From: Myxococcota bacterium
GTDB lineage: Bacteria > Myxococcota_A > Polyangia > Nannocystales > Nannocystaceae
Length of the DNA: 64,000 nt
Direction: 5' to 3'
NCBI GenBank assembly: GCA_039028615.1
Contig: JBCCHT010000010.1
Coordinates: forward strand, 128,001 to 192,000
The translations under genes and the position numbers were made by a program. The notes beneath the pieces were generated by a model. That model searched no databases. It saw only the letters and a program-made list of their open reading frames with translations, and was not told the origin of the DNA. This document shows, piece after piece, positions 1 to 64,000 of the stretch. The stretch's first letter is position 1. Each line of letters begins with the position of its first letter.

Positions 1-148
1 GTTCCCCGCAAGCGACCTCCGCAAGGTTTGCGGGGCCGCAGGCGCTGGAGCGGACAAGGCGCCTCGGCTGTTCTGCGCAGGACCCGCGACTTCGACGTCG
101 GGGAGCCCTTGATGCGCTACGACACGCTAGCCGGGGGTTTGTAGACCC

Positions 149-1291
149 CTAGAGGTCCCGTAGGCGCAGGTATTGGACCAAGCCCGCGTACATCTCGAGG
201 TGATTCCAGTCGTTGCCGATGCCCGGCGAGTCGCCGAACAGATGACCGACCTCGTCGACGTGATCGGCGGGCACGCAGCCGAGGAACTCGCCCCAGCGCG
301 CATCGATTGCGCGCACCAACCCGTCGTTGGGCTCTTGCGACAACACGCCGTCGCTGAGGATGGCTTCGGGGATCAGGAACAGGGGATCGGTAGTGTCCAG
401 ATCGCCCTCGTAGTCCGTGATGAACAGCGGCGGCGGCGGGCTGTCGGGCTCGCACGCCTCGCCGCCCGCATGCAGACCCGTGCGTCCGGTCAGCGAGGTG
501 TAGAGCACTCCCTCCACGTCGGGATAGGCCGCGTTGAACTCGACCATGCCCTCGTGGGACATCTGCACCATCGAATCGTAAAACGAGGTCTCGTTGCCCA
601 GCTCGTCCCACAGCGGCTGACCCACCAGCTGCACGAGCCAGTCCACGATCGCGCCCGCGTTTTCGTTGGGCAAGATCCCCACCGCGATGTCGGCGATCGG
701 GGTGCCGTAGTGCGGCGTGGCGACGGTGGTGATCGACGCGACTCGATCGGGCGCGAGGTGGGCCACGACGCGCGCATCGAGGCCGCCCTGCGAGTGGGCG
801 ATGATGTTGACCTTGGCGCGGCCGGTCTGCTCGATGCAGTCGAGCAGCTCCTGGTGGAGGGCGTCGGCGCGATCGATCGAGTCGTTGAACGGATCGATCT
901 GGCCGAAGCACAGCTCGGTCTCGCCGAGCGCGATCAGGTGACTCTCGACGTCGTACCAGTACTCGACGCCGCCCACTGGCTCGAGCTCGTCGAAGCCGAA
1001 GAAGCCGTGCGCGAACAAGATGGGGTAGGGCGCGCCCAGCAAGTCTTCGCCCGTGCTCTCGCCGCTGCCGTCGGCGGGCAGCCCTGTCGTGCCCGCGTCG
1101 CCGGAACTACCGTTGCCGTCGGCGACCGGTCCCGTGTCGTCCAGCGCAGTCGGAGCGCTCGGGGAGGACGTGGTGTCGTCGCCACCCGTGGTGCCGTTGT
1201 CGATGGGCGGCGGCACATCGGGAAAACCACAGCCCAGCCCCATCACCATGGCCGCCGCCACGGCACTCGACAACAACCCCCGTCCATCCAT
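149..1291 (-). CDS. Lipoprotein triacylglycerol lipase/esterase (alpha/beta hydrolase)
   Basis: GLGC lipobox, T/G/D-rich linker, oxyanion FAHGFFG, nucleophile AHSQGG, NDGLV and ADH catalytic Asp/His motifs. Confidence 0.88.
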   Translation of the reverse strand: MDGRGLLSSAVAAAMVMGLGCGFPDVPPPIDNGTTGGDDTTSSPSAPTALDDTGPVADGNGSSGDAGTTGLPADGSGESTGEDLLGAPYPILFAHGFFGFDELEPVGGVEYWYDVESHLIALGETELCFGQIDPFNDSIDRADALHQELLDCIEQTGRAKVNIIAHSQGGLDARVVAHLAPDRVASITTVATPHYGTPIADIAVGILPNENAGAIVDWLVQLVGQPLWDELGNETSFYDSMVQMSHEGMVEFNAAYPDVEGVLYTSLTGRTGLHAGGEACEPDSPPPPLFITDYEGDLDTTDPLFLIPEAILSDGVLSQEPNDGLVRAIDARWGEFLGCVPADHVDEVGHLFGDSPGIGNDWNHLEMYAGLVQYLRLRDL

Positions 1292-1423
1292 CGCGGGGAG
1301 TTTCGAGCCCGGGCCCGCGCAGCGTCAAGCGAAGTGGGCTCGGAGCCCACCCCGCAGGAGGTTCAATATGAAACGCCGGTAGTGGGGCCGCCGCTTCGGC
1401 CGGCCCCGCTCGGTGACGCCCGA

Positions 1424-2077
1424 TCAGTCGACGCCGCCGCTACGACGGGTACGGGTGCGGGTGCGATCGTCGACGACCTTGATGACCTCGAGGTTCACCA
1501 GACGAAGCTTCCCGTTCTTCTTCTTGTTGACGTAGACGTCATTGGGCTCGCCGAGCGACTTCATCTTGCCCAGCTTCATCAGGTGACTCTTGGCCAGGCA
1601 GGTGTGATAGCTCTTGGGTTCGGCGTAGCCCTCGAAGGGGGGCGTCTGCATGAGGCGATAGAGCCCGTCTTCGTTTTGCACGAAGCCGAAGGCACAGTCG
1701 GGCTCGCTGCAGCTGGCGTCGAAGGTGACCCACAAAAGCTGCATCCCGTTGCTCTCGTCGACCTTGAGGATCTTCCCCGAGGTGTTCTTGGTGAGCACGT
1801 TCTTGAGCCGCTGCCGATCCGACTCCTGGCGGATCTGCTTGTCGACCTGGAACTGCTGATCGACCTGGGCCTCGTCGTAGACGGTGACCAATCGATGGCT
1901 GACGTAGACGCGCAGCGAGGGGACCCCGGTATCGGTCTTTCCGACTCGCTCGAGCTCGGCTTGTTTGAGCGCCAGACGCTTCGCACAACCACTGGAGGCA
2001 AGGAGAGCGAAGGCAGCGAGGACAACCGTCCCCGTGCGGCCGAAGGCCTTTGGCAGGGTCGAGACGAGGGACCGCAT
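1424..2077 (-). CDS. Hypothetical basic lipoprotein
   Basis: Signal peptide with ASSGC lipobox, globular Lys-rich sequence, fits gap between neighbours. Confidence 0.75.
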   Translation of the reverse strand: MRSLVSTLPKAFGRTGTVVLAAFALLASSGCAKRLALKQAELERVGKTDTGVPSLRVYVSHRLVTVYDEAQVDQQFQVDKQIRQESDRQRLKNVLTKNTSGKILKVDESNGMQLLWVTFDASCSEPDCAFGFVQNEDGLYRLMQTPPFEGYAEPKSYHTCLAKSHLMKLGKMKSLGEPNDVYVNKKKNGKLRLVNLEVIKVVDDRTRTRTRRSGGVD

Positions 2078-2231
2078 ATCGTTGGTGAGGGTTACTCCAA
2101 GGCCCTGTATCCGTCAAACGGCTTGTCATCCAGGCGCGAAGCCGGGCGCCGGCTAGGGGTCCGGGGAGCGGAAGCTGCGCATTTGTGGAGCAATCCGACC
2201 CCTCCTGGAGTGATACAACGGTCCTCGGTCC

Positions 2232-5200
2232 ATGATTCGGCTTTCGATCGCCGAGGCAGGCAAGCCTCCGCAACTCCTGACGTTCAATGCGTCGTCGATC
2301 ACGGTGGGTCGCGCGGCGACCAACGAGCTTTGCCTGACCGGTACGGGGGTGTCGAGTAAACACTGTCGCATCACCCGGCAGGGCGACGCCTTCTACATCG
2401 AGGACATGGGCTCGACCAACGGGACCTACGTCAATCGACAGAAGGTCCAGGCACCCATGCCGCTGGGGCCGCAAGACGAAGTGGTCATGGCGGTGTACCG
2501 CCTGCGGATCCTGGCCAACAACGAGACCGGTGCACCGCGACCGGTGACGGGCGCCCAGGCGGTGGTGGGACCTCAATCCGGCGTGGCGGCGACGCCGGGC
2601 CGCCGCGGCCACGCTCCCACGGCGCACGTGCCCGCGCCCAATCCAGGGCAGCCGATGCCGGGCCAGCGGAATGCCCCCTCGGGCGGGTATCCGTCGGTGC
2701 CTGGCTCCAGTCCCTCGATGCCGGGGATGCCGGGTCACCCTGGCTCTAGTCCCTCCGGGGCTCCGGTGACCGGTTACCCGGGATCGAGCCCCTCGGGCAT
2801 GGTCCCACAAGCGCCCAACCCCAACATGATGGGGAGCGGGCAGAGCCCGGTGAGCCAAGGGCCCGCGCCGGGGATGATGGGCAGCGGGCAGAACCCGGTG
2901 AGCCAAGGACCCGCGCCGGGGATGATGGGCAGCGGGCAGAACCCCGCCCAAGCTCCAAGCCAAGCAGGTGCCCAAGGCGGGCAAGACCTCGCCGGACCGA
3001 GCGGGCGCTCCCCCGTCGACAGCGACGTGGGCTGGGAGCGCGAGTGGCAGCAGGTCGAGAAGATGAGCCAGGCGTGGCTCGGCTCGGGCAAGAACAGCAG
3101 CGTGCTGCTCACCGGGGCCAAGCTCAAGCACGCGCGTCAGTGGCTGGCGCAGGGCCGGGGCAAGCGTCCCGCCCCGACCTCGCTGCATCGCGAGTTCATC
3201 GTGGCCGGGACCCGGGCCAGTCGCCTGCGCAGCTTCGGGCTGGCCACGGTGGGGCTGACCTTGGTCGCGGCCGTCGGCGTCGGCGGCTGGTGGTACTCGC
3301 AGCAGGCATCGACCGAGGGCGAAGGCGACGACGAAGGCACGACGACGCTGGTCGATGCGGGCGGCGGGAAGGGCCCCACCAATCGCAGCGGAGACCAGGG
3401 CGATCGTGGCCGCTCCGACGAGATCGCGGCCCAGGCCGAGGCGCTGCTCGAGGTCGACCCGCTGGTGGCCGCCCAGCTCGCCACCGAGGCCGTCGCCTCC
3501 CTGCCGCGCAACGAGCCCGCTCTCGATGCGCCCGCGTTCCGGGTGTTTCGCAAGGCCATGCGCAAGATGCCGGGCCGACCGTTGCGGGGCACTCGTCCGA
3601 TCAAGGCGGTCGCGCTGTCGCCCGACGGGCACTGGGCGATCACCAGCGAGGACGATGGCCGCGGCACGATGCGGCTATGGGATCTGTACAAGTCGGGCAT
3701 CCTGTCCCCGGGCTACCTGCGGGGGCATTCGCAGACGGTCTCGATGATGGAAGTCAGCCGCGACGGTCGCTGGCTCATCACCGCCGACTCCGATGGCCTA
3801 ATCCATCGCTGGAACCTGCAAGAGACGGATCCGTCGTCCACCGGGACCCAGCTGTCGGCGCACCGGGCCGCGATCACGGCGCTGTCGCTCAGCGGCAACG
3901 GGCGGTGGTTGGCCTCGGCCGACGACACCGGTCAGGTGCGGGTCTGGGACCTCGAGCCCACCTTGCCCTCCTCCGTGCTGATGACCAAGGGCCCGGAGGT
4001 CAAGGTCACCGACGTCGCCATCAACTTCGACGGCACGCGGGTCATCGCGTCGAGCGAAGACGGGATGGCGCGCAACTGGAAGCTCACCGACGGACGCCCC
4101 GGCCGAGCGCCGATCTTCGTGCGTCACTCCGAGGACGAGGAAAACCCCATCGCGGTGACCTCAGTGGGCGTGGCCAACGACGACTCGCAAGCGCTGACGG
4201 GCGTGTCCGACGGCACCGTGTTCATGTGGGTCCCGACCTCGCGGGCGCCGACTCGGAAGTGGGAGCCGCGGACGGGCCATAAAAAGGCCGTCAACCACAT
4301 GGAGGTCAGCGTCGACAGCTCGCTGGCCGTGAGCGCGGCCGAGGACAACAACCTCATCGTCTGGAACTTGGGCTCGGGCGCCAGCTCGGTGAAGATGTCC
4401 GGGCACACGGGGGAGATTCATCAGCTCGAGCTGTTCTCGATGCCGGCCGATTTCCCGGCGGGTCGTCGCCCGCCCACCACGGCTTTCAGCGCGAGTGCCG
4501 ATGGTACGGCGCGGAGCTGGAACCTCGACAATCGCAACGCGGGCATCGAGTCGCGGACCTTCACCGGGCATGTCGGTGGGGTGAACTCGGTGGCGGTCTC
4601 CGGCGACGGCCAGTGGGTCCTGACCGGCGGTGGCGGTGGCGTGGCGCGGCTATGGGACTGGCAGTCCGTGCCCGCGGGCGAGGAGTCCGACTCCGAGCTC
4701 CCCGAGGTCGGCAGCGCCTCGTTGGTGGCGCGCGGCCACGCCAAGGCGGTGGTCGCCGTCGGCATCGACAACTACGGGCGGCGCATGCTGACCGGCTCGG
4801 CCGACGGCACCGCGCGGGTCTGGGACCTGCGCAATCCCACGCGGGTCCACGCCATGCCGCTCAAGGACAAGCACGAGTCGCGGATCAGCGTGGCGGCGGT
4901 GTCCTCCGATCCGCGCTACGGCGTGACGGGGGACGACTCCGGGCGCCTGGTGCTGTGGCAGATCTCGCAAGACGAGCCGGCCGGGCTCGTGCTCGAAGGC
5001 CACGGCGGCGAGCTCACCGACGTCGAGTTCACGCCCGAGGGCGACCGCATGGTCTCGGTGAGCACCGACAACACGGCGCGGATCTGGACCATCGGCAAGG
5101 ACATCAAGGAGAGCGTCGCGGTCCTCCAGCACGCCGACGAGGTCACCCGCCTGGCGATCAGCGGCGACAGCAAGTGGCTGCTGACCGGGGCGCTGACCAA

Positions 5201-5873
5201 GGCGGTGCTGTGGAAGCTGGACTCGCCGGACAAGCCGGTGCGCACCTTCGACAAGCACGAGAGCGACATTACGGCGGTGGCGATGGGGCCACGAGGCAAG
5301 TGGGCGGCCTCGGGCAGCGCCGATCATCGGGCGGTGCTCTACGACATCAGCAAGTCCCGGCCCACCACCACCACCTTGCGCAACCACTCGGACACCATCT
5401 CGGTGATGGCGTTCCAGCCCACGGGCAAGTGGCTGGCCACGGGCAGCGACGACAAGACGATTCGCCTGTGGGACCTGCAGTCCGAGCATCCCGACGAGGG
5501 CTCGAGGGTCCTGCCCGATCACGAGGGCGGCATCACGGACCTGCTGTGGAGCCCCGACGGCACGTGGCTATTGTCGGCCAGCAACGACGGTGCGATTCGG
5601 CTCTGGGACATGCGCAAGGACATCGGCGAGATGATCGAAGGCGTCATCCTGCTCGACGGGCACTCCACCGTGGTGCGCCAGCTGGCGCTGGTGCCCGGCG
5701 ACAGCGACGAGGGCATTCGGACGGTGGTGTCGGCCAGCTACGACGGCACCGCGCGCGTGTGGCCGCTCGAGCCGACGCCCTTGGTCATGATGGGCTGCGC
5801 CCGCGTCGGCCAGCGGCTGTCCGAAGAAGAGTGGGCCCAGTACATCGGCGGGGACTACGACCCCAGCTGCTGA
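2232..5873 (+). CDS. FHA domain - P/G-rich linker - helical STAND-type tail - TM - WD40 repeat protein
   Basis: FHA motifs GR, SxxH, STNGT; one TM (FGLATVGLTLVAAVGVGGWW); many GH...WD repeats; C-terminal C-x-R-x-G-x-x-L-S-E-E-E-W...C motif. Confidence 0.9.
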   Translation: MIRLSIAEAGKPPQLLTFNASSITVGRAATNELCLTGTGVSSKHCRITRQGDAFYIEDMGSTNGTYVNRQKVQAPMPLGPQDEVVMAVYRLRILANNETGAPRPVTGAQAVVGPQSGVAATPGRRGHAPTAHVPAPNPGQPMPGQRNAPSGGYPSVPGSSPSMPGMPGHPGSSPSGAPVTGYPGSSPSGMVPQAPNPNMMGSGQSPVSQGPAPGMMGSGQNPVSQGPAPGMMGSGQNPAQAPSQAGAQGGQDLAGPSGRSPVDSDVGWEREWQQVEKMSQAWLGSGKNSSVLLTGAKLKHARQWLAQGRGKRPAPTSLHREFIVAGTRASRLRSFGLATVGLTLVAAVGVGGWWYSQQASTEGEGDDEGTTTLVDAGGGKGPTNRSGDQGDRGRSDEIAAQAEALLEVDPLVAAQLATEAVASLPRNEPALDAPAFRVFRKAMRKMPGRPLRGTRPIKAVALSPDGHWAITSEDDGRGTMRLWDLYKSGILSPGYLRGHSQTVSMMEVSRDGRWLITADSDGLIHRWNLQETDPSSTGTQLSAHRAAITALSLSGNGRWLASADDTGQVRVWDLEPTLPSSVLMTKGPEVKVTDVAINFDGTRVIASSEDGMARNWKLTDGRPGRAPIFVRHSEDEENPIAVTSVGVANDDSQALTGVSDGTVFMWVPTSRAPTRKWEPRTGHKKAVNHMEVSVDSSLAVSAAEDNNLIVWNLGSGASSVKMSGHTGEIHQLELFSMPADFPAGRRPPTTAFSASADGTARSWNLDNRNAGIESRTFTGHVGGVNSVAVSGDGQWVLTGGGGGVARLWDWQSVPAGEESDSELPEVGSASLVARGHAKAVVAVGIDNYGRRMLTGSADGTARVWDLRNPTRVHAMPLKDKHESRISVAAVSSDPRYGVTGDDSGRLVLWQISQDEPAGLVLEGHGGELTDVEFTPEGDRMVSVSTDNTARIWTIGKDIKESVAVLQHADEVTRLAISGDSKWLLTGALTKAVLWKLDSPDKPVRTFDKHESDITAVAMGPRGKWAASGSADHRAVLYDISKSRPTTTTLRNHSDTISVMAFQPTGKWLATGSDDKTIRLWDLQSEHPDEGSRVLPDHEGGITDLLWSPDGTWLLSASNDGAIRLWDMRKDIGEMIEGVILLDGHSTVVRQLALVPGDSDEGIRTVVSASYDGTARVWPLEPTPLVMMGCARVGQRLSEEEWAQYIGGDYDPSC
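2826..2945 (+). repeat. 48-nt in-frame tandem repeat (about 2.5 copies) encoding MMGSGQ(S/N)PVSQGPAPG
   Basis: Units start at 2826, 2874, 2922 with near-identical DNA. Confidence 0.9.
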
Positions 5874-5945
5874 GCGGATGCCGGAATTGGCGACGCGACC
5901 CTCGTCGATGGGGGCCGCGTCATCGGCTCGGAGTGGCTCTCGAGC

Positions 5946-7760
5946 CTAGTGCGTGCGAGCGGTGTGCTTGATGCAGCGCTTCTCGTGGGGCCCGCACTTG
6001 AAGCGCACGTGCATGTGGTGAATGTGCGCGGGCGAGTGGGAGAGGATGCCCGCGTTGCTGTGGGGCCCGCGGGGCCACTGGATCGTCTCCTCGAGCTCCT
6101 CGTCGCTGACGCCGAGGAATTTGGCCGCGTTGTACACGTTGGGCTGGATGGTGTGGTCGAGGAAGATGTTCTGCACCGCGCCCGTGTCGATGAGCGCCCG
6201 GACGAGGCCCCAGGTGGCGAACCAATCCGCCTCCTCGGGGTTGGGCCGGCGACCCCATTTCTCGTCGCCGTCCTCGGTCAGGTACTTCTCTTTGAACACG
6301 CCGCGCACGGTGGGGAGCCAAATGTCGATGTCGCGGCCGGTCTGGTGGGACTTGTGCGGGTTGAAGTGCCCGCCCTTCCTCTTGGAGACGTCGGCCAGCA
6401 CCAGGGTGCCGTCGAAGTCCATGTCCTGCCGGAACTTGGCGACCGCGGTCTGCACGTTGGCCACGAGGTAGCCCGAGCCCCACATGATGTAGGCGTAGCG
6501 CCGCTTGTACAGGTCGGGCTGGTCGGGGATCTGGACCGCGTTCTCGAGGCTGCCGCTGTTGGGCGAGCCGATGGCCTGCGCGTTCTTGTCGAGGACGAAC
6601 TCGGGGATCTTCTGCCGCGGGAGCTTGGGCGCGTAGGGCTTGGGGTCGATCCAGATGGTGACGTCCTCGCCCGCCTTGAGCTTGGCGACGCCCGGGTTGT
6701 AGGCCCGTAGCTTCATGGCCGACACGCCGAAGCGCGCGGAGAGCTTCGACCAGGAGCTGTCCTCTTTTTCGAGCTCGTAGTTGATCTTCTGCTGGGCCAA
6801 CGGACGCTTGGTGGGCTTTTTGATCTTGACCTCGTCGCCCGGGTTCAAGTTCGGCTGATCGGGGTTGATCAGGTTCCACTCCGCGATCTTGGCCACGGTG
6901 ACGCCGTAGCGCTGCGCGACGTCGTCGAGGGTCTCCTCGGGCACCATGTGGTGCGTGATTTCCTTTTTGATCTTGGCTCGAGGCTCGCGGGGCTCGGGCT
7001 CGGGCTCCGGTTCCAGCTCGGGCTCGGGCTCGGGCTCGGCCTTGGTCTCGGTCTTCGCCTTGGTCTCCGGCTCGGGCTCGGGCTCGGACTCGGGCCACAG
7101 CACGACGGTCGCCGCGACCAGGCCCCCCAGCACGAGCACGCCCCCGGCGATGGTGCCTACGCGCTTGGCCGCGCGCCGAGTATTGGCGCCCCGGCTCGCC
7201 TCGATGATCTCCCGCTGGAGCGGCGTGATCTGTTGCTGTCGGTCGGCGGGAGTGCCCGCCAGCCAGGCCTCGGCTCGCTCGAGCTCGCGCGGGCGCAGGG
7301 TCAGCTGATCGGTACGACCGGCCGCGGCCCACTGCTCGGCGGCACGCGAGATTCGAGCATGCTCGTCCCGCCACGCTCGATCGCCGCGCTGCATCAGGAT
7401 GCCCGCCCCCTGTCCGACCTCGCGGGTGCTCTCGTCCAGCATCGCGGTCGGGTTGTGCGGGCTGACGCCCGCGGCGGTGTTGACCTGGAGCAGGTACTGC
7501 CCCACGTAGATCCGATCGCGTTCGGTCAGCGGTTGCGACCGCTGCACGGGAGCATTGTTGACGAAGGTCCCGTTGGTCGAGCCGCGATCCTCCAAGACGC
7601 ACTGATGGCCAGTGACCAAGAAGGCGCAGTGGTGGGAGGACACGCCACCGGCTTCGAGCACGATGGTGTTGTCGGGCGCACGGCCCAGGGTCAACTCCAT
7701 CGCGTCGAGCGGGATGGTCTTGACCGTACCGTCGGGAGCGGTGATGCGGAGCGAGAGCAT
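5946..7760 (-). CDS. FHA - helical tail - TM - LysM x2 - MepA-like penicillin-insensitive murein endopeptidase
   Basis: FHA GR/SSHH/STNGT; TM; EP linker; LysM (ETLDDVAQRYGVTVAKIAEWN); LAS Zn motifs SHQTGRDID and HMH. Confidence 0.87.
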   Translation of the reverse strand: MLSLRITAPDGTVKTIPLDAMELTLGRAPDNTIVLEAGGVSSHHCAFLVTGHQCVLEDRGSTNGTFVNNAPVQRSQPLTERDRIYVGQYLLQVNTAAGVSPHNPTAMLDESTREVGQGAGILMQRGDRAWRDEHARISRAAEQWAAAGRTDQLTLRPRELERAEAWLAGTPADRQQQITPLQREIIEASRGANTRRAAKRVGTIAGGVLVLGGLVAATVVLWPESEPEPEPETKAKTETKAEPEPEPELEPEPEPEPREPRAKIKKEITHHMVPEETLDDVAQRYGVTVAKIAEWNLINPDQPNLNPGDEVKIKKPTKRPLAQQKINYELEKEDSSWSKLSARFGVSAMKLRAYNPGVAKLKAGEDVTIWIDPKPYAPKLPRQKIPEFVLDKNAQAIGSPNSGSLENAVQIPDQPDLYKRRYAYIMWGSGYLVANVQTAVAKFRQDMDFDGTLVLADVSKRKGGHFNPHKSHQTGRDIDIWLPTVRGVFKEKYLTEDGDEKWGRRPNPEEADWFATWGLVRALIDTGAVQNIFLDHTIQPNVYNAAKFLGVSDEELEETIQWPRGPHSNAGILSHSPAHIHHMHVRFKCGPHEKRCIKHTARTH

Positions 7761-7802
7761 GAGCGAGGGGGGCGTCGGCGCGAGGTTGCCGACACCAGGC
7801 CC

Positions 7803-9848
7803 TCACATCTTATACGTGCGCTTTTCGGTTTGTAACGCCTGCTTCGACGCTACGAACTTGGCCTTGCTCTTGACCGCCCCGGCCACGCACTTGCCCAAAG
7901 GAGAAGTCCGGCTGGGGCCGACCGCATTCGCGCTGAGGATGCCGCCGCTGCTCTTGATGGCCGCCTCGACGGTGATGCTCTGGCCCGGAATCGCGCCATG
8001 CTTCTTGCCGCAGGCTTTGGCGGCCTTGGCGGCTTTGCCGAACCCCTTGCTCAGGTGCTTGGACGTTCGGTGAGCCACCGGCCCGCTGGGAGGCTTGGGT
8101 CGGGGCGTTTTGGGAGGCTTGCGGGTGGTCTCGGGCTCGGGCTGCGGCTCGGGCTCGGGTTGCGGCTCGGGCTCGGGCTCCGGCTCGTCGTCGATGATCA
8201 AGCCATCGTCGTCCCCGTCCGCGCCGTCATCGGCCGCGGCTGCCCCATCGTCGGCGGCCGGGGGCGCAGTGGTCATCCCCGGCATGGGCAGCGGCTCGGC
8301 TTCGCGCTTGGGCTTTTCCTTGGTCTCCGGGTCGTCTTTCTTGGCGACCTCGGCCGGGGTGTCCTTGGCCTTGTCGGCCTCGGGCTCGGGGTCGTCGCCC
8401 ATCAGCAGGAAGGCGGCGAGGCCACCCAGCGCGAGCGCGGCGACACCACCCCCGATCAAGATGGCGAGCATGCCCTTCTTGTTGCCGCCGTCGTCGTAGG
8501 TGACCGGATCCCCGGAGTACGTGGGATCGGCCTGCTGCGGCGGCCGGGTCTCGGGGCCCGGCGGAGGATTGGTGCCCGGGTGCTGATGTCCGCCCATCAT
8601 CGGCGGATTGCGGGTGATCGCGGCCGCGGCCGGCCCGGTGGGCAGGACGTCCTGGCCCATGCCGTCGAGCATCATCGTGCCGCCCGGATCTGGGCTCCAG
8701 CCGGTGGGGCCCTTGATGTCGGGACCGTTGAGCAGCTCGGGCGGGACGCTGTCCCCGTCGAGCAGCAGCGTTCCACCGGCGCCCTCGGGGGGCTGGCTCG
8801 GCGGACCGTGGTTGGCCTGGGCGTTCTGGCCCAGCCACATCGTGTTGCCCTTGCCGTCGTCGAGCGGCAGCGTGGACGCGGGGCCCGTGGGCGGGTTGGT
8901 GTGCGGCGCGGCATAGGCCGCGGCCTGCATGCCGCCGGCGAGCAGGGTGCCGTCGGGACCGAGCGCGAGCAGGGCCTGCTCGAACTCTTTCATGGTCTGG
9001 TAGCGATCCTCGCGCTTCTTCGACAGCGCCTTGACCACGATCGACTCGACCATCGGCGGGATGCCGGCGTCGGGGGCCATGGTGCTGGGCAAGGTGAGCG
9101 GCTCGGTGAGGTGCCGCGACAACACTCGCATGAAGTTGTCGCCGTCGAAGGGCACCATGCCCGTCAGGATTTCGTACATCAGGACGGCGGCGGCGTAGAT
9201 GTCGGTACGGCCGTCCGCGGTCTCGCCACAGGCCTGCTCGGGGGCCATGTACTTGGCGGTGCCGAACACCGCTCCGGTGCGGGTGAGGCCCTTGTCGTGC
9301 TCGGCGTCGGTGACCTTGGCGATACCGAAGTCGAGCAGCTTGATGAACTCGCGCCCGTCGGCCTTGGTGATGACGAAGCAGTTCGCCGGCTTGAGGTCGC
9401 GGTGGATGATCCCCTTGTCGTGGGCGGCGTGGAGCGCTCGCACGATCTGGAGCATGAAGTTTTGCACCCGCGGCCAGGGCATGCGGCCGTCTTGCTTCAG
9501 GGTGTCGGCCAGGTCGCGACCCTGGAGGAACTCCATGGCGAAGAACACCGAGCCGCCGGGCACGGGGCCGAAGTCGACGATGTCGACGATGTTCTCGTGT
9601 TGGATCATCGAGGCGGCTCGCGCCTCTTGCAGGAAACGATCGACGTGGGTCTGGTCGCGGCACAGCTCGGGGTGCAGGACCTTGAGCGCGACTCTCTTGC
9701 GCAAGGTCACGTGTTCGGCGAGGAACACGCTGCCCATGCCGCCGTCGCCGATGACCTTCTGAACCTGGTACCGGTCCGCGAGGATCGTGCCGACGAGGTC
9801 CTGCGGCGAGGACCACATGCCTTCGGGGGCTCCGCCGTTCTCGGTCAT
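7803..9848 (-). CDS. Membrane Ser/Thr (Hanks) protein kinase with C-terminal AgmX/TonB-C-like domain
   Basis: GDGGMG, VALK, HRDLKPAN, DFG, GTAKYMAPE; TM; EP linker; Cys-containing C-terminal domain. Confidence 0.93.
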   Translation of the reverse strand: MTENGGAPEGMWSSPQDLVGTILADRYQVQKVIGDGGMGSVFLAEHVTLRKRVALKVLHPELCRDQTHVDRFLQEARAASMIQHENIVDIVDFGPVPGGSVFFAMEFLQGRDLADTLKQDGRMPWPRVQNFMLQIVRALHAAHDKGIIHRDLKPANCFVITKADGREFIKLLDFGIAKVTDAEHDKGLTRTGAVFGTAKYMAPEQACGETADGRTDIYAAAVLMYEILTGMVPFDGDNFMRVLSRHLTEPLTLPSTMAPDAGIPPMVESIVVKALSKKREDRYQTMKEFEQALLALGPDGTLLAGGMQAAAYAAPHTNPPTGPASTLPLDDGKGNTMWLGQNAQANHGPPSQPPEGAGGTLLLDGDSVPPELLNGPDIKGPTGWSPDPGGTMMLDGMGQDVLPTGPAAAAITRNPPMMGGHQHPGTNPPPGPETRPPQQADPTYSGDPVTYDDGGNKKGMLAILIGGGVAALALGGLAAFLLMGDDPEPEADKAKDTPAEVAKKDDPETKEKPKREAEPLPMPGMTTAPPAADDGAAAADDGADGDDDGLIIDDEPEPEPEPQPEPEPQPEPETTRKPPKTPRPKPPSGPVAHRTSKHLSKGFGKAAKAAKACGKKHGAIPGQSITVEAAIKSSGGILSANAVGPSRTSPLGKCVAGAVKSKAKFVASKQALQTEKRTYKM

Positions 9849-10090
9849 GTTCGGATCATCTTTCCTGGGGGGCCGAGCATACCGCAGTTGCCGATGCGCT
9901 GGGTTGGCGATGCCCTACCGGAGCAGGGAACGCACGACGAGTCGAAATGGAGTGGCGCAGGCCGTGGCCGGTCTGGCCCCTGCGGTGGGTGGCCCCGGGG
10001 ACGAGGCCTCGATGCTACCGAATTCGCAGGAAAAACGGGCCCTGGGCCGGCCAACCCGAGATCTCCACCCATTTCGGGTGGGAGTCGGAC

Positions 10091-11761
10091 TCACAGATCG
10101 GAGTCGAAGTTGAACGATGCCCCCGCCAGCGCGGCGCCGATCGAGGTGTGAACGGCCGGTTCCCCCTGCGCATCCGTGCGGACCTCGAGGGCCACGGCGC
10201 CTCGCGGGCTGCGGGGGAGGAAGTTGGTCGAGGCGTCGGCGAGCCGGGCGGCGAGCTCCTGGGAGGTGGCCTGGGGCGGCAGATCGTCGCGTACGGCCTG
10301 CGTCAGGCGCGAGGCTCGCCCGGCCAGGATACGTCCCGGCAAGGTGAGATCGTGCTGCCCGGGCTGGACCATCGGGGCGGCGGCGAGGCGGAGCCGGTCG
10401 GTGCCCTGCTCGCTGCCCAGCACCAGCACGCCGCGGGCCGCCAGGGCCCGCTGACGATCGATGGAGGCCAAGCGCTCGGTGGCGACGGTGGGGCTGCCCT
10501 CGTCCTCGCCGAGCTGATGCGAGGCCGGGCTCACCAGGGCGCCGGCTCGGCCGAAGATCTGACCGGGGCCGCCGGTCTGACCGACGCTGGCCGAGATCAT
10601 CGACGCGACGCCCCACACCGGGCTACCGAACACGATGCGGCGGGCGAGCTTGTTCTGTTCGTTGGCGAGCACCACCGCATTCGAGGCGGCGCACAGCCAC
10701 GAGGTGCTCTCGTTCTTGCGGAGCTCGGTCCAGCCCTCGGGGGCCGGGGCGGCCTCGGGCAGGTCGTCGAGCCAGGCTCCGGTGGTGCCCTCGGGGATCT
10801 CCACGACGATCGGCACGCGGCTGCGCGCGCCGAGCTCGGCCAGGGCCTGCAGCTTCTCGATGGTGTTGACCGGCAGCGCCACGAACACCGCGTCGGGGCG
10901 CTCCATCGGCGGCACGTCGAGGCGCGGTCCGAGGTGCGCCACGAGTGCGTCGGCGTTGGTGTCGACGAGATCGATGCCGAGGTCGTCGGCCCCGGGCGAG
11001 GCGGACACGACCATTCGGAGCCCACGCCACGCGGACTCGAGGTCGCTGACGGTGGCGGCGGCCATCAGGTCGAGCGCGGTGGACTCGACGGCGCCGTCGA
11101 TGAGCTGCGCGACTTCTCGCTCGATCGGCGTGCCGCGTTTTTGGGTGGTCGTGCTGCTCGACTTGCTGCCCCGCATCGCGCCGATGAACGCGTCCAGGCC
11201 CGACTTGGCGGCCGCGGTCGGCTCGGCCGAAGTGGCCGGCGAGGCGACGTCCGCCTTGCCGAAGATGGCGTCGAGGGCCGAGCCGCCCGACGAGGTCTCG
11301 GGGGCGGGGCTCGGGGCGGGCTCGGGGGCAGGGGCGGGCGCTTGGGTCACCGCGGGAGCGGGAGCCGGGGCTTCATTCGCGGCGCCCGAGCGTAGCTGCT
11401 CGATCGCCTCGATGAGCTTGCCGCGGCCGACGGCGGCCTCGACCTTGCGCACCGCGGCGTCGAGGTTGCCCTTCTTGGTCAGCTCGGCGGCGATGCCCGA
11501 CAAGGTGCTGAGGACCTCGACCTGCTTGATGACCTCGGTGAGCCGGAACTCGGTCGGGCGCGCGAAGGTCAGCGAGACGCTGCGCGTGGCGGCCGAGCCG
11601 AGACCATCGGGAATCTCGACCGTGGTCGACAGGCCGACCTTGGACATTACGGTACGAAATCGCTCCCCCGAAGCCGGCGTCACTCGGCCGGTTGGAGTCG
11701 CGCTGAAGGGGGCGGCGACGAGCCATCGGAGGGGTCGCGCTTGGCCGACGGGCGAGGACAT
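10091..11761 (-). CDS. Type VI secretion contractile sheath-like protein, TssB-like N-terminus fused to TssC-like C-terminus
   Basis: N-term LRWLVAAPFS...RFRTVM...SLTFARPTEF...VIKQVEVL resembles VipA/TssB; LESAWRGLRMVV matches the VipB/TssC LEsaWRgL motif. Confidence 0.65.
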   Translation of the reverse strand: MSSPVGQARPLRWLVAAPFSATPTGRVTPASGERFRTVMSKVGLSTTVEIPDGLGSAATRSVSLTFARPTEFRLTEVIKQVEVLSTLSGIAAELTKKGNLDAAVRKVEAAVGRGKLIEAIEQLRSGAANEAPAPAPAVTQAPAPAPEPAPSPAPETSSGGSALDAIFGKADVASPATSAEPTAAAKSGLDAFIGAMRGSKSSSTTTQKRGTPIEREVAQLIDGAVESTALDLMAAATVSDLESAWRGLRMVVSASPGADDLGIDLVDTNADALVAHLGPRLDVPPMERPDAVFVALPVNTIEKLQALAELGARSRVPIVVEIPEGTTGAWLDDLPEAAPAPEGWTELRKNESTSWLCAASNAVVLANEQNKLARRIVFGSPVWGVASMISASVGQTGGPGQIFGRAGALVSPASHQLGEDEGSPTVATERLASIDRQRALAARGVLVLGSEQGTDRLRLAAAPMVQPGQHDLTLPGRILAGRASRLTQAVRDDLPPQATSQELAARLADASTNFLPRSPRGAVALEVRTDAQGEPAVHTSIGAALAGASFNFDSDL

Positions 11762-11935
11762 CGTGAACCGACCCTACCCGTGCCAAAGATCCCCTGACAA
11801 GGACCGAGCGGTCGAAGTCACCGAATCGACGGGAAGTGGATGTCGGATGGGGTGCGAGTCCGGCCGTAGATCGCACGCGCGCGACCGCCCGCGGCCACGC
11901 AGCCGAGCGGAGCGGTCGACGTCATTGGTATCGTT

Positions 11936-13402
11936 GTGGCTTCCGATCCGATGGCATTGCTCGATGAAGCAGCGGACGAGCTCGCCTCGCTCGACCGGGC
12001 GCTCGAGGCGAGAGCGGGGAGCAACCCCGCAATCGTGGAGCTTCCCCCGATGCATACCGTGCTGTGCCCCGCGGATCGTTTTGGGCCCGACACCTTCACG
12101 CAGTTCGGCATCACGGCCTGGGAATCCATGGTGGGCCACGGCCCGGATCCGCATTCCTTCGCCATGGCCCTGGGCGTCTACCAGCCCGGTCAGCTGCCGC
12201 GCTCGTCGGTGCAGGCGATGCAGGCCCGTCGCTTTCGCGAGGACCCGCAGGCGCTGCGCCACGAGGATTTCGACGCCTGGCTCGTGCATGCGGTGCACGC
12301 CCGCGTGCAGCAGCGGCTCGAGTCGCGGCCGGTCGAGGACCTGCGCATCGACTTCGAGGGGGGCTACGGCACCCGCGACGACGCCGAAGAGGACCGGCAC
12401 GCCAAGGGGGCGGCCGAGTCCATCGCCGACGCGACGGAGCGCGGGGTGGTCTCGCCGCGGCTGGGTCTGCGGATCAAGCCGCTGTCTCGCCGGGCGGTGG
12501 GGCGAGCGGTGCGGACCCTCGAGGTGTTCATCGACACGCTGTCGGGGTGCTTGCAGCGGCAGCCGACCGAGCTGGTGCTCACCTTGCCGCAGGTCTCCTT
12601 GCCCGAGCAGGTCTCGACCGCCGCGCACTTGTTGTCCGTGCTCGAGCAGCGCCATCGCTGGGCTCCCGGGTTGGTCCGCATGGAGCTGCTCGTCGAGACC
12701 ACGCCCGCGCTGTTCGACGAGGCGGGTCGCTGTGCGCTGCCTCGGTTGGTGGGCGCGGCGGAGGGGCGCTGCGTCGCGGTGCACCTGGGCAGCGAGGACT
12801 TGGCTCGGGCCTGTGGACTCGCCCCCGAGCTCGCCGATGGCGAGCACCCGCTGAGCGACCTGGCCCGCGGCCTGTTGCGCCTGGCGCTGGGGCGAACCGA
12901 GGTCACGCTCTCCGACTCGATCACCGGACCCTTGCCCGAGGGTCCCCACCCGCTGTCGGGGCCGCTGTCGGCCGCGCAGCGCTCGGACAACCTGGCCGCA
13001 GTGCATCGGGCCTGGCGACGCGGCCACGCCCAGATCCTGCACGCGCTACGGCAGGGCTTCTATCACGGCTGGGATCGCCACGGCGCCGAGATCCCGGTGC
13101 GCTGCGCTGCCAACTATCGCTTCTTCTTGCTGCGCTTCGACGAGGCGGCCACCCAGCTCCGCGAGCTGCTGACCCACGCTACCTCGGCGGTGGTGCCCGA
13201 CCAGCACGGCAGCAGCACGCGGCACGGGCAGCGCCTGCTCGACTTCGTTCGCCGGGCGCATCGCTGCGGAGCCATCGGCCAGGTGGAGCTGGAGCGGGTG
13301 GGGCTCGAGCCGGCGGAGCTCGACCAGCCGCGCTTCGTCGAGCTGGTGGCCCACCGCCGGGCCCGAGCGCTCGAGGGGTCCGAGGCTCACGGACGCTTGT
13401 AG
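11936..13402 (+). CDS. HpcH/HpaI-CitE-like aldolase/lyase fold protein (DUF6986-like)
   Basis: VEDLRIDFEGGYG, GLRIK, LVET, GSED, GWDRH motifs; GTG start. Confidence 0.72.
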   Translation: MASDPMALLDEAADELASLDRALEARAGSNPAIVELPPMHTVLCPADRFGPDTFTQFGITAWESMVGHGPDPHSFAMALGVYQPGQLPRSSVQAMQARRFREDPQALRHEDFDAWLVHAVHARVQQRLESRPVEDLRIDFEGGYGTRDDAEEDRHAKGAAESIADATERGVVSPRLGLRIKPLSRRAVGRAVRTLEVFIDTLSGCLQRQPTELVLTLPQVSLPEQVSTAAHLLSVLEQRHRWAPGLVRMELLVETTPALFDEAGRCALPRLVGAAEGRCVAVHLGSEDLARACGLAPELADGEHPLSDLARGLLRLALGRTEVTLSDSITGPLPEGPHPLSGPLSAAQRSDNLAAVHRAWRRGHAQILHALRQGFYHGWDRHGAEIPVRCAANYRFFLLRFDEAATQLRELLTHATSAVVPDQHGSSTRHGQRLLDFVRRAHRCGAIGQVELERVGLEPAELDQPRFVELVAHRRARALEGSEAHGRL

Positions 13403-13980
13403 TGCGTCGTGTAGACCACGTCCCCCGGTAGGCGCGGGGAGAAGATGCGGGTGACGATCTCGAGCCGACCTTCGTCGTCGATGCGATAGGTCCGCTCGCC
13501 GCCGCCTTGATCGGTTTCGACGCGGGTCTGGATGGTCTCGCCGTCGAGCTTGAGCGAGCCCTTGGCCTCGTCGCCTTCGTCGTTGACGGTCTCGAAGACC
13601 TTGCCGTCGGCCGGGGCCACGAAGGGCTTGGGTCGCTCGCTGCGGCCGATGGTCACGATGCCCTCGGCCTCGCTGATCTCCATGGTGGCGTCGATGCGCA
13701 CGCTCTCCTCGAGCCGCGACTGCGCCATGCCTCGGATGAGGCCATTCATCTCGCTGGTGACCTTGCTGACCGCGGCCAGCGAGGCCTCGCTCTCCTCGGT
13801 GCCGCCGATGTGCTCCCACTTGCCCGCGAACTTGGCCACGGTGGACTTTTGCTCCGCGCTGAGCTCGACCGGCTGCATCTTGGCGGGAGGCGGGGCTTCT
13901 TTGCCGCAGGCGGCCGCGAGCAGCAGGCCGGCGAGGGCGAGACCGAGGGGGCGAACGAAGGGGGCGCGCACGATGACCAA
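13387..13980 (-). CDS. Hypothetical lipoprotein (lipocalin/FABP-like beta-barrel possible)
   Basis: LAAAC lipobox; FAGKW motif and beta-strand pattern. Confidence 0.72.
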   Translation of the reverse strand: MVIVRAPFVRPLGLALAGLLLAAACGKEAPPPAKMQPVELSAEQKSTVAKFAGKWEHIGGTEESEASLAAVSKVTSEMNGLIRGMAQSRLEESVRIDATMEISEAEGIVTIGRSERPKPFVAPADGKVFETVNDEGDEAKGSLKLDGETIQTRVETDQGGGERTYRIDDEGRLEIVTRIFSPRLPGDVVYTTHYKRP

Positions 13981-13993
13981 CGGTACCGCAGTC

Positions 13994-14521
13994 CTAGCCG
14001 TGGCGGCGCTGAACGGTGGCCTTGAGCTCGCGCCGTAGATCTTCGCGGAGCACCTGGTAGCGAGCGAACTGGTCTTCGTCGAGCACGGCCCGCATGCGGT
14101 CGTCGGTCTGCTGGCGGATCGCGTCCATCGGGGGCCGATGGGCCTGGGCCGCCCGCATCTTGGCCATCCGCGACGGCGAGGCGACGATCGCTTCGAGGTG
14201 AGGCTGCATGGCGGAGGCGTGCTCCGAGAGCACGGTGCGCACGGCCTGTTGTTGTTTCGGCTGGAGCTTCAGCTCCGTGTCCAGCGTCGTCACGAATTCG
14301 GCGAGCACGGCGGCCACGTCGTCGGCGACCTCGGTCTCCGCCGTCGCATCGGCGGCGGGCGCATCGGCGGTGGGCTCGGTGGCCGCGGGTTCCGGCGTGT
14401 CGGTGGTGCTGGGCGCGGTGGTCGGAGGGGTCGTTTCGGAGGCGCAGCCCGCGAGGGGCGCGGCGGCGACGGCCACCAGCGCGAGGGGGATCAGGGAGAG
14501 GAGTTCACGAGTTCGGGACAC
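13994..14521 (-). CDS. Hypothetical helical lipoprotein (Spy/CpxP-like); start uncertain
   Basis: LAGC lipobox; LKLQPKQQ and VLDEDQ LTxxQ-like motifs; GTG at 14521 gives a proper signal peptide. Confidence 0.65.
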   Translation of the reverse strand: MSRTRELLSLIPLALVAVAAAPLAGCASETTPPTTAPSTTDTPEPAATEPTADAPAADATAETEVADDVAAVLAEFVTTLDTELKLQPKQQQAVRTVLSEHASAMQPHLEAIVASPSRMAKMRAAQAHRPPMDAIRQQTDDRMRAVLDEDQFARYQVLREDLRRELKATVQRRHG

Positions 14522-14718
14522 GTCGCTCACCCGCTGCCAGGGCCGTGCCAAGGCCGTGCGCCATCGATCTCCGGGGCTTGGTGGTGCGCACGATGCCTCA
14601 CCGTTGACTGGAGTCCATGGTCGGTTGGCCATCGCATGGGGTCCGCAATCGACTCCGGCTCATGTCCGCACGAGGCGAACATGAGCCGGATCGGGAAGTT
14701 TGGCTGGCGGCGAGAGCC

Positions 14719-16011
14719 TCAGACGCGTTCCATGACCGCGCCCGCACCCAGGCCACCCGCGGCACAGATCCCCAGCAGGGCGTTCTGCTTGTTGCCGCTG
14801 GCGAGCTCGTTGGCCACGGTGGTGACCATGCGGGCCCCGGTGGCCCCGAAGGGGTGACCGAGCGCGACCGAGCCGCCGTAGAGGTTGAGCTTGTCGGGGT
14901 CGACCTCGCCGACCGCCTTGTCGCGGCCGAGTCGAGCCTTGGCGAACGCGTCGCTGCCGAGCATCTTGAGGACCGAGAGCACCTGGGCGGCGAACGCCTC
15001 GTGCATGTCGATCATGTCGATGTCGTCCATCGTCATGCCCGCGCGGTCGAGCGCCTTGGGCATGGCCAGGGCGGGGCCCATGAGCAGCTGGTCGGCGGGG
15101 TCGACCCCCACGTAGCTCCAGCTGCGGAACGCGGCCTTGGGCGTGTAGCCCAGGGCTCGGGCCTTCTGCTCGCTCATCAGGAGCACCGCGGAGGCGCCGT
15201 CGGTGAGCGGGCTCGAGTTGCCCGCGCTCAGCGTGCCCTTCTTGGCGAACACGGGGCGGAGCTTGGCGAGGGCCTCGACGCTGGTGTCGGCCCGGACCAG
15301 GGTATCGGCGGTGACCGTGCGGCCATCGGGGGTCTGCACCGCGGCGACCTCGTCGCGCAGGCGACCCGAGCTGATGCCGGCCGCGGCCCGGTGATGCGAG
15401 CGCACCGCGAACTCGTCCTGCGACTGTCGCGAGATCTCGTTGCGGCGGGCCATCTCCTCGGCCGCCTCGCCCATCACCTGACCGGTGGTGCGCTCGGCGA
15501 TCTTCGGCATCTTGGGCAGCGCCTCGGAGATCGGCATGAGCTGGCTGAGCACGCCCAGCATGTCCATGGGGGTCGCCTTGCCGAAGGCCAGCGGGGCCAG
15601 GGCGTGCACGACCTTCTGGGGCAGCTTGATCTCGGCGTTGCTGGTCGAGTCGGAGCCGCCCGCGATCATCACGTCGGCGTCACCGTTCTCGATGGCCGCG
15701 ACGGCGGAGGTGATCGCCTGCAGGCCGGAGGCGCAGGCACGGGTGACCGTGTGGCCCTCGACGCGCGCGGGCAGGCGCAGGTCCAAGGCGATTTCACGGG
15801 CGACGTTGGGGGCGAGTCCCGGGAGGATCACGCCGCCCCACACGATGCCGTCGATCTCGTCGTGCGAGACCTCGGTGCGCTCGAGCAGGGCCCCTACGGC
15901 CGCATCGCCTAGGGCGATGGAGTCCATCTTGAGGAATTCGGCGAAAGCCTTGACGAAGGGAGTTCGGACTCCCTCGACCACGACTGCGCGTCGCTTGCCA
16001 TCTTTGCTCAT
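14719..16011 (-). CDS. fadI: Acetyl-CoA C-acyltransferase (thiolase, FadI/FadA2 type)
   Basis: RTPF, ACASG, HEAF, GHPFGATG, CAAGG thiolase motifs. Confidence 0.93.
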   Translation of the reverse strand: MSKDGKRRAVVVEGVRTPFVKAFAEFLKMDSIALGDAAVGALLERTEVSHDEIDGIVWGGVILPGLAPNVAREIALDLRLPARVEGHTVTRACASGLQAITSAVAAIENGDADVMIAGGSDSTSNAEIKLPQKVVHALAPLAFGKATPMDMLGVLSQLMPISEALPKMPKIAERTTGQVMGEAAEEMARRNEISRQSQDEFAVRSHHRAAAGISSGRLRDEVAAVQTPDGRTVTADTLVRADTSVEALAKLRPVFAKKGTLSAGNSSPLTDGASAVLLMSEQKARALGYTPKAAFRSWSYVGVDPADQLLMGPALAMPKALDRAGMTMDDIDMIDMHEAFAAQVLSVLKMLGSDAFAKARLGRDKAVGEVDPDKLNLYGGSVALGHPFGATGARMVTTVANELASGNKQNALLGICAAGGLGAGAVMERV

Positions 16012-16029
16012 GAGTGTCTCTCCTCGATC

Positions 16030-17466
16030 TCAGGCGCCGACGAGGGCGCCGCCGCAGACCCGCAGGACCTGGCCGGTGGTGGCCGCTGCTCCGGGGGTGG
16101 AAAAGTAGGTGATCGCCTCGCCGACGTCGCGGGGGAGGCCGCCTTGGCCCAGGCTACTCAGGCGCCGGGCCACCTCGCGGATGACCACCGGGATGGCGGC
16201 GGTCAGCCGGGTCTCGATGAATCCGGGCGCGATCGCGTTGACGGCGATGCCCCGGTCGGCCAGCGTCTCGGCCAGCTTGGCGGTGTAGCCGATGACACCG
16301 GCCTTGGACGCGGAGTAGTTGGTCTGCCCCATGTTGCCGGCGATGCCGGCGATGGAGGACAGCAGCACGATGCGGCCCTCGTCGCGGAGCGGACCCTCGA
16401 TCAGCGCCTCGGTGATGCGCGCCACCGCGCTGAGGTTGATGTCGATGGTCTGGTCCCAGCGCTCCGGCTTCATGCGGGCGAGGGTCTTGTCGCGGGTGAT
16501 GCCCGCGTTGTGCACGACGATGTCGACGCCGCCGTGGTGCTCCTGGAAGTGCTTGGCGATGAGGGCGGGCGCCTCGGGGTCGCTGACGTCGGCCAGTAGC
16601 ACGCTGCCGCCGATCTCTCGGGCGACCTGGCTGGCCAGGGCGTCGTCTTGCGGGCGGTCGAGGCAGACCACGTGGGCGCCCTCTTCCGCCATCAGCTTGG
16701 CGGCGGCGGCCCCGATGCCGCGGGCGGCACCGGTGACCAGCGCGACCTTGCCCTGGAGCGGCCGCACGAAGGGCACGGAGGCGGGCCACTTGGCGCGGGC
16801 GTCCACGTGCAGCGGCTGCCCGGCGATGAAGGCCGAGCGGGGCGACAGCAGGAAGCGAAGCAGCGGCTCGACCCGCTCCTCGGCGCCCTCGGACACGGTG
16901 ACCAGCTGGGCGGTGGAGCCCTTCTTGCCGACCTCTTTGTTGATGCTGCGGACGAACCCGTCGAGCGCAGCCGCGGCCGCGGCCGCGCGGGGCTCGGCGT
17001 GCGAGTCGGCGGGGCGCCCCAACACCACGATGCGGCCGCAGTTGCGGAGCCGGTACATCAGCGGGTTGAAGAAGTCGTAGAGCGAGCGCAGCTGCTCGGG
17101 ATCGGTGAGGCCGGTGGCGTCGAAGACGAAGCCGTGGGCCTTGAGGCGATCGGGGATCTCGGTGAGGCTGAGCATCCGGGCGGGACGCCCGTAGGCCTCG
17201 CCGGGCTCCACGAAGGGCTGTTGGATCGCGTCCTCACCGACGAGCCGGACTTCGGCGCCGGCCATCACCAAGGTGCGGGCGACCACCGAGGCCATGACGC
17301 CACCGGGGGCCGCGCCGTAGACCAGCTCGTAGTCGTGCAAGGGACGGTCTTGGCGTGACCCCTTGGCGCGCCGCAGCGAGGGCGGCATGGGCACGGGCAG
17401 GCCGATCGTCTTGATGAGCTTGCGAGCGGTGGGGTTCTTTCCGAGGTCGACAAAGAAGTCGTTCAT
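16030..17466 (-). CDS. fabG: High-molecular-weight 3-oxoacyl-ACP/CoA reductase (FabG4 type)
   Basis: TGAARGIG, NAGITRDK, YSASK; extra N-terminal domain; start MNDFF overlaps the upstream stop (ATGA). Confidence 0.92.
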   Translation of the reverse strand: MNDFFVDLGKNPTARKLIKTIGLPVPMPPSLRRAKGSRQDRPLHDYELVYGAAPGGVMASVVARTLVMAGAEVRLVGEDAIQQPFVEPGEAYGRPARMLSLTEIPDRLKAHGFVFDATGLTDPEQLRSLYDFFNPLMYRLRNCGRIVVLGRPADSHAEPRAAAAAAALDGFVRSINKEVGKKGSTAQLVTVSEGAEERVEPLLRFLLSPRSAFIAGQPLHVDARAKWPASVPFVRPLQGKVALVTGAARGIGAAAAKLMAEEGAHVVCLDRPQDDALASQVAREIGGSVLLADVSDPEAPALIAKHFQEHHGGVDIVVHNAGITRDKTLARMKPERWDQTIDINLSAVARITEALIEGPLRDEGRIVLLSSIAGIAGNMGQTNYSASKAGVIGYTAKLAETLADRGIAVNAIAPGFIETRLTAAIPVVIREVARRLSSLGQGGLPRDVGEAITYFSTPGAAATTGQVLRVCGGALVGA

Positions 17467-18368
17467 GATGAAACCTTCGTTTCGAATTGGCCTTCGAGAT
17501 AGGCGGGACCGCCGGGGGCGTCGCCGACCCACACCGAGTGACCCTTGACGTAGAGCCCGACCTTGGCCGGCAGCACCAGCGGTTTGGTGAACTTGACATC
17601 GAGTACCGACAGGGCGCGGGTCGAGCCCGCGAAGAGGGTGCGTTGCAGGCCCTCCATGGTGCGAGCCATGGTGGAGAAACCGTGAAGGATGGTGTTGCGG
17701 AAGCCGAAGGCGCGCGCGTAGGGGGCGACCCAATGCACCGGGTTGAAGTCCCCGGTGAGGCGCGCGAAGTCGAGTCCGGCGTCGGGGCGTAGCCGCCAGC
17801 GCTGGAGCTCCTCGGCGTCGCCGGGCACCCGCGGGCGCTCCCTCTTCTTGCCGCCCTTGTTGCCGCCGCCCAGCGGGACGATGGCGTACAGGTGGCCGAC
17901 GACGGCATCGGGGTTGGAGCTCGTACCGGTGGCGACCCGCTGGTGGATCACCGCGCGGCTGCCGTTGTCGTCGATGCCCTCGAGGCGGGCGCGGGCGTGC
18001 AGGGCCTCCTTGGCGGGCAGGGGAGCGTTGATCTCCAGCCGGCAGCCGCCGTTGAGCACCTTGAACATGGGGTAGGGCAGGCCCTGCAGCGTGCGCGAGG
18101 CCAGCGGGAAGCCCCACTGCGGGAAGAAGTGGGCGGGCACCTGGCCGCGGTACGACGAGGGGTCACCGCCCACGTGGCGGATATAGGCCTTGAGCAGATC
18201 GGCCGGACGCGGCGTGATGGTGGTCGCGATCTCGGGTCCGGGCGTCTCGGGCAGACCGGTGTCCCCCGGGCCGTGGCCCATGCGCTGCCGGATGGCCGAG
18301 ACGCCCACCGCAGCGAGGGTCTTGATCACTGGGCCCTGGGCCAGGATGTGCTTGTTGGAGACGGGCAT
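17463..18368 (-). CDS. MaoC/HtdX-type double hot-dog dehydratase
   Basis: FARLTGDFNPVH and ILHGF hydratase motif; start MPVSNK at 18368. Confidence 0.9.
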   Translation of the reverse strand: MPVSNKHILAQGPVIKTLAAVGVSAIRQRMGHGPGDTGLPETPGPEIATTITPRPADLLKAYIRHVGGDPSSYRGQVPAHFFPQWGFPLASRTLQGLPYPMFKVLNGGCRLEINAPLPAKEALHARARLEGIDDNGSRAVIHQRVATGTSSNPDAVVGHLYAIVPLGGGNKGGKKRERPRVPGDAEELQRWRLRPDAGLDFARLTGDFNPVHWVAPYARAFGFRNTILHGFSTMARTMEGLQRTLFAGSTRALSVLDVKFTKPLVLPAKVGLYVKGHSVWVGDAPGGPAYLEGQFETKVSS

Positions 18369-18400
18369 GATGTTCGCTCGTTCGTTGGCGAAGGGCGGCC

Positions 18401-20317
18401 CTATTGCGCGGCCGACTTGGCCTCGTCCGCGCCGCGGGTGTAGCGGGCGAGCCGGTCGAGCAGGTTCTTGCCCGTGTTGGTGATGAGGTCGTGCTGGTGA
18501 CGGGCGCGGGGCTCGGCGCGGTCGAGGTAGCGCTCGAGCACCTCGATGCGCTCGGGGTGCTGCTTGCACTGCTCGAGCAGGACCTCGCAGATGGCCACGT
18601 CGGACAGCAGCTGGGTCAGGTGCTCCGCGTGCAGCATGGCGTAGGAGAAGTCGCGCTTGGGATCCCAGCCGTTGGTGAAGGCCTTGGGCCACTGCGTGAT
18701 GGGCTTGTCCTGGACCGCCTTGAACTTGTCGGTGGCGGTGCGGCGGATGAGGTGCTGCTGGGCGTCGAAGGACAGCACCTGCAGCTTGGCCACCCGGCGC
18801 TCGTGCGCGTCGCGGGCCGACAGCGAGCGCCAGCGGGCCTGCGCCGACTGCTTCACGAAGTCCTGGGGCGCCTTGATGATCGCGCCCAGGGTGTCCTTCA
18901 TGGCCATGAGGGCCTGGATCTGGCTGGTGCCCTCGTAGATGGGCATGACCATCGAGTCGCGCAGCAGTTTCTCGGCGCCGTACTCGGTCGTGTAGCCGTT
19001 GCCGCCGTGAATCTGCACGGCGCGGCGGGACATCTCGACCGCCTTCTCGGCCGCGAGATACTTGAGCAGCGGGGTCACCTTGCGCGCGGCGGAGGCGTGC
19101 TTGCTCTTGGCCCGACGCAGCTCGGAGGCGCGGTCGGTGTCGACGCGGCTGGCGATGTCCAGCTTCTGCGACATCTCCTCGTGGAATGCCCCGTGCATGA
19201 TCAGGGCGCGCAGGCCCTGGATGTCGGTCTTCATCTCGTCGAGGTAGTCGAAGATCATCTCGTGCTGGTCGATGGTCTTGCCCATCGACGGGCGCTGCTC
19301 GGCGTACTCCTTGGCGGCCCGGTAGGCGGCCTCGCACAGCCCGAGAGACTCGAAGCCGACGCCCAGGCGGGCGTTGTTCATCAGCAGGAGCATGTAGCGG
19401 AAGCCCTCGCCGCGCTCGCCGATGAGGTGGGCGGGGGCGCGGTCGAAGCTCAGGGCCGCGGTGCAGGAGCCGTGGTGGCCGAGCTTCTCCTCGACGCGCT
19501 CGAGGGTCACGAGGCGCTTGCGGTTGCCGTCCTCGTCCTCCTCGTAGGCGGGCACGAGGAACATCGACAGCCCGGCCAGGCCGGCCATGGGGTCGTCGGG
19601 GTCGCCCGGCTTCTCGGTGCGGGCGATGACGAAGTGGTACTTGCCGTGGCCCGAGGTGATGAAGATCTTCTGCCCGGTGACGAACCAGTTGCCGTCGGCG
19701 TCCTGCTCACCCACGGTGCGCAGCGAGGCCATGTCGGAGCCGGCGTCGGGCTCGGTGATGTCCATGCAGCCCCAGGCTTCACCGCTGGCGATCTCCTCGA
19801 TCTCGTCCTGGAAGCGGGTCTTGGCGACGCGGTGACCCTCGAAGGTGGTGGAGCCCTCGCGGATGGAGAAGGCCAGCATCGCCAGCGCCATGCCGCCATG
19901 GAAGCCGTGGTGGGCCATGACCGAGACGTCGGCGCGGGCCATCAGCTCGGCGCTGATGAAGTAGAGGATGAGCGGGCAGTTCATCCCGTCCAACTCGCGG
20001 GGGATGTTGAGACGGTGGAGGTCCAGCTCCTTGATCTGGTCGAAGAGCTCGTCGAGCTCGGGGGCGCAGTGGGCCTCGCCGTCCTCGACGATGAAGCCGG
20101 CCTTCTCGATGGCGCGGGCGCGGGGGACGATCTCTTCGGCGGCGAGCTTGCCGATCATGTCGGCGATGTCGCGGTACATGTCGACGGCCTCGCCCAGATC
20201 TTGGGGGCCGTCTTCGTCTTCGAAGCCGCGCTCGGTGAGCTTGACGACGGGCTCCCAGTCGATGCCCTTGTCGAGGTAGAACAGCAGGTCTTCGTTGTCG
20301 GAAAGGAAGTTGGCCAT
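18401..20317 (-). CDS. Acyl-CoA dehydrogenase (FadE5-like)
   Basis: MDITEPDAGSD, GQKIFITSG, EEKLGHHGS, QIHGGNGY, IYEGTSQIQ. Confidence 0.95.
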   Translation of the reverse strand: MANFLSDNEDLLFYLDKGIDWEPVVKLTERGFEDEDGPQDLGEAVDMYRDIADMIGKLAAEEIVPRARAIEKAGFIVEDGEAHCAPELDELFDQIKELDLHRLNIPRELDGMNCPLILYFISAELMARADVSVMAHHGFHGGMALAMLAFSIREGSTTFEGHRVAKTRFQDEIEEIASGEAWGCMDITEPDAGSDMASLRTVGEQDADGNWFVTGQKIFITSGHGKYHFVIARTEKPGDPDDPMAGLAGLSMFLVPAYEEDEDGNRKRLVTLERVEEKLGHHGSCTAALSFDRAPAHLIGERGEGFRYMLLLMNNARLGVGFESLGLCEAAYRAAKEYAEQRPSMGKTIDQHEMIFDYLDEMKTDIQGLRALIMHGAFHEEMSQKLDIASRVDTDRASELRRAKSKHASAARKVTPLLKYLAAEKAVEMSRRAVQIHGGNGYTTEYGAEKLLRDSMVMPIYEGTSQIQALMAMKDTLGAIIKAPQDFVKQSAQARWRSLSARDAHERRVAKLQVLSFDAQQHLIRRTATDKFKAVQDKPITQWPKAFTNGWDPKRDFSYAMLHAEHLTQLLSDVAICEVLLEQCKQHPERIEVLERYLDRAEPRARHQHDLITNTGKNLLDRLARYTRGADEAKSAAQ

Positions 20318-20404
20318 GAGGCTACGACTCCGTAGTACGGTCCCTGAGGACCGGCGGGGTTGACGTTCAACGGTGGGGGCCCCGGGGGTTACCCGGGCCC
20401 GAGT

Positions 20405-21109
20405 TCACTCCGCGGGATCGCCAGAGGACTGGCGAACGGGAGTGGGCGGAAATACATCGGGAGGGTCGATGCCCTGGCGCGCGGCCGCGGGATCGACGAA
20501 CAAACCAGCACGAGCCACCCGAAGCAGCTCGACGACATAGCGCTCGGCGATGGCGTCACGCTCTTCGGATTCCGGAGGAACCAGCGCGACGATGGAATCG
20601 ACGAGAGCCATTCCACTGACCATCAAGTTGATCATGTGGACGATATAGGCCTCGGGGTCGATGTCCGCGTGGACACGGCCCTGCTGTTGGCCTTTGCGAA
20701 TGTAGTCGCAGATGATCTTGGTCCACGGCTGGACGTGCTGCTCGATGAGCGGGCGCATCTCCTCGGGACGATCGAGCAGCTCGCGGAGCAACAGCCGCGC
20801 TCGGTCGGGATCGGAACGGAAGAACTGCAGCGTCTCCGTCGCCACCGCTTCGAACTGCTCGGGGCCCGAGGTGGCGGCCTTGAGCAGGCGCGGCACGACC
20901 TCGTTCCAGTGCGAGAGCATGTTCTCGAGCACGCCGCGGCGCAGCTCGTCTTTGGAATTGAAGTGATACAGAAGCGAGGGCTTCCGGATCCCGACAGCGA
21001 TGGCAATGTCGCGCAGCGATGCGCCCACGAAGCCTCGGGCGGCGAACAGCCGCGTGGCGTGGGCGAGAATCTGCTGGCTGATGTCGGCGCCTTTGGAACG
21101 CTCGGTCAT
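20405..21109 (-). CDS. TetR/AcrR family transcriptional regulator
   Basis: LFAARGF...LRDIA...GIRKPSLLYHFNSKDEL HTH. Confidence 0.93.
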   Translation of the reverse strand: MTERSKGADISQQILAHATRLFAARGFVGASLRDIAIAVGIRKPSLLYHFNSKDELRRGVLENMLSHWNEVVPRLLKAATSGPEQFEAVATETLQFFRSDPDRARLLLRELLDRPEEMRPLIEQHVQPWTKIICDYIRKGQQQGRVHADIDPEAYIVHMINLMVSGMALVDSIVALVPPESEERDAIAERYVVELLRVARAGLFVDPAAARQGIDPPDVFPPTPVRQSSGDPAE

Positions 21110-21126
21110 TGGCGACGCGGGCTGGT

Positions 21127-21187
21127 TCTACCAACCGTTCGATTGTTCTCTACCACTCGGTAGAGAGGTCGTCAACCGACCGGTAGA
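21127..21187. promoter_or_regulatory. Three tandem TetR operator-like palindromes (TCTACC-N4-GGTAGA consensus)
   Basis: TCTACCAACCGTTCGA (21127), perfect TCTCTACC-ACTC-GGTAGAGA (21147-21166), TCAACCGACCGGTAGA (21172); 22-23 bp period in the divergent gap. Confidence 0.78.
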
Positions 21188-21263
21188 CAAGCGCGATCCT
21201 CGCGTTCGAAGCGGCAGAAATGGTGCCTGCGTTCCTCTGTAGGCGTCCTAGACTCTCATCTGC

Positions 21264-22298
21264 ATGAACAACCTGATGGCCGAGACCGTTCGTCTGGCGT
21301 ATCGCGGGCAGCAGCAATCGCTGCGCGGCGCCTCCGCAGTCGCCTTCCGCATTGGACGTCGCTTGGCCTTCGGCAAGGAGGCCCAGCCGGCCCCCCATCA
21401 ATTGAAGGCGCTGCTCGACAGCTTCGAGAGCCTGCTTCGGCGCGACTTCCAAAACGCGAAGGCGGGCATCTACCCCTCGTCGTTGCTCTTCCAGATTCCC
21501 TACCGGACCTACGCGCGGTCGCTGCCGCGGCTGGTCCGCGACATGCCCAACATCCTGCGCCGCAAGCAGCACGACGACTGGAAGGATCTGCCGTGCGAGG
21601 TCGACGTGCGCGGCTACCCGCCCTACTACCGCCGCACCTTCCATTGGCAGAGCGATGGCTACCTCAGCCGGCGCTCGGCCGAGCTGTATGACGTGGGCGT
21701 CGAGCTGTTGTTCGGAGGCACGGCCGACGTGATGCGTCGCCAGGTCATCCCGCCCATCGTCGCGCATGCCCGCGGTCGCGGTCGGCCCATCAACGTGCTC
21801 GAGATCGCCTGCGGTACCGGTCGCGCCGGCTCCCAGCTCGTCCGCGCGCTGCCCGATGCCAGCTACACCGGCCTCGACCTCAGCCCCTACTACATCGACG
21901 TCGCGCGCGAGCGCCTGGGGCAGGGCGGGCAGGTGCGCTTCGAGGTCGGCAACGCGGAGTCGTTGCCCTTCGCCGACGGTAGCTTCGACGCGGTGTTCTC
22001 CGTCTACTTGTTCCACGAGCTGCCCCGCAACGCGCGGCGCCGCGTGTGGTCCGAGATGCGCCGCGTCCTTCGTCCGGGCGGCTGCGTGGTGATCGAGGAC
22101 TCGCTGCAGCCGGGCGATGCGGGCGACCTGGGCACCTTCCTCGATCGTTTCCCCGAGGACATGCACGAGCCCTTCTATCGCGACTACCTGCGCGACGACA
22201 TCGGCGAGGGGCTCGAGGAGATGGGCTTCGTGGTCGATCAGACCGAGCGGGCATTTTTGTCCAAGGTGGTGCATGCTCACCGCCCGCTTTCCTCCTGA
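21264..22298 (+). CDS. Class I SAM-dependent methyltransferase (UbiE-like, with YY..FH.Q.DGYLS N-terminal motif)
   Basis: VLEIACGTG, GLDLS, GNAESLPFADGSFD, LFHELP, LRPGG. Confidence 0.9.
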   Translation: MNNLMAETVRLAYRGQQQSLRGASAVAFRIGRRLAFGKEAQPAPHQLKALLDSFESLLRRDFQNAKAGIYPSSLLFQIPYRTYARSLPRLVRDMPNILRRKQHDDWKDLPCEVDVRGYPPYYRRTFHWQSDGYLSRRSAELYDVGVELLFGGTADVMRRQVIPPIVAHARGRGRPINVLEIACGTGRAGSQLVRALPDASYTGLDLSPYYIDVARERLGQGGQVRFEVGNAESLPFADGSFDAVFSVYLFHELPRNARRRVWSEMRRVLRPGGCVVIEDSLQPGDAGDLGTFLDRFPEDMHEPFYRDYLRDDIGEGLEEMGFVVDQTERAFLSKVVHAHRPLSS

Positions 22299-22311
22299 GC
22301 AGCCTCGCCCC

Positions 22312-24021
22312 GTGCCCGCCTACCAGATCGCATCCCTCATCCACGAGGGTTTCGATACCTTCTACAAGGAGTTCATGCGCCTCACTCGAGGGGCGCGTCG
22401 ACACTTCGACGCGGGCGACTGGCTGCGCCTCCAAGAAGATCAGCGCAAGCGCATCGACCTGTACCAGCGCTTCGTCGGCCGCACGCTGTCGTCGTTGGCC
22501 CCGCTGACCAGTCGGCACCCGGGTGACCTCGCGCTGTGGACCAAGGCCCACGTGCACTACGCCGACATGGTCGCGCCGCGGGTCGACGTGGAGGTCGCCG
22601 AGACCTTCTTCAACGCGATCACCCGCAAGACCTTCAACACGGTCGGCGTCAATCCACAGATCGAGTTCCTCGACAACGACCTCGAGCGCCACGAAAAGCA
22701 CCTGTCGCCGGGGCTGTTCCGCAGCTTCTTGTGGAACGACGACCTGGCGGCAGTGCTGCGCGACGTCCTGCGCTTCCCTCGGCCGGCCGTGCGCTGGCGC
22801 GACCTCGAAGGCGACGTCGCGTGGCTATGCGGGCGGATCGTGGCCGGGTGCCCCTTGCTGCGCCACGGGGGCCGGCCCGATCGGGTCGATGTGGTCAAGA
22901 CCGTCTTCTTCCGCCCCAAGGAGGGCTACATCGTCGCCCGGGTGGTGCGAGGGTCCGAGGTCACGCCCTTGCTCATCCCGCTGCGCTCGAGTCACGAGGG
23001 CATGATGGTCGACGGTGCGCTGCTGACCGAGGCCGAGGTCATGCCGGTCTTCAGCGCCACCCGCTCGTACATGTTCGTCGACGTGCACAAGCCGGCCGCG
23101 CTCGTCGACTTTCTCGGCAGCTTCCTGCCCGCCTTGTCTCGCTCCGAGCTGTACGTCGCCATCGCGCATCACCGCCACGGCAAGAGCCTCATCTACCGCG
23201 AGCTGGTCGAGCACCTGGCGTCGAGCCAAGACCCCTTCATCGTCGCCCCGGGCATCCGCGGCTTGGTGATGACGGTCTTCACCAGCCCCACCTACCGCAA
23301 CGTCTTCAAGCTGATTCGGGACCGGCCGGAAAAGACGGGAATGACCCGTGAGCACGTGCTGCAGTCCTACCGGGACGTGTTTCGAGGTCAGCGGGTCGGG
23401 CGTCTGGCCGACACCCAGGAGTTCGAATTCCTGGCCTTCGAGCGGGCTCGCTTCGACGACGAGTGCCTGCAGGAGCTCCTCCAAAAGGCGCCCAGCTTGG
23501 TCAAGGTCGAGGGTGACCGCGTGGTCATCGAGCACCTGTATATCGAAGAGAAGATGACGCCGCTCGACATCTACCTCGCGTCGGCCGAGCTGCCCGATGC
23601 CCAGCAGGCGATCATCGACTACGGCACGGCGATCAAAGAGCTCGCGGCCCACAACATCTTCGCGGGCGACCTGTTGTGGAAGAACTTCGGGGTCAACCGC
23701 TTCGGGCGTCTGGTCTGCTACGACTACGACGAGATCCGTCCGCTGCTCGACTGCAACTTTCGCAAGGTTCCCAAGGCGCAGAGCTGGGAAGACGAGATGT
23801 CCGCTCAGCCCTACTACTCGGTCCGGGAGAACGATGTCTTCCCCGAGGAGTGGGCGCCCTTCGTCGCGCCGCGTCGACCGCCCGCACTCCGCGAGGCCTT
23901 CCTCGATGCCCATGCTGACATGTTCACCGCGCAATGGTGGCAGGGCGTGCAGCAGGACGTACTTGCGGGGAGGGTTCGTGTCAATTTGCCGTACCGTCGT
24001 CGCGAGCGAGATCCCAGCTGA
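22312..24021 (+). CDS. aceK: Isocitrate dehydrogenase kinase/phosphatase
   Basis: AETFFN, FSATRSY, HGKS, APGIRGLVM, FKLIRD, RVGRLADTQEF, GDLLWKNFGV, YDYDEI, DVFPEE; GTG start inferred. Confidence 0.93.
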   Translation: MPAYQIASLIHEGFDTFYKEFMRLTRGARRHFDAGDWLRLQEDQRKRIDLYQRFVGRTLSSLAPLTSRHPGDLALWTKAHVHYADMVAPRVDVEVAETFFNAITRKTFNTVGVNPQIEFLDNDLERHEKHLSPGLFRSFLWNDDLAAVLRDVLRFPRPAVRWRDLEGDVAWLCGRIVAGCPLLRHGGRPDRVDVVKTVFFRPKEGYIVARVVRGSEVTPLLIPLRSSHEGMMVDGALLTEAEVMPVFSATRSYMFVDVHKPAALVDFLGSFLPALSRSELYVAIAHHRHGKSLIYRELVEHLASSQDPFIVAPGIRGLVMTVFTSPTYRNVFKLIRDRPEKTGMTREHVLQSYRDVFRGQRVGRLADTQEFEFLAFERARFDDECLQELLQKAPSLVKVEGDRVVIEHLYIEEKMTPLDIYLASAELPDAQQAIIDYGTAIKELAAHNIFAGDLLWKNFGVNRFGRLVCYDYDEIRPLLDCNFRKVPKAQSWEDEMSAQPYYSVRENDVFPEEWAPFVAPRRPPALREAFLDAHADMFTAQWWQGVQQDVLAGRVRVNLPYRRRERDPS

Positions 24022-24144
24022 GGGCCCGCGAGTACCCCCTCGGACGAGTGGTTCGAATCCTCTCGTCGCGCGCGAAAATGTGACCTGATGGCCACCTCGC
24101 GGCAAAGGCTCGGGATCGTTACACTGCGCGAGTCGGCACCGCCC

Positions 24145-25131
24145 ATGCCTTGGCAGATTCGAGCGATCGCGGGCCCTCTCGAGGGGGCTGTCTATGTGCT
24201 TCGCCGCCGCGCCATGTTCGGCCGGGCTGGCGATTGCGACATTCAGATCATCAACGACGGTGTCTCGCGAAGGCACGCCAAGCTCGTCGTCGAACCGGAT
24301 GGCCCGGTGCTCGTCGACCTACGATCCAACAACGGCACATTCGTGGGTGACGAGCGGATCGAGCGTCGCTCGTTGTCGCCGGGTGACGAGTTTCGGATCA
24401 TGAGCGCTCGCTTCTGTCTCGAGAACGCGAAGGCGCTCGCGGAGCAGGGGCACGACTCGGAAGTGTGGGCGGTCAAGGTGACCAGCGGTGTGACCTTGCG
24501 GCAGACGGTCGACCACTTGGCGGTGCCTCGCCACCAGCCGCCGCCCCGCGGCGACACCCTCGAGGACTTCGAGACGCGGCCGGCTCGACCCAAGGTGCAG
24601 GCCAAGCCCCTGCTGCGGATCGGGCGAAAGCGTGAGCCCGAGCGGCATCGCATGACCGCCATGAAGCCCGACGGCGAGCCCTATGCGGGTGACCTCGTCG
24701 GCGACTTGTTGATCTTCCGCGACCTGCAGCTGCGCATGATACGGCGTGAAACGCTCTCGCCCGTGGAGCACCGCGCGTTGGCTCATCTGACCACGGTGTT
24801 CCAGCAGGTGGCCGACGATCCCAGCCCGCACGCAGGCCTACGACGTTTTCAGCGATTTGGGTGCCGTTTCCCGGCGCGGGTGCGATGGTTGGAGGGGTCG
24901 ATCGAACACGTCGCTCCGGTCTCCGTCGTGGACGTCGGGGTGGGGGGAGCACGCGTTGCGTGGCGTTCGCACGCCTTGGACGCGGGCGTCGTGGCGTGGC
25001 TGGTCATCGATCGATTCATCGGCGGACAGACCCGAACCGTGGTGCTACCCACCCGAGTCGCATGGACCACCGAAACCGACCTGGGCCTGCAGTTTGCCGG
25101 CACCCAGGAGTGGGAAGAAAATTCGGGCTGA
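24145..25131 (+). CDS. FHA - PilZ domain protein (short paralogue)
   Basis: FHA GR/SRRH/SNNGT; PilZ RRFQR and DVGVGG; start MPWQIRAI aligns with the paralogue start. Confidence 0.85.
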   Translation: MPWQIRAIAGPLEGAVYVLRRRAMFGRAGDCDIQIINDGVSRRHAKLVVEPDGPVLVDLRSNNGTFVGDERIERRSLSPGDEFRIMSARFCLENAKALAEQGHDSEVWAVKVTSGVTLRQTVDHLAVPRHQPPPRGDTLEDFETRPARPKVQAKPLLRIGRKREPERHRMTAMKPDGEPYAGDLVGDLLIFRDLQLRMIRRETLSPVEHRALAHLTTVFQQVADDPSPHAGLRRFQRFGCRFPARVRWLEGSIEHVAPVSVVDVGVGGARVAWRSHALDAGVVAWLVIDRFIGGQTRTVVLPTRVAWTTETDLGLQFAGTQEWEENSG

Positions 25132-25309
25132 ACGCTCGATCGGTGTTCTGGTTCGGGCCACTTCGTGGTAATGCGCGGATTCGCGACGACGATCGACTCG
25201 GAACCACCGAACACCGCCCGACCCGAGTTCGTATCATGCAACGGTTTCTGCTCCCGAGCTGAACGGCTCTGGACTGATAGACTGCGGGTCCGTTCGGGCC
25301 ACGGCTGCC

Positions 25310-28960
<3,651 letters not shown>

Positions 28961-28975
28961 GGAGCGAACCCCACG

Positions 28976-31900
28976 GTGCTGACCCGGGCCCCCGCTGGCG
29001 CGGGAACGGAGAGTCCGTCCGAGCCGGCTCGGGTGATCGATGGTCGCTACGAGGTCGTGCGAGAGCTCGGCCGCGGAGGCATGGGCGTCGTGTATCAGGT
29101 CTTCGATCGCGCGACCCAGCGCGACCTGGCCCTCAAGCAGCTGCTCTCCGCCGACGTCGTCTCGACGACGGGTCAGCGCGAGCGCTCGACGGTTCGGTTT
29201 CGTCGCGAGTTCCACACCGTCGCCGGGCTCAGCCATCCCTGTGTGGTCACCGTCTACGAGTACGGAATCGAGCTCGACCAGCCCTACTACACGATGGAGC
29301 TGCTCGAGGGGCCGACCCTGAGCCAGCTGCTTCGCGCTCCGGTGACGCAGTGCTGTCGGATCCTGCGGGGCGTGGCCTCGGCCCTGGCCTTCTTGCACTC
29401 GCGGCGCCTGCTCCATCGCGACCTCAAGACTCGCAACGTCCGCTGCGACGCGTCGGGCCGACCCAAGCTCTTGGACTTCGGGATCCTGGCCACCATGGGG
29501 GTGGCGGGTGACGTGGCGGGCACGCCTCCCTGCATCCCCCCCGAGGCGCTGTGGGGGCTGCCGCTGGACGCTCGCTCCGATCTGTTCGGCTTGGGGGCGC
29601 TGGGCTATCGCTTGGTCACGGGCAAGCAGGCCTACCCGGCCAAGACGCTCGAAGAGCTCGAAGAGCACTGGCAGCGACGACCGACCCTGCCCTCGCGAAT
29701 GCGGGAGGACATTCCGCCCGCGCTCGACGATCTGCTGCTGGCCTTGCTGAGCGTGGAGCCCGAGGGGCGACCCAGCACCGCGGCCGAGGTCATCGCTCGG
29801 CTGGACGTCATCGGAGGGCTCGAGCGCGCGCCCGAGCTCGACGTCGCGCGCGGCTGGCTGCAGAGCGCGAGGCTGGTGGGTCGAGAGCAAGAGCTGGAGA
29901 CCATCCGTGGCACCGTCGAAGACGCGAGCCAGGGCGTGGGCTCGATGCTGGTGGTGCACGGCCCCTCGGGGGTGGGCAAGACGCGGCTGTTGCGAGAGGC
30001 CGGGCTGCACGCGCAGCTGTCGGGGGCCACGGTCTTGCGGGGACGCGGGCGGGGCACCCGGCACGCGCCCTACGACCTCGTGCGTCAGCTGGTCCGAGAC
30101 ATGTGGCGGGTGTGCCCCAACGAGGCGGCGGCCAGCGGCGGTCGCCATGCTCCGGTCTTGCGACGGGTCATCCCCGAGCTTCGGCGCGGTCGCGAGTCGC
30201 AAAGCTCGGCCGTGCACGCCCCTCCGGCCGAAGAGCGCCTGCGCCTGCAGGAGTCGCTGCTCGAGTGGTTCCTCGAGCTGGCCAAGCGACGGCCGATCAT
30301 CATCCTGGTCGACGACCTCGAGTGCTGCGACGAGGGCTCGGCGACGCTGCTCGCGTCTCTCGGTCACGTGGCGCCCCGGCATGCGTTGGCCGTGCTCGGG
30401 GCTCGCCGCACGGAGACCGCCGCGGGCACGCGTCGCGGGTGGTGGACAGGCGTGGGCGAGTCCTTGCGCCTCTCCGAGCTCGACCGGGCCGCGGTCTCGG
30501 AGCTGGTACGAGACTGGTTCGGCGAGCTTCCGGGCGCACCCGAGCTCGCGGAGTGGATCCACCGCGCGGCGGGGGGCAGCCCCATGCACTGCTCCGAGCT
30601 GGCCCGACACTTGGTGGAAGAGGGCATCGTGCTCTACACCGACGGGATCTGGCGGCAGGTCGCCGATCCCGAGGACGCCCAGCCCCCCGATCGGATGACG
30701 GAGGCGATGGATCTGCGGGTGGAGGCTCTGTCCGTGGTGGGTCGAGCGATGGGCCAGGCCCTGGCGCTGTGGCGCGGCCCAGCCCCGGTCGAGCTGTGCG
30801 CCGAGCTGCTGCAGACCGGCGAGCTGGGCCTGGTGTTCGAGGCGCTGGACGAGCTGGTCTACGAGGAGATCATCGTCGGCGGCGACGAGGGCTTCGAGCT
30901 GGTCCACGACGGCATCCGCGACGCGCTGCTGCGGGTCCTCGAGCCCGACCGGCGGCGGCTCATCCACGAGATCACGGCCGAGCTGATCGTCGATCGCTGG
31001 GGGCAGGAGGGGGGAGACCGCCAGGCCGACCTGGGCTGGCACCTGCTGCGAGCGGGCCGACGCCGCGACGGAGCGCAGCTGCTCGAGCGCGCGGGTCGGC
31101 GGCGCTACGCGCTGCGGTCCTTCGAAGACGCGGTCGACCTGCTCGAGGCTGCGCTGCAGGTCTACCTCGAGGACGATGAACCGGGGGACGAAGTCCGGGC
31201 CCTCGAGCTGCAGTCGATGTTGGTGCGGGCGGGGGTCATCGGTGACCGCGCGGCGGTCGTTCGCTACGCCGAGGTCACCATCGAGGCCTTTGCTCGCCGC
31301 AGCGGCCTGCCGCTCGCCCGACGCCTGGCCCGATGGACGGGGCGGCGCATCGGCTTGGCCGCGGGCCTGGCCTGGGCGTCGGTGGGCTGGCTGCTCCGCG
31401 GTCGGGCCCACCGCGGCCCCAGCCCTCGCAATGCCCTCGCGACCACGGTGGCGCTCACCAACTACGTCGCCACCGTCTACGCGATGGCCTTCGATGTCGA
31501 TCGGGTCATGGCGCTGCGGCAAGGCGTCGACGTTGTTCGGGGGGTCCGCAACTCGGCGGCCGAAGCGGCTTCGGCGATGCTCGACGGCCTGGTCGCGCTG
31601 AGCACCGGGTCTTGGCGAGAGGCCCACCAAAAACTCATCGCGGTCGATGCCGCGATCTTGGCGTCGGAGCCCGCCTCCATGTCCGAGATGGATCGCCGCA
31701 TGTTCTGCGGCGGGGCGCGGGTATTGAAGCTGGTCATCGAGGCGGTCGAGCAGGACGGGGCCTTCGAGGAATCCCTCGACACGCTCACGGCGATGAAGAT
31801 GCGCTTCTTCTCGCTCGGGGCGCAGATGAGCCGGGTGTACTTCCATCGGCTTCGCGGCGAGGAAGAGCAGGCCCGCGGCGTGCAGCGAGACGCGGATCTC

Positions 31901-32656
31901 TCCGTCGTTCAGCTCGGCAACGCGTGGACCTTCGAGTCGCTGCGGGCCTGGGTCTCCGCCTTTGCCCATGGCCTCACTGGAGACGTGGTCGGGCTGCGAC
32001 GGGCGGCCGACGAGCTCGAGCGCCTCGACCGGGCGGGCCTACGGCTGGGTCCCTTCGTGGCCGCGGCGCAGGCCGACCTCGAGCTATTGCACGATCATCC
32101 CCAGCCCGCTCGCGAGAGCCTGGCCGCGGCCCTCGCCGAGCTTCCGCCCTCCCAACGGCTGGCGCGGCTGGTGCTGCGAGCCTCGCAAGTGGCCTCCTTG
32201 GTGGCGCTGGGCTGTTTCCGGGAGGCCATCGAGGCGGCCGAGCGAGCGCTCGAGGAGGCTCCGGCTGGCACGGGCCCCGGGGCGGCTCGGGTCCGGGTGC
32301 GCTGCGGCCTGGCCGTGGCCCTGGCCCGCACCGATCGCTTCTCGCAAGCGCATCGCGAGCTCGATGCGCTGATCGTCGAGGTCGCGGAGTTCGACAACCC
32401 GATGTTGATGGGCCTGGTTCGCGAGACGGGAGCCGAGATTGCCGCCGCGGGCGGGGACGACCAGGCCCAGCGCCGTCATGCCGCGTCGGCCGAGCTGCTC
32501 TTCGCCTCCACGGGCAACCCGGTGCTCATCGCCCGGGCACGGCGCTTGGTGGCTGCGCTGCCCGAGTCGACCCTGCCGGAGGCGGGCGCCGACGAGGACG
32601 ACGACGGGCTCGAGTCGGACACCTTCGAGACCGTCGATTTGCGACCCCTCAAATGA
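28976..32656 (+). CDS. Ser/Thr kinase - STAND/AAA_16 ATPase - helical (TPR-like) protein
   Basis: GRGGMG, LALK, HRDLKTRN, DFG, GTPPCIPPE; LVGREQEL, Walker A GPSGVGKT, Walker B ILVDD, GGSP; GAGGAG RBS before GTG. Confidence 0.9.
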   Translation: MLTRAPAGAGTESPSEPARVIDGRYEVVRELGRGGMGVVYQVFDRATQRDLALKQLLSADVVSTTGQRERSTVRFRREFHTVAGLSHPCVVTVYEYGIELDQPYYTMELLEGPTLSQLLRAPVTQCCRILRGVASALAFLHSRRLLHRDLKTRNVRCDASGRPKLLDFGILATMGVAGDVAGTPPCIPPEALWGLPLDARSDLFGLGALGYRLVTGKQAYPAKTLEELEEHWQRRPTLPSRMREDIPPALDDLLLALLSVEPEGRPSTAAEVIARLDVIGGLERAPELDVARGWLQSARLVGREQELETIRGTVEDASQGVGSMLVVHGPSGVGKTRLLREAGLHAQLSGATVLRGRGRGTRHAPYDLVRQLVRDMWRVCPNEAAASGGRHAPVLRRVIPELRRGRESQSSAVHAPPAEERLRLQESLLEWFLELAKRRPIIILVDDLECCDEGSATLLASLGHVAPRHALAVLGARRTETAAGTRRGWWTGVGESLRLSELDRAAVSELVRDWFGELPGAPELAEWIHRAAGGSPMHCSELARHLVEEGIVLYTDGIWRQVADPEDAQPPDRMTEAMDLRVEALSVVGRAMGQALALWRGPAPVELCAELLQTGELGLVFEALDELVYEEIIVGGDEGFELVHDGIRDALLRVLEPDRRRLIHEITAELIVDRWGQEGGDRQADLGWHLLRAGRRRDGAQLLERAGRRRYALRSFEDAVDLLEAALQVYLEDDEPGDEVRALELQSMLVRAGVIGDRAAVVRYAEVTIEAFARRSGLPLARRLARWTGRRIGLAAGLAWASVGWLLRGRAHRGPSPRNALATTVALTNYVATVYAMAFDVDRVMALRQGVDVVRGVRNSAAEAASAMLDGLVALSTGSWREAHQKLIAVDAAILASEPASMSEMDRRMFCGGARVLKLVIEAVEQDGAFEESLDTLTAMKMRFFSLGAQMSRVYFHRLRGEEEQARGVQRDADLSVVQLGNAWTFESLRAWVSAFAHGLTGDVVGLRRAADELERLDRAGLRLGPFVAAAQADLELLHDHPQPARESLAAALAELPPSQRLARLVLRASQVASLVALGCFREAIEAAERALEEAPAGTGPGAARVRVRCGLAVALARTDRFSQAHRELDALIVEVAEFDNPMLMGLVRETGAEIAAAGGDDQAQRRHAASAELLFASTGNPVLIARARRLVAALPESTLPEAGADEDDDGLESDTFETVDLRPLK

Positions 32657-32658
32657 AT

Positions 32659-32687
32659 CGACCCGCGGCTCATGGAGCCGCGGGTCG
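32659..32687. terminator. Perfect 13-bp hairpin between convergent genes (probable bidirectional terminator)
   Basis: CGACCCGCGGCTC-ATG-GAGCCGCGGGTCG immediately after the 32656 stop. Confidence 0.7.
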
Positions 32688-32711
32688 TCGGTTTAGACCG
32701 AGGGGTCAGGC

Positions 32712-35700
32712 TCAGCCGCCGCTGGAGCCACCGCCGCCGGAGCCACCGTCGCTACCGCCATCGGTGTCACCGTCGGTCTCGCCACCGGTCCCGGTGCCGC
32801 CGTCGTCCTCGTCACCGCAGGCCGGCTTGTTCTCGACGCTGTACTCACCGTTGCAGAACCGGCCGTTGTCGGGCCAGACGCGACCGTTGGCGTCGATGTA
32901 GGGCTGGTTCTCCGGGTCGAAGTCGAACTCGCAAAGGTCGCAGGGGTCACCCAGACCGTCGTAGTCCTGGTCGAACTGCGGCAGGAAGCAGAGGTTGCTC
33001 CACAGCGCGTCGAGGTCACCGTCGAAGTCGTCGACGGTCAGCTTGGCGTTGTCACGCGGGTCGCTGCCGTTGAGGGCTTCCTCGCAGCCCGCGGGCGGGG
33101 TCAGGATGCCCGGAGCGAGCGCCACCGAGGTGGGCAGCTTACGGCAGGTGTCGTCGGTCTCCTCGTCACACTCGACCTTGACCACGCGGCCATCGGGGTC
33201 GAGCAGGGGCGCGGAGGGCTGCTCCACACCATCGTCACGCGGCGGCAGGTTGATCTGCAGCTCGCCGTTCTCGTCCTCGAACAGAGCGACGGTGCAGCAG
33301 TAGCCGTTGGCCGAAGTCTCGTAGAAGGAGAAGGGACGGGCGTCGACGCGACGCTCGCAGGAGGAGTGCGTCTCGCAGGCGTTGCCCACGAAGTCGCCGT
33401 CGGTGTCGTCGGCTTCCTGGTTGGCGCCGTCGATGACCTGCATCGGGTTCTCGGCGAACGGGCAGGTGTCGCACACGTCACCCACGCCGTCGGCGTCGGT
33501 GTCGAGGTGGTCGCAGATGCCGTAGGCCGTCTCGCAGCGGCGGTTGGCGGGACAGTCCGCGTCGCTGCTGCACTGGACCTGCTCGTCGGCGGTCAGAGCC
33601 ACCGGCTGGCGGGGGCAAGCGTCGGCCACGTTGGCGATGCCGTCCTGGTCGAAGTCGTCGTCCGGACCGATGCCGATGACACCCGCGGCGAACGCGTTGG
33701 GCATGAGGGCTTCGCACGCGTCGCCGACCATGTCGTCGTTGGCGTCGAGCTGGCAAAGGACGTTGTCGTCGTAGGCGATCGGGTCGCCGATGGCCCACAC
33801 GTTGTCCGGACCGTAGTCCTCGCAGTTGGCGGTCAGGATGCAGTTGTCACACGCATCGCCGATGCCGTCGCCGTCGCTGTCGTCCTGGAACGGAACGTTG
33901 CGGACCAGCATGTAGCCGAGCGGCGAAGCCTCGTCCTTGTTGTACTGGCGGGCGGACTGGCGACAGGTGTCGCACTCGTTACCCACGCCGTCATCGTCGG
34001 AGTCGGCGGTGTCGTCGGACGAACCGGCCAGGGTCGGGCACAGGTCGATCACGTCGCCGAAGCCGTCGCGGTCGATGTCGCCCTGGTCGGGGTTGAAGAA
34101 GTCCGGCGCGTTGTCACAGCTGAGCTGGACGTTGTCGAGGTCCTGGTCCTCTTTGCACTTCGGCTGGTCGATGGTGAAGTCGTAGAGGAAGTCCGGGTCG
34201 GCCGAGACGTTGGTGGTGATGAGCGGCATGCCGCACACGTCCCAGAACGCCTCTTGGTAGGCGACGGGGTCGTTCATCTGATCCCGGCGGGTCAGGCCCG
34301 GCACCCACAGTCGGTAGGTGGCGCCGGTCTGAAGGACGGGGCCGAACTCGGTCGGGTCGATCTCGACCCCGACCTCACCGATGATCTGGTTGCCGATGTC
34401 GACGGTCAGGCAGGGCACGGGAGCCACGCCAGCGTCGAGGTCGGCCTGCGTCGTGGCGCAGTTGGGACCACCCGCGACGAGCTCGTCGAAGCGGTCGTTC
34501 CAGGCGATGGTGCCCGTGTCGTCCGGGACGAGTCGCCAGATCTGGATCTTGGCGAGGTTCTCCGGGCTCATGTCGTACTTGTTCGAGAACCGAATCGAGA
34601 AGTCGTTACAGGCACCGATCCGAAGGTTGTCGGAGGGGAAGCCACTTCCCGGCTCGACGTGGAAGTCGGGCGTCTCGAAGGTGTAGCTGGCCTTGCCGGC
34701 GAGGGTGTTGCCGACCTTGTCCTGGACGAACTGGCCGCCGTCTTCCGGGGTATTGAAGTTGACCGTGTAGGACGACCCCGAGCACAGCGAGCGGTCGAAG
34801 TCCTCGACGTTCTCCGGCTGGAAGGAGTCGTTGGCGCGCCAACCGTCCTCGATGTTCCGGTCGTCGATGAGGCCACGGCCCTCGGCGCAGCTCTCGATGT
34901 CGGCCCGGGGAACGCCGCCGATGTCGGCGGGGCGCCACTCGAAGCCCTTGATGGCGGGGTCGTAGACGACACCACCGACGCGGGAGACGAACTTGACCGC
35001 GTACTGCTCGGCCCGCTCCTCGCGGGGAGCAGCGTTGTCACCGCTGGTGCGGACCTCGTCGGCGTTGAAGCAACCGATGCGCCACACGTCGAGGCACTGG
35101 TCGGGCGAGCCGTAGTCCTCGATGAAGTCCTGCGTCTCTTGGCTGCCGTCGTTCGGGTCGATGGCCCGGAGGTCGGCGAGGGTGCGGCCCGGCGCGCACT
35201 TACAGTTCTTGCTGGGCTCGGGGAGGGTGTCGTTGCGGTCGTAGACCTCGATGGGCGAGACGTCCTGGAACCAGGGGTCACAGGCCTGCCCGTCGGTGCA
35301 GCCGTCCTCGGAGTCACAGGCAACGCCGTCGACGCCGTTCAGCAGCGAGTCTTGGCAGCACTCGGAAGCGATGAGCGTGCCGTCCTCGTTGTGGTCGCAG
35401 AAGGCGAGCCGGTTTCCGGGAGGAGCCGTGGAGCAGTTGTTGCCCTCTTCGTCGCACAGGGCGTCGAAGTTGGAGTTGTTGAGCAAGCAGGCACCGGCGC
35501 CGCGCTCGTCGTAGCGCTGGTCGACGCAGAAGCCTTCGACGAGCTCGGTGGCGACGATGGCGTCGCCCGAGGTGTCGTTGTAGCTGCGGCAGGACACGAA
35601 CCACTCGGCCACGCAGCGGCCGTCGGTGCAGCCCTCGGGGTCGATGGCCGGGTCACAGGCCTCGCCGGCCTCGTTGCGACCGACACAGTCGGTGCCGGGC

Positions 35701-36923
35701 AGGTCGTGGCCCGCGCTGGAGCGGCACTGCGCGGTGTCGGTGCACGACGCGTTGCGACGCTCGAGCCACTCGGGACGATCGTCCGGGTGGGTCTCGCGAA
35801 GCTGGTCGTAGTACGGCATCAGGTAGGACGTCGGCTCGCAGCCGGGGTCCATCGCCGGGTTGCAGTCCCAGAAGTAGCGGTAGCTGATCTCCTGCTCGCC
35901 GCGACCGACCCAGGGGACGAAGTCGCGGCACTGCGTGAACACGTCGCCGGCGGGGTCGCAGACGATGGCGCTCTGGCTCTCGACGAGCGAGTCGCGGATG
36001 CCGTCGAGGTCGAGCGGGTCCGCGCCGTCGGGCACTGCAAAGAGGTTCGCGTTACGGGTCTGGCCGGCGGTCTGGAGGTCGTCGAGGGTGACCCCGTCAG
36101 CCGCCTCGGAGGTCAGGCCGTAGCGGGCGACCTGCGTGGACAGCAGGAAGTCGCAGCGCGAGCAGCAGGTGTCCGGGCCCTCTTCGGGGGTGTCACAGGA
36201 GCTGCCGCCCACCGTCCAACGACCCGAGTACGAGGTGACCGTGCCGTCCGTGTCCAGCTTGCGGGGCAGGCCGGTGACCGGGCTGACCATGTTGCAAGGG
36301 TTGGTGGCCGGGTCCTGGTAGTCCTCGTGACCGAAGTCGATGCCCTCTTCGCGCAGGTTGTCGATGCACGAGAGGTTGACCAGGCGGGTCATCAAGTCGG
36401 GCTCTTCCGTCGCGCCCTTCTTGTAGTCGCCGTTGAACCGGGTGATCGGACCCTCGATGTCGAGGACGCGCGACTTCCAGTCGTAGACCTCGAACAGCTG
36501 GGGGTTGTCCGGTCGCTTGCGAACGAGCTCGATCGACGTGGGATCGAGCAAGTTGTTGAACACGAACTCGATGCCGAAGGCGGTCACCAGCGGGGAGATT
36601 TTGCAGTACTCCTCCGCGCCGCGAGGGGACTCGAGGGCTTCCTCGGTCTCTTCGCAGGGGCCGATCTCTTCGATGAAGTACGTCCCACTGCTGAAGTCGG
36701 CTGGGCAGTCGCTGCCCTCGCACTGGGGGTTGAGCAAGTGAATCTTGCGAGACGCGTAGTTGATGCCAGAGATGCTCTCGAGCAAGAGGTTGTCGGGATC
36801 GCAGATACCGCAATCGGAATCCTCGATGCACCCGCTTGCACCCACGGACATAGCCGCGAGCAAGAGCCCTCCAGCGACGAGTCCTCGCCGTCCAGAGTTC
36901 GACTTCGCTGCCTTAGTGGTCAT
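32712..36923 (-). CDS. Large Cys/Asp-rich surface lipoprotein with thrombospondin type-3 Ca-binding repeats
   Basis: ASGC lipobox; repeated DxDxDG(V/I/F)GDxCDxC; many Cys; Gly-rich tail. Confidence 0.87.
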   Translation of the reverse strand: MTTKAAKSNSGRRGLVAGGLLLAAMSVGASGCIEDSDCGICDPDNLLLESISGINYASRKIHLLNPQCEGSDCPADFSSGTYFIEEIGPCEETEEALESPRGAEEYCKISPLVTAFGIEFVFNNLLDPTSIELVRKRPDNPQLFEVYDWKSRVLDIEGPITRFNGDYKKGATEEPDLMTRLVNLSCIDNLREEGIDFGHEDYQDPATNPCNMVSPVTGLPRKLDTDGTVTSYSGRWTVGGSSCDTPEEGPDTCCSRCDFLLSTQVARYGLTSEAADGVTLDDLQTAGQTRNANLFAVPDGADPLDLDGIRDSLVESQSAIVCDPAGDVFTQCRDFVPWVGRGEQEISYRYFWDCNPAMDPGCEPTSYLMPYYDQLRETHPDDRPEWLERRNASCTDTAQCRSSAGHDLPGTDCVGRNEAGEACDPAIDPEGCTDGRCVAEWFVSCRSYNDTSGDAIVATELVEGFCVDQRYDERGAGACLLNNSNFDALCDEEGNNCSTAPPGNRLAFCDHNEDGTLIASECCQDSLLNGVDGVACDSEDGCTDGQACDPWFQDVSPIEVYDRNDTLPEPSKNCKCAPGRTLADLRAIDPNDGSQETQDFIEDYGSPDQCLDVWRIGCFNADEVRTSGDNAAPREERAEQYAVKFVSRVGGVVYDPAIKGFEWRPADIGGVPRADIESCAEGRGLIDDRNIEDGWRANDSFQPENVEDFDRSLCSGSSYTVNFNTPEDGGQFVQDKVGNTLAGKASYTFETPDFHVEPGSGFPSDNLRIGACNDFSIRFSNKYDMSPENLAKIQIWRLVPDDTGTIAWNDRFDELVAGGPNCATTQADLDAGVAPVPCLTVDIGNQIIGEVGVEIDPTEFGPVLQTGATYRLWVPGLTRRDQMNDPVAYQEAFWDVCGMPLITTNVSADPDFLYDFTIDQPKCKEDQDLDNVQLSCDNAPDFFNPDQGDIDRDGFGDVIDLCPTLAGSSDDTADSDDDGVGNECDTCRQSARQYNKDEASPLGYMLVRNVPFQDDSDGDGIGDACDNCILTANCEDYGPDNVWAIGDPIAYDDNVLCQLDANDDMVGDACEALMPNAFAAGVIGIGPDDDFDQDGIANVADACPRQPVALTADEQVQCSSDADCPANRRCETAYGICDHLDTDADGVGDVCDTCPFAENPMQVIDGANQEADDTDGDFVGNACETHSSCERRVDARPFSFYETSANGYCCTVALFEDENGELQINLPPRDDGVEQPSAPLLDPDGRVVKVECDEETDDTCRKLPTSVALAPGILTPPAGCEEALNGSDPRDNAKLTVDDFDGDLDALWSNLCFLPQFDQDYDGLGDPCDLCEFDFDPENQPYIDANGRVWPDNGRFCNGEYSVENKPACGDEDDGGTGTGGETDGDTDGGSDGGSGGGGSSGG

Positions 36924-37674
36924 GAACCCTCGTCCATTCTCGGACCGCCCCCGGTGGGGGTCGGTGACCGGCGTAGCCTACGATAGGAGACCGGTTTTCG
37001 TACACTCCAAAGCCCAGTCCACATCGTTGTGAACGAGGCACGTCGCCCCGGGAACCACCGGTCCCTCGGTGCGGCGCTAAACCCTGCCAGGTGTTCGACG
37101 GTGCCGTGCGTGTTCGGCCAGGCGTGATCATCTGCACGAGCCTTTGTTCCCCGCCGCAGCGTGGGCTCCACCGTCGTCGCGATCTCGGCCCGCATGACCC
37201 GAGACCCGTGTCCGGCCATTGTTGGGTACCGCGGAGCGCCTGTCCGCAGCAACGTCGATGGTACGGATCGACGACGTCGTTCCGGGCATCGGCGGGCCGC
37301 TCGTCGCGCCTGACATGGCCGGGGCAGATCGGGGCGGACCGCGGTACTGCGTTCACCCTCGGACCTCGCGTTCGCACTGCGTTTTTTGCGCGCCTCACTG
37401 CGGAAATCGGCGTGCGGTCATGCCGCGCGCGGGGGTGGATCACCGATGACGCGGTGCAAACGGCCAAACGTGGCCGAGCGTCGATGACTGGCGACAATGA
37501 CATACGACAGGCGACGGGTCGCGAAGGCTCCCCGGCTCCGAGGTCTAACGCACGACCTCGCGGGGGATTACGCCCAGGACGGCTACGAGGGACGGCCATC
37601 GATGGATCGGTCGCACGAGCGCGGCGGACCGCGATGCCCCGCGCTGCGCCTGTCCTTTAGACGGATAGACGGCG

Positions 37675-38325
37675 TCAGACGGGCGCGACGCTCGGGGCGG
37701 CCGGACCCGATTCGGCGCCCGGCGAGGGTGCCAGCAGTCCTTCGGAGAAGATCGACCACATCGCCTGGAGGTAGGCGGCGTCGGCCTGGGCGACCTGCTG
37801 CGGGTCGGACTCGTCTTGAATGAGGTTGCGCTGCTCGAACCAGTTGCGGACGAGACCCATGAAGGCGGTGAGGACGAAGCGGGCGGGCACGTCGCTGCGC
37901 AGGAAACCGGCGGCTTGCCCGGCTTCGACGACCGCGACGCCGCGCAGGTGCAGATCTCGAATCTCGTCCACGAACTCCACCGGGCGGTCGAGCTCGAGCC
38001 AGGCCACCAGCCGCAGGATGTCCGGGTTGTCGGCGATGAACCGAAAGTAGGTCTCCATCGACGTCCGCAGCAGGCTGGGCTCGTTCATCTGGGACTCGAT
38101 GAGCTTGCGCTGTTCCTGAACGTACTGCTGAAACGCGTAGGTGCGGACCTCGGCCCACAGGGCGTCCTTGGGCCCAAAGTGGTGGTGGATGAGGCTCTGG
38201 GTGACCCCGGCGGCGTTGGCGATGTGGTGCATCGACGTGCCGGCGTAGCCCGCTTGCGAAAAGCACTCGCGGGCCGCCTCGAGGATCGCTCGGCGCGAGG
38301 CGACGGGGTCGGGTCGGCGGCTCAT
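37675..38325 (-). CDS. TetR/AcrR family transcriptional regulator
   Basis: ILEAARECFSQAGYAGTS...GVTQSLIHHHFGPKDAL. Confidence 0.92.
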   Translation of the reverse strand: MSRRPDPVASRRAILEAARECFSQAGYAGTSMHHIANAAGVTQSLIHHHFGPKDALWAEVRTYAFQQYVQEQRKLIESQMNEPSLLRTSMETYFRFIADNPDILRLVAWLELDRPVEFVDEIRDLHLRGVAVVEAGQAAGFLRSDVPARFVLTAFMGLVRNWFEQRNLIQDESDPQQVAQADAAYLQAMWSIFSEGLLAPSPGAESGPAAPSVAPV

Positions 38326-38341
38326 GGAAAAAGGAAGGGGG

Positions 38342-39103
38342 CTAGAAGGCGCACTCGACGATCATCGCGGTGATGTTGTCGGTGCCGCCGGCGTCGTTGG
38401 AGCGGTCGACCAGCTCGCGCACGGCCGACTCGGGATCGGCGGCTCCGAGCACGATGTCGAGGATCTCCTCGTCTTCGAGCATGCCGCAGAGGCCATCGGA
38501 GCACAGCATGTAGCGGTCGCCGTCCTCGATCTCGATCTCGCACAGGTCGACCTCGACGCTGTCGCGCATGCCGAGCGCTCGCGTGATCACGTTCTTGTGC
38601 GGGAAATCGCGGATCTCTTCTTCGGTGAGATCTGGGCGCGCATCCTTGTAGTCCTCGAGCAGCGAGTGGTCGCGGGTCAGGCCCTGGATGCGGCCGCGCC
38701 GGACGAGGTAGCAGCGGGAGTCACCCACGTGCGCCACGTAGCCGCGGTCGCCGTTGAGGGTGAAGGTCACGATGGTCGTGCCCATGCCCCGCTGGCTGCG
38801 GTGCTTGGTGGCGGCGTGGTGAATCTTGGCGTTGGCCAAGCGAATGGACGAGACCATTCGGTTCTCCGCGTAGCTCAGCGTGTTGTCATAGGGAAAAGGC
38901 CACGCGGCGTCGGGATCGCGCGTAATGCGGTAGAACTCTCCGATGATGTCCGCGGACATCTTGCTGGCGATGTCTCCCGAGGCGTGCCCGCCCATGCCAT
39001 CGGCGACGATGAACAAGCGTTCGTCCTCGATGAGCGCAAAATAATCCTCGTTGTGGGCTCGGACCATGCCCACGTCGGTCCGGGAGGCGTAGCGGATGCG
39101 CAC
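38342..39103 (-). CDS. PP2C-family Ser/Thr phosphatase (Stp1/Pph type)
   Basis: [51 protein letters not shown] start at 39103. Confidence 0.94.
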
Positions 39104-39182
39104 GACGCGGGAAGCATAGCAATGTCGAGCGTTCCACTCCATCGGGCACCGCCCGAGGCCCGACGCGTTACGATGTCGGGCG

Positions 39183-40718
39183 ATGCCGGGCGGTCTCCAG
39201 GGGGAAGACGAGGACACTCGGCGCACGGCGTTGCCCGAGATGTTCATGGAACTCGGGACCGACGGGACCATCCACGCCCTGCGCGGACGCCGGATCACGG
39301 ACTTCGGCATCGACCCCGAAGGGGCGGTGGGCCGTCCGGTGAACGAAGTGGTGAGCCCCTCGCAGGCCGACGCCATCCGAGATTGCGTCAAGCGAGCGAT
39401 CCGTAGCGACACCGTGGTGTTCACCGAGCACCTCACCTCGGCCGGAGGCCGCCGCCGCTTCTGGCAGGCCCGCACCATTCCGCTGGGCCCCGACCGCGCG
39501 CTGCGGGTGGTCACCGACATGAGCGAGCAGCTGCGCTGGCACCAGGCGCTCGAGCGCAGCGAGGTTCGATTTCGACAGCTGGTCGAGCAGGCGGTCGACG
39601 GCATCTTCGTGTGTGACGAAGAAGGCACTCTGGTCGACGTCAACCGTCAAGCCTGCGACAGCCTCGGCTATCGACGCGACGAGCTGCTCGGCACCAACTT
39701 CGTCGACTTGTGTCGTGGTCTGGACATCGAACAACTATGGGAGTTGCTCGATGGCCTCAATCCCGGAGAGTCGGAGACCTTGGCAGCCGCACACTTGCGG
39801 CACGATGGCAGTAGTTTCCCGGTCGAGCTGCACTTGGGCCCCTTTTGGGATCACGAGGGTGCACCACGGATCTTGGCCTTGGCCCGCGACGTCACCGATC
39901 GACATCGCTTGGAGGCGGCCGCGCTGGAAGCCGCCGAGCAAGAGGCCCGCCGCATCGGTCGCGACCTGCACGACGGCTTGGGTCAGCACCTGACCGGCAT
40001 GGCGTTTCTGGCCAAGGGCCTCGAGGCGGCGCTCAGCCAGCGAGGGTTGGCCGAAGCGGGCGAGGCCCGAGAGATCGTCAAGCTGGTGAAGGAAGCGGTG
40101 GGGCACTCGCGGGGCTTGGCCCACGGTCTGGCGCCCGTCGGGGTGCACGGCACCGAGCTGGCGCCCGCCCTCGAGAACCTCGCGGGGCGGACCCGAGACG
40201 TCTTCAACATCGATTGCGAGTTCCAAGACGACGGGGTGGTGCGAGTCCCCGATGATGCGACAGCGACCGCTTTTTATCGCATCGCCCAAGAGGCCACGAA
40301 CAACGCCCTCAAGCACGGCAAGGCCTCGCAGATCATCTTGCGACTCGATACCGACGAAGACGATGGCTTGCGCCTCTCGATCACCGACGATGGCCAAGGG
40401 CTGCCCTTGCAGCGACCCACCGAAGGACTCGGCCTGCGGCTCATGAAGCTTCGCGCCGAGACGGTGGGGGCCAAGCTGGCCATCACGAGCGCGGAAGACG
40501 AAGACGAAGACGAACACGAACACGAACCACGCGACGAGGACGAAGACGGGGAGCGGCGCACGGGCACTCGGGTGGAATGCACATTGCCCGTCGGCGCGGT
40601 CGCGCGGGAACGCGCTCCTGGAGAGCGTCGCCCGTCACCGTTGCCGCAGCCGGCGGTCGAGCCGTTGGATCCCGAGCAGCTCAAGGCGCTGGTCGCCGAG
40701 TGGACCAGTCAGAGCTGA
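39183..40718 (+). CDS. Cytoplasmic PAS-PAS sensor histidine kinase (HisKA_3/NarX type)
   Basis: Two PAS domains, [13 protein letters not shown]-box, [19 protein letters not shown]; no TM. Confidence 0.92.
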
Positions 40719-40978
40719 AGCGACACAGTGCCAGCGCGGGTGCGCCGGGGGCTCCACTCACCGATTTGGGTCCATGATCCGCCCAAATGGGGGCAGCTCT
40801 CCCAACATTCTTCGGGGCAACTCGCCTCGTTGCGGACGACCGCAACAGCCGAAAAACGCCGCGTGCAGCATGTCACCTGCCAATTATGGGAATTAACGGC
40901 CCACAGTGAACCAATCAGGGCTTCCTTCAGGGCAGCTCGCTGGCAGACTGCTATATTGCGCTCCGAATAAAGGGGTTC

Positions 40979-41674
40979 ATGACAGTCGCAACACCGGAAG
41001 AACAGTCACAAGACGATCGCGTGGGGGTGCTGATCGTCGACGACCATCCGCTGGTTCGCCAGGGGTTGGCCTCATTCATCAATCGCAGTGACGATCTGCG
41101 GGTCATCGGGCAAGCGCCCGATTCCCAGCAGGCGCTCGCGATCATGGCCGAGAACGAGCCGCAAGTCGCGGTGGTCGATCTCTCGCTGGCGGGGGGCAGC
41201 GGGCTCGACCTTCTCAAGGAGATTGGCAAGCGCCATCCCAACGTGATCTCGCTGGTGCTCACCATGCACAACGAGCTCTTCTACGCCGAGCGTGCGCTAC
41301 GGGCGGGGGCCCGCGGCTACGTGATGAAGGGCGAGGAGACCGAAGAGGTGCTCGAGGCCATTCGCCAGATTCTCAAGGGCGAGGTCTACGTCAGCCAGCA
41401 CCTTCACAGCACCTTGGTGCAGCGCGCCGCGGCGCTGGGGCCTACCGGTCCTTCCTCGGCCGTCGAGAGCTTGAGCGATCGAGAGCTGGAGGTCTTCGAG
41501 TTGGTTGGTCGGGGCCAGCCCACTCGCGAGATTGCTCGTCAGCTCACCGTGAGCGTCAAGACCGTCGAGACGCACCGCCACCGCATCAAAGAGAAGCTCG
41601 GTCTGAGCACTGGCACGCAGATGGTCCGCTACGCCATCCGCTGGGTCGAGCGCGAGGCCGGAAGCCCGGCTTGA
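40979..41674 (+). CDS. NarL/FixJ family response regulator (REC + LuxR HTH)
   Basis: LIVDDH, VVDLSL, LTMH, GYVMK, LSDRELEV, SVKTVETH. Confidence 0.95.
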   Translation: MTVATPEEQSQDDRVGVLIVDDHPLVRQGLASFINRSDDLRVIGQAPDSQQALAIMAENEPQVAVVDLSLAGGSGLDLLKEIGKRHPNVISLVLTMHNELFYAERALRAGARGYVMKGEETEEVLEAIRQILKGEVYVSQHLHSTLVQRAAALGPTGPSSAVESLSDRELEVFELVGRGQPTREIARQLTVSVKTVETHRHRIKEKLGLSTGTQMVRYAIRWVEREAGSPA

Positions 41675-41716
41675 TGGCGCCGTCGCGAGCGAGGGCTGCT
41701 ACCCTCGCTCGCAGAC

Positions 41717-42364
41717 GTGCCTCGCCCGCGCTTTGATCGACTCGAACCGGAACGCCGCGAGGCGATCCTCGACGCGGCTGCGGCCGAATTTGGCGAGCAC
41801 GGGTTCTCCCGTGCCTCCTACAACCGAATCATCGATCGCGCTGGTCTCAGCAAGGGCGCGATGTACTACTACTTCGCCGACAAGCGCGACCTGTACCTGA
41901 CGGTCGTACGCGACGCGGTCGGCGGCCTGTGGACGGGCCTGACGCCGATGGAGCCCGTGGCCGGTCCACCGGAGTTTTGGCGCGAGGTCGAGCGCATGGC
42001 GATCGCGGCGTGGGGCTACATGTTGTCCGCGCCGCGGGCGGCTGCGCTCGCGCCCGCGTTTCTCAAGGCGCCCGCGAGCGCCGAAGACTCCGAGGTCTTG
42101 GCCGAGCTCACCGCCCAGGCGGCGCAATGGCTCCGCGGCGTGCTCGAGGTGGGGCGCGGGGCGGGAGCCGTCCGCGACGACATCCCCGACGAGCTGCTGC
42201 TGGCGGTGACGATGGCGGTGGGCGAGGCGGTCGATCGCTGGGTGGGGCAGCAGTGGTTTGCCAGCCGCGAAGCGGGCTCGCCCGACGAGCCGATGACCGC
42301 GCCGTCGTCCGAGCTGGTCGACACGTTGATCGATCTGCTGCGGCGGGTCGTGGCGCCGGCCTGA
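41717..42364 (+). CDS. TetR/AcrR family transcriptional regulator
   Basis: AILDAAAAEF...ASYNRII...GLSKGAMYYYFADKRDLY. Confidence 0.92.
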   Translation: MPRPRFDRLEPERREAILDAAAAEFGEHGFSRASYNRIIDRAGLSKGAMYYYFADKRDLYLTVVRDAVGGLWTGLTPMEPVAGPPEFWREVERMAIAAWGYMLSAPRAAALAPAFLKAPASAEDSEVLAELTAQAAQWLRGVLEVGRGAGAVRDDIPDELLLAVTMAVGEAVDRWVGQQWFASREAGSPDEPMTAPSSELVDTLIDLLRRVVAPA

Positions 42365-42391
42365 GCCCGCGGGCGCAGCGGCGCGCCGCCG

Positions 42392-43249
42392 TCAGCGGCG
42401 TTCGGCCACCATCAAGCGCTCGGCCGAAAATAGCCGCGCCAGCGTGGCGTTGCCCTCGTGCCGTTGCGCCCACTGCCGGTTGTTGGAGTCGGTTTGCACC
42501 GCGAATCCGTGGCGCCCGAGCATTGCCACGAAGTCACTCGTGGCGATCGCTCCGTGCAGTGGTTCGCCCAACACCGAGAACCCAGCCTCGGTAATCGCGT
42601 CGACGGTTCGTCCGCCGCCCTCGACCAGCTGGGGAATCGCGTAGCTGACGATCAAGCGACTCCCGGGAGCGGAACGTCGAGCCACGTCGGCCAGCGAGGC
42701 TTCGATCGCTTCATGATGAAGGTAGGGCGTCACTCCTTCCCAGATCCACACCGTGGGCTGGTCGGCGTCGTGTCCCGCTTCGGCGAGTTTGTCGGCGACC
42801 GAGTCGCGCTCGAAGTCGACGGCCACGAAGTGAACCGCGGAGGCGAGCCGGTCGCGGGCAGAGGCACGCTGGCGCTTGCCCGCCTGAGTCGCGGGATGAT
42901 CGACCTCGAACACGGTGACCTCGCGCAATGACTCCAGGCGCCACGCCCGACCGTCGAGGCCCGCGCCGAGCACCACCAGCTGCCCGATGCCGTCGGCGAT
43001 CGCCTCGTGCAGCGCGGCATCGATCTCGGCTCGTCGCAGGCTGACGTGATCGACCAGACCGAAGGTCGCCACCCGCAGCGCGGTGCGGACTCCGGTCGGG
43101 GCCTTGCCGTGGCCGACCCAGCGCAGCGCGGGCCCGATCGGGTTGGGCACCAGGTCGGCGGCGCTGTCGTCGATCTCGCCGGGGGCGGTTCCGATGCCGC
43201 GGGCGACGGCCACGGCAAGGGCGGTGAGGCTGGGCCAACCGTCTCGCAT
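42392..43249 (-). CDS. LCM-family SAM-dependent methyltransferase
   Basis: [32 protein letters not shown]. Confidence 0.9.
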
Positions 43250-43300
43250 GGGCTCCAGGGTACCAATCGGCGCCCAGAAAAAAACTCGAGGGGTCCGGCG

Positions 43301-43328
43301 TTGACACGCCCGGGGCCCGCCTTAGGTT
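43301..43328 (+). promoter_or_regulatory. Putative sigma70-type promoter of dnaK
   Basis: TTGACA-N16-TAGGTT with an A-tract about 20 nt upstream; no CIRCE element seen. Confidence 0.5.
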
Positions 43329-43416
43329 GGCCCTCGTACCGGAACCCAGGGCCCCCCAGACATCATGCGGGAGGGCGGGGGGCTGGTCCCACAACCACCA
43401 GAAGGAAGGCCGTACG

Positions 43417-45321
43417 ATGGCGAAGATCATCGGTATCGACCTGGGCACGACCAACTCCGTCGTCAGTGTGATGGAGAGCGGGGACCCCAAGGTCATCACA
43501 AATGAAGAAGGCGGGCGCACCACGCCCTCGGTCGTTGCGTTCGAGCCCAGCGGCAACGTGCTGGTGGGGCAGCAGGCCCGTCGCCAGGCGATCACCAACC
43601 CCGAGAACACGGTGTTCTCCGCCAAGCGCTTCATCGGGCGCCGCCACGACGAAATCGGCAACGACGCCAAGCGCGTGCCCTATGCCATCGAGCGCAGCAG
43701 CTCGGGCGGGGTGGCGTTCTCCATCCAAGGCAAGGCGCTGGCGCCGGCCGAGATCAGCGCCCGCGTTCTCTCCAAGCTCAAGAAGGCCGCCGAAGACTAT
43801 CTCGGCGAGTCTGTCGAGGCCGCGGTCATCACCGTGCCCGCCTATTTCAACGACGCGCAGCGACAAGCCACCAAGGATGCGGGGCGTATCGCCGGACTGC
43901 GGGTCGACCGTATCGTCAACGAACCGACCGCCGCCGCGCTGGCCTACGCCAGCTCCCGGCCCAAGGGCGAGCAAGAGCGCCTCGTCGCCGTGTATGACCT
44001 CGGCGGCGGCACCTTCGACGTCAGCGTGCTCGAAGTCAGCGGCGACGTGGTCGAGGTGGTCGCGACCGGTGGCGACACCCACCTGGGCGGCGACGACTTC
44101 GACGACCGCGTCATCACGTGGCTCCTGGAGAGCTTCCGCAAAGAACACGGCATGGATCTGTCGGGCGACAAGCTGGTGCTCCAGCGGCTCAAGGACGCGG
44201 CCGAGAAGGCCAAGATCGAGCTTTCGCAGCAGCCCGAGACAGAGGTCAACCTGCCCTTCCTCACCGCCGACGCCACCGGCCCCAAGCACATGCAGGTCAA
44301 GCTGACGCGGGCGAAGTTCGAGGCGCTCATCGCCGACTTGGTCGAGCGCAGCATCGAGCCCTGCCGCAAGGTCCTGGCCGACGCGGGCAAGTCCACCGCC
44401 GACATCGACGACGTATTGCTCGTCGGTGGCTCTACCCGGGTGCCGCTGGTCCAGCAGAAGGTCGAGGCCTTCTTCGGCAAGGCGCCCAGCAAGTCGGTCA
44501 ACCCCGACGAGGTGGTCGCGCTCGGGGCAGCGGTGCAGGGTGGTGTGCTCAGCGGTGACGTGACCGACCTGCTCTTGGTCGACGTGACCCCGCTGTCGCT
44601 CGGCATCGAGACCCTCGGTGGCCTGATGACGGTGCTCATCCCCCGCAACACCACCATCCCCACGCGCAAGTCCGAGGTCTTCACCACGGCGGCCGACAAC
44701 CAGGCCTCCGTGCAGGTGCACGTGCTCCAGGGCGAGCGCAAGATGGCCGGGGACAACCGTACCCTGGCCACCTTCGGGCTCGAGGGCATCATGGCCGCCC
44801 CCCGCGGCACCCCGCAGATCGAGGTCATCTTCGACATCGACGCCAACGGCATCGTGCACGTGTCCGCCAAGGACAAAGCCACGGGCAAGGAGCAGCGGGT
44901 CGAGATCACGGCCGGGTCCGGCCTGTCCGAGTCCGAGATCGAGCGCATGGTCGACGACGCGAAGCAGCACGAAGCCGAGGACGAGAAGCGTCGGCAGGCG
45001 GTCGAGGCTCGCAACGGGCTGGAAGCGCTGGTCCTGCAGACCGAGGCCACGCTGGGCGGCGATGTGAACCTGCCCGGTGAGCTCGAAGCCGAAATCCGTG
45101 CCGCCGTCGACGATGCCAAGCAAGCGCTGGAGTCCGAGGACGCCGGTCGCATCGAGGCCGCGAAAGAGTCGCTGACGGCCGCGTCCCACAAGGCGGCACA
45201 AGCGATGTACGGCCAACCCGGTCAAGGGCAGCCTGGTCCCAGCCAGCCCGACGCCGCCAACCAAGACCCCAACGACGACGAGGAGATCATCGACGCCGAG
45301 TACGAAGAGAAAGCGAGCTGA
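43417..45321 (+). CDS. dnaK: Molecular chaperone DnaK (Hsp70)
   Basis: [35 protein letters not shown]-terminal IDAEYEE; RBS GAAGGAAGG. Confidence 0.97.
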
Positions 45322-45374
45322 GTGAGCCGTCGCGGGGCCTTCGTCCCATCCTTCCCCCGGGCCCCGTGATGGCA

Positions 45375-45432
45375 GAGGCGCTCGACCTGGTCCTTGTCCG
45401 AACCAGGTCGCGCGCCTCCTTTTTTTTGTTTT
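45375..45432 (+). terminator. Rho-independent terminator after dnaK
   Basis: 17-bp stem with one mismatch (45375-45391/45402-45418) followed by a long T tract. Confidence 0.85.
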
Positions 45433-45552
45433 GCGGTCTTCCCGCGGCTGCCTGAAACGGGTGCTGGGAAGCGGTTGGGTCCCGAATTGCGGCCTCGCTG
45501 AGCGATGATGGGGCCGGTGTCGCCCTCGCCCCGAGAAATCTCGAAAAAGTCG

Positions 45553-45581
45553 GGAACCGTCGCGGGTCCATCCGGTGTGTC
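45553..45581 (+). promoter_or_regulatory. Possible ECF autoregulatory promoter
   Basis: A-tract then GGAACC-N16-GTGTGTC just upstream of the ECF gene; -10 element ambiguous. Confidence 0.3.
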
Positions 45582-45596
45582 CGGGGCGTGGGAGCG

Positions 45597-46223
45597 ATGA
45601 CCGGCGCGGTGCGCATGCAGGGATTGGTCTCGAGCCGATCCCCGGCCGAGCTTCCGCGAGAGGTCATCGAGCGGGCGGCGGCCCGAGATCCGGCCGCGTG
45701 CCGGGCGTTGATCCGTCGCTACCAACGACCGGTGGGGCGGCTTTTGTGGCGCCTGCTCGCGCCGTCGGGGCTCGAGCATCTCACCGAAGACTTGGCCCAG
45801 GAGACCATGGTGCGGGTCTTCGGGGCCCTGCCTCGCTTCGACATCGACGGCCCCGCCACCGTGTCGACGTGGATCTTGAAGATCGCCACGCGGCTGGGGA
45901 TCAACGAGCTGCAGCGGCGGCGTCCGAAGGTCGAGCCGTTGAGCGCCAAGGCGGAGCGGCTCTCGGGAGGGCCCACCGCCGACCACGAGGTGCGGCGCAA
46001 GGCGATCGCGGCTGCGATCAACGACGCGGTGGCCGAGCTGCCGCCCGACTTCCGGGCGGCGTTCTTGCTCCGCGAGTATCACGACCTCGACTACGCCGAG
46101 ATTGCGCAGGTCCTGGAGCTCTCGCCGGGCACGGTGAAGTCGCGGCTGTCGCGAGCCCGGGCTTCGCTGCGAACGTCGCTGGCTCAGCTTCATGCCCAAC
46201 ACCAGGAGTCCGACCATGGATGA
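45597..46223 (+). CDS. ECF sigma factor (start uncertain: 45588, 45597 or 45615)
   Basis: EDLAQET, STWILKIA, YAEIA, GTVKSRLSRAR. Confidence 0.92.
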   Translation: MTGAVRMQGLVSSRSPAELPREVIERAAARDPAACRALIRRYQRPVGRLLWRLLAPSGLEHLTEDLAQETMVRVFGALPRFDIDGPATVSTWILKIATRLGINELQRRRPKVEPLSAKAERLSGGPTADHEVRRKAIAAAINDAVAELPPDFRAAFLLREYHDLDYAEIAQVLELSPGTVKSRLSRARASLRTSLAQLHAQHQESDHG

Positions 46224-47403
46224 GCTCGAACCGCGTGATCTCGCCGCCTGGGAGGCGCCGGAGCTGCCCGCCGATTTCGAGGACCGGGTGATGGCACGGC
46301 TGAGCGAAGAGCCGCTGGTCCATGCTGCACCGATGGAGGCGCCGACGCCTGCGTCGTCGAGTCGAGGCTGGGTCGTCGCGGGGGTGGTCACGGCTCTGGC
46401 GGCGGCGTTGCTGCTGATCGTCGGCATGCCCACCCCCGAGGCCACCACCCCCGAGCCCTCGCCGAGACGGGTCGCCGAGGCTCGCACGACGACCATCGTC
46501 GAGCTCGGGCCCGGCGTGCGGGCGGTGGCCCAGCCTGGCGCCACGATCTCTTGGGAGACGAAACCCGAGGGCATCGCGGTGCAACAAGTGGAGGGGCAGG
46601 TCGACTACGAAGTCCAGCCCGGCACCCCCATGCGGGTGCAGACCAAGGCCGGATCCGTCGAGGTCACCGGTACTCGTTTCACCGTGGAGGTTCATGCCAT
46701 GTCCGAAGTCTTCAGTCCCCGAATGCGTACTCTCATCCCCGCCGGCCTCGGCGCGGCGGCGGCCGTCGTCGCGGTGGTCGCCGTGCAGCAAGGCAGCGTC
46801 GAGGCCCGCAACGAGCACGGGGCGGCGCGGATCGAGGCCGGTTCCCACGCCACCATGACCGATCGCACCGCGCCGAAGACCGAGTCGGCGCCCGCCGAGG
46901 CGGTGCCCGTGGCTCAGGCGCCCGTACGCACGCCCAAGGCGTCGGCGCAGGATCGTCGCAAGCACCAGGCGACCCGGGCGAAGATCAAAGCGGCGCTACA
47001 GAAACGGGCCGAGGAAAAAGCCAAGGCCGCGCTCCCGCCCGAAGAGCCTGCGGCCGGTGCCAACGGCGAGGAAACCGAGGATCCGTTCAAGGGCCATCTC
47101 GACAAGGACTACATCCGCGAGGCCGTCCGCGAAGACCTCATCCCCCTGGCGATCGAGTGCTACGACGATGTGCTGCAGGTCGATCCGAAGTTCGGTGGCC
47201 GCCTCGTGCTGGAGTTCGACATCCTCGGTGACGAGGACGTGGGGGGCATCGTCGACGACGTGCAGCCGGGCGAGGGCACGGACCCCATGCCGCCCGATTT
47301 CGTCGAGTGCATGAGCGAGTCGATGATGACGGTGACGATGCCTCCCCCCGAGGGCGGCGGCATCGTGCACGTGACCTATCCGCTGCTCTTCGAGCCGGAG
47401 TAG
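46216..47403 (+). CDS. Anti-sigma factor: TM - FecR-like domain - AgmX/PglI C-terminal-like domain
   Basis: Overlaps the sigma stop, AGGAG RBS; PADFEDRV, TM, VEVTGTRF, VQQGSV; C-terminal ECY...GRLVLEF...VTYPLLF. Confidence 0.82.
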   Translation: MDELEPRDLAAWEAPELPADFEDRVMARLSEEPLVHAAPMEAPTPASSSRGWVVAGVVTALAAALLLIVGMPTPEATTPEPSPRRVAEARTTTIVELGPGVRAVAQPGATISWETKPEGIAVQQVEGQVDYEVQPGTPMRVQTKAGSVEVTGTRFTVEVHAMSEVFSPRMRTLIPAGLGAAAAVVAVVAVQQGSVEARNEHGAARIEAGSHATMTDRTAPKTESAPAEAVPVAQAPVRTPKASAQDRRKHQATRAKIKAALQKRAEEKAKAALPPEEPAAGANGEETEDPFKGHLDKDYIREAVREDLIPLAIECYDDVLQVDPKFGGRLVLEFDILGDEDVGGIVDDVQPGEGTDPMPPDFVECMSESMMTVTMPPPEGGGIVHVTYPLLFEPE

Positions 47404-49778
47404 GTGTCTCGCCCCGCGTGCCAGATCGCGTTGGCGCGCTGGCGAACCCGCTGGGCGATGGCGTCGAAGCGGGGCGTGCCCTGCATGGGGCGGAGCACGG
47501 GGCAGTACTCGAGCCAGTCGGCGTCGAGCAGCACGGACTCGTGGTCGGCTTGCTCGAGCATGACGAGGGCCTCGTCGATGGCACCCCGCCAGGCGAGCAG
47601 CTCCACCCCGATCTGCCGCCAGACCGCCCTTAGGCGGGGGCTGCCGGCATTTTCCGCCGACGTGGTCATCAGCTCCGTGGTCTCGGCATGGGGTCGCTCG
47701 AGGTCGAGCGCGCCCACCATGGCCGTGTAGAGTTCGGAGATGTTGCCCCCGCCGAGCGAGGTGTCGGCGAACTGCACCGCGCGGGCGCGTGCGGGATCGT
47801 CGGTCCACAACGACAGCCGGAATTCGAAGATGTCGGCGCCCAAGCGCGGGACGTTGGGGGTCTTGCGGATGCGGGCGAGGGTCGCTTCGTAGCCCTCTTT
47901 GTCTCCCATCAGCGCGTACTGGCGGAGTACGGCGAACACGCCCAGGTTGAGCGAAGGGTCGAGCTCGTGGGCCAGCACGATGTGCTGGATGCCCTCGCGG
48001 GAGCGGCCGGCTTCGCACTGCAGCATGCCGAGATACTCGTGGGCGGCGGCGTAGGTCGGGGCGATCTCGAGGGCCTTGGTCAGCTCGCGGGCGGCGACGA
48101 TGAAGTCACCACGCCCGACGTGCAGTCGCGCCGCGGCCAGGTGGGACTCGGCCAGATCGGGCGCCCGCTCGAGAGCGTCGGCGATCGCGTCCTGGGCTCG
48201 CTGCGCCCAGTGCTCGCCTTCGGGCCGTCGGGAGATGAACCAGCGGCGTACGGTGGCGTCGGCGAGGGCGGCCATGGGCAGGCCGAAGTCGGGGGCGAGA
48301 GCCCGGGCTCGCTCGAACTGCTCGCACGCCGCTTCGAGGTTCTTGCCCGTGGTGTCGGACTCGCGGGCGAGCGCGCGGCCCCGCAGGTAGGCCTCGGTGG
48401 CGTCGGCCGAAGCCACCGCCACGTGCCCCTGGAGGGTGAGCTGCACGCGTAGAGCCTCGGCCACCCGCTTGGCCATGCGGTCTTGGATCTCGAACACGTC
48501 CTCGAGGCGGCCCTCGAAGCGCTCGCTCCAGCGCTGAAACCCGGTGCCCACGTCGACCAGGCGGGCCACGATGCGCACGCGGTTGGGGCTGCGTTGCACC
48601 GTGCCGTCGATGACCGCATCGACGCCGAGGGCCCGGCCCACCGTGCGAGCGTCGCGTTGGTCCTTGAACTGGGCCGTGGCCCCGCTGGCGGAGACCCGCA
48701 GGCCCCGGGTCATGGCGAGCAGGTCGATGAGTTCGTCGCTCAGGGCTTCGGCGAGATAGGCCTCGTCGCTCGGGCCCCGGTACTGGAAAGGCATCACCGC
48801 CAGCGCTCGCTGACCGGGCGAGGTGGAGATGAACGACGAGCTCTCGGCGGTGAGGCTCGCTCCGTCGGGCGGCAGGGTGGTGGAGCCGACGTCGCTGAGG
48901 CTGTGCAGCGACTGAGCGAGGGCGGCCGGGTTGCGAGGGCGTCGCTCGGGGTCTCGCGCCATGCATCGCAGCACGAGCTCGGCGAGGTTGTCGGGCACGT
49001 CCGCGAGCTCGCGAGGGTCGGGGGGCGGCCGGTGCAGCCGCGCCATGGCGACCTCGATGTGGTTGCCGCCCTTCCACGGGGTGTCGCCGGTCAGCATGCG
49101 GAAGAGCATCACGCCCAGCGCATAGAGGTCGGCCCGCGCATCGAAGGCCACGCCCATCACCTGCTCGGGCGCCATATAGGCCGGTGTGCCGGCCATCGAC
49201 CGTCGCCCCTGCGGCCCTTCGTCGTCCGAGTCCCGGGCCGACCACGCCACGCCGAAGTCGGTGATCACCGCTCGGCCGCCCTCGTCGACCAACACGTTGG
49301 CCGGCTTGAGATCGCGGTGGATGACGTCCACGTCGTGGGCCGCCTGCAGGCCCAGGCAGATCTGGCGACCAATGGCGACGACCTCCGAGACGGGGAGCCG
49401 CGGCCGCTGGTCGAGCTTGGTCTGCAGGCTCTCGCCGAGCACGAGCTCCATGGAGATGAAGTGCGCACCCGCGTACTCGCCCAGGTCGAAGGTCCGAGCC
49501 GCGTTGCGATGCGTCACCCGCCGGGCCAGCCGGACCTCGCGTCGAAACCGTTCGAGAGCGCGTTCACTCGGCGTCGCCAGCAGCTTGAGCGCGACCATCT
49601 CGTCGACGACGCGATCGTGCGCCGCGTATACGGTGGCCATGGACCCCCGGCCGATGCGCCGATCGATGCGATAGCGATCCGCGAACAGCTCGCCGAGCGA
49701 GGGCTCCGGTTCGGCCTCGATCGACTCGCTCGTGAGGGTTTCAATCTCGTGGGGTTGGCCCGCCACTGACCGCTTCAT
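47376..49778 (-). CDS. Ser/Thr kinase - TolB-N-like - TPR protein
   Basis: GRGSMA, VALK, HRDLKPAN, DFG, GTPAYMAPE; LAVMPF...ELIDLLA, WSERFE; TPR helices. Confidence 0.92.
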   Translation of the reverse strand: MKRSVAGQPHEIETLTSESIEAEPEPSLGELFADRYRIDRRIGRGSMATVYAAHDRVVDEMVALKLLATPSERALERFRREVRLARRVTHRNAARTFDLGEYAGAHFISMELVLGESLQTKLDQRPRLPVSEVVAIGRQICLGLQAAHDVDVIHRDLKPANVLVDEGGRAVITDFGVAWSARDSDDEGPQGRRSMAGTPAYMAPEQVMGVAFDARADLYALGVMLFRMLTGDTPWKGGNHIEVAMARLHRPPPDPRELADVPDNLAELVLRCMARDPERRPRNPAALAQSLHSLSDVGSTTLPPDGASLTAESSSFISTSPGQRALAVMPFQYRGPSDEAYLAEALSDELIDLLAMTRGLRVSASGATAQFKDQRDARTVGRALGVDAVIDGTVQRSPNRVRIVARLVDVGTGFQRWSERFEGRLEDVFEIQDRMAKRVAEALRVQLTLQGHVAVASADATEAYLRGRALARESDTTGKNLEAACEQFERARALAPDFGLPMAALADATVRRWFISRRPEGEHWAQRAQDAIADALERAPDLAESHLAAARLHVGRGDFIVAARELTKALEIAPTYAAAHEYLGMLQCEAGRSREGIQHIVLAHELDPSLNLGVFAVLRQYALMGDKEGYEATLARIRKTPNVPRLGADIFEFRLSLWTDDPARARAVQFADTSLGGGNISELYTAMVGALDLERPHAETTELMTTSAENAGSPRLRAVWRQIGVELLAWRGAIDEALVMLEQADHESVLLDADWLEYCPVLRPMQGTPRFDAIAQRVRQRANAIWHAGRDTYSGSKSSG

Positions 49779-49928
49779 CTTACGTGCTTCCGTGACGGGT
49801 CGCTGTGACCGGACTGACCTGCGATTGCGGCCCTGCGGCCCATCGAACGCACCGGTCCCTCGGTGACCCGGGCTGGCCTGTAAGGGAACGGCTTTTTGGG
49901 GGCCCTGCGGTCGCGGAACGGCGGTCGC

Positions 49929-50582
49929 CTACTTCCGTCGCGCCTCTTGCTGCATGCGCTTTTTGGTCGCCGCCCAGCCACAGATCGGGCATTGACTCAG
50001 GTCGTGACCTCGCGCGGGGCAGTACTCGCGACCGAAGTAGATGATCTGGAGGTGGCGGCGGTTCCAGGTGTCGGGCGGGAACAAGCGCTTGAGATCGGCC
50101 TCGGTGCGCGCAACGGTCGATCCGTCCGACAACCGCCAGCGGTCGGCGAGGCGGTGGATGTGCGTGTCCACGGGAAACGAGGGGACCCCGAAGGCCTGGG
50201 ACATCACCACCGAGGCGGTCTTGTGCCCGACTCCGGGCAAGGCCTCGAGGGCCTCGAGGTCGGCCGGCACCACCCCGCCGTGTCGCTCCATCAGCAGGGT
50301 CGCGGTGGCCTTGATGTTCTTGGCCTTGGTGGGGGCGAGGCCGATCTGGCGGATGTGATTGCGGATGGTCTCCACCGACAGAGCGGCCATCGCGGCTGGG
50401 TCGGGGCCGTCCGCAAACAGCTGCGGGGTGACCTCGTTCACCTTCTTGTCGGTGGTCTGGGCGCTCAGCAGGACGGCGATGAGCAGGGTGAAGGGGTCCT
50501 CGTGATCGAGCGGAATGGGTGGCCGCGGATACAGCTCTTCCAGAATTTGCCCGATCTTCTCCGCTCGGTCGGCACGCCGCAT
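49929..50582 (-). CDS. nth: Endonuclease III
   Basis: LLSAQTTD, LPGVGHKTA HhH, VDTH, C-x6-C-x2-C-type FeS motif (CPARGHDLSQCPIC). Confidence 0.95.
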   Translation of the reverse strand: MRRADRAEKIGQILEELYPRPPIPLDHEDPFTLLIAVLLSAQTTDKKVNEVTPQLFADGPDPAAMAALSVETIRNHIRQIGLAPTKAKNIKATATLLMERHGGVVPADLEALEALPGVGHKTASVVMSQAFGVPSFPVDTHIHRLADRWRLSDGSTVARTEADLKRLFPPDTWNRRHLQIIYFGREYCPARGHDLSQCPICGWAATKKRMQQEARRK

Positions 50583-50789
50583 TGGGGCTCACCTGCCACA
50601 AAACGGCCCTGACGTCACCTCCCGTCGCCTCCGGGGGGCGGAAAAACGTGCTCGATGGCGCGCGAGGCGGGGTCATGGGATCCCCTCGGGGGCCGGGTTC
50701 GGTATGCTCCAGGGGCGCGTGCCCGCCCTACGACCCCCGAATGCCCCCGCGCTGGGTGCGGCCAGGGCCCCGACCCCCCCGGAGACGCC

Positions 50790-53700
50790 GTGATTTGCTC
50801 GAACTGCCAGGTCGAGAATCCCGACAGGGCGAGATTCTGCTTCAACTGCGGGCATCGGCTGGCGCCACCCGATGCGCCTCCGCCGTCCGAGGAGCGCCCG
50901 TGTCGATCGTGTGGCGCGCTGTTGCCCTTGGAGGCGCGCTTTTGCGGAGAGTGCGGCACGCCCGATCCGCTCGCGGACATTCCCGTGCCCGTGCCCGCGG
51001 CCGCGCCCGCACCTCAACCGGCTGCACCCTCGCCCGCCGTCGCACCTGCGCCCGAACCCGAGCCGAGTGCACCCGCGCCCAGCGAGGCTCCGCCTCCCGC
51101 CGCCGCGGTCGCATACGACGACGAGGAGGAGGAAGAAGAGGTCACGGTGATGCGGTCGACTCTCCACGACGTGGATGAGCTGGCCGCACCCACGGCGCGA
51201 CCGAAGCCGCCGACCGAGCCGGCCAAGGCCGCGACCGCCCGTGCGTTGCAGCGCCGACTCGACGGCGGCCAGCCTTCGCCCGGCGCGTACTCGAAGCAGG
51301 GGCCGTCGCTTCGCGGACGCCGTACGCCCAACGAGGGCACGCCGTCGCGCTCCAGCAAGCCGACGCGACCGTTGGGGTCCAGCGCTCCTCTGCCGGGAGC
51401 GGGGGCTCGACCCGCGAAGGACACTCGGCCCTCGCCGGCCGCCCGAGCGACGCCGGGACCCAAGCCGAGTACCGGTGCGGGGGCGAGCTCCCGAGCGACG
51501 CCGGGAGGGGGCTCGGCTCGGCCCGCGTCGACGCCTTCGCCGTCCAAGGGGTCCGGGCGAGCGTCGCATCGCCCGGGAGGCTACTCGCGACCACGCACCA
51601 CCACCGAGCCGCAGAGCGTGGTCTATGCCACGCCGCGACCCGACGAGGCGGCGGAGCTGCTGTCGTCGCCCGACGGGTGGCCCGACATCACCGATGAGGT
51701 CGCGGAGATCCGCTTCAATGCCATCGAGGGGTTCGACGAGCAGACGCGCCAGCAGGTGTGGAAGCTCGAGGCGAAGTACCCGGGGCATCCCGAGGTGGGC
51801 GCGCTGGTGGCCGAAGTCGCGGCCGAAGACTCGGCCCGAGCCGGGGCCGCGCGAGCCAAGGCCAAGGCCGCCAGCGAAGCGGCCGCCGCAACGGCGCCCG
51901 CCCCCGAAGATCCGTCGTCGGCCGCGGTGCCGACCCCGATCGATGACTCTCCAGCATCGATGCCGTCCGTGGTGTCTAGCCCGAGCGCGCCGCCCTCGTT
52001 GCTGACGCCCGTCGACGGGCCGCCACCCCTGGGCCGCTTCCCCGTGTCGCGGGGCGACGGTGAGGCCCCGGCGGACCTCGGACCCGCGGTGACGGGCCGG
52101 ACCGCGCCGCCGCTGATGCCCGAAGAGGCGGTCACGGGTCGCACGCTGGTGCCGTCGACGGAGCCCGCGGAGTCGATCGAGCCACCGAGCGACTCCGACG
52201 ACACCCCGGTCGGCCTGGAGCTGCCGAGCCTCGTGTCGCGCTCCGCGACCGCGCCCCCGCCGGCCGAGGCCGACGATGAGCTCGAGACCTCCGATGCCCT
52301 GCTCGCCGTCGATGTCGCCGGATTCGATGCGCTCGACGACGAAGACCAACAGACGCCCGCGCCCGTGGGTGTTCCTCCGATCGAAAAGCCGATGATCGAG
52401 GACTCGCGCGTGCTCGGTGGGCCCCTGCTCGAGGATTCGCTGCCGCTCGGGCTCACCCCCATGCGCGAGCCCCCGGTGTCCTACGAGCCCCTGCCCGCGG
52501 TCGAGGAGCCGGGGATCGTCGAGTCTCTCGATCTCGATGCCGCTGGCGACCCGCCGGCCCCCGTGGCGCCTCCCGCCGAGCCGGTGCTCGACTTCGAGGA
52601 CGAAGACGAACTCGATCCCGGCGTGCCGCAATTCAGCGCCGACGAAGATGCCGTGCCGACGGGCGAACCGTTGGCGGCGGAGTCGGGCGAGGTCGAGGAG
52701 ATCGAGGACGTCGAAGAGATCGAGGAGATCGACGAGGTCGAGGAGATCGAGGAAGTCGAAGAGATCGAGGAAGTCGAAGAGGTCCGAGACGCGGACCCGA
52801 TCCCGAACCTGCCGGGCTACGAAGAGGACCTCGACGCGGCCGATCGCACGGTGATGGTGCGGGGCTATCAGCCTCCCGCTCCGTTCGCGGCCGAGCCCCC
52901 GCCGCCCTTTGGTGCTGCTGCGGCCACCCCTGCGCCTGCGCCCGCGGCCGCCGACGAGGACGACGAACTCGGCGGCATGTACCGCACGACGCTGGCTCCG
53001 TCCGGGTCCTCGCGCCCGACCCTGGCGCCCGTGGACGACGACCCCCGCAGCCCCGACGAGCTCGAGACCACCCTGGCGCCCGGTGAGTACACGGCGTCCG
53101 GGCTGTCGTCTCCGACCCTGGCCCCGGGCGATTTCGACGGCGACGACGATGACGAGGAGCCCACCGCCGCCGACTCCGGGAGCCTGGCCAGCGGTGTGCG
53201 GGAGAACTCTCGGCCCGAAGTCGGGATGACGACCCCCGATCGCGAGAGCGACTCGGCCTCGGCTTCCGGCTCGTTCCGAATCTCGGACTTGGGCCTGGAG
53301 GAGATGCCCGACCTCGAGGCGGAGACCTCCTCCGTGCGTCGCATCGACGTCGAGGCCGATGTCGACAGCCAAGAGCTGACCGTCGAAGGCACGGTGGTGG
53401 CACACAACCCGCTGCCGCCCTCACCCTACGGCGGAGGCGAGGCGCCCGTGCCCATCGTGCCGGTCCGGCTGATCATGCTGGGCTCGCGGGGCGAAGTGGT
53501 CACCGAGCGCACCATCGACTCGGGGGCATATATCGACGTGGGACGTCAGCCGGGTGAGCCCTGGTCCAACGATCGCCGCATGGAGACCCTGCACGCTCGG
53601 CTCTTCTCCGCGCCCGGGGGCGTCATCGTCGACGACTTCGGCGCCCCGACGGGGGTCTACACCCAGATCTCCGACATGGTCGCGGTGGAGGACGGCGACG

Positions 53701-54044
53701 AGTTCAAGGTGGGGCAGGCTCGCCTGAGCTTGCAGCGCGTGGTGGGGCCCGACGGCACCTGGGGACAGCTCACCCTCGTGCGGCACGACGACCCCACGCC
53801 GGAGACCTATCGGCTCGATCGCCAGGCGATCACCATCGGCCGCGAAGAGGGCGACATCACGCTGCCCAGCGACACCTTCGTCTCCGGGGACCACTGCCGC
53901 TTCATGCGAGAGGGCAACGCGGTCTATCTCGAGGATCGCGGCAGCAGCAACGGCACCTACATTCGCGTGCGCGCCGGCCAGTGCGTGGCCTTCGGGGGCC
54001 TGCTTTTGGTGGGGCACACCCAGTTCAAGGTGCAGCAGGCCTAA
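50790..54044 (+). CDS. Double zinc ribbon - long acidic/Pro-rich linker - tandem FHA protein
   Basis: Four CxxC pairs after a GGAG RBS and GTG; C-terminal degenerate FHA plus canonical FHA (GR, SGDH, SSNGT). Confidence 0.85.
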   Translation: MICSNCQVENPDRARFCFNCGHRLAPPDAPPPSEERPCRSCGALLPLEARFCGECGTPDPLADIPVPVPAAAPAPQPAAPSPAVAPAPEPEPSAPAPSEAPPPAAAVAYDDEEEEEEVTVMRSTLHDVDELAAPTARPKPPTEPAKAATARALQRRLDGGQPSPGAYSKQGPSLRGRRTPNEGTPSRSSKPTRPLGSSAPLPGAGARPAKDTRPSPAARATPGPKPSTGAGASSRATPGGGSARPASTPSPSKGSGRASHRPGGYSRPRTTTEPQSVVYATPRPDEAAELLSSPDGWPDITDEVAEIRFNAIEGFDEQTRQQVWKLEAKYPGHPEVGALVAEVAAEDSARAGAARAKAKAASEAAAATAPAPEDPSSAAVPTPIDDSPASMPSVVSSPSAPPSLLTPVDGPPPLGRFPVSRGDGEAPADLGPAVTGRTAPPLMPEEAVTGRTLVPSTEPAESIEPPSDSDDTPVGLELPSLVSRSATAPPPAEADDELETSDALLAVDVAGFDALDDEDQQTPAPVGVPPIEKPMIEDSRVLGGPLLEDSLPLGLTPMREPPVSYEPLPAVEEPGIVESLDLDAAGDPPAPVAPPAEPVLDFEDEDELDPGVPQFSADEDAVPTGEPLAAESGEVEEIEDVEEIEEIDEVEEIEEVEEIEEVEEVRDADPIPNLPGYEEDLDAADRTVMVRGYQPPAPFAAEPPPPFGAAAATPAPAPAAADEDDELGGMYRTTLAPSGSSRPTLAPVDDDPRSPDELETTLAPGEYTASGLSSPTLAPGDFDGDDDDEEPTAADSGSLASGVRENSRPEVGMTTPDRESDSASASGSFRISDLGLEEMPDLEAETSSVRRIDVEADVDSQELTVEGTVVAHNPLPPSPYGGGEAPVPIVPVRLIMLGSRGEVVTERTIDSGAYIDVGRQPGEPWSNDRRMETLHARLFSAPGGVIVDDFGAPTGVYTQISDMVAVEDGDEFKVGQARLSLQRVVGPDGTWGQLTLVRHDDPTPETYRLDRQAITIGREEGDITLPSDTFVSGDHCRFMREGNAVYLEDRGSSNGTYIRVRAGQCVAFGGLLLVGHTQFKVQQA
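52689..52784 (+). repeat. 9-nt period in-frame repeat encoding (EE[IV])n
   Basis: EVEEIEDVEEIEEIDEVEEIEEVEEIEEVEEV. Confidence 0.85.
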
Positions 54045-54400
54045 GAGCGCTCGGATGGCGACCGATGATCGGTCGCCGCGGGATGGGGCCCGGGAATGCG
54101 GCCGTCGCCGAAGGTGGTGGGCTCGCTCAGGTCGCGCTCGGTGGTCATCACCGCGGGTCGGTCGGGCTGGAAGATGGCGTTGAGCTCGAGCAGGGCGTTG
54201 CCCACCGCGGCCCCCAGGGCGAAGCTGGTGAGCGTGCTGCCCGTGCGCTTGCGGATGCGTCGACGCCGGATGGCGTACAGCACCGAGAACACCAGCAACA
54301 GCAGCACCAGCGGCGCGAGAGCCAGGGTCCCGTCGCCCTCGGGCGGCAGCGGCTCGCGGAGCACGGTCATCCCCGGCTCTATCGACATCCACCCGAGCAT
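54041..54400 (-). CDS. Small hypothetical membrane protein
   Basis: Strong TM helix followed by RRRRIRKR; fills the gap between neighbours. Confidence 0.55.
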   Translation of the reverse strand: MLGWMSIEPGMTVLREPLPPEGDGTLALAPLVLLLLVFSVLYAIRRRRIRKRTGSTLTSFALGAAVGNALLELNAIFQPDRPAVMTTERDLSEPTTFGDGRIPGPHPAATDHRSPSERS

Positions 54401-54442
54401 GGGCGCTATCGTAGCCCGGTGATCCCGGCGATCTGACCGACG

Positions 54443-56911
54443 ATGAGCACTTCATCTTCACTTCCCATCGAACACGTGCGGGGCGACGTCGAGCGTGCGT
54501 TGGGCCGGGCGGAGCCCATCGTGGTGGCGGCACCCACCGGCTCGGGCAAGTCGACCCAGCTGCCGGGTTGGTTGGCGGAGGCTGGCCCGGTGTTGGTTGT
54601 GGAGCCGCGGCGAGTGGCGTGTCGGGCGTTGGCTTCGTGGGTCGCGAAGCTGCACGGCGAGACCCTCGGGGAAGACGTCGGCTATCGGGTGCGCTTCGAT
54701 GATCGCACGACGGCGGAGACCCGCATCGTGTTCGCCACGCCGGGCATCGCGTTGAACCTGCTGGCCAGCGGTGAGGCCGAGCGCTTCGCCACGATCATGG
54801 TCGACGAGTTCCATGAGCGCTCGTGGGAGATCGATCTGCTGGTGATGTTGGTGCGGCGCGCCCGAGCGGCGGGCGGAGGACCTCGCCTGTTGCTGTGCTC
54901 GGCGACGCTCGATACCGACGCGTTGGTCGAGGCCCTGGCCGCGCAGCGCATCGAGGCCGAAGGTCGACGTTTTCCCGTGACGGTAGCCTACCGCGGCGAA
55001 GCGACGCCGAGCCCCCGCGACCTCGAGCCGCGCGTGGCCGCGGCGGTGGAGCATGCGATCGGGAACTGGCCGGAGGGCGACGTGCTGGTGTTCTTGCCCG
55101 GCAAAGGGGAGATCGAGCGCTGCGGCCGGGCCCTGGCTCGGTTGCCCGTCACCTGCTGCCCCGTGCACGGGGGCCTGCCGCCCGCGGCCCTGATGCGGGC
55201 GTTCGCGGAGGCGCCCGGGCGCCGCGTCTTTTTGTCGACGAACGTGGCCGAGACCTCGCTGACCTTGCCCGGGGTCCGCGTGGTCATCGACAGCGGCCTC
55301 GTGCGACGGCGACAGCACCAGGCGGGACGGTCGGTGCTCGCGTTGCTGCCGATCTCGCGGGCCTCGATGGAGCAACGGGCCGGTCGGGCGGGACGGGTGG
55401 CGGAGGGGCACTGCATTCGGCTTTGGGGAGAGGGCTTTGCTGCCGACGCGGTGACCCCTCCCGAGATCGCGCGAGTCGAGCTCGACGACATGGTGCTGCG
55501 GGCGAGCCAGTGCGGCATCTCGGCGGGCGAACTCCACGAGGCGCCCTGGGTCGAGTCACCGCCTCCCTTTGCGCTCGAGGCCGCGATCGAGCGCCTCCGC
55601 GCCGCGGCGACCCTCGACGGGCAGGGCCGGCTGACGGCGGTGGGCCGAGCGCGGGCCAAGCTGCCGGTCTCGACCATGAGCGCACGAATCCTCGTCGATC
55701 CACCCTCCGCGTTGGCGGGCACGATCGCCGACCTGGTCGCGCTGATGGAGCTCTCGCGGGACCTGGTGCTGCCGGGTATGCAGTCCGAGTCGGTGCAGCT
55801 GGCCCGGCGCGAACTCTTCGGCAAGGCCGTCGACGAAGTCGAGGTGCAACGATTGGCGCTGCGCGCAGGCAAGGCTCGGGCCCATGGCCTGCACCCGGCC
55901 GCGCTCGAGGAGGCGCGCAAGCTGACGCGAGCGTTGCGGGCCGCGGTGGGAGCGAAGTCGCGGGCCGATGAAAAAGAACTCGATCGCGATGCGCTCGTCC
56001 AACACCTGCTCGAGCGCGTACCCGAGGCGGCGTTCGTCCCTCGGGCTCGCGCGAGCAAGGTCAAGGGCAAGCCCCGTCCCGGCAAAGGCAAGGGCCCGAG
56101 CGCGGTGCCGTGGGGCAACGGACGGCTCGAGGTGCTGGTGCGACCGACGTGGGTTCCCGGGCTCGAGGCCGACGAGCAGCCGAGTGCCGCCGAGGCCGGA
56201 GTACTGCTGGATCTCGAGTGGCTCGGCCATGGGCGTAGCGCTCAGGGGCGCGGCCGGATGCTGCTGCGCTGTCGGCTTCGTCAGCTGCATGCGGCCGGGC
56301 TGGGCGACACCACCTTCGGCCCGCCGATCCTCGATCGCAAAGGGCGAAGGACCGAGGTGGTGGCGGACCAAGAACGCACCTACGCCGGGGTCTGTCTTCA
56401 CCGAGAGCGCGCCCCGCTGACCGGCGCAGCGCTGTGCGAAGGCATCGCGACCTTGCTCCTCGACGGTCGCGTCATCAAGGGCCTGGGCGAGCGCGTACGC
56501 GACGACCTGCACTTGTGGGGCCTCATCGAACAAGACGGAGAGGGGGAGCCGCAGCCCGTTCCCGAGCCCCTCGAGTTCCTCCGCGAGCGCTTGCAGACCC
56601 TGGGGCTGTCATCCTTCGAGGAATTGAGCCTGCTCGAGCCCGACGACCTGTGTCCCGATGTCGAGGCGCGAGCGACCGCGCGTGGGATCTTTGGCCGAGC
56701 GCTGCAATCGTTGCGCGAAGATTTTCCGCGGATCTTCGCGTACGAGAGCACCGTCTATCACTGCCGCGTCGAGCTGCGAGCACGACGAGTCACCTTGCAC
56801 GTGCAGCGGGCCAAGGGGAAGGGAAGCGAGCCTCCCGTGCGGGTGCTGCCGCGGTTCCGTGGGTTCGCAGTCGAGTACCAAAAGGCGAGCCGTCGTCTTC
56901 GTTTGCGGTAG
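54443..56911 (+). CDS. hrpB: HrpB-like DEAH-box ATP-dependent RNA helicase
   Basis: APTGSGKST, EPRRVA, DEFHER, SAT, FLPG, STNVAETSLT, QRAGRAGR. Confidence 0.87.
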   Translation: MSTSSSLPIEHVRGDVERALGRAEPIVVAAPTGSGKSTQLPGWLAEAGPVLVVEPRRVACRALASWVAKLHGETLGEDVGYRVRFDDRTTAETRIVFATPGIALNLLASGEAERFATIMVDEFHERSWEIDLLVMLVRRARAAGGGPRLLLCSATLDTDALVEALAAQRIEAEGRRFPVTVAYRGEATPSPRDLEPRVAAAVEHAIGNWPEGDVLVFLPGKGEIERCGRALARLPVTCCPVHGGLPPAALMRAFAEAPGRRVFLSTNVAETSLTLPGVRVVIDSGLVRRRQHQAGRSVLALLPISRASMEQRAGRAGRVAEGHCIRLWGEGFAADAVTPPEIARVELDDMVLRASQCGISAGELHEAPWVESPPPFALEAAIERLRAAATLDGQGRLTAVGRARAKLPVSTMSARILVDPPSALAGTIADLVALMELSRDLVLPGMQSESVQLARRELFGKAVDEVEVQRLALRAGKARAHGLHPAALEEARKLTRALRAAVGAKSRADEKELDRDALVQHLLERVPEAAFVPRARASKVKGKPRPGKGKGPSAVPWGNGRLEVLVRPTWVPGLEADEQPSAAEAGVLLDLEWLGHGRSAQGRGRMLLRCRLRQLHAAGLGDTTFGPPILDRKGRRTEVVADQERTYAGVCLHRERAPLTGAALCEGIATLLLDGRVIKGLGERVRDDLHLWGLIEQDGEGEPQPVPEPLEFLRERLQTLGLSSFEELSLLEPDDLCPDVEARATARGIFGRALQSLREDFPRIFAYESTVYHCRVELRARRVTLHVQRAKGKGSEPPVRVLPRFRGFAVEYQKASRRLRLR

Positions 56912-56939
56912 GGTCGTGGCACCCGAGGCTCTCGCTGCC

Positions 56940-57875
56940 ATGACGTCGATCGATTACGACCGCCTCTTTGCGACCCACCGCGAGCACCTATGGGGGCTTT
57001 GCTATCGCGTGACCGGCAGCGCAGCCGATGCCGACGACTTGGTGCAGGACACCTTCCGTCGGGCGATCGAGTCGCCGCCGCCCGATCGGTCGCGACCGTG
57101 GCGGCCGTGGTTGGCGACCGTGGCCACGCGCCTGTCGATCGATGCGCTGCGACGTCGGAAGGCGAGGCGCTACGTCGGCCCGTGGTTGCCGTCGCCCCTC
57201 GAGACGCCGCCGGGTGACGAACGGGGGCAGCTCGCATCGTCCCAGGCGGACATGGAGACTCGCTACGGTCTGCGCGAGAGCGTCTCCTTCGCCTTCCTGC
57301 GGGCACTGGAGGCGTTGAACCCGGTGCAGCGGGCGACCTTGGTCCTGCGTGACGTGCTCGGTTACTCGGGCCCAGAGACGGCGCAGGTGCTCGAGGTCTC
57401 GGCCGACAACGTGCGCGTCATCTTGCACCGCGCTCGCCAGGCCCTGAGCCGCTACGACGAGGAGCGACAACCGCCTTCGTCCTCGGTCGATGCACGCCAC
57501 CAGGCTGCGCTGCAGCGCTTCATGATGGCGCTCAGCTCGGGCGACGCGGCTCGCATCGCCGAGTGCCTGGCCCAAGAGGTGCGAGTGAGCACCGACGGCG
57601 GCGGGCGCTACCGGGCCTCGACCAAGCCGGTCGTCGGCCGCGATCGAGTCGCCTCGTTCTTCGTGGGCCTGCTGCTTCATGGTGGGCCGCCCGTGGCCGC
57701 GGACTTCCGACTCATCAGCGGTCGCCCCGGCATCGTGAGCCGGCAGCCGGTCAACCATCCTCGCGATGCTCCGCGGGCGTGCATGACCTTCGACCTCGAT
57801 GCGAACGACCAGATCGTCGACATCCACGTGGTGTCGATGCCGGACAAGCTCGGGGCGCTGAGCTTCCCCGGGTAG
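56940..57875 (+). CDS. ECF41/SigJ-type sigma factor with SnoaL-like C-terminal extension
   Basis: YVGPWLPSP, DGGG, (M)PDKL signature motifs; ATG at 56940. Confidence 0.9.
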   Translation: MTSIDYDRLFATHREHLWGLCYRVTGSAADADDLVQDTFRRAIESPPPDRSRPWRPWLATVATRLSIDALRRRKARRYVGPWLPSPLETPPGDERGQLASSQADMETRYGLRESVSFAFLRALEALNPVQRATLVLRDVLGYSGPETAQVLEVSADNVRVILHRARQALSRYDEERQPPSSSVDARHQAALQRFMMALSSGDAARIAECLAQEVRVSTDGGGRYRASTKPVVGRDRVASFFVGLLLHGGPPVAADFRLISGRPGIVSRQPVNHPRDAPRACMTFDLDANDQIVDIHVVSMPDKLGALSFPG

Positions 57876-57880
57876 CCGAC

Positions 57881-58588
57881 TCACGGCTCGACTCCGAAGC
57901 GCTCGGCCGCATAGCGGGCGAAGTCGCTCTGGAACGGGTCGTCGATCGCATAGAGCACGCCGCCGAAGCTCAGGACCCCGAGTACGACCAGCAGCGCCGC
58001 GGCGCCCAGCGGGACCCAGAAGCGGTTGCCCAGGCGGCTGACCGAGGGCACGCGAACGCCTAGGGCCTTGAGGCTCATGATGACGCCGTAGGTGCCGTGA
58101 TAGAGCCCCGTGAGGCCGAGCAATATGTAGTAGGGGACGAAGAAGCCGGGCAGGTACACCAGGGCGAAGCTCACCCCGATGAAGCCCAGGTGGACGTCAT
58201 CGAGCAGGGACGGGGCCCGAGTCGCCGCCATGTGTCCGAAGATCACCAGCAGCAGGAAGTACGCGCTCATGCGATGCAATCGGGTTCGCAGGGGCAGGCG
58301 CGACCAGTTGCGGGTTCGCGGGCGCTGGCGGATGCGAGCCACGCCCGCGGCGATGTGGATGAGCAATGCGGTGAGCAGCCCGCCGATCTCGAAGAGCGGA
58401 AACTGATAGAGCGGACGGACTCGGATCTGAAACGCGTCGTAGAGGCCGGGGCCGAACGCCGACACCATCAGGTTCAGCAGGTGCAGGAACAAGAACGTGG
58501 CGAAGACCAAGCCGGAGATCGCCTGGGCGCGGATCAAGCGACGCTCGCGACGGGGCGCGGCCGGGGGGGCAGGGTGCGGATCGTGCAT
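57881..58588 (-). CDS. Multi-TM His-containing membrane protein (DUF1691/Mcp1 or cytochrome b-like)
   Basis: About 5-6 TM helices with His in FLHL, LIHI, FGHM, LYHG; GAGGTG RBS before ATG 58588. Confidence 0.75.
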   Translation of the reverse strand: MHDPHPAPPAAPRRERRLIRAQAISGLVFATFLFLHLLNLMVSAFGPGLYDAFQIRVRPLYQFPLFEIGGLLTALLIHIAAGVARIRQRPRTRNWSRLPLRTRLHRMSAYFLLLVIFGHMAATRAPSLLDDVHLGFIGVSFALVYLPGFFVPYYILLGLTGLYHGTYGVIMSLKALGVRVPSVSRLGNRFWVPLGAAALLVVLGVLSFGGVLYAIDDPFQSDFARYAAERFGVEP

Positions 58589-58677
58589 GACGACCACCTC
58601 ACGCACGAGGGGTCATCGACCGTTACACGCGGCCCCGATGTTTCTAGCCGAGGCCCGTAAATGGCCCGTAGGAGGCC

Positions 58678-60027
58678 CTAGGCGGCGGATTCGTCGGCCT
58701 CGGGCTCTTCGGCCGCGGACGCTTCGCTCTTGCTCTGCGCCAGCGCTTCTTCGGCCGCGAGGCGCTCTTTGGGGTGATGGATGACGCCCATCACCGTACC
58801 GCCGCAGCGGGGGCAGGTCTCCATCTCGGGCGTCAGCTCGCCGCCGCACTTGGGCTCGGAGCAGCGCCGGTCGGGGATGAGGCGTCCGACCCCGAGACCG
58901 AGCACCCCCAGCGCGGCCGCGGCTGCGCCGGCTTGCCACATGGGGATGTCGACCCCGAGCTCCATGCGTCCGGCGAGCATGCCCATCATGGCCACGGGCA
59001 GCGCGAGCATCTTGGCCAGGCGCAGGGCCTTGCTGCGCTCCACTCGGAAGACCGGCTTGCCGTCGTTCATCCCGGTGACGCCGCGGTCTTCGTCCTTGCG
59101 CTCCTCGGGCTCCTCGCTCTCGTCCTCTTCATCGGCGATGGGCGCGAGCAGGACGTCGAAGTCGGGCGCGGGGGGCCAGTGCTCCTGCGGGGGCAGGGCG
59201 AGCTGCTCTTCCAAGGGCGGATCGAGTCGCTCTACCACGGCCAGCGAGGCCCGCACGAACCCGGCCGGGTTGGCGGAGAGCTGCTTGATGAGCTGACGTC
59301 GCGAGCGGCCGCGGATCTCGCGGACCTCGAGCTGCGCCGCGAGCAAGAACCCGACCGACTGCGGATCGAGGAAGCCGAGCCGGGTTCGCATGCGGTTGCC
59401 CCGACGGCCCCAGCCTCCGCCGCCTCCGCTGTGACGCAGGGCCGCGTTGGCGGTGAGCATGCCGAAGCCGAGGTACACCGCGGTGACGTCGACCAGGCGC
59501 TGGCGCGGGGCGTCGTCGCCGATGGGCAGGCGATGCACCCGGCGATAGGCCTCGGCCACCGCCCGCGCCATGGCGGGCACGACGACAAGCGGGTCTCGGA
59601 GCGCGGCCGATTGCACCGCGAACTCCAGGTTGCCTTGGCGGAGCCCTTCGAACGAGACGCCGCTGGTGCCCGCGGCCACGTTTCCGCCCTCGTCGAGCAC
59701 CTTGACCACCACCGGGTAGTCCTCGACGCCCGCGTACCGCAGCAGTCGGCGAGCGAGTCGGCGCACGCTGGGCTCACCCCCGGCCCAGGGATCGGGGAAG
59801 TAGTCGTCGTTGGCCTCGAGCAGGGGCGCGCTGACGAACGGGCCCACGCCGCGTTCTTTCACCAGCAGCGCGAGCTGCTCGATGAGCCACGTCCGCGCCT
59901 CCGGAGGCGGGATCAGGACCTCTTGGTCGAGCTCGTCCTCGTCGACTTCTTCGAGGTCGGTCGGGTTGGCGTTGGGGCTGGGGTCGCTCACGACGGGCTC
60001 CAGAGTCTGCGCGTGGCCACGTAGCAT
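58678..60027 (-). CDS. Hypothetical protein: degenerate metallopeptidase-like domain, 2 TM, C-terminal zinc ribbon
   Basis: YFPDPW, VDVTAVYLGFG, two hydrophobic helices, CSEPKC...CPRC; start uncertain. Confidence 0.7.
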   Translation of the reverse strand: MLRGHAQTLEPVVSDPSPNANPTDLEEVDEDELDQEVLIPPPEARTWLIEQLALLVKERGVGPFVSAPLLEANDDYFPDPWAGGEPSVRRLARRLLRYAGVEDYPVVVKVLDEGGNVAAGTSGVSFEGLRQGNLEFAVQSAALRDPLVVVPAMARAVAEAYRRVHRLPIGDDAPRQRLVDVTAVYLGFGMLTANAALRHSGGGGGWGRRGNRMRTRLGFLDPQSVGFLLAAQLEVREIRGRSRRQLIKQLSANPAGFVRASLAVVERLDPPLEEQLALPPQEHWPPAPDFDVLLAPIADEEDESEEPEERKDEDRGVTGMNDGKPVFRVERSKALRLAKMLALPVAMMGMLAGRMELGVDIPMWQAGAAAAALGVLGLGVGRLIPDRRCSEPKCGGELTPEMETCPRCGGTVMGVIHHPKERLAAEEALAQSKSEASAAEEPEADESAA

Positions 60028-60183
60028 ACGTCGCGGCCCTCGTCCGTATTACCGCGTCCTGCCGCGTTCCTGACCGGAGCGGGCCTGCGCGGCACAATGG
60101 GGCGTGTGCTCGCTCGCACCTGGGCTCCTGCGGAGCGGTCGGGTCCGGCCCGGCGCAGGGCACGATGCGAGCAAAGACCGCGC

Positions 60184-61479
60184 TCAGCGGCTTCGCGAGC
60201 GGCAGCGCGACTCGTGCTCTTGGCACTTGAAGCGCACGTGCAAGTGATCGACGTGCCCTTTGACGTGCTGGATGAGCGCGCTGCGTCGCGGAGGCGAGCG
60301 CGGGTACTCCAGCCATCGCGACAGCTCTGCCTTGGGGACGGTGCCCTGGGCGACGGCGTGGTCGTACAGCAGCTTCTGGATCGCCGAGTCGATGAAGATC
60401 ACCTCGATCTGTCCCGTGGAGCGCAGCAGCTTGAGCAGGTTCCAGGTCTCGGCCGCGTCGAGGTTCTTCGCGGTCATCGAGCGCCAGTTGAGCTCCTCGC
60501 CCTTGGGCAGCACCTGGAGGTAGCCGAGATCGACATCGCGCCCGCTCTGGTGGGTGCTGTGGGGCTCGAGGCGGCCGCCCTTACGCGCGGCCATGTTGCC
60601 TACGAGGATCGGCTGCACTTCGCCGCGGTCCGCCCAGCGGCGCAGCACCTTGTCGAGCAGCGAGACGGTGTGCTCCGTGCCGTACGACTTCCACGGGATT
60701 GCCTTGAGGTGGCGCCCTGGGCCCTCGATCATCGGCACGCCGCCCTCGAGGGTGCCGTTGCTGGGCAATCCCACCGATTGGCTGCTCTCGTCTTCGTCCC
60801 GGAGGTAGACCACGACCTTGGAGTTGGGCGGCAGCTCGCTCTCCAGCGCCTTGCCCGGGTTCATCGCGGTGATCTCGTGGTGGAAGATCTTGTAGAGGTT
60901 GGCGACGTTCTTGATCGAGCCGCCGTGCCGAATGGTGTAGGTGATCTTCTTCGGCGGGGACAGCTCGGTCGCCCAGCCCTGGGGGAGCGGCTCGGGCGGG
61001 AGGACCTCGTCGTCGGGCTCGTCGATGGGATCCTCGGGTCGGTCGTCGGCTCCGGCCGCCGCGGGCTCGGGATCGGGCTCGTCGACCAGGGGTTCTCCGT
61101 CGGCCTCGTCCTCGTCGCGGGGTTCGTCCTCGCGGTCGTCGTCGACCTTCGCACCCGCCACCGCAGGGGCGGCGTCGGGCGAGACGCTCAGGGCCGGGCC
61201 GGGCTCGGGGGCGCCGCAGCGCAGTGCGGCGGCGACGGCCCATACGCCACCGCCCAGCACGATCAGGGTCGGGCCGAGCTGGCGACGTGGGGGAGGGGAG
61301 GCTTCGGCGACGGGTTCGTCGTCGTCCTCTTCGAGGTCGTCGTCCTCGTCGAGGTCGTCGTCCTCGTCGTCGGAATTGGCGTCGTCGAGCTGCTGCGCGT
61401 CCTCGGCCTCCTCCTCTACGGAGGAGGGGTCGGACCCGGAGGCCTCGAGATCCTGCTCATCGTCGTCACGGTGGGCCAT
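60184..61479 (-). CDS. Acidic N-terminus - TM - LysM - MepA-like murein endopeptidase
   Basis: SVGLPSNGTLEGG, THQSGRDVD, HVDHLHVRF; LysM YTIRHGGSIKNVANLY. Confidence 0.85.
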   Translation of the reverse strand: MAHRDDDEQDLEASGSDPSSVEEEAEDAQQLDDANSDDEDDDLDEDDDLEEDDDEPVAEASPPPRRQLGPTLIVLGGGVWAVAAALRCGAPEPGPALSVSPDAAPAVAGAKVDDDREDEPRDEDEADGEPLVDEPDPEPAAAGADDRPEDPIDEPDDEVLPPEPLPQGWATELSPPKKITYTIRHGGSIKNVANLYKIFHHEITAMNPGKALESELPPNSKVVVYLRDEDESSQSVGLPSNGTLEGGVPMIEGPGRHLKAIPWKSYGTEHTVSLLDKVLRRWADRGEVQPILVGNMAARKGGRLEPHSTHQSGRDVDLGYLQVLPKGEELNWRSMTAKNLDAAETWNLLKLLRSTGQIEVIFIDSAIQKLLYDHAVAQGTVPKAELSRWLEYPRSPPRRSALIQHVKGHVDHLHVRFKCQEHESRCRSRSR

Positions 61480-61642
61480 GGCGCGGGAGCCGATAGTGGG
61501 CTGCGGCGGCCCCTCGAAGCAAGTTCTGGGCGCAAGCGCTCGCGCGCGCGCCGCAAACGGGCACCTAGAGCCCCTTTTGGGGCTCACAGATGCCGGTCGC
61601 GGATCGGGACGGTGGCCGAAAACCGGTGACGCGACGTGCGTC

Positions 61643-62503
61643 TCACTCCGGCGGCGGGCAATCGACGAACAGCAGGTTCACGTGCCGGGCGAAGGTCGGC
61701 GGCTGCGAGTCGAGCACCGTGCACTCGCGCTCGGGATGGTCGACCGTGAGCTCGTAGGTGCCCTCGGGGCCCGGCTCGACGTTGAAGAACACCGCGACCG
61801 GGTAGAGGCTCCACTCGATGTCGCTGGTGTTGAGGATCGGCTGGCCATCCGAGTTGGGAGCGTAATAGGTGTTGGGCTCGGGCGGCGGGTCGAGGGTGAC
61901 GGTGGCTCCCGTCGCGGTGTTCTGCTGGATGGCGACCAGCAGCACCGCGCGCTCTTCGTCGAGCATCACCGTCTTGTCCTGAGCCTGCAGCGCGTTGACC
62001 TGAAGGTCGATGACGTCGAGCGAGACCTGCGACAGCTCGAAGTCGTCGACGCCCTCGAGCCCCGTCTCGAACTGGAGCACGCCGCCCCAGTAGTTGTCGG
62101 TGTCGGCCACGATGAAGCGGTCGGTGATGTTGACGGGTAGCGCCTCGAACTCCCAGTCGCCGCTGGCGTTGCTGGTCGTCTCCAGCTCGGGCATGCCGAG
62201 TACCGAGATCTGGGCGTCGACGATCGGGCCCATCGCGAAGAAGTCCTGGATGGTGCCGCCGAAGCGAACCTCGGTGGGCGGCTCGCCCGTGCTCTCTTCG
62301 CCGCCCTCGCTGCTGCTGCCGCCGCCCTCGAGCACGCCGCTGCCGGAGTCGGCACTCTCGCCCGTGGTGGTGCCCGGCGCCTCTCCTGTGGTCGTGCCCG
62401 AGCTTCCGTCCGCCGAGCTGGCGGGGGCGCTGTCATCCGCGCAACCCACGACGAGGAGTCCGGCGACGATGAGCGAAGAGGTCGAGGCGTAGTTCAAGCG
62501 CAT
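61643..62503 (-). CDS. Lipoprotein with carboxypeptidase-regulatory-like beta-sandwich domains
   Basis: LVVGC lipobox, S/G/T/E linker, GTIQD...PIVDAQIS...TTSNASGDW pattern. Confidence 0.75.
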   Translation of the reverse strand: MRLNYASTSSLIVAGLLVVGCADDSAPASSADGSSGTTTGEAPGTTTGESADSGSGVLEGGGSSSEGGEESTGEPPTEVRFGGTIQDFFAMGPIVDAQISVLGMPELETTSNASGDWEFEALPVNITDRFIVADTDNYWGGVLQFETGLEGVDDFELSQVSLDVIDLQVNALQAQDKTVMLDEERAVLLVAIQQNTATGATVTLDPPPEPNTYYAPNSDGQPILNTSDIEWSLYPVAVFFNVEPGPEGTYELTVDHPERECTVLDSQPPTFARHVNLLFVDCPPPE

Positions 62504-62719
62504 GAGCCAGAGTGTACGGGATCGACGTCTAGGGGGCCCGTGCTCCAGGTTTAGCCATGATCACGGCTCCAGGAGTCGGCGTGGCACGGTTTTGGGACGG
62601 GGTCGTAAAACGTAGTTTGGTGAAGGTATATGGGCGACTTTAACCTGCAATAACCCTCACGAACTTACAGGTATGAAGATTCTTTACTTCGACTTACCCG
62701 GTGCTAGCTTCCGGCGCTC

Positions 62720-63556
62720 ATGAGACGCCTGCACCGTAGTCTTGCGTGTTCGCTTCTGGCCCTGGGCCTCGGCTGCACCGCGAATTCGAATGCCGCGGGC
62801 ACGGGCTGGGGCGTCGACCTGGCCGACGAGGAGGACTCCGAGGGCGAGGTCATGACCGGCACCGAGGGCGGCGACTCTGCCCCCGCGGGCGAGGATGGCT
62901 CGGGTGCCGGAGATGACGACGGAGGCGACGGTGAGGTCCCCTCGGACGACTCCGCGACCTCGGGTGGCGGCACCGATGACGGCGATCCGGCCGGCACCGA
63001 CGGCGGCTCCGAGGGCGATGAGGGCGGGGCGGTCGAGTGCCCCGCCGACGTCTTCGAGATGCTGTGGTCCGAGGACGCCATGCTCCAGTCGCCCATGACC
63101 TATGGCGTGGCCGAGTCCGCGGTGGGCTCTCCCATGATCGCGCTCTCCGAGGTCGCCGAGGAGGGCACCATCAGCTTCGAGGTCGACATCCCGTGCGGGG
63201 GTGACTACCGCATCTTCGGGCTCGTCTGGGACATCTACCCGGGGGCCTGGTCGCAGGACGACGCCGACTCCTTCCACGTCAGCCTCGGCGGCGGCGACGA
63301 GTTCCGCTGGTCCTATGGCTGCCAAACCGACGGGCAAGAGAACGCGCTGTCGTGGCAGTCGCTGCACTCGGCCGAAGACGACGACTGCACCATCTCGCCC
63401 GTCTCCGTCGAGTTCCCCGAGCCGGGGACCTACGTCATTCGCCTGCGCAACCTCGAGGCGGGCTCGGGCTCCGCAGTGGCCGGCATCGCCGGCCTGGCCG
63501 TCAGCTCCGACTGGGACGCCGACCCGCACGGGCTCTACTCGCCCTACGGACACTAG
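62720..63556 (+). CDS. Lipoprotein with D/G-rich linker and C-terminal beta-sandwich (CBM-like) domain
   Basis: LGLGC lipobox; GDYRIFGLV, DSFHVSL, GTYVIRLRNLE. Confidence 0.72.
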   Translation: MRRLHRSLACSLLALGLGCTANSNAAGTGWGVDLADEEDSEGEVMTGTEGGDSAPAGEDGSGAGDDDGGDGEVPSDDSATSGGGTDDGDPAGTDGGSEGDEGGAVECPADVFEMLWSEDAMLQSPMTYGVAESAVGSPMIALSEVAEEGTISFEVDIPCGGDYRIFGLVWDIYPGAWSQDDADSFHVSLGGGDEFRWSYGCQTDGQENALSWQSLHSAEDDDCTISPVSVEFPEPGTYVIRLRNLEAGSGSAVAGIAGLAVSSDWDADPHGLYSPYGH

Positions 63557-63590
63557 ACGCGCTCGCGAGCGCTACGAGCCAACCAAAGAA

Positions 63591-63623
63591 CGAGGGCGCT
63601 CCGGCTCGGCCGGTGCGCCCTCG
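63591..63623. terminator. Hairpin between convergent genes (probable bidirectional terminator)
   Basis: 15-bp stem with one mismatch; TTCTTT follows on the minus strand, ATTCGTTT on the plus strand. Confidence 0.7.
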
Positions 63624-63643
63624 ATTCGTTTCGCCCGTGGCGA

Positions 63644-64000
63644 CTAGTTGCAGGGCGGCATGCCCGTGACGGCCGAGACCCAGATCCCGTCCTCGGCGGG
63701 CTCGGGGAACAGCGAGTACAGGCAGTACGGGGTCAGCGTCACCGGATCGCCGATGAGGCCATTGCCGACGTTCCAGCCGAGCACGTCGGCCCGCAGCTCA
63801 CCGTTGGTCGGGTCCCAGTTGAGCGCACCGCTCACGCCCTGGAGGTCGACGGTGTTGCCGGCGGCCAGGATGTTGCGCGCGTCCTGGATGAACACGTTGG
63901 GCGCGTCACCGAAGGAGATTTCGGCGCCCTTCGGATCGTTGAGGGCCGCCATGCCGTTGGCGATGCCGGTTCCGGTGATCTCCTCGCCGGCTGGGATGGT
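63644..64000 (-). CDS. C-terminal part of a branched-chain amino acid ABC-type substrate-binding-like protein (truncated by the window edge)
   Basis: Frame open to the edge; ITGTGIANGM and VDLQGVSGALNWDPTNGE typical of the fold's C-terminus. Confidence 0.65.
   Translation of the reverse strand, partial: TIPAGEEITGTGIANGMAALNDPKGAEISFGDAPNVFIQDARNILAAGNTVDLQGVSGALNWDPTNGELRADVLGWNVGNGLIGDPVTLTPYCLYSLFPEPAEDGIWVSAVTGMPPCN

Follow-up and report, generated by a model that had tools for sequence, protein, structure and literature searches.

Kinase K and the FHA-headed membrane proteins A and B travel with the T6SS of Nannocystaceae and probably set the site of wall opening

The locus

The window analysed here is a 64,000-nucleotide stretch of contig JBCCHT010000010.1 (positions 128,001 to 192,000, forward strand) from a genome of the Nannocystaceae (GCA_039028615.1). 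It carries two convergent genes, called A and B below, whose stop codons are separated by 72 bases (ORF check) and between which a sequence scan found no sigma-70 promoter and no terminator (Table 1). The convergent pair, the coordinates, both open reading frames and the peptides quoted in the initial annotation were all re-checked against the sequence and are correct. The kinase gene K ends 42 bases upstream of B on the same strand and is preceded by a degenerate sheath-like gene, and a lipoprotein gene lies on the other flank of the cassette, beside A. The kinase, the lipoprotein and the linkage to the T6SS described below are context outside the reading given in that annotation. A plasmid search returned FHA-only matches in four records.

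Table 1. Features of the cassette and its flanks (window coordinates).
Feature	Coordinates	Strand	Evidence
Lipoprotein, 217 aa, lipobox ...SGC, divergent from A	1424..2077	-	
Gene A, 1213 aa: FHA, Pro/Gly linker, helical stalk, TM, WD40 repeats, Cys-Cys tail	2232..5873	+	
FHA domain of A, with G26-R27, S41, H44, N63	2298..2489	+	Pfam FHA, E 1.7e-18; alignment
Helical block of A (three-helix juxtamembrane stalk), without a Pfam family of its own	3033..3233	+	
Predicted TM helix of A, basic residues ahead and acidic behind	3240..3299	+	
WD40 region of A, predicted periplasmic; tail has C1189/C1213 pair	3579..5771	+	Pfam
Gene B, 604 aa: FHA, stalk, TM, Pro/Glu linker, LysM, LysM, M74 (MepA-like) endopeptidase	5946..7760	-	
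M74 metallo-endopeptidase domain of B	5973..6608	-	Pfam M74, 51.1 bits (cut-off 25)
Two LysM domains of B (LysM 274-314, LysM_RLK 331-365)	6648..6953	-	Pfam
Predicted TM helix of B	7098..7154	-	Hydropathy 2.27
Helical block (stalk) of B	7170..7373	-	
FHA domain of B, aa 24-87	7500..7691	-	Pfam
Kinase K, 681 aa: Ser/Thr kinase, juxtamembrane repeats, TM, TonB_C-like periplasmic domain	7803..9848	-	
Degenerate TssB-TssC (sheath) fusion-like gene	10091..11761	-	Pfam, PDB

Genes A and B

As initially annotated, both proteins have an FHA domain first, a helical block next and one predicted TM helix last (Pfam, hydropathy), followed by WD40 repeats in A and LysM-LysM-M74 in B (Pfam); the outer domains do differ, but to call them "swapped" is loose wording. 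The positive-inside pattern predicts that both span the membrane with N-in/C-out topology, again as first proposed. The FHA domains of A (aa 23-86, Pfam) and B contain the G-R, S-x-x-H and N of FHA phosphothreonine readers, which we take to be the phosphothreonine-reading residues here; the Asn is replaced by Tyr in type-2 paralogs of A (alignment). Among 26 aligned orthologs of B, G26, S41, H44 and N63 are invariant and R27 is present in 25, and the whole FHA domain is absent in 3 of 44 complete orthologs. The block begins at aa 268 (nt 3033) in A and aa 130 (nt 7373) in B. In A a single hydrophobic helix of moderate hydropathy (1.7) follows it, and then 12 WD40 stretches (Pfam), from which we infer about 14 blades in two propellers. 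The C-terminal repeat-plus-Cys tail of A resembles that of many (TIR-stalk)n-TM proteins.

The M74 domain of B has the H-x6-D and H-x-H metal-ligand motifs of Peptidase M74 and aligns to E. coli MepA (1tzp, E 6.4e-7), with the H-x-S-H-Q-x-G-x-D-x-D and H-x-H motifs in register and H472, D479 and H584, presumably the zinc ligands, all matched. H469, H472, D479, H582, H584 and C589/C596 are invariant in 26/26 aligned orthologs, which are 40-72% identical to B. MepA is a soluble periplasmic enzyme; B, unlike MepA and the other 14 M74-like ORFs of the source genome, carries the FHA-block-TM head (1 of 15 such ORFs).

Neighbouring genes

K has intact catalytic motifs, and its repeats read G-x-T-hydrophobic-hydrophobic-L-D/G. 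In 15 orthologs the T-x-x-L repeat motif occurs 39 times versus 1.8 in shuffled sequence, and in 36 other TM kinases of the source genome 6 times versus 3.5, the motif having been defined only after K of the source locus had been viewed. FHA domains prefer a given residue at pT+3, and the conserved T-x-x-L repeats of K, putative FHA sites, fit this preference. The low-complexity linker of K, an insensitive query, has matches in 14 of the 51 family genomes discussed below.

The lipoprotein has no Pfam or NCBIfam match. Its AF2 model (pLDDT 86.9) is mainly beta, and a fold search gave no clear match (top Z 3.8; Atlas matches unnamed). Homologs occur in 42/51 family genomes, exactly the 42 with TssK, and in 2 of 251 genomes of the phylum, both Nannocystaceae; among the genomes searched, the family is thus confined to T6SS-bearing Nannocystaceae. 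The sheath-like gene matches T6SS_VipA (E 0.0013, 19 bits, cut-off 24) and VipB (E 6.2e-6, 25.9 bits, cut-off 27), both below cut-off, and TssC in the PDB at E 0.014. In another family genome (G308) an intact 727-aa TssB-TssC fusion lies upstream of K-B.

The shared helical block

The two blocks, of about 70 residues each, are homologous, and here the initial annotation was right. None of 5,000 shuffles attained their Smith-Waterman score of 81 (mean 27, maximum 63), and HHalign gives 99.1% between the A-block and B-block family profiles. Among the 107,593 six-frame ORFs of the source genome the best non-self match of the B block is A (E 0.014); that of the A block is a scattered alignment in contig C15 (E 0.010), followed by B (E 0.016). 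Apart from isolated weak matches, 32/32 members of the block family match no Pfam family, two profiles found no PDB sequence match, and a fold search gave nothing at E<=0.001 (top Z 6.2, usual for helical bundles).

The block had been described as the pattern that follows the NTPase in nSTAND1 proteins. Homology to those helices is borne out by HHalign (97.8% and 98.5%, with sets picked by the A/B profile itself), and a profile made solely from A and B detects the block after a winged-helix motif, 7 of 10 such loci scanned being PF20703, whose last ~15-20 positions overlap the first helix of the stalk. In the reverse direction, a weak test, the A/B profile scored above 13 bits for the post-NTPase block in 3/17 nSTAND1 loci, although a W..G..LW.G pattern is visible in more of them. 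The pattern is not specific to STAND proteins, however: 27 of the 28 top database matches scanned are (TIR-block)n-TM-sensor proteins, and the median score of the A block profile is 49.8 bits for TIR-type versus 28.0 bits for STAND-type blocks. Because the block follows TIR as well as nSTAND1 NTPase domains, it appears to be a general juxtamembrane stalk rather than a STAND marker, and its occurrence in tandem behind each TIR within single chains, and also behind NTPases, fits a structural stalk. The proposal that a phosphothreonine reader replaced the NTPase holds insofar as an FHA domain stands ahead of the block, but since TIR-type blocks score closer, FHA could just as well have replaced a TIR. 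A quick block tree was largely unresolved, so we leave the order of origin unclaimed. The stalk is widespread (7,207 representative proteins) and, on profile comparison, defines an unnamed candidate domain tying T6SS control to TIR/NLR-like receptors.

Association with the T6SS across the family

The family set comprised 51 Nannocystaceae genomes, searched at default tool thresholds unless stricter ones are stated. Block and TssK occur together in 40, TssK only in 2, neither in 9 and the block only in none (38, 2, 11 and 0 at stricter cut-offs), a profile that does not amount to 51 independent tests because the genomes are kin. Of the nine genomes without either, seven are small (4.3-6.0 Mb).

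This co-occurrence extends to position. Strong block matches lie within 35 kb of tssK in 39/93 cases, versus 1.0 expected, in 19 genomes and 4 genera; conversely a block is present within 35 kb at 25/57 strong tssK loci, a count that fragmented assemblies depress. Two block genes lie no more than 25 kb apart on one contig in 23/51 genomes from five genera, so the A-B pair is conserved to that extent, although in genus g14 A is not linked to B. The order is clpV, hcp, tssB-tssC-K-B><A in G298; in G023 B><A is flanked by tssBC on one side and tssFG on the other, with no kinase between tssC and B; and in G019 (contig C26) and G287 (contig C53) the cassette is within a second T6SS cluster. Kinase genes are directly upstream of 33 of 40 FHA-bearing B loci, and 20 of the 40 have a T6SS-cluster gene in the fetched flanks and 20 have A and B convergent; for 40 FHA-less M74 loci the figures for kinase and T6SS-cluster genes are 4 and 6.

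Block copy number also tracks T6SS number, genus g15 having two TssK and four blocks in 5/5 genomes. K is 73-76% identical within type 1 versus 47-55% across T6SS types, and TssK correspondingly 66-68% versus 45-52%; the identities of A follow the T6SS paralogs in the way those of TssK do, and those of B follow them weakly (46-53% within versus 43-47% across). A and K have been duplicated together with the T6SS. In the source genome K, A and the single T6SS are all type 1.

The association is looser in some lineages. The T6SS of the source genome is on contigs C34 and C19, apart from the cassette, and in its genus (g1) 0/10 block matches are on the tssK contig; the cassette is detached from the T6SS cluster there. 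In genus g17 the block is 63-165 kb from tssK. A and B are missing from some T6SS clusters, one of which (G004, contig C10) has just the lipoprotein and a kinase; the lipoprotein tracks TssK rather than B. The clusters also encode TagF and TagH-type FHA proteins, so the partner of K need not be A or B. We also considered A and B as a stand-in for an absent TssJLM complex and rejected this, as TssJ, K, L and M are present.

Comparison with known systems

Wall hydrolases required for T6SS assembly include TagX of Acinetobacter and Burkholderia and MltE of EAEC, according to a review (PMC13584744). TagX, described there as a VanY-type L,D-endopeptidase with two N-terminal TMs, resembles B in being a T6SS-linked inner-membrane peptidoglycan peptidase with a periplasmic C-terminus, B by predicted topology and intact motif; B differs in its one TM, M74/MepA domain, two LysM domains and cytoplasmic FHA and stalk. 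Neither a WD40 nor an FHA-hydrolase factor is listed in Table 1 of that review, and none of its entries is myxobacterial. The literature searched, chiefly open-access papers, contains no description of such an FHA-wall-hydrolase fusion.

The cassette also resembles the T6SS threonine phosphorylation pathway of PpkA/TagE, Fha1/TagH, TagF and TagQRST or RtkS, with a TM Ser/Thr kinase near FHA proteins and TagH/TagF-type genes in the cluster. K is a TM Ser/Thr kinase that lies in T6SS clusters in relatives, as PpkA/TagE would, although its outer domain is TonB_C-like. The known FHA partners of the pathway are TagH-type, and A and B are additional in crossing the membrane and bearing periplasmic domains; PF20232 (T6SS_FHA_C) is not among the 6 matches of B, TIGR03354 is far under cut-off for both, and the true TagH genes sit elsewhere in the clusters. 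A. baylyi has TagX and lacks Fha, PpkA and PppA (PMC9251886). Co-distribution with T6SS clusters, by which a gene is called T6SS-associated (Tag), is seen across the family, not in the position of the genes in the source genome.

Outside the T6SS, the nSTAND1 (PF20703)-TM-WD40 proteins of Myxococcota, which in many cases are kinase-nSTAND1 fusions, have the same stalk before the TM and WD40 outside; A shares their C-terminal repeat sensor and B does not. A and B differ in having no winged helix and, by Pfam, no PF20703 P-loop NTPase, FHA being the sole domain ahead of the block, which follows FHA and a disordered linker. The nearest non-FHA relatives of the stalk are (TIR-stalk)n-TM-WD40/TPR/FGE/Cache proteins, from which A and B differ in having FHA instead of TIR (Pfam finds no TIR in either), one stalk versus 2-7, and linkage to the T6SS.

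Proposed role and alternatives

We favour, with some confidence, the reading that the cassette is an accessory module of the Nannocystaceae T6SS: a TagX-like wall hydrolase would dock, by way of the FHA domain it carries, on a PpkA-like kinase, and A would serve as sensor or scaffold. K would be the PpkA/TagE equivalent and would autophosphorylate its repeated juxtamembrane T-x-x-L sites, and the FHA of B would bind these or other T6SS phosphosites. Binding would bring the periplasmic LysM2-M74 part to the assembly site, where it would open the cell's own peptidoglycan for TssJLM, as TagX and MltE are precedents for (PMC13584744); the PpkA-Fha pathway is the precedent for the phosphorylation step (PMC9251886). 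A, derived from a TIR/nSTAND1-stalk-TM-WD40 receptor chassis, may be a periplasmic sensor or scaffold in the role of TagQRST/RtkS, and the shared block would be a stalk of three helices that links the cytoplasmic domain with the TM helix.

The linkage data fit equally well a protective T6SS-linked role, in which A senses envelope damage or an incoming T6SS attack and K and B, instead of making room for assembly, drive repair or remodelling of the wall nearby and perhaps counter-firing. The chassis of A is that of TIR-/nSTAND1-WD40 conflict receptors, and in P. aeruginosa attack and membrane damage elicit a response from the phosphorylation pathway (PMC9251886), but TagX is a precedent for a cluster-encoded single-pass wall hydrolase as an assembly factor, and we consider protection unlikely.

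Detachment in g1, distance in g17 and the degenerate state of the sheath-like gene would fit a kinase-FHA circuit with a general part in remodelling the wall (growth, sporulation, predation), hitch-hiking in T6SS islands or co-opted after detaching, in genomes rich in kinases, FHA proteins and M74 paralogs (129 kinase-motif and 15 M74-like ORFs in the source genome). This is rather improbable, given that no family genome has the block without TssK, that the number of copies and the identities of paralogs go with the T6SS, and that FHA-less M74 paralogs occur in T6SS-less genomes and are seldom near T6SS genes.

The initial annotation envisaged a stand-alone NLR-like heteromer of sensor and hydrolase joined by the block, with FHA as a switch. 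The homologous blocks and the conserved, often convergent pair speak for it, and since some lineages keep block-TM though FHA is lost, the block must serve some function by itself. Against it, there is no linkage of A with B in g14, the two are 9-22 kb apart on the same strand in the second clusters of g10, the tandem blocks fit a structural stalk, and K and the T6SS are left out. On its own we regard this as quite improbable, but it is compatible with the T6SS module as an added detail.

T6SS effectors tend to be polymorphic, unlike the well conserved B. That B is a delivered wall-lysing effector with the lipoprotein as its immunity protein is very improbable, despite its being a peptidoglycan hydrolase in a T6SS cluster, a lipoprotein paralog directly downstream of B in G014 (contig C1) and the LysM-bearing effector TsxE of M. 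xanthus (PMC5801462), since B has a predicted N-in TM and a cytoplasmic FHA and, in a Pfam scan, no PAAR, VgrG or RHS domain, and the lipoprotein is present in clusters without B.

How T6SS mechanisms relate to spatial and temporal control is described as unclear in PMC9251886. Known systems rely on one or the other of two separate parts, a phosphorylation pathway or a dedicated hydrolase; B has phosphothreonine reader and hydrolase in one chain, so that the link of T6SS position and timing to local wall opening is directly testable with point mutants, and Plesiocystis pacifica SIR-1, Enhygromyxa salina and Paraliomyxa miuraensis are cultured carriers. A, B and K travel with the T6SS, and A and B probably set the site of wall opening. 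More tentatively, the Nannocystaceae may have rebuilt the T6SS trigger from a TIR/NLR-type receptor and a wall hydrolase, both re-headed with FHA, making wall opening a phosphorylation-gated checkpoint. If so, one membrane kinase would physically bring the sensor and a peptidoglycan drill together where the T6SS fires. A, B and the lipoprotein add three candidate families of T6SS accessory proteins.

Genes A and B and their neighborhood

Two convergent genes, A and B (listed with other features of the window in the table), each encode an FHA domain, a juxtamembrane helical block of about 70 residues and a transmembrane (TM) helix, followed by WD40 repeats in A and LysM-M74 domains in B. An ORF check and Pfam reproduced the coordinates and domains of the initial annotation, and its view that the two blocks are related is borne out by a local alignment score of 81, reached by none of 5,000 shuffles. 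They are also the only strong matches to the iterated block profile in this genome. In nearly all A and B orthologs the hydrophobic helix after the block is preceded by 3–7 Lys/Arg residues, with fewer following it and often acidic residues there. This charge pattern suggests that the FHA domain and block are cytoplasmic and the WD40 or LysM-M74 region periplasmic, a placement that the Cys pairs conserved at the C-termini of both proteins fit.

Features of the window
Feature	Position (nt)	Strand	Description
Lipoprotein	1424-2077	-	unnamed, 217 aa; divergent neighbor of A
A	2232-5873	+	1213 aa; FHA + WD40 (Pfam); block starts at nt 3033
B	5946-7760	-	604 aa; FHA + LysM + Peptidase_M74 (Pfam); block starts at nt 7373
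K	7803-9848	-	TM Ser/Thr kinase, motifs intact; directly upstream of B; outer domain TonB_C-like
TssB-TssC fusion	10091-11761		degenerate; upstream of K, weak TssB and TssC similarity
FHA genes	24088-32653		two FHA-PilZ proteins, then a kinase-AAA_16 protein
Repeat protein	32715-36851		1379 aa; thrombospondin type 3 repeats, weak similarity to MtsC
Phosphatase	38345-39604		PP2C
Kinase-TPR	47379-49778
FHA protein	50655-54041		zinc-ribbon...FHA
Second M74 paralog	60187-61479		TM-anchored, without FHA, motifs look intact; one of 15 M74-like ORFs of the genome

The A/B pair is real and conserved, and the gene order recurs, whole or in part, in relatives; the linkage is not constant, since A and B lie apart in genus g14. 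The MepA motifs of B are invariant in 26/26 aligned orthologs, and its FHA signature is kept in the same alignment. FHA domains were found in 41 of 44 complete B-type ORFs; the A-type ORFs, whose total includes one frameshifted B, have them in 36 of 38 cases. The conserved FHA Asn is lost in A paralogs of type 2 (types 1 and 2 are paralogous type VI secretion systems, abbreviated T6SS; this genome's single system is type 1). Full-length B homologs that bear a family-level name are all Nannocystaceae (Plesiocystis, Enhygromyxa, Paraliomyxa, Nannocystis), and many of the rest are loosely labelled MAGs.

Some loci depart from this plan. B starts at the stalk and lacks FHA in the lineages L190, L062 and L063, as does A in L190; a frameshift or stop, possibly an assembly error, splits B in genome G298 (L143:11810-13572) and an A paralog in G013 (L045:1-2232); and in G019 A and B are separated by an insertion of two SPFH/Band-7 genes plus a small membrane gene (L057:5891-9153).

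The block is a shared stalk

Aligned, 32 blocks of A and B type matched nothing in Pfam or PDB; AF2 modelled three helices (pLDDT 82.8, 56-row alignment). The A/B profile gave 7,207 matches at E ≤ 0.001 among 1.84 billion representatives. Among the best 150 of these, a ranking that favors multi-copy proteins, 149 carry 2–7 copies spaced by some 200 residues, the series usually running up to a TM helix, and none of the 150 has a Walker A pattern; 27 of the 28 domain-scanned combine TIR_2 repeats with an outer WD40, TPR, FGE or Cache part, and one is FHA-type. These best matches (P0001-P0150) form a large family in which 2–7 TIR + stalk units in tandem are followed, usually after a TM helix, by a C-terminus of WD40, TPR, FGE-sulfatase, Cache or multi-TM type; Pfam has no family for the stalk.

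In 251 genomes of the phylum the profile found 28 places, six in the family and 22 outside, most of the latter directly after a winged-helix HE(A/S)L motif. Ten loci outside the family were domain-scanned (seven nSTAND1, one TIR, two other AAA-like), with no FHA at any of them. With a broader profile that included STAND blocks, and is thus partly circular, 118 of the top 120 rows were PF20703 proteins, for the most part fusions of a kinase with nSTAND1. HHalign of the block profiles gave 99.1% for A-B, 99.2% for A-TIR, 97.8% for A-STAND and 98.5% for B-STAND. Thus the link to the helices that follow nSTAND1, proposed in the initial annotation, is real, but the block is not STAND-specific, and TIR-type copies score closer to A; judged by these profiles, the block is a common juxtamembrane stalk.

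Linkage to the type VI secretion system

TssC, Hcp, TssF, TssM, TssL and TssK were all found in 5/5 genomes searched, and the cassette (A, B, K and the lipoprotein gene) maps inside or bordering clusters with TssA-M, ClpV, TagF and TagH. B and A face each other between tssBC and tssFG in G023, tssB-tssC-K-B faces A in G298, and an intact TssB-TssC fusion (L142:2465-4645) lies upstream of K-B in G308. G014 and G019 have two T6SS clusters each, every one with its own A/B pair nearby.

Among 51 family genomes (14 genera, at least 85% complete, and kin of one another), 40 carry the block, and all of these are among the 42 that have TssK. Stricter cut-offs, chosen after viewing the lists and dropping 15/108 block rows and 9/66 TssK rows, gave 38 genomes with both, none with the block only, two with TssK only and 11 with neither. 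Under these cut-offs, tssK is on the same contig as 55 of the 93 block matches; 39 matches are no more than 35 kb away from it, against 1.0 expected. The 42 genomes with TssK are also the ones with the lipoprotein, which was found in none of 249 sampled outside the family, 15 of which have TssK. Identities of K and A split by T6SS paralog, as do those of TssK and TssM; those of B do so weakly.

B-like loci (best 80 of 127, which share their GTDB collection with the 51 genomes and so are not independent of them) were also compared. The 40 with an upstream FHA have a kinase just upstream in 33 cases, a convergent WD40 gene in 20 and a T6SS-cluster gene (TagH and TagF included) in the flanks in 20; the counts are four, four and six for the 40 FHA-less loci, some of which are truncated or FHA-less B orthologs.

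Several observations weigh against the linkage. This genome has its T6SS core on contigs C34/C19 and the cassette on C10; block and tssK never share a contig in this genus (g1), and are 63–165 kb apart in g17. The second T6SS of G004 has the lipoprotein and a kinase without A or B. Small genomes make up 7/9 of those lacking both block and TssK, although FHA-less LysM-M74 paralogs were found in all five such genomes examined.

We also note other genes of these clusters. T6SS clusters of the family have a second TssC-like gene (L145, L146, L148; an intact fusion with TssB in G308, a degenerate one in this window), which may be a relic or a sheath regulator. A second unnamed lipoprotein (~330–360 aa, without Pfam match) adjoins tagH (G000:C34 118.5-121.2 kb, in this genome; L125:16724-17710). 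An FHA protein adjoining tssJ (G000:C34:133300-135942; L125:714-3308), its C-terminus weakly similar to T2SSE/CpaF ATPase (E 4.9e-6), is reminiscent of an FHA-fused Kil ATPase. Type-1 clusters of three genera have a histidine kinase, a thiamine-pyrophosphate enzyme and small ORFs between clpV and tagH (L132:11283-16428; L125:10926-15051; L126:5849-10944), and in type-2 clusters a stand-alone TM protein with a K-like TonB_C-like domain adjoins A or B (L059:10728-11285; L128:5250-5813; L151:11568-12155). Away from any T6SS gene, a shorter paralog of the cassette lipoprotein (G000:C2:275844-276269) lies upstream of an apparent nqr operon, judged from translated N-termini alone.

Comparison with known systems and proposed function

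As described in the main text of PMC13584744 (likewise PMC9251886), TagX is an inner-membrane VanY-type endopeptidase and MltE a recruited transglycosylase; a phosphorylation pathway runs through TagE/PpkA-TagH/Fha1 with TagQRST or RtkS (PMC13584744), and LysM, WD40 and "myxo" do not occur in that main text. In PMC5801462 and PMC8460266 the T6SS of M. xanthus is linked with conflict among siblings and with kin discrimination rather than with the killing of prey, and Tad/Kil clusters rich in FHA are mentioned; passages of PMC10907252 and PMC7159879 yielded no description of the A/B architecture. The A/B/K cassette is undescribed in the literature searched, though a T6SS survey table might list its genes unremarked. 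B would work like TagX, yet is not TagX; K would work like PpkA; and A appears to be the chassis of TIR/NLR-type receptors with an FHA head.

The juxtamembrane region of K, scorable in 15 of 26 loci tried, contains 39 G-x-T-hydrophobic-hydrophobic-L repeats (a pattern chosen post hoc) in 15 orthologs versus 1.8 in shuffles; a set of 36 further TM kinases from this genome has six versus 3.5. FHA domains prefer pT-x-x-L/I. Activated K may therefore dock B, and probably also A, via their FHA domains, and we lean slightly toward gating by K. A would be a periplasmic sensor or scaffold, a true sensor being somewhat less likely than not. Docking of B would bring a wall endopeptidase to where the T6SS is assembled. 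In outline we favor this scheme as a whole: the cassette is very likely a T6SS accessory, in which B probably opens the wall for T6SS assembly.
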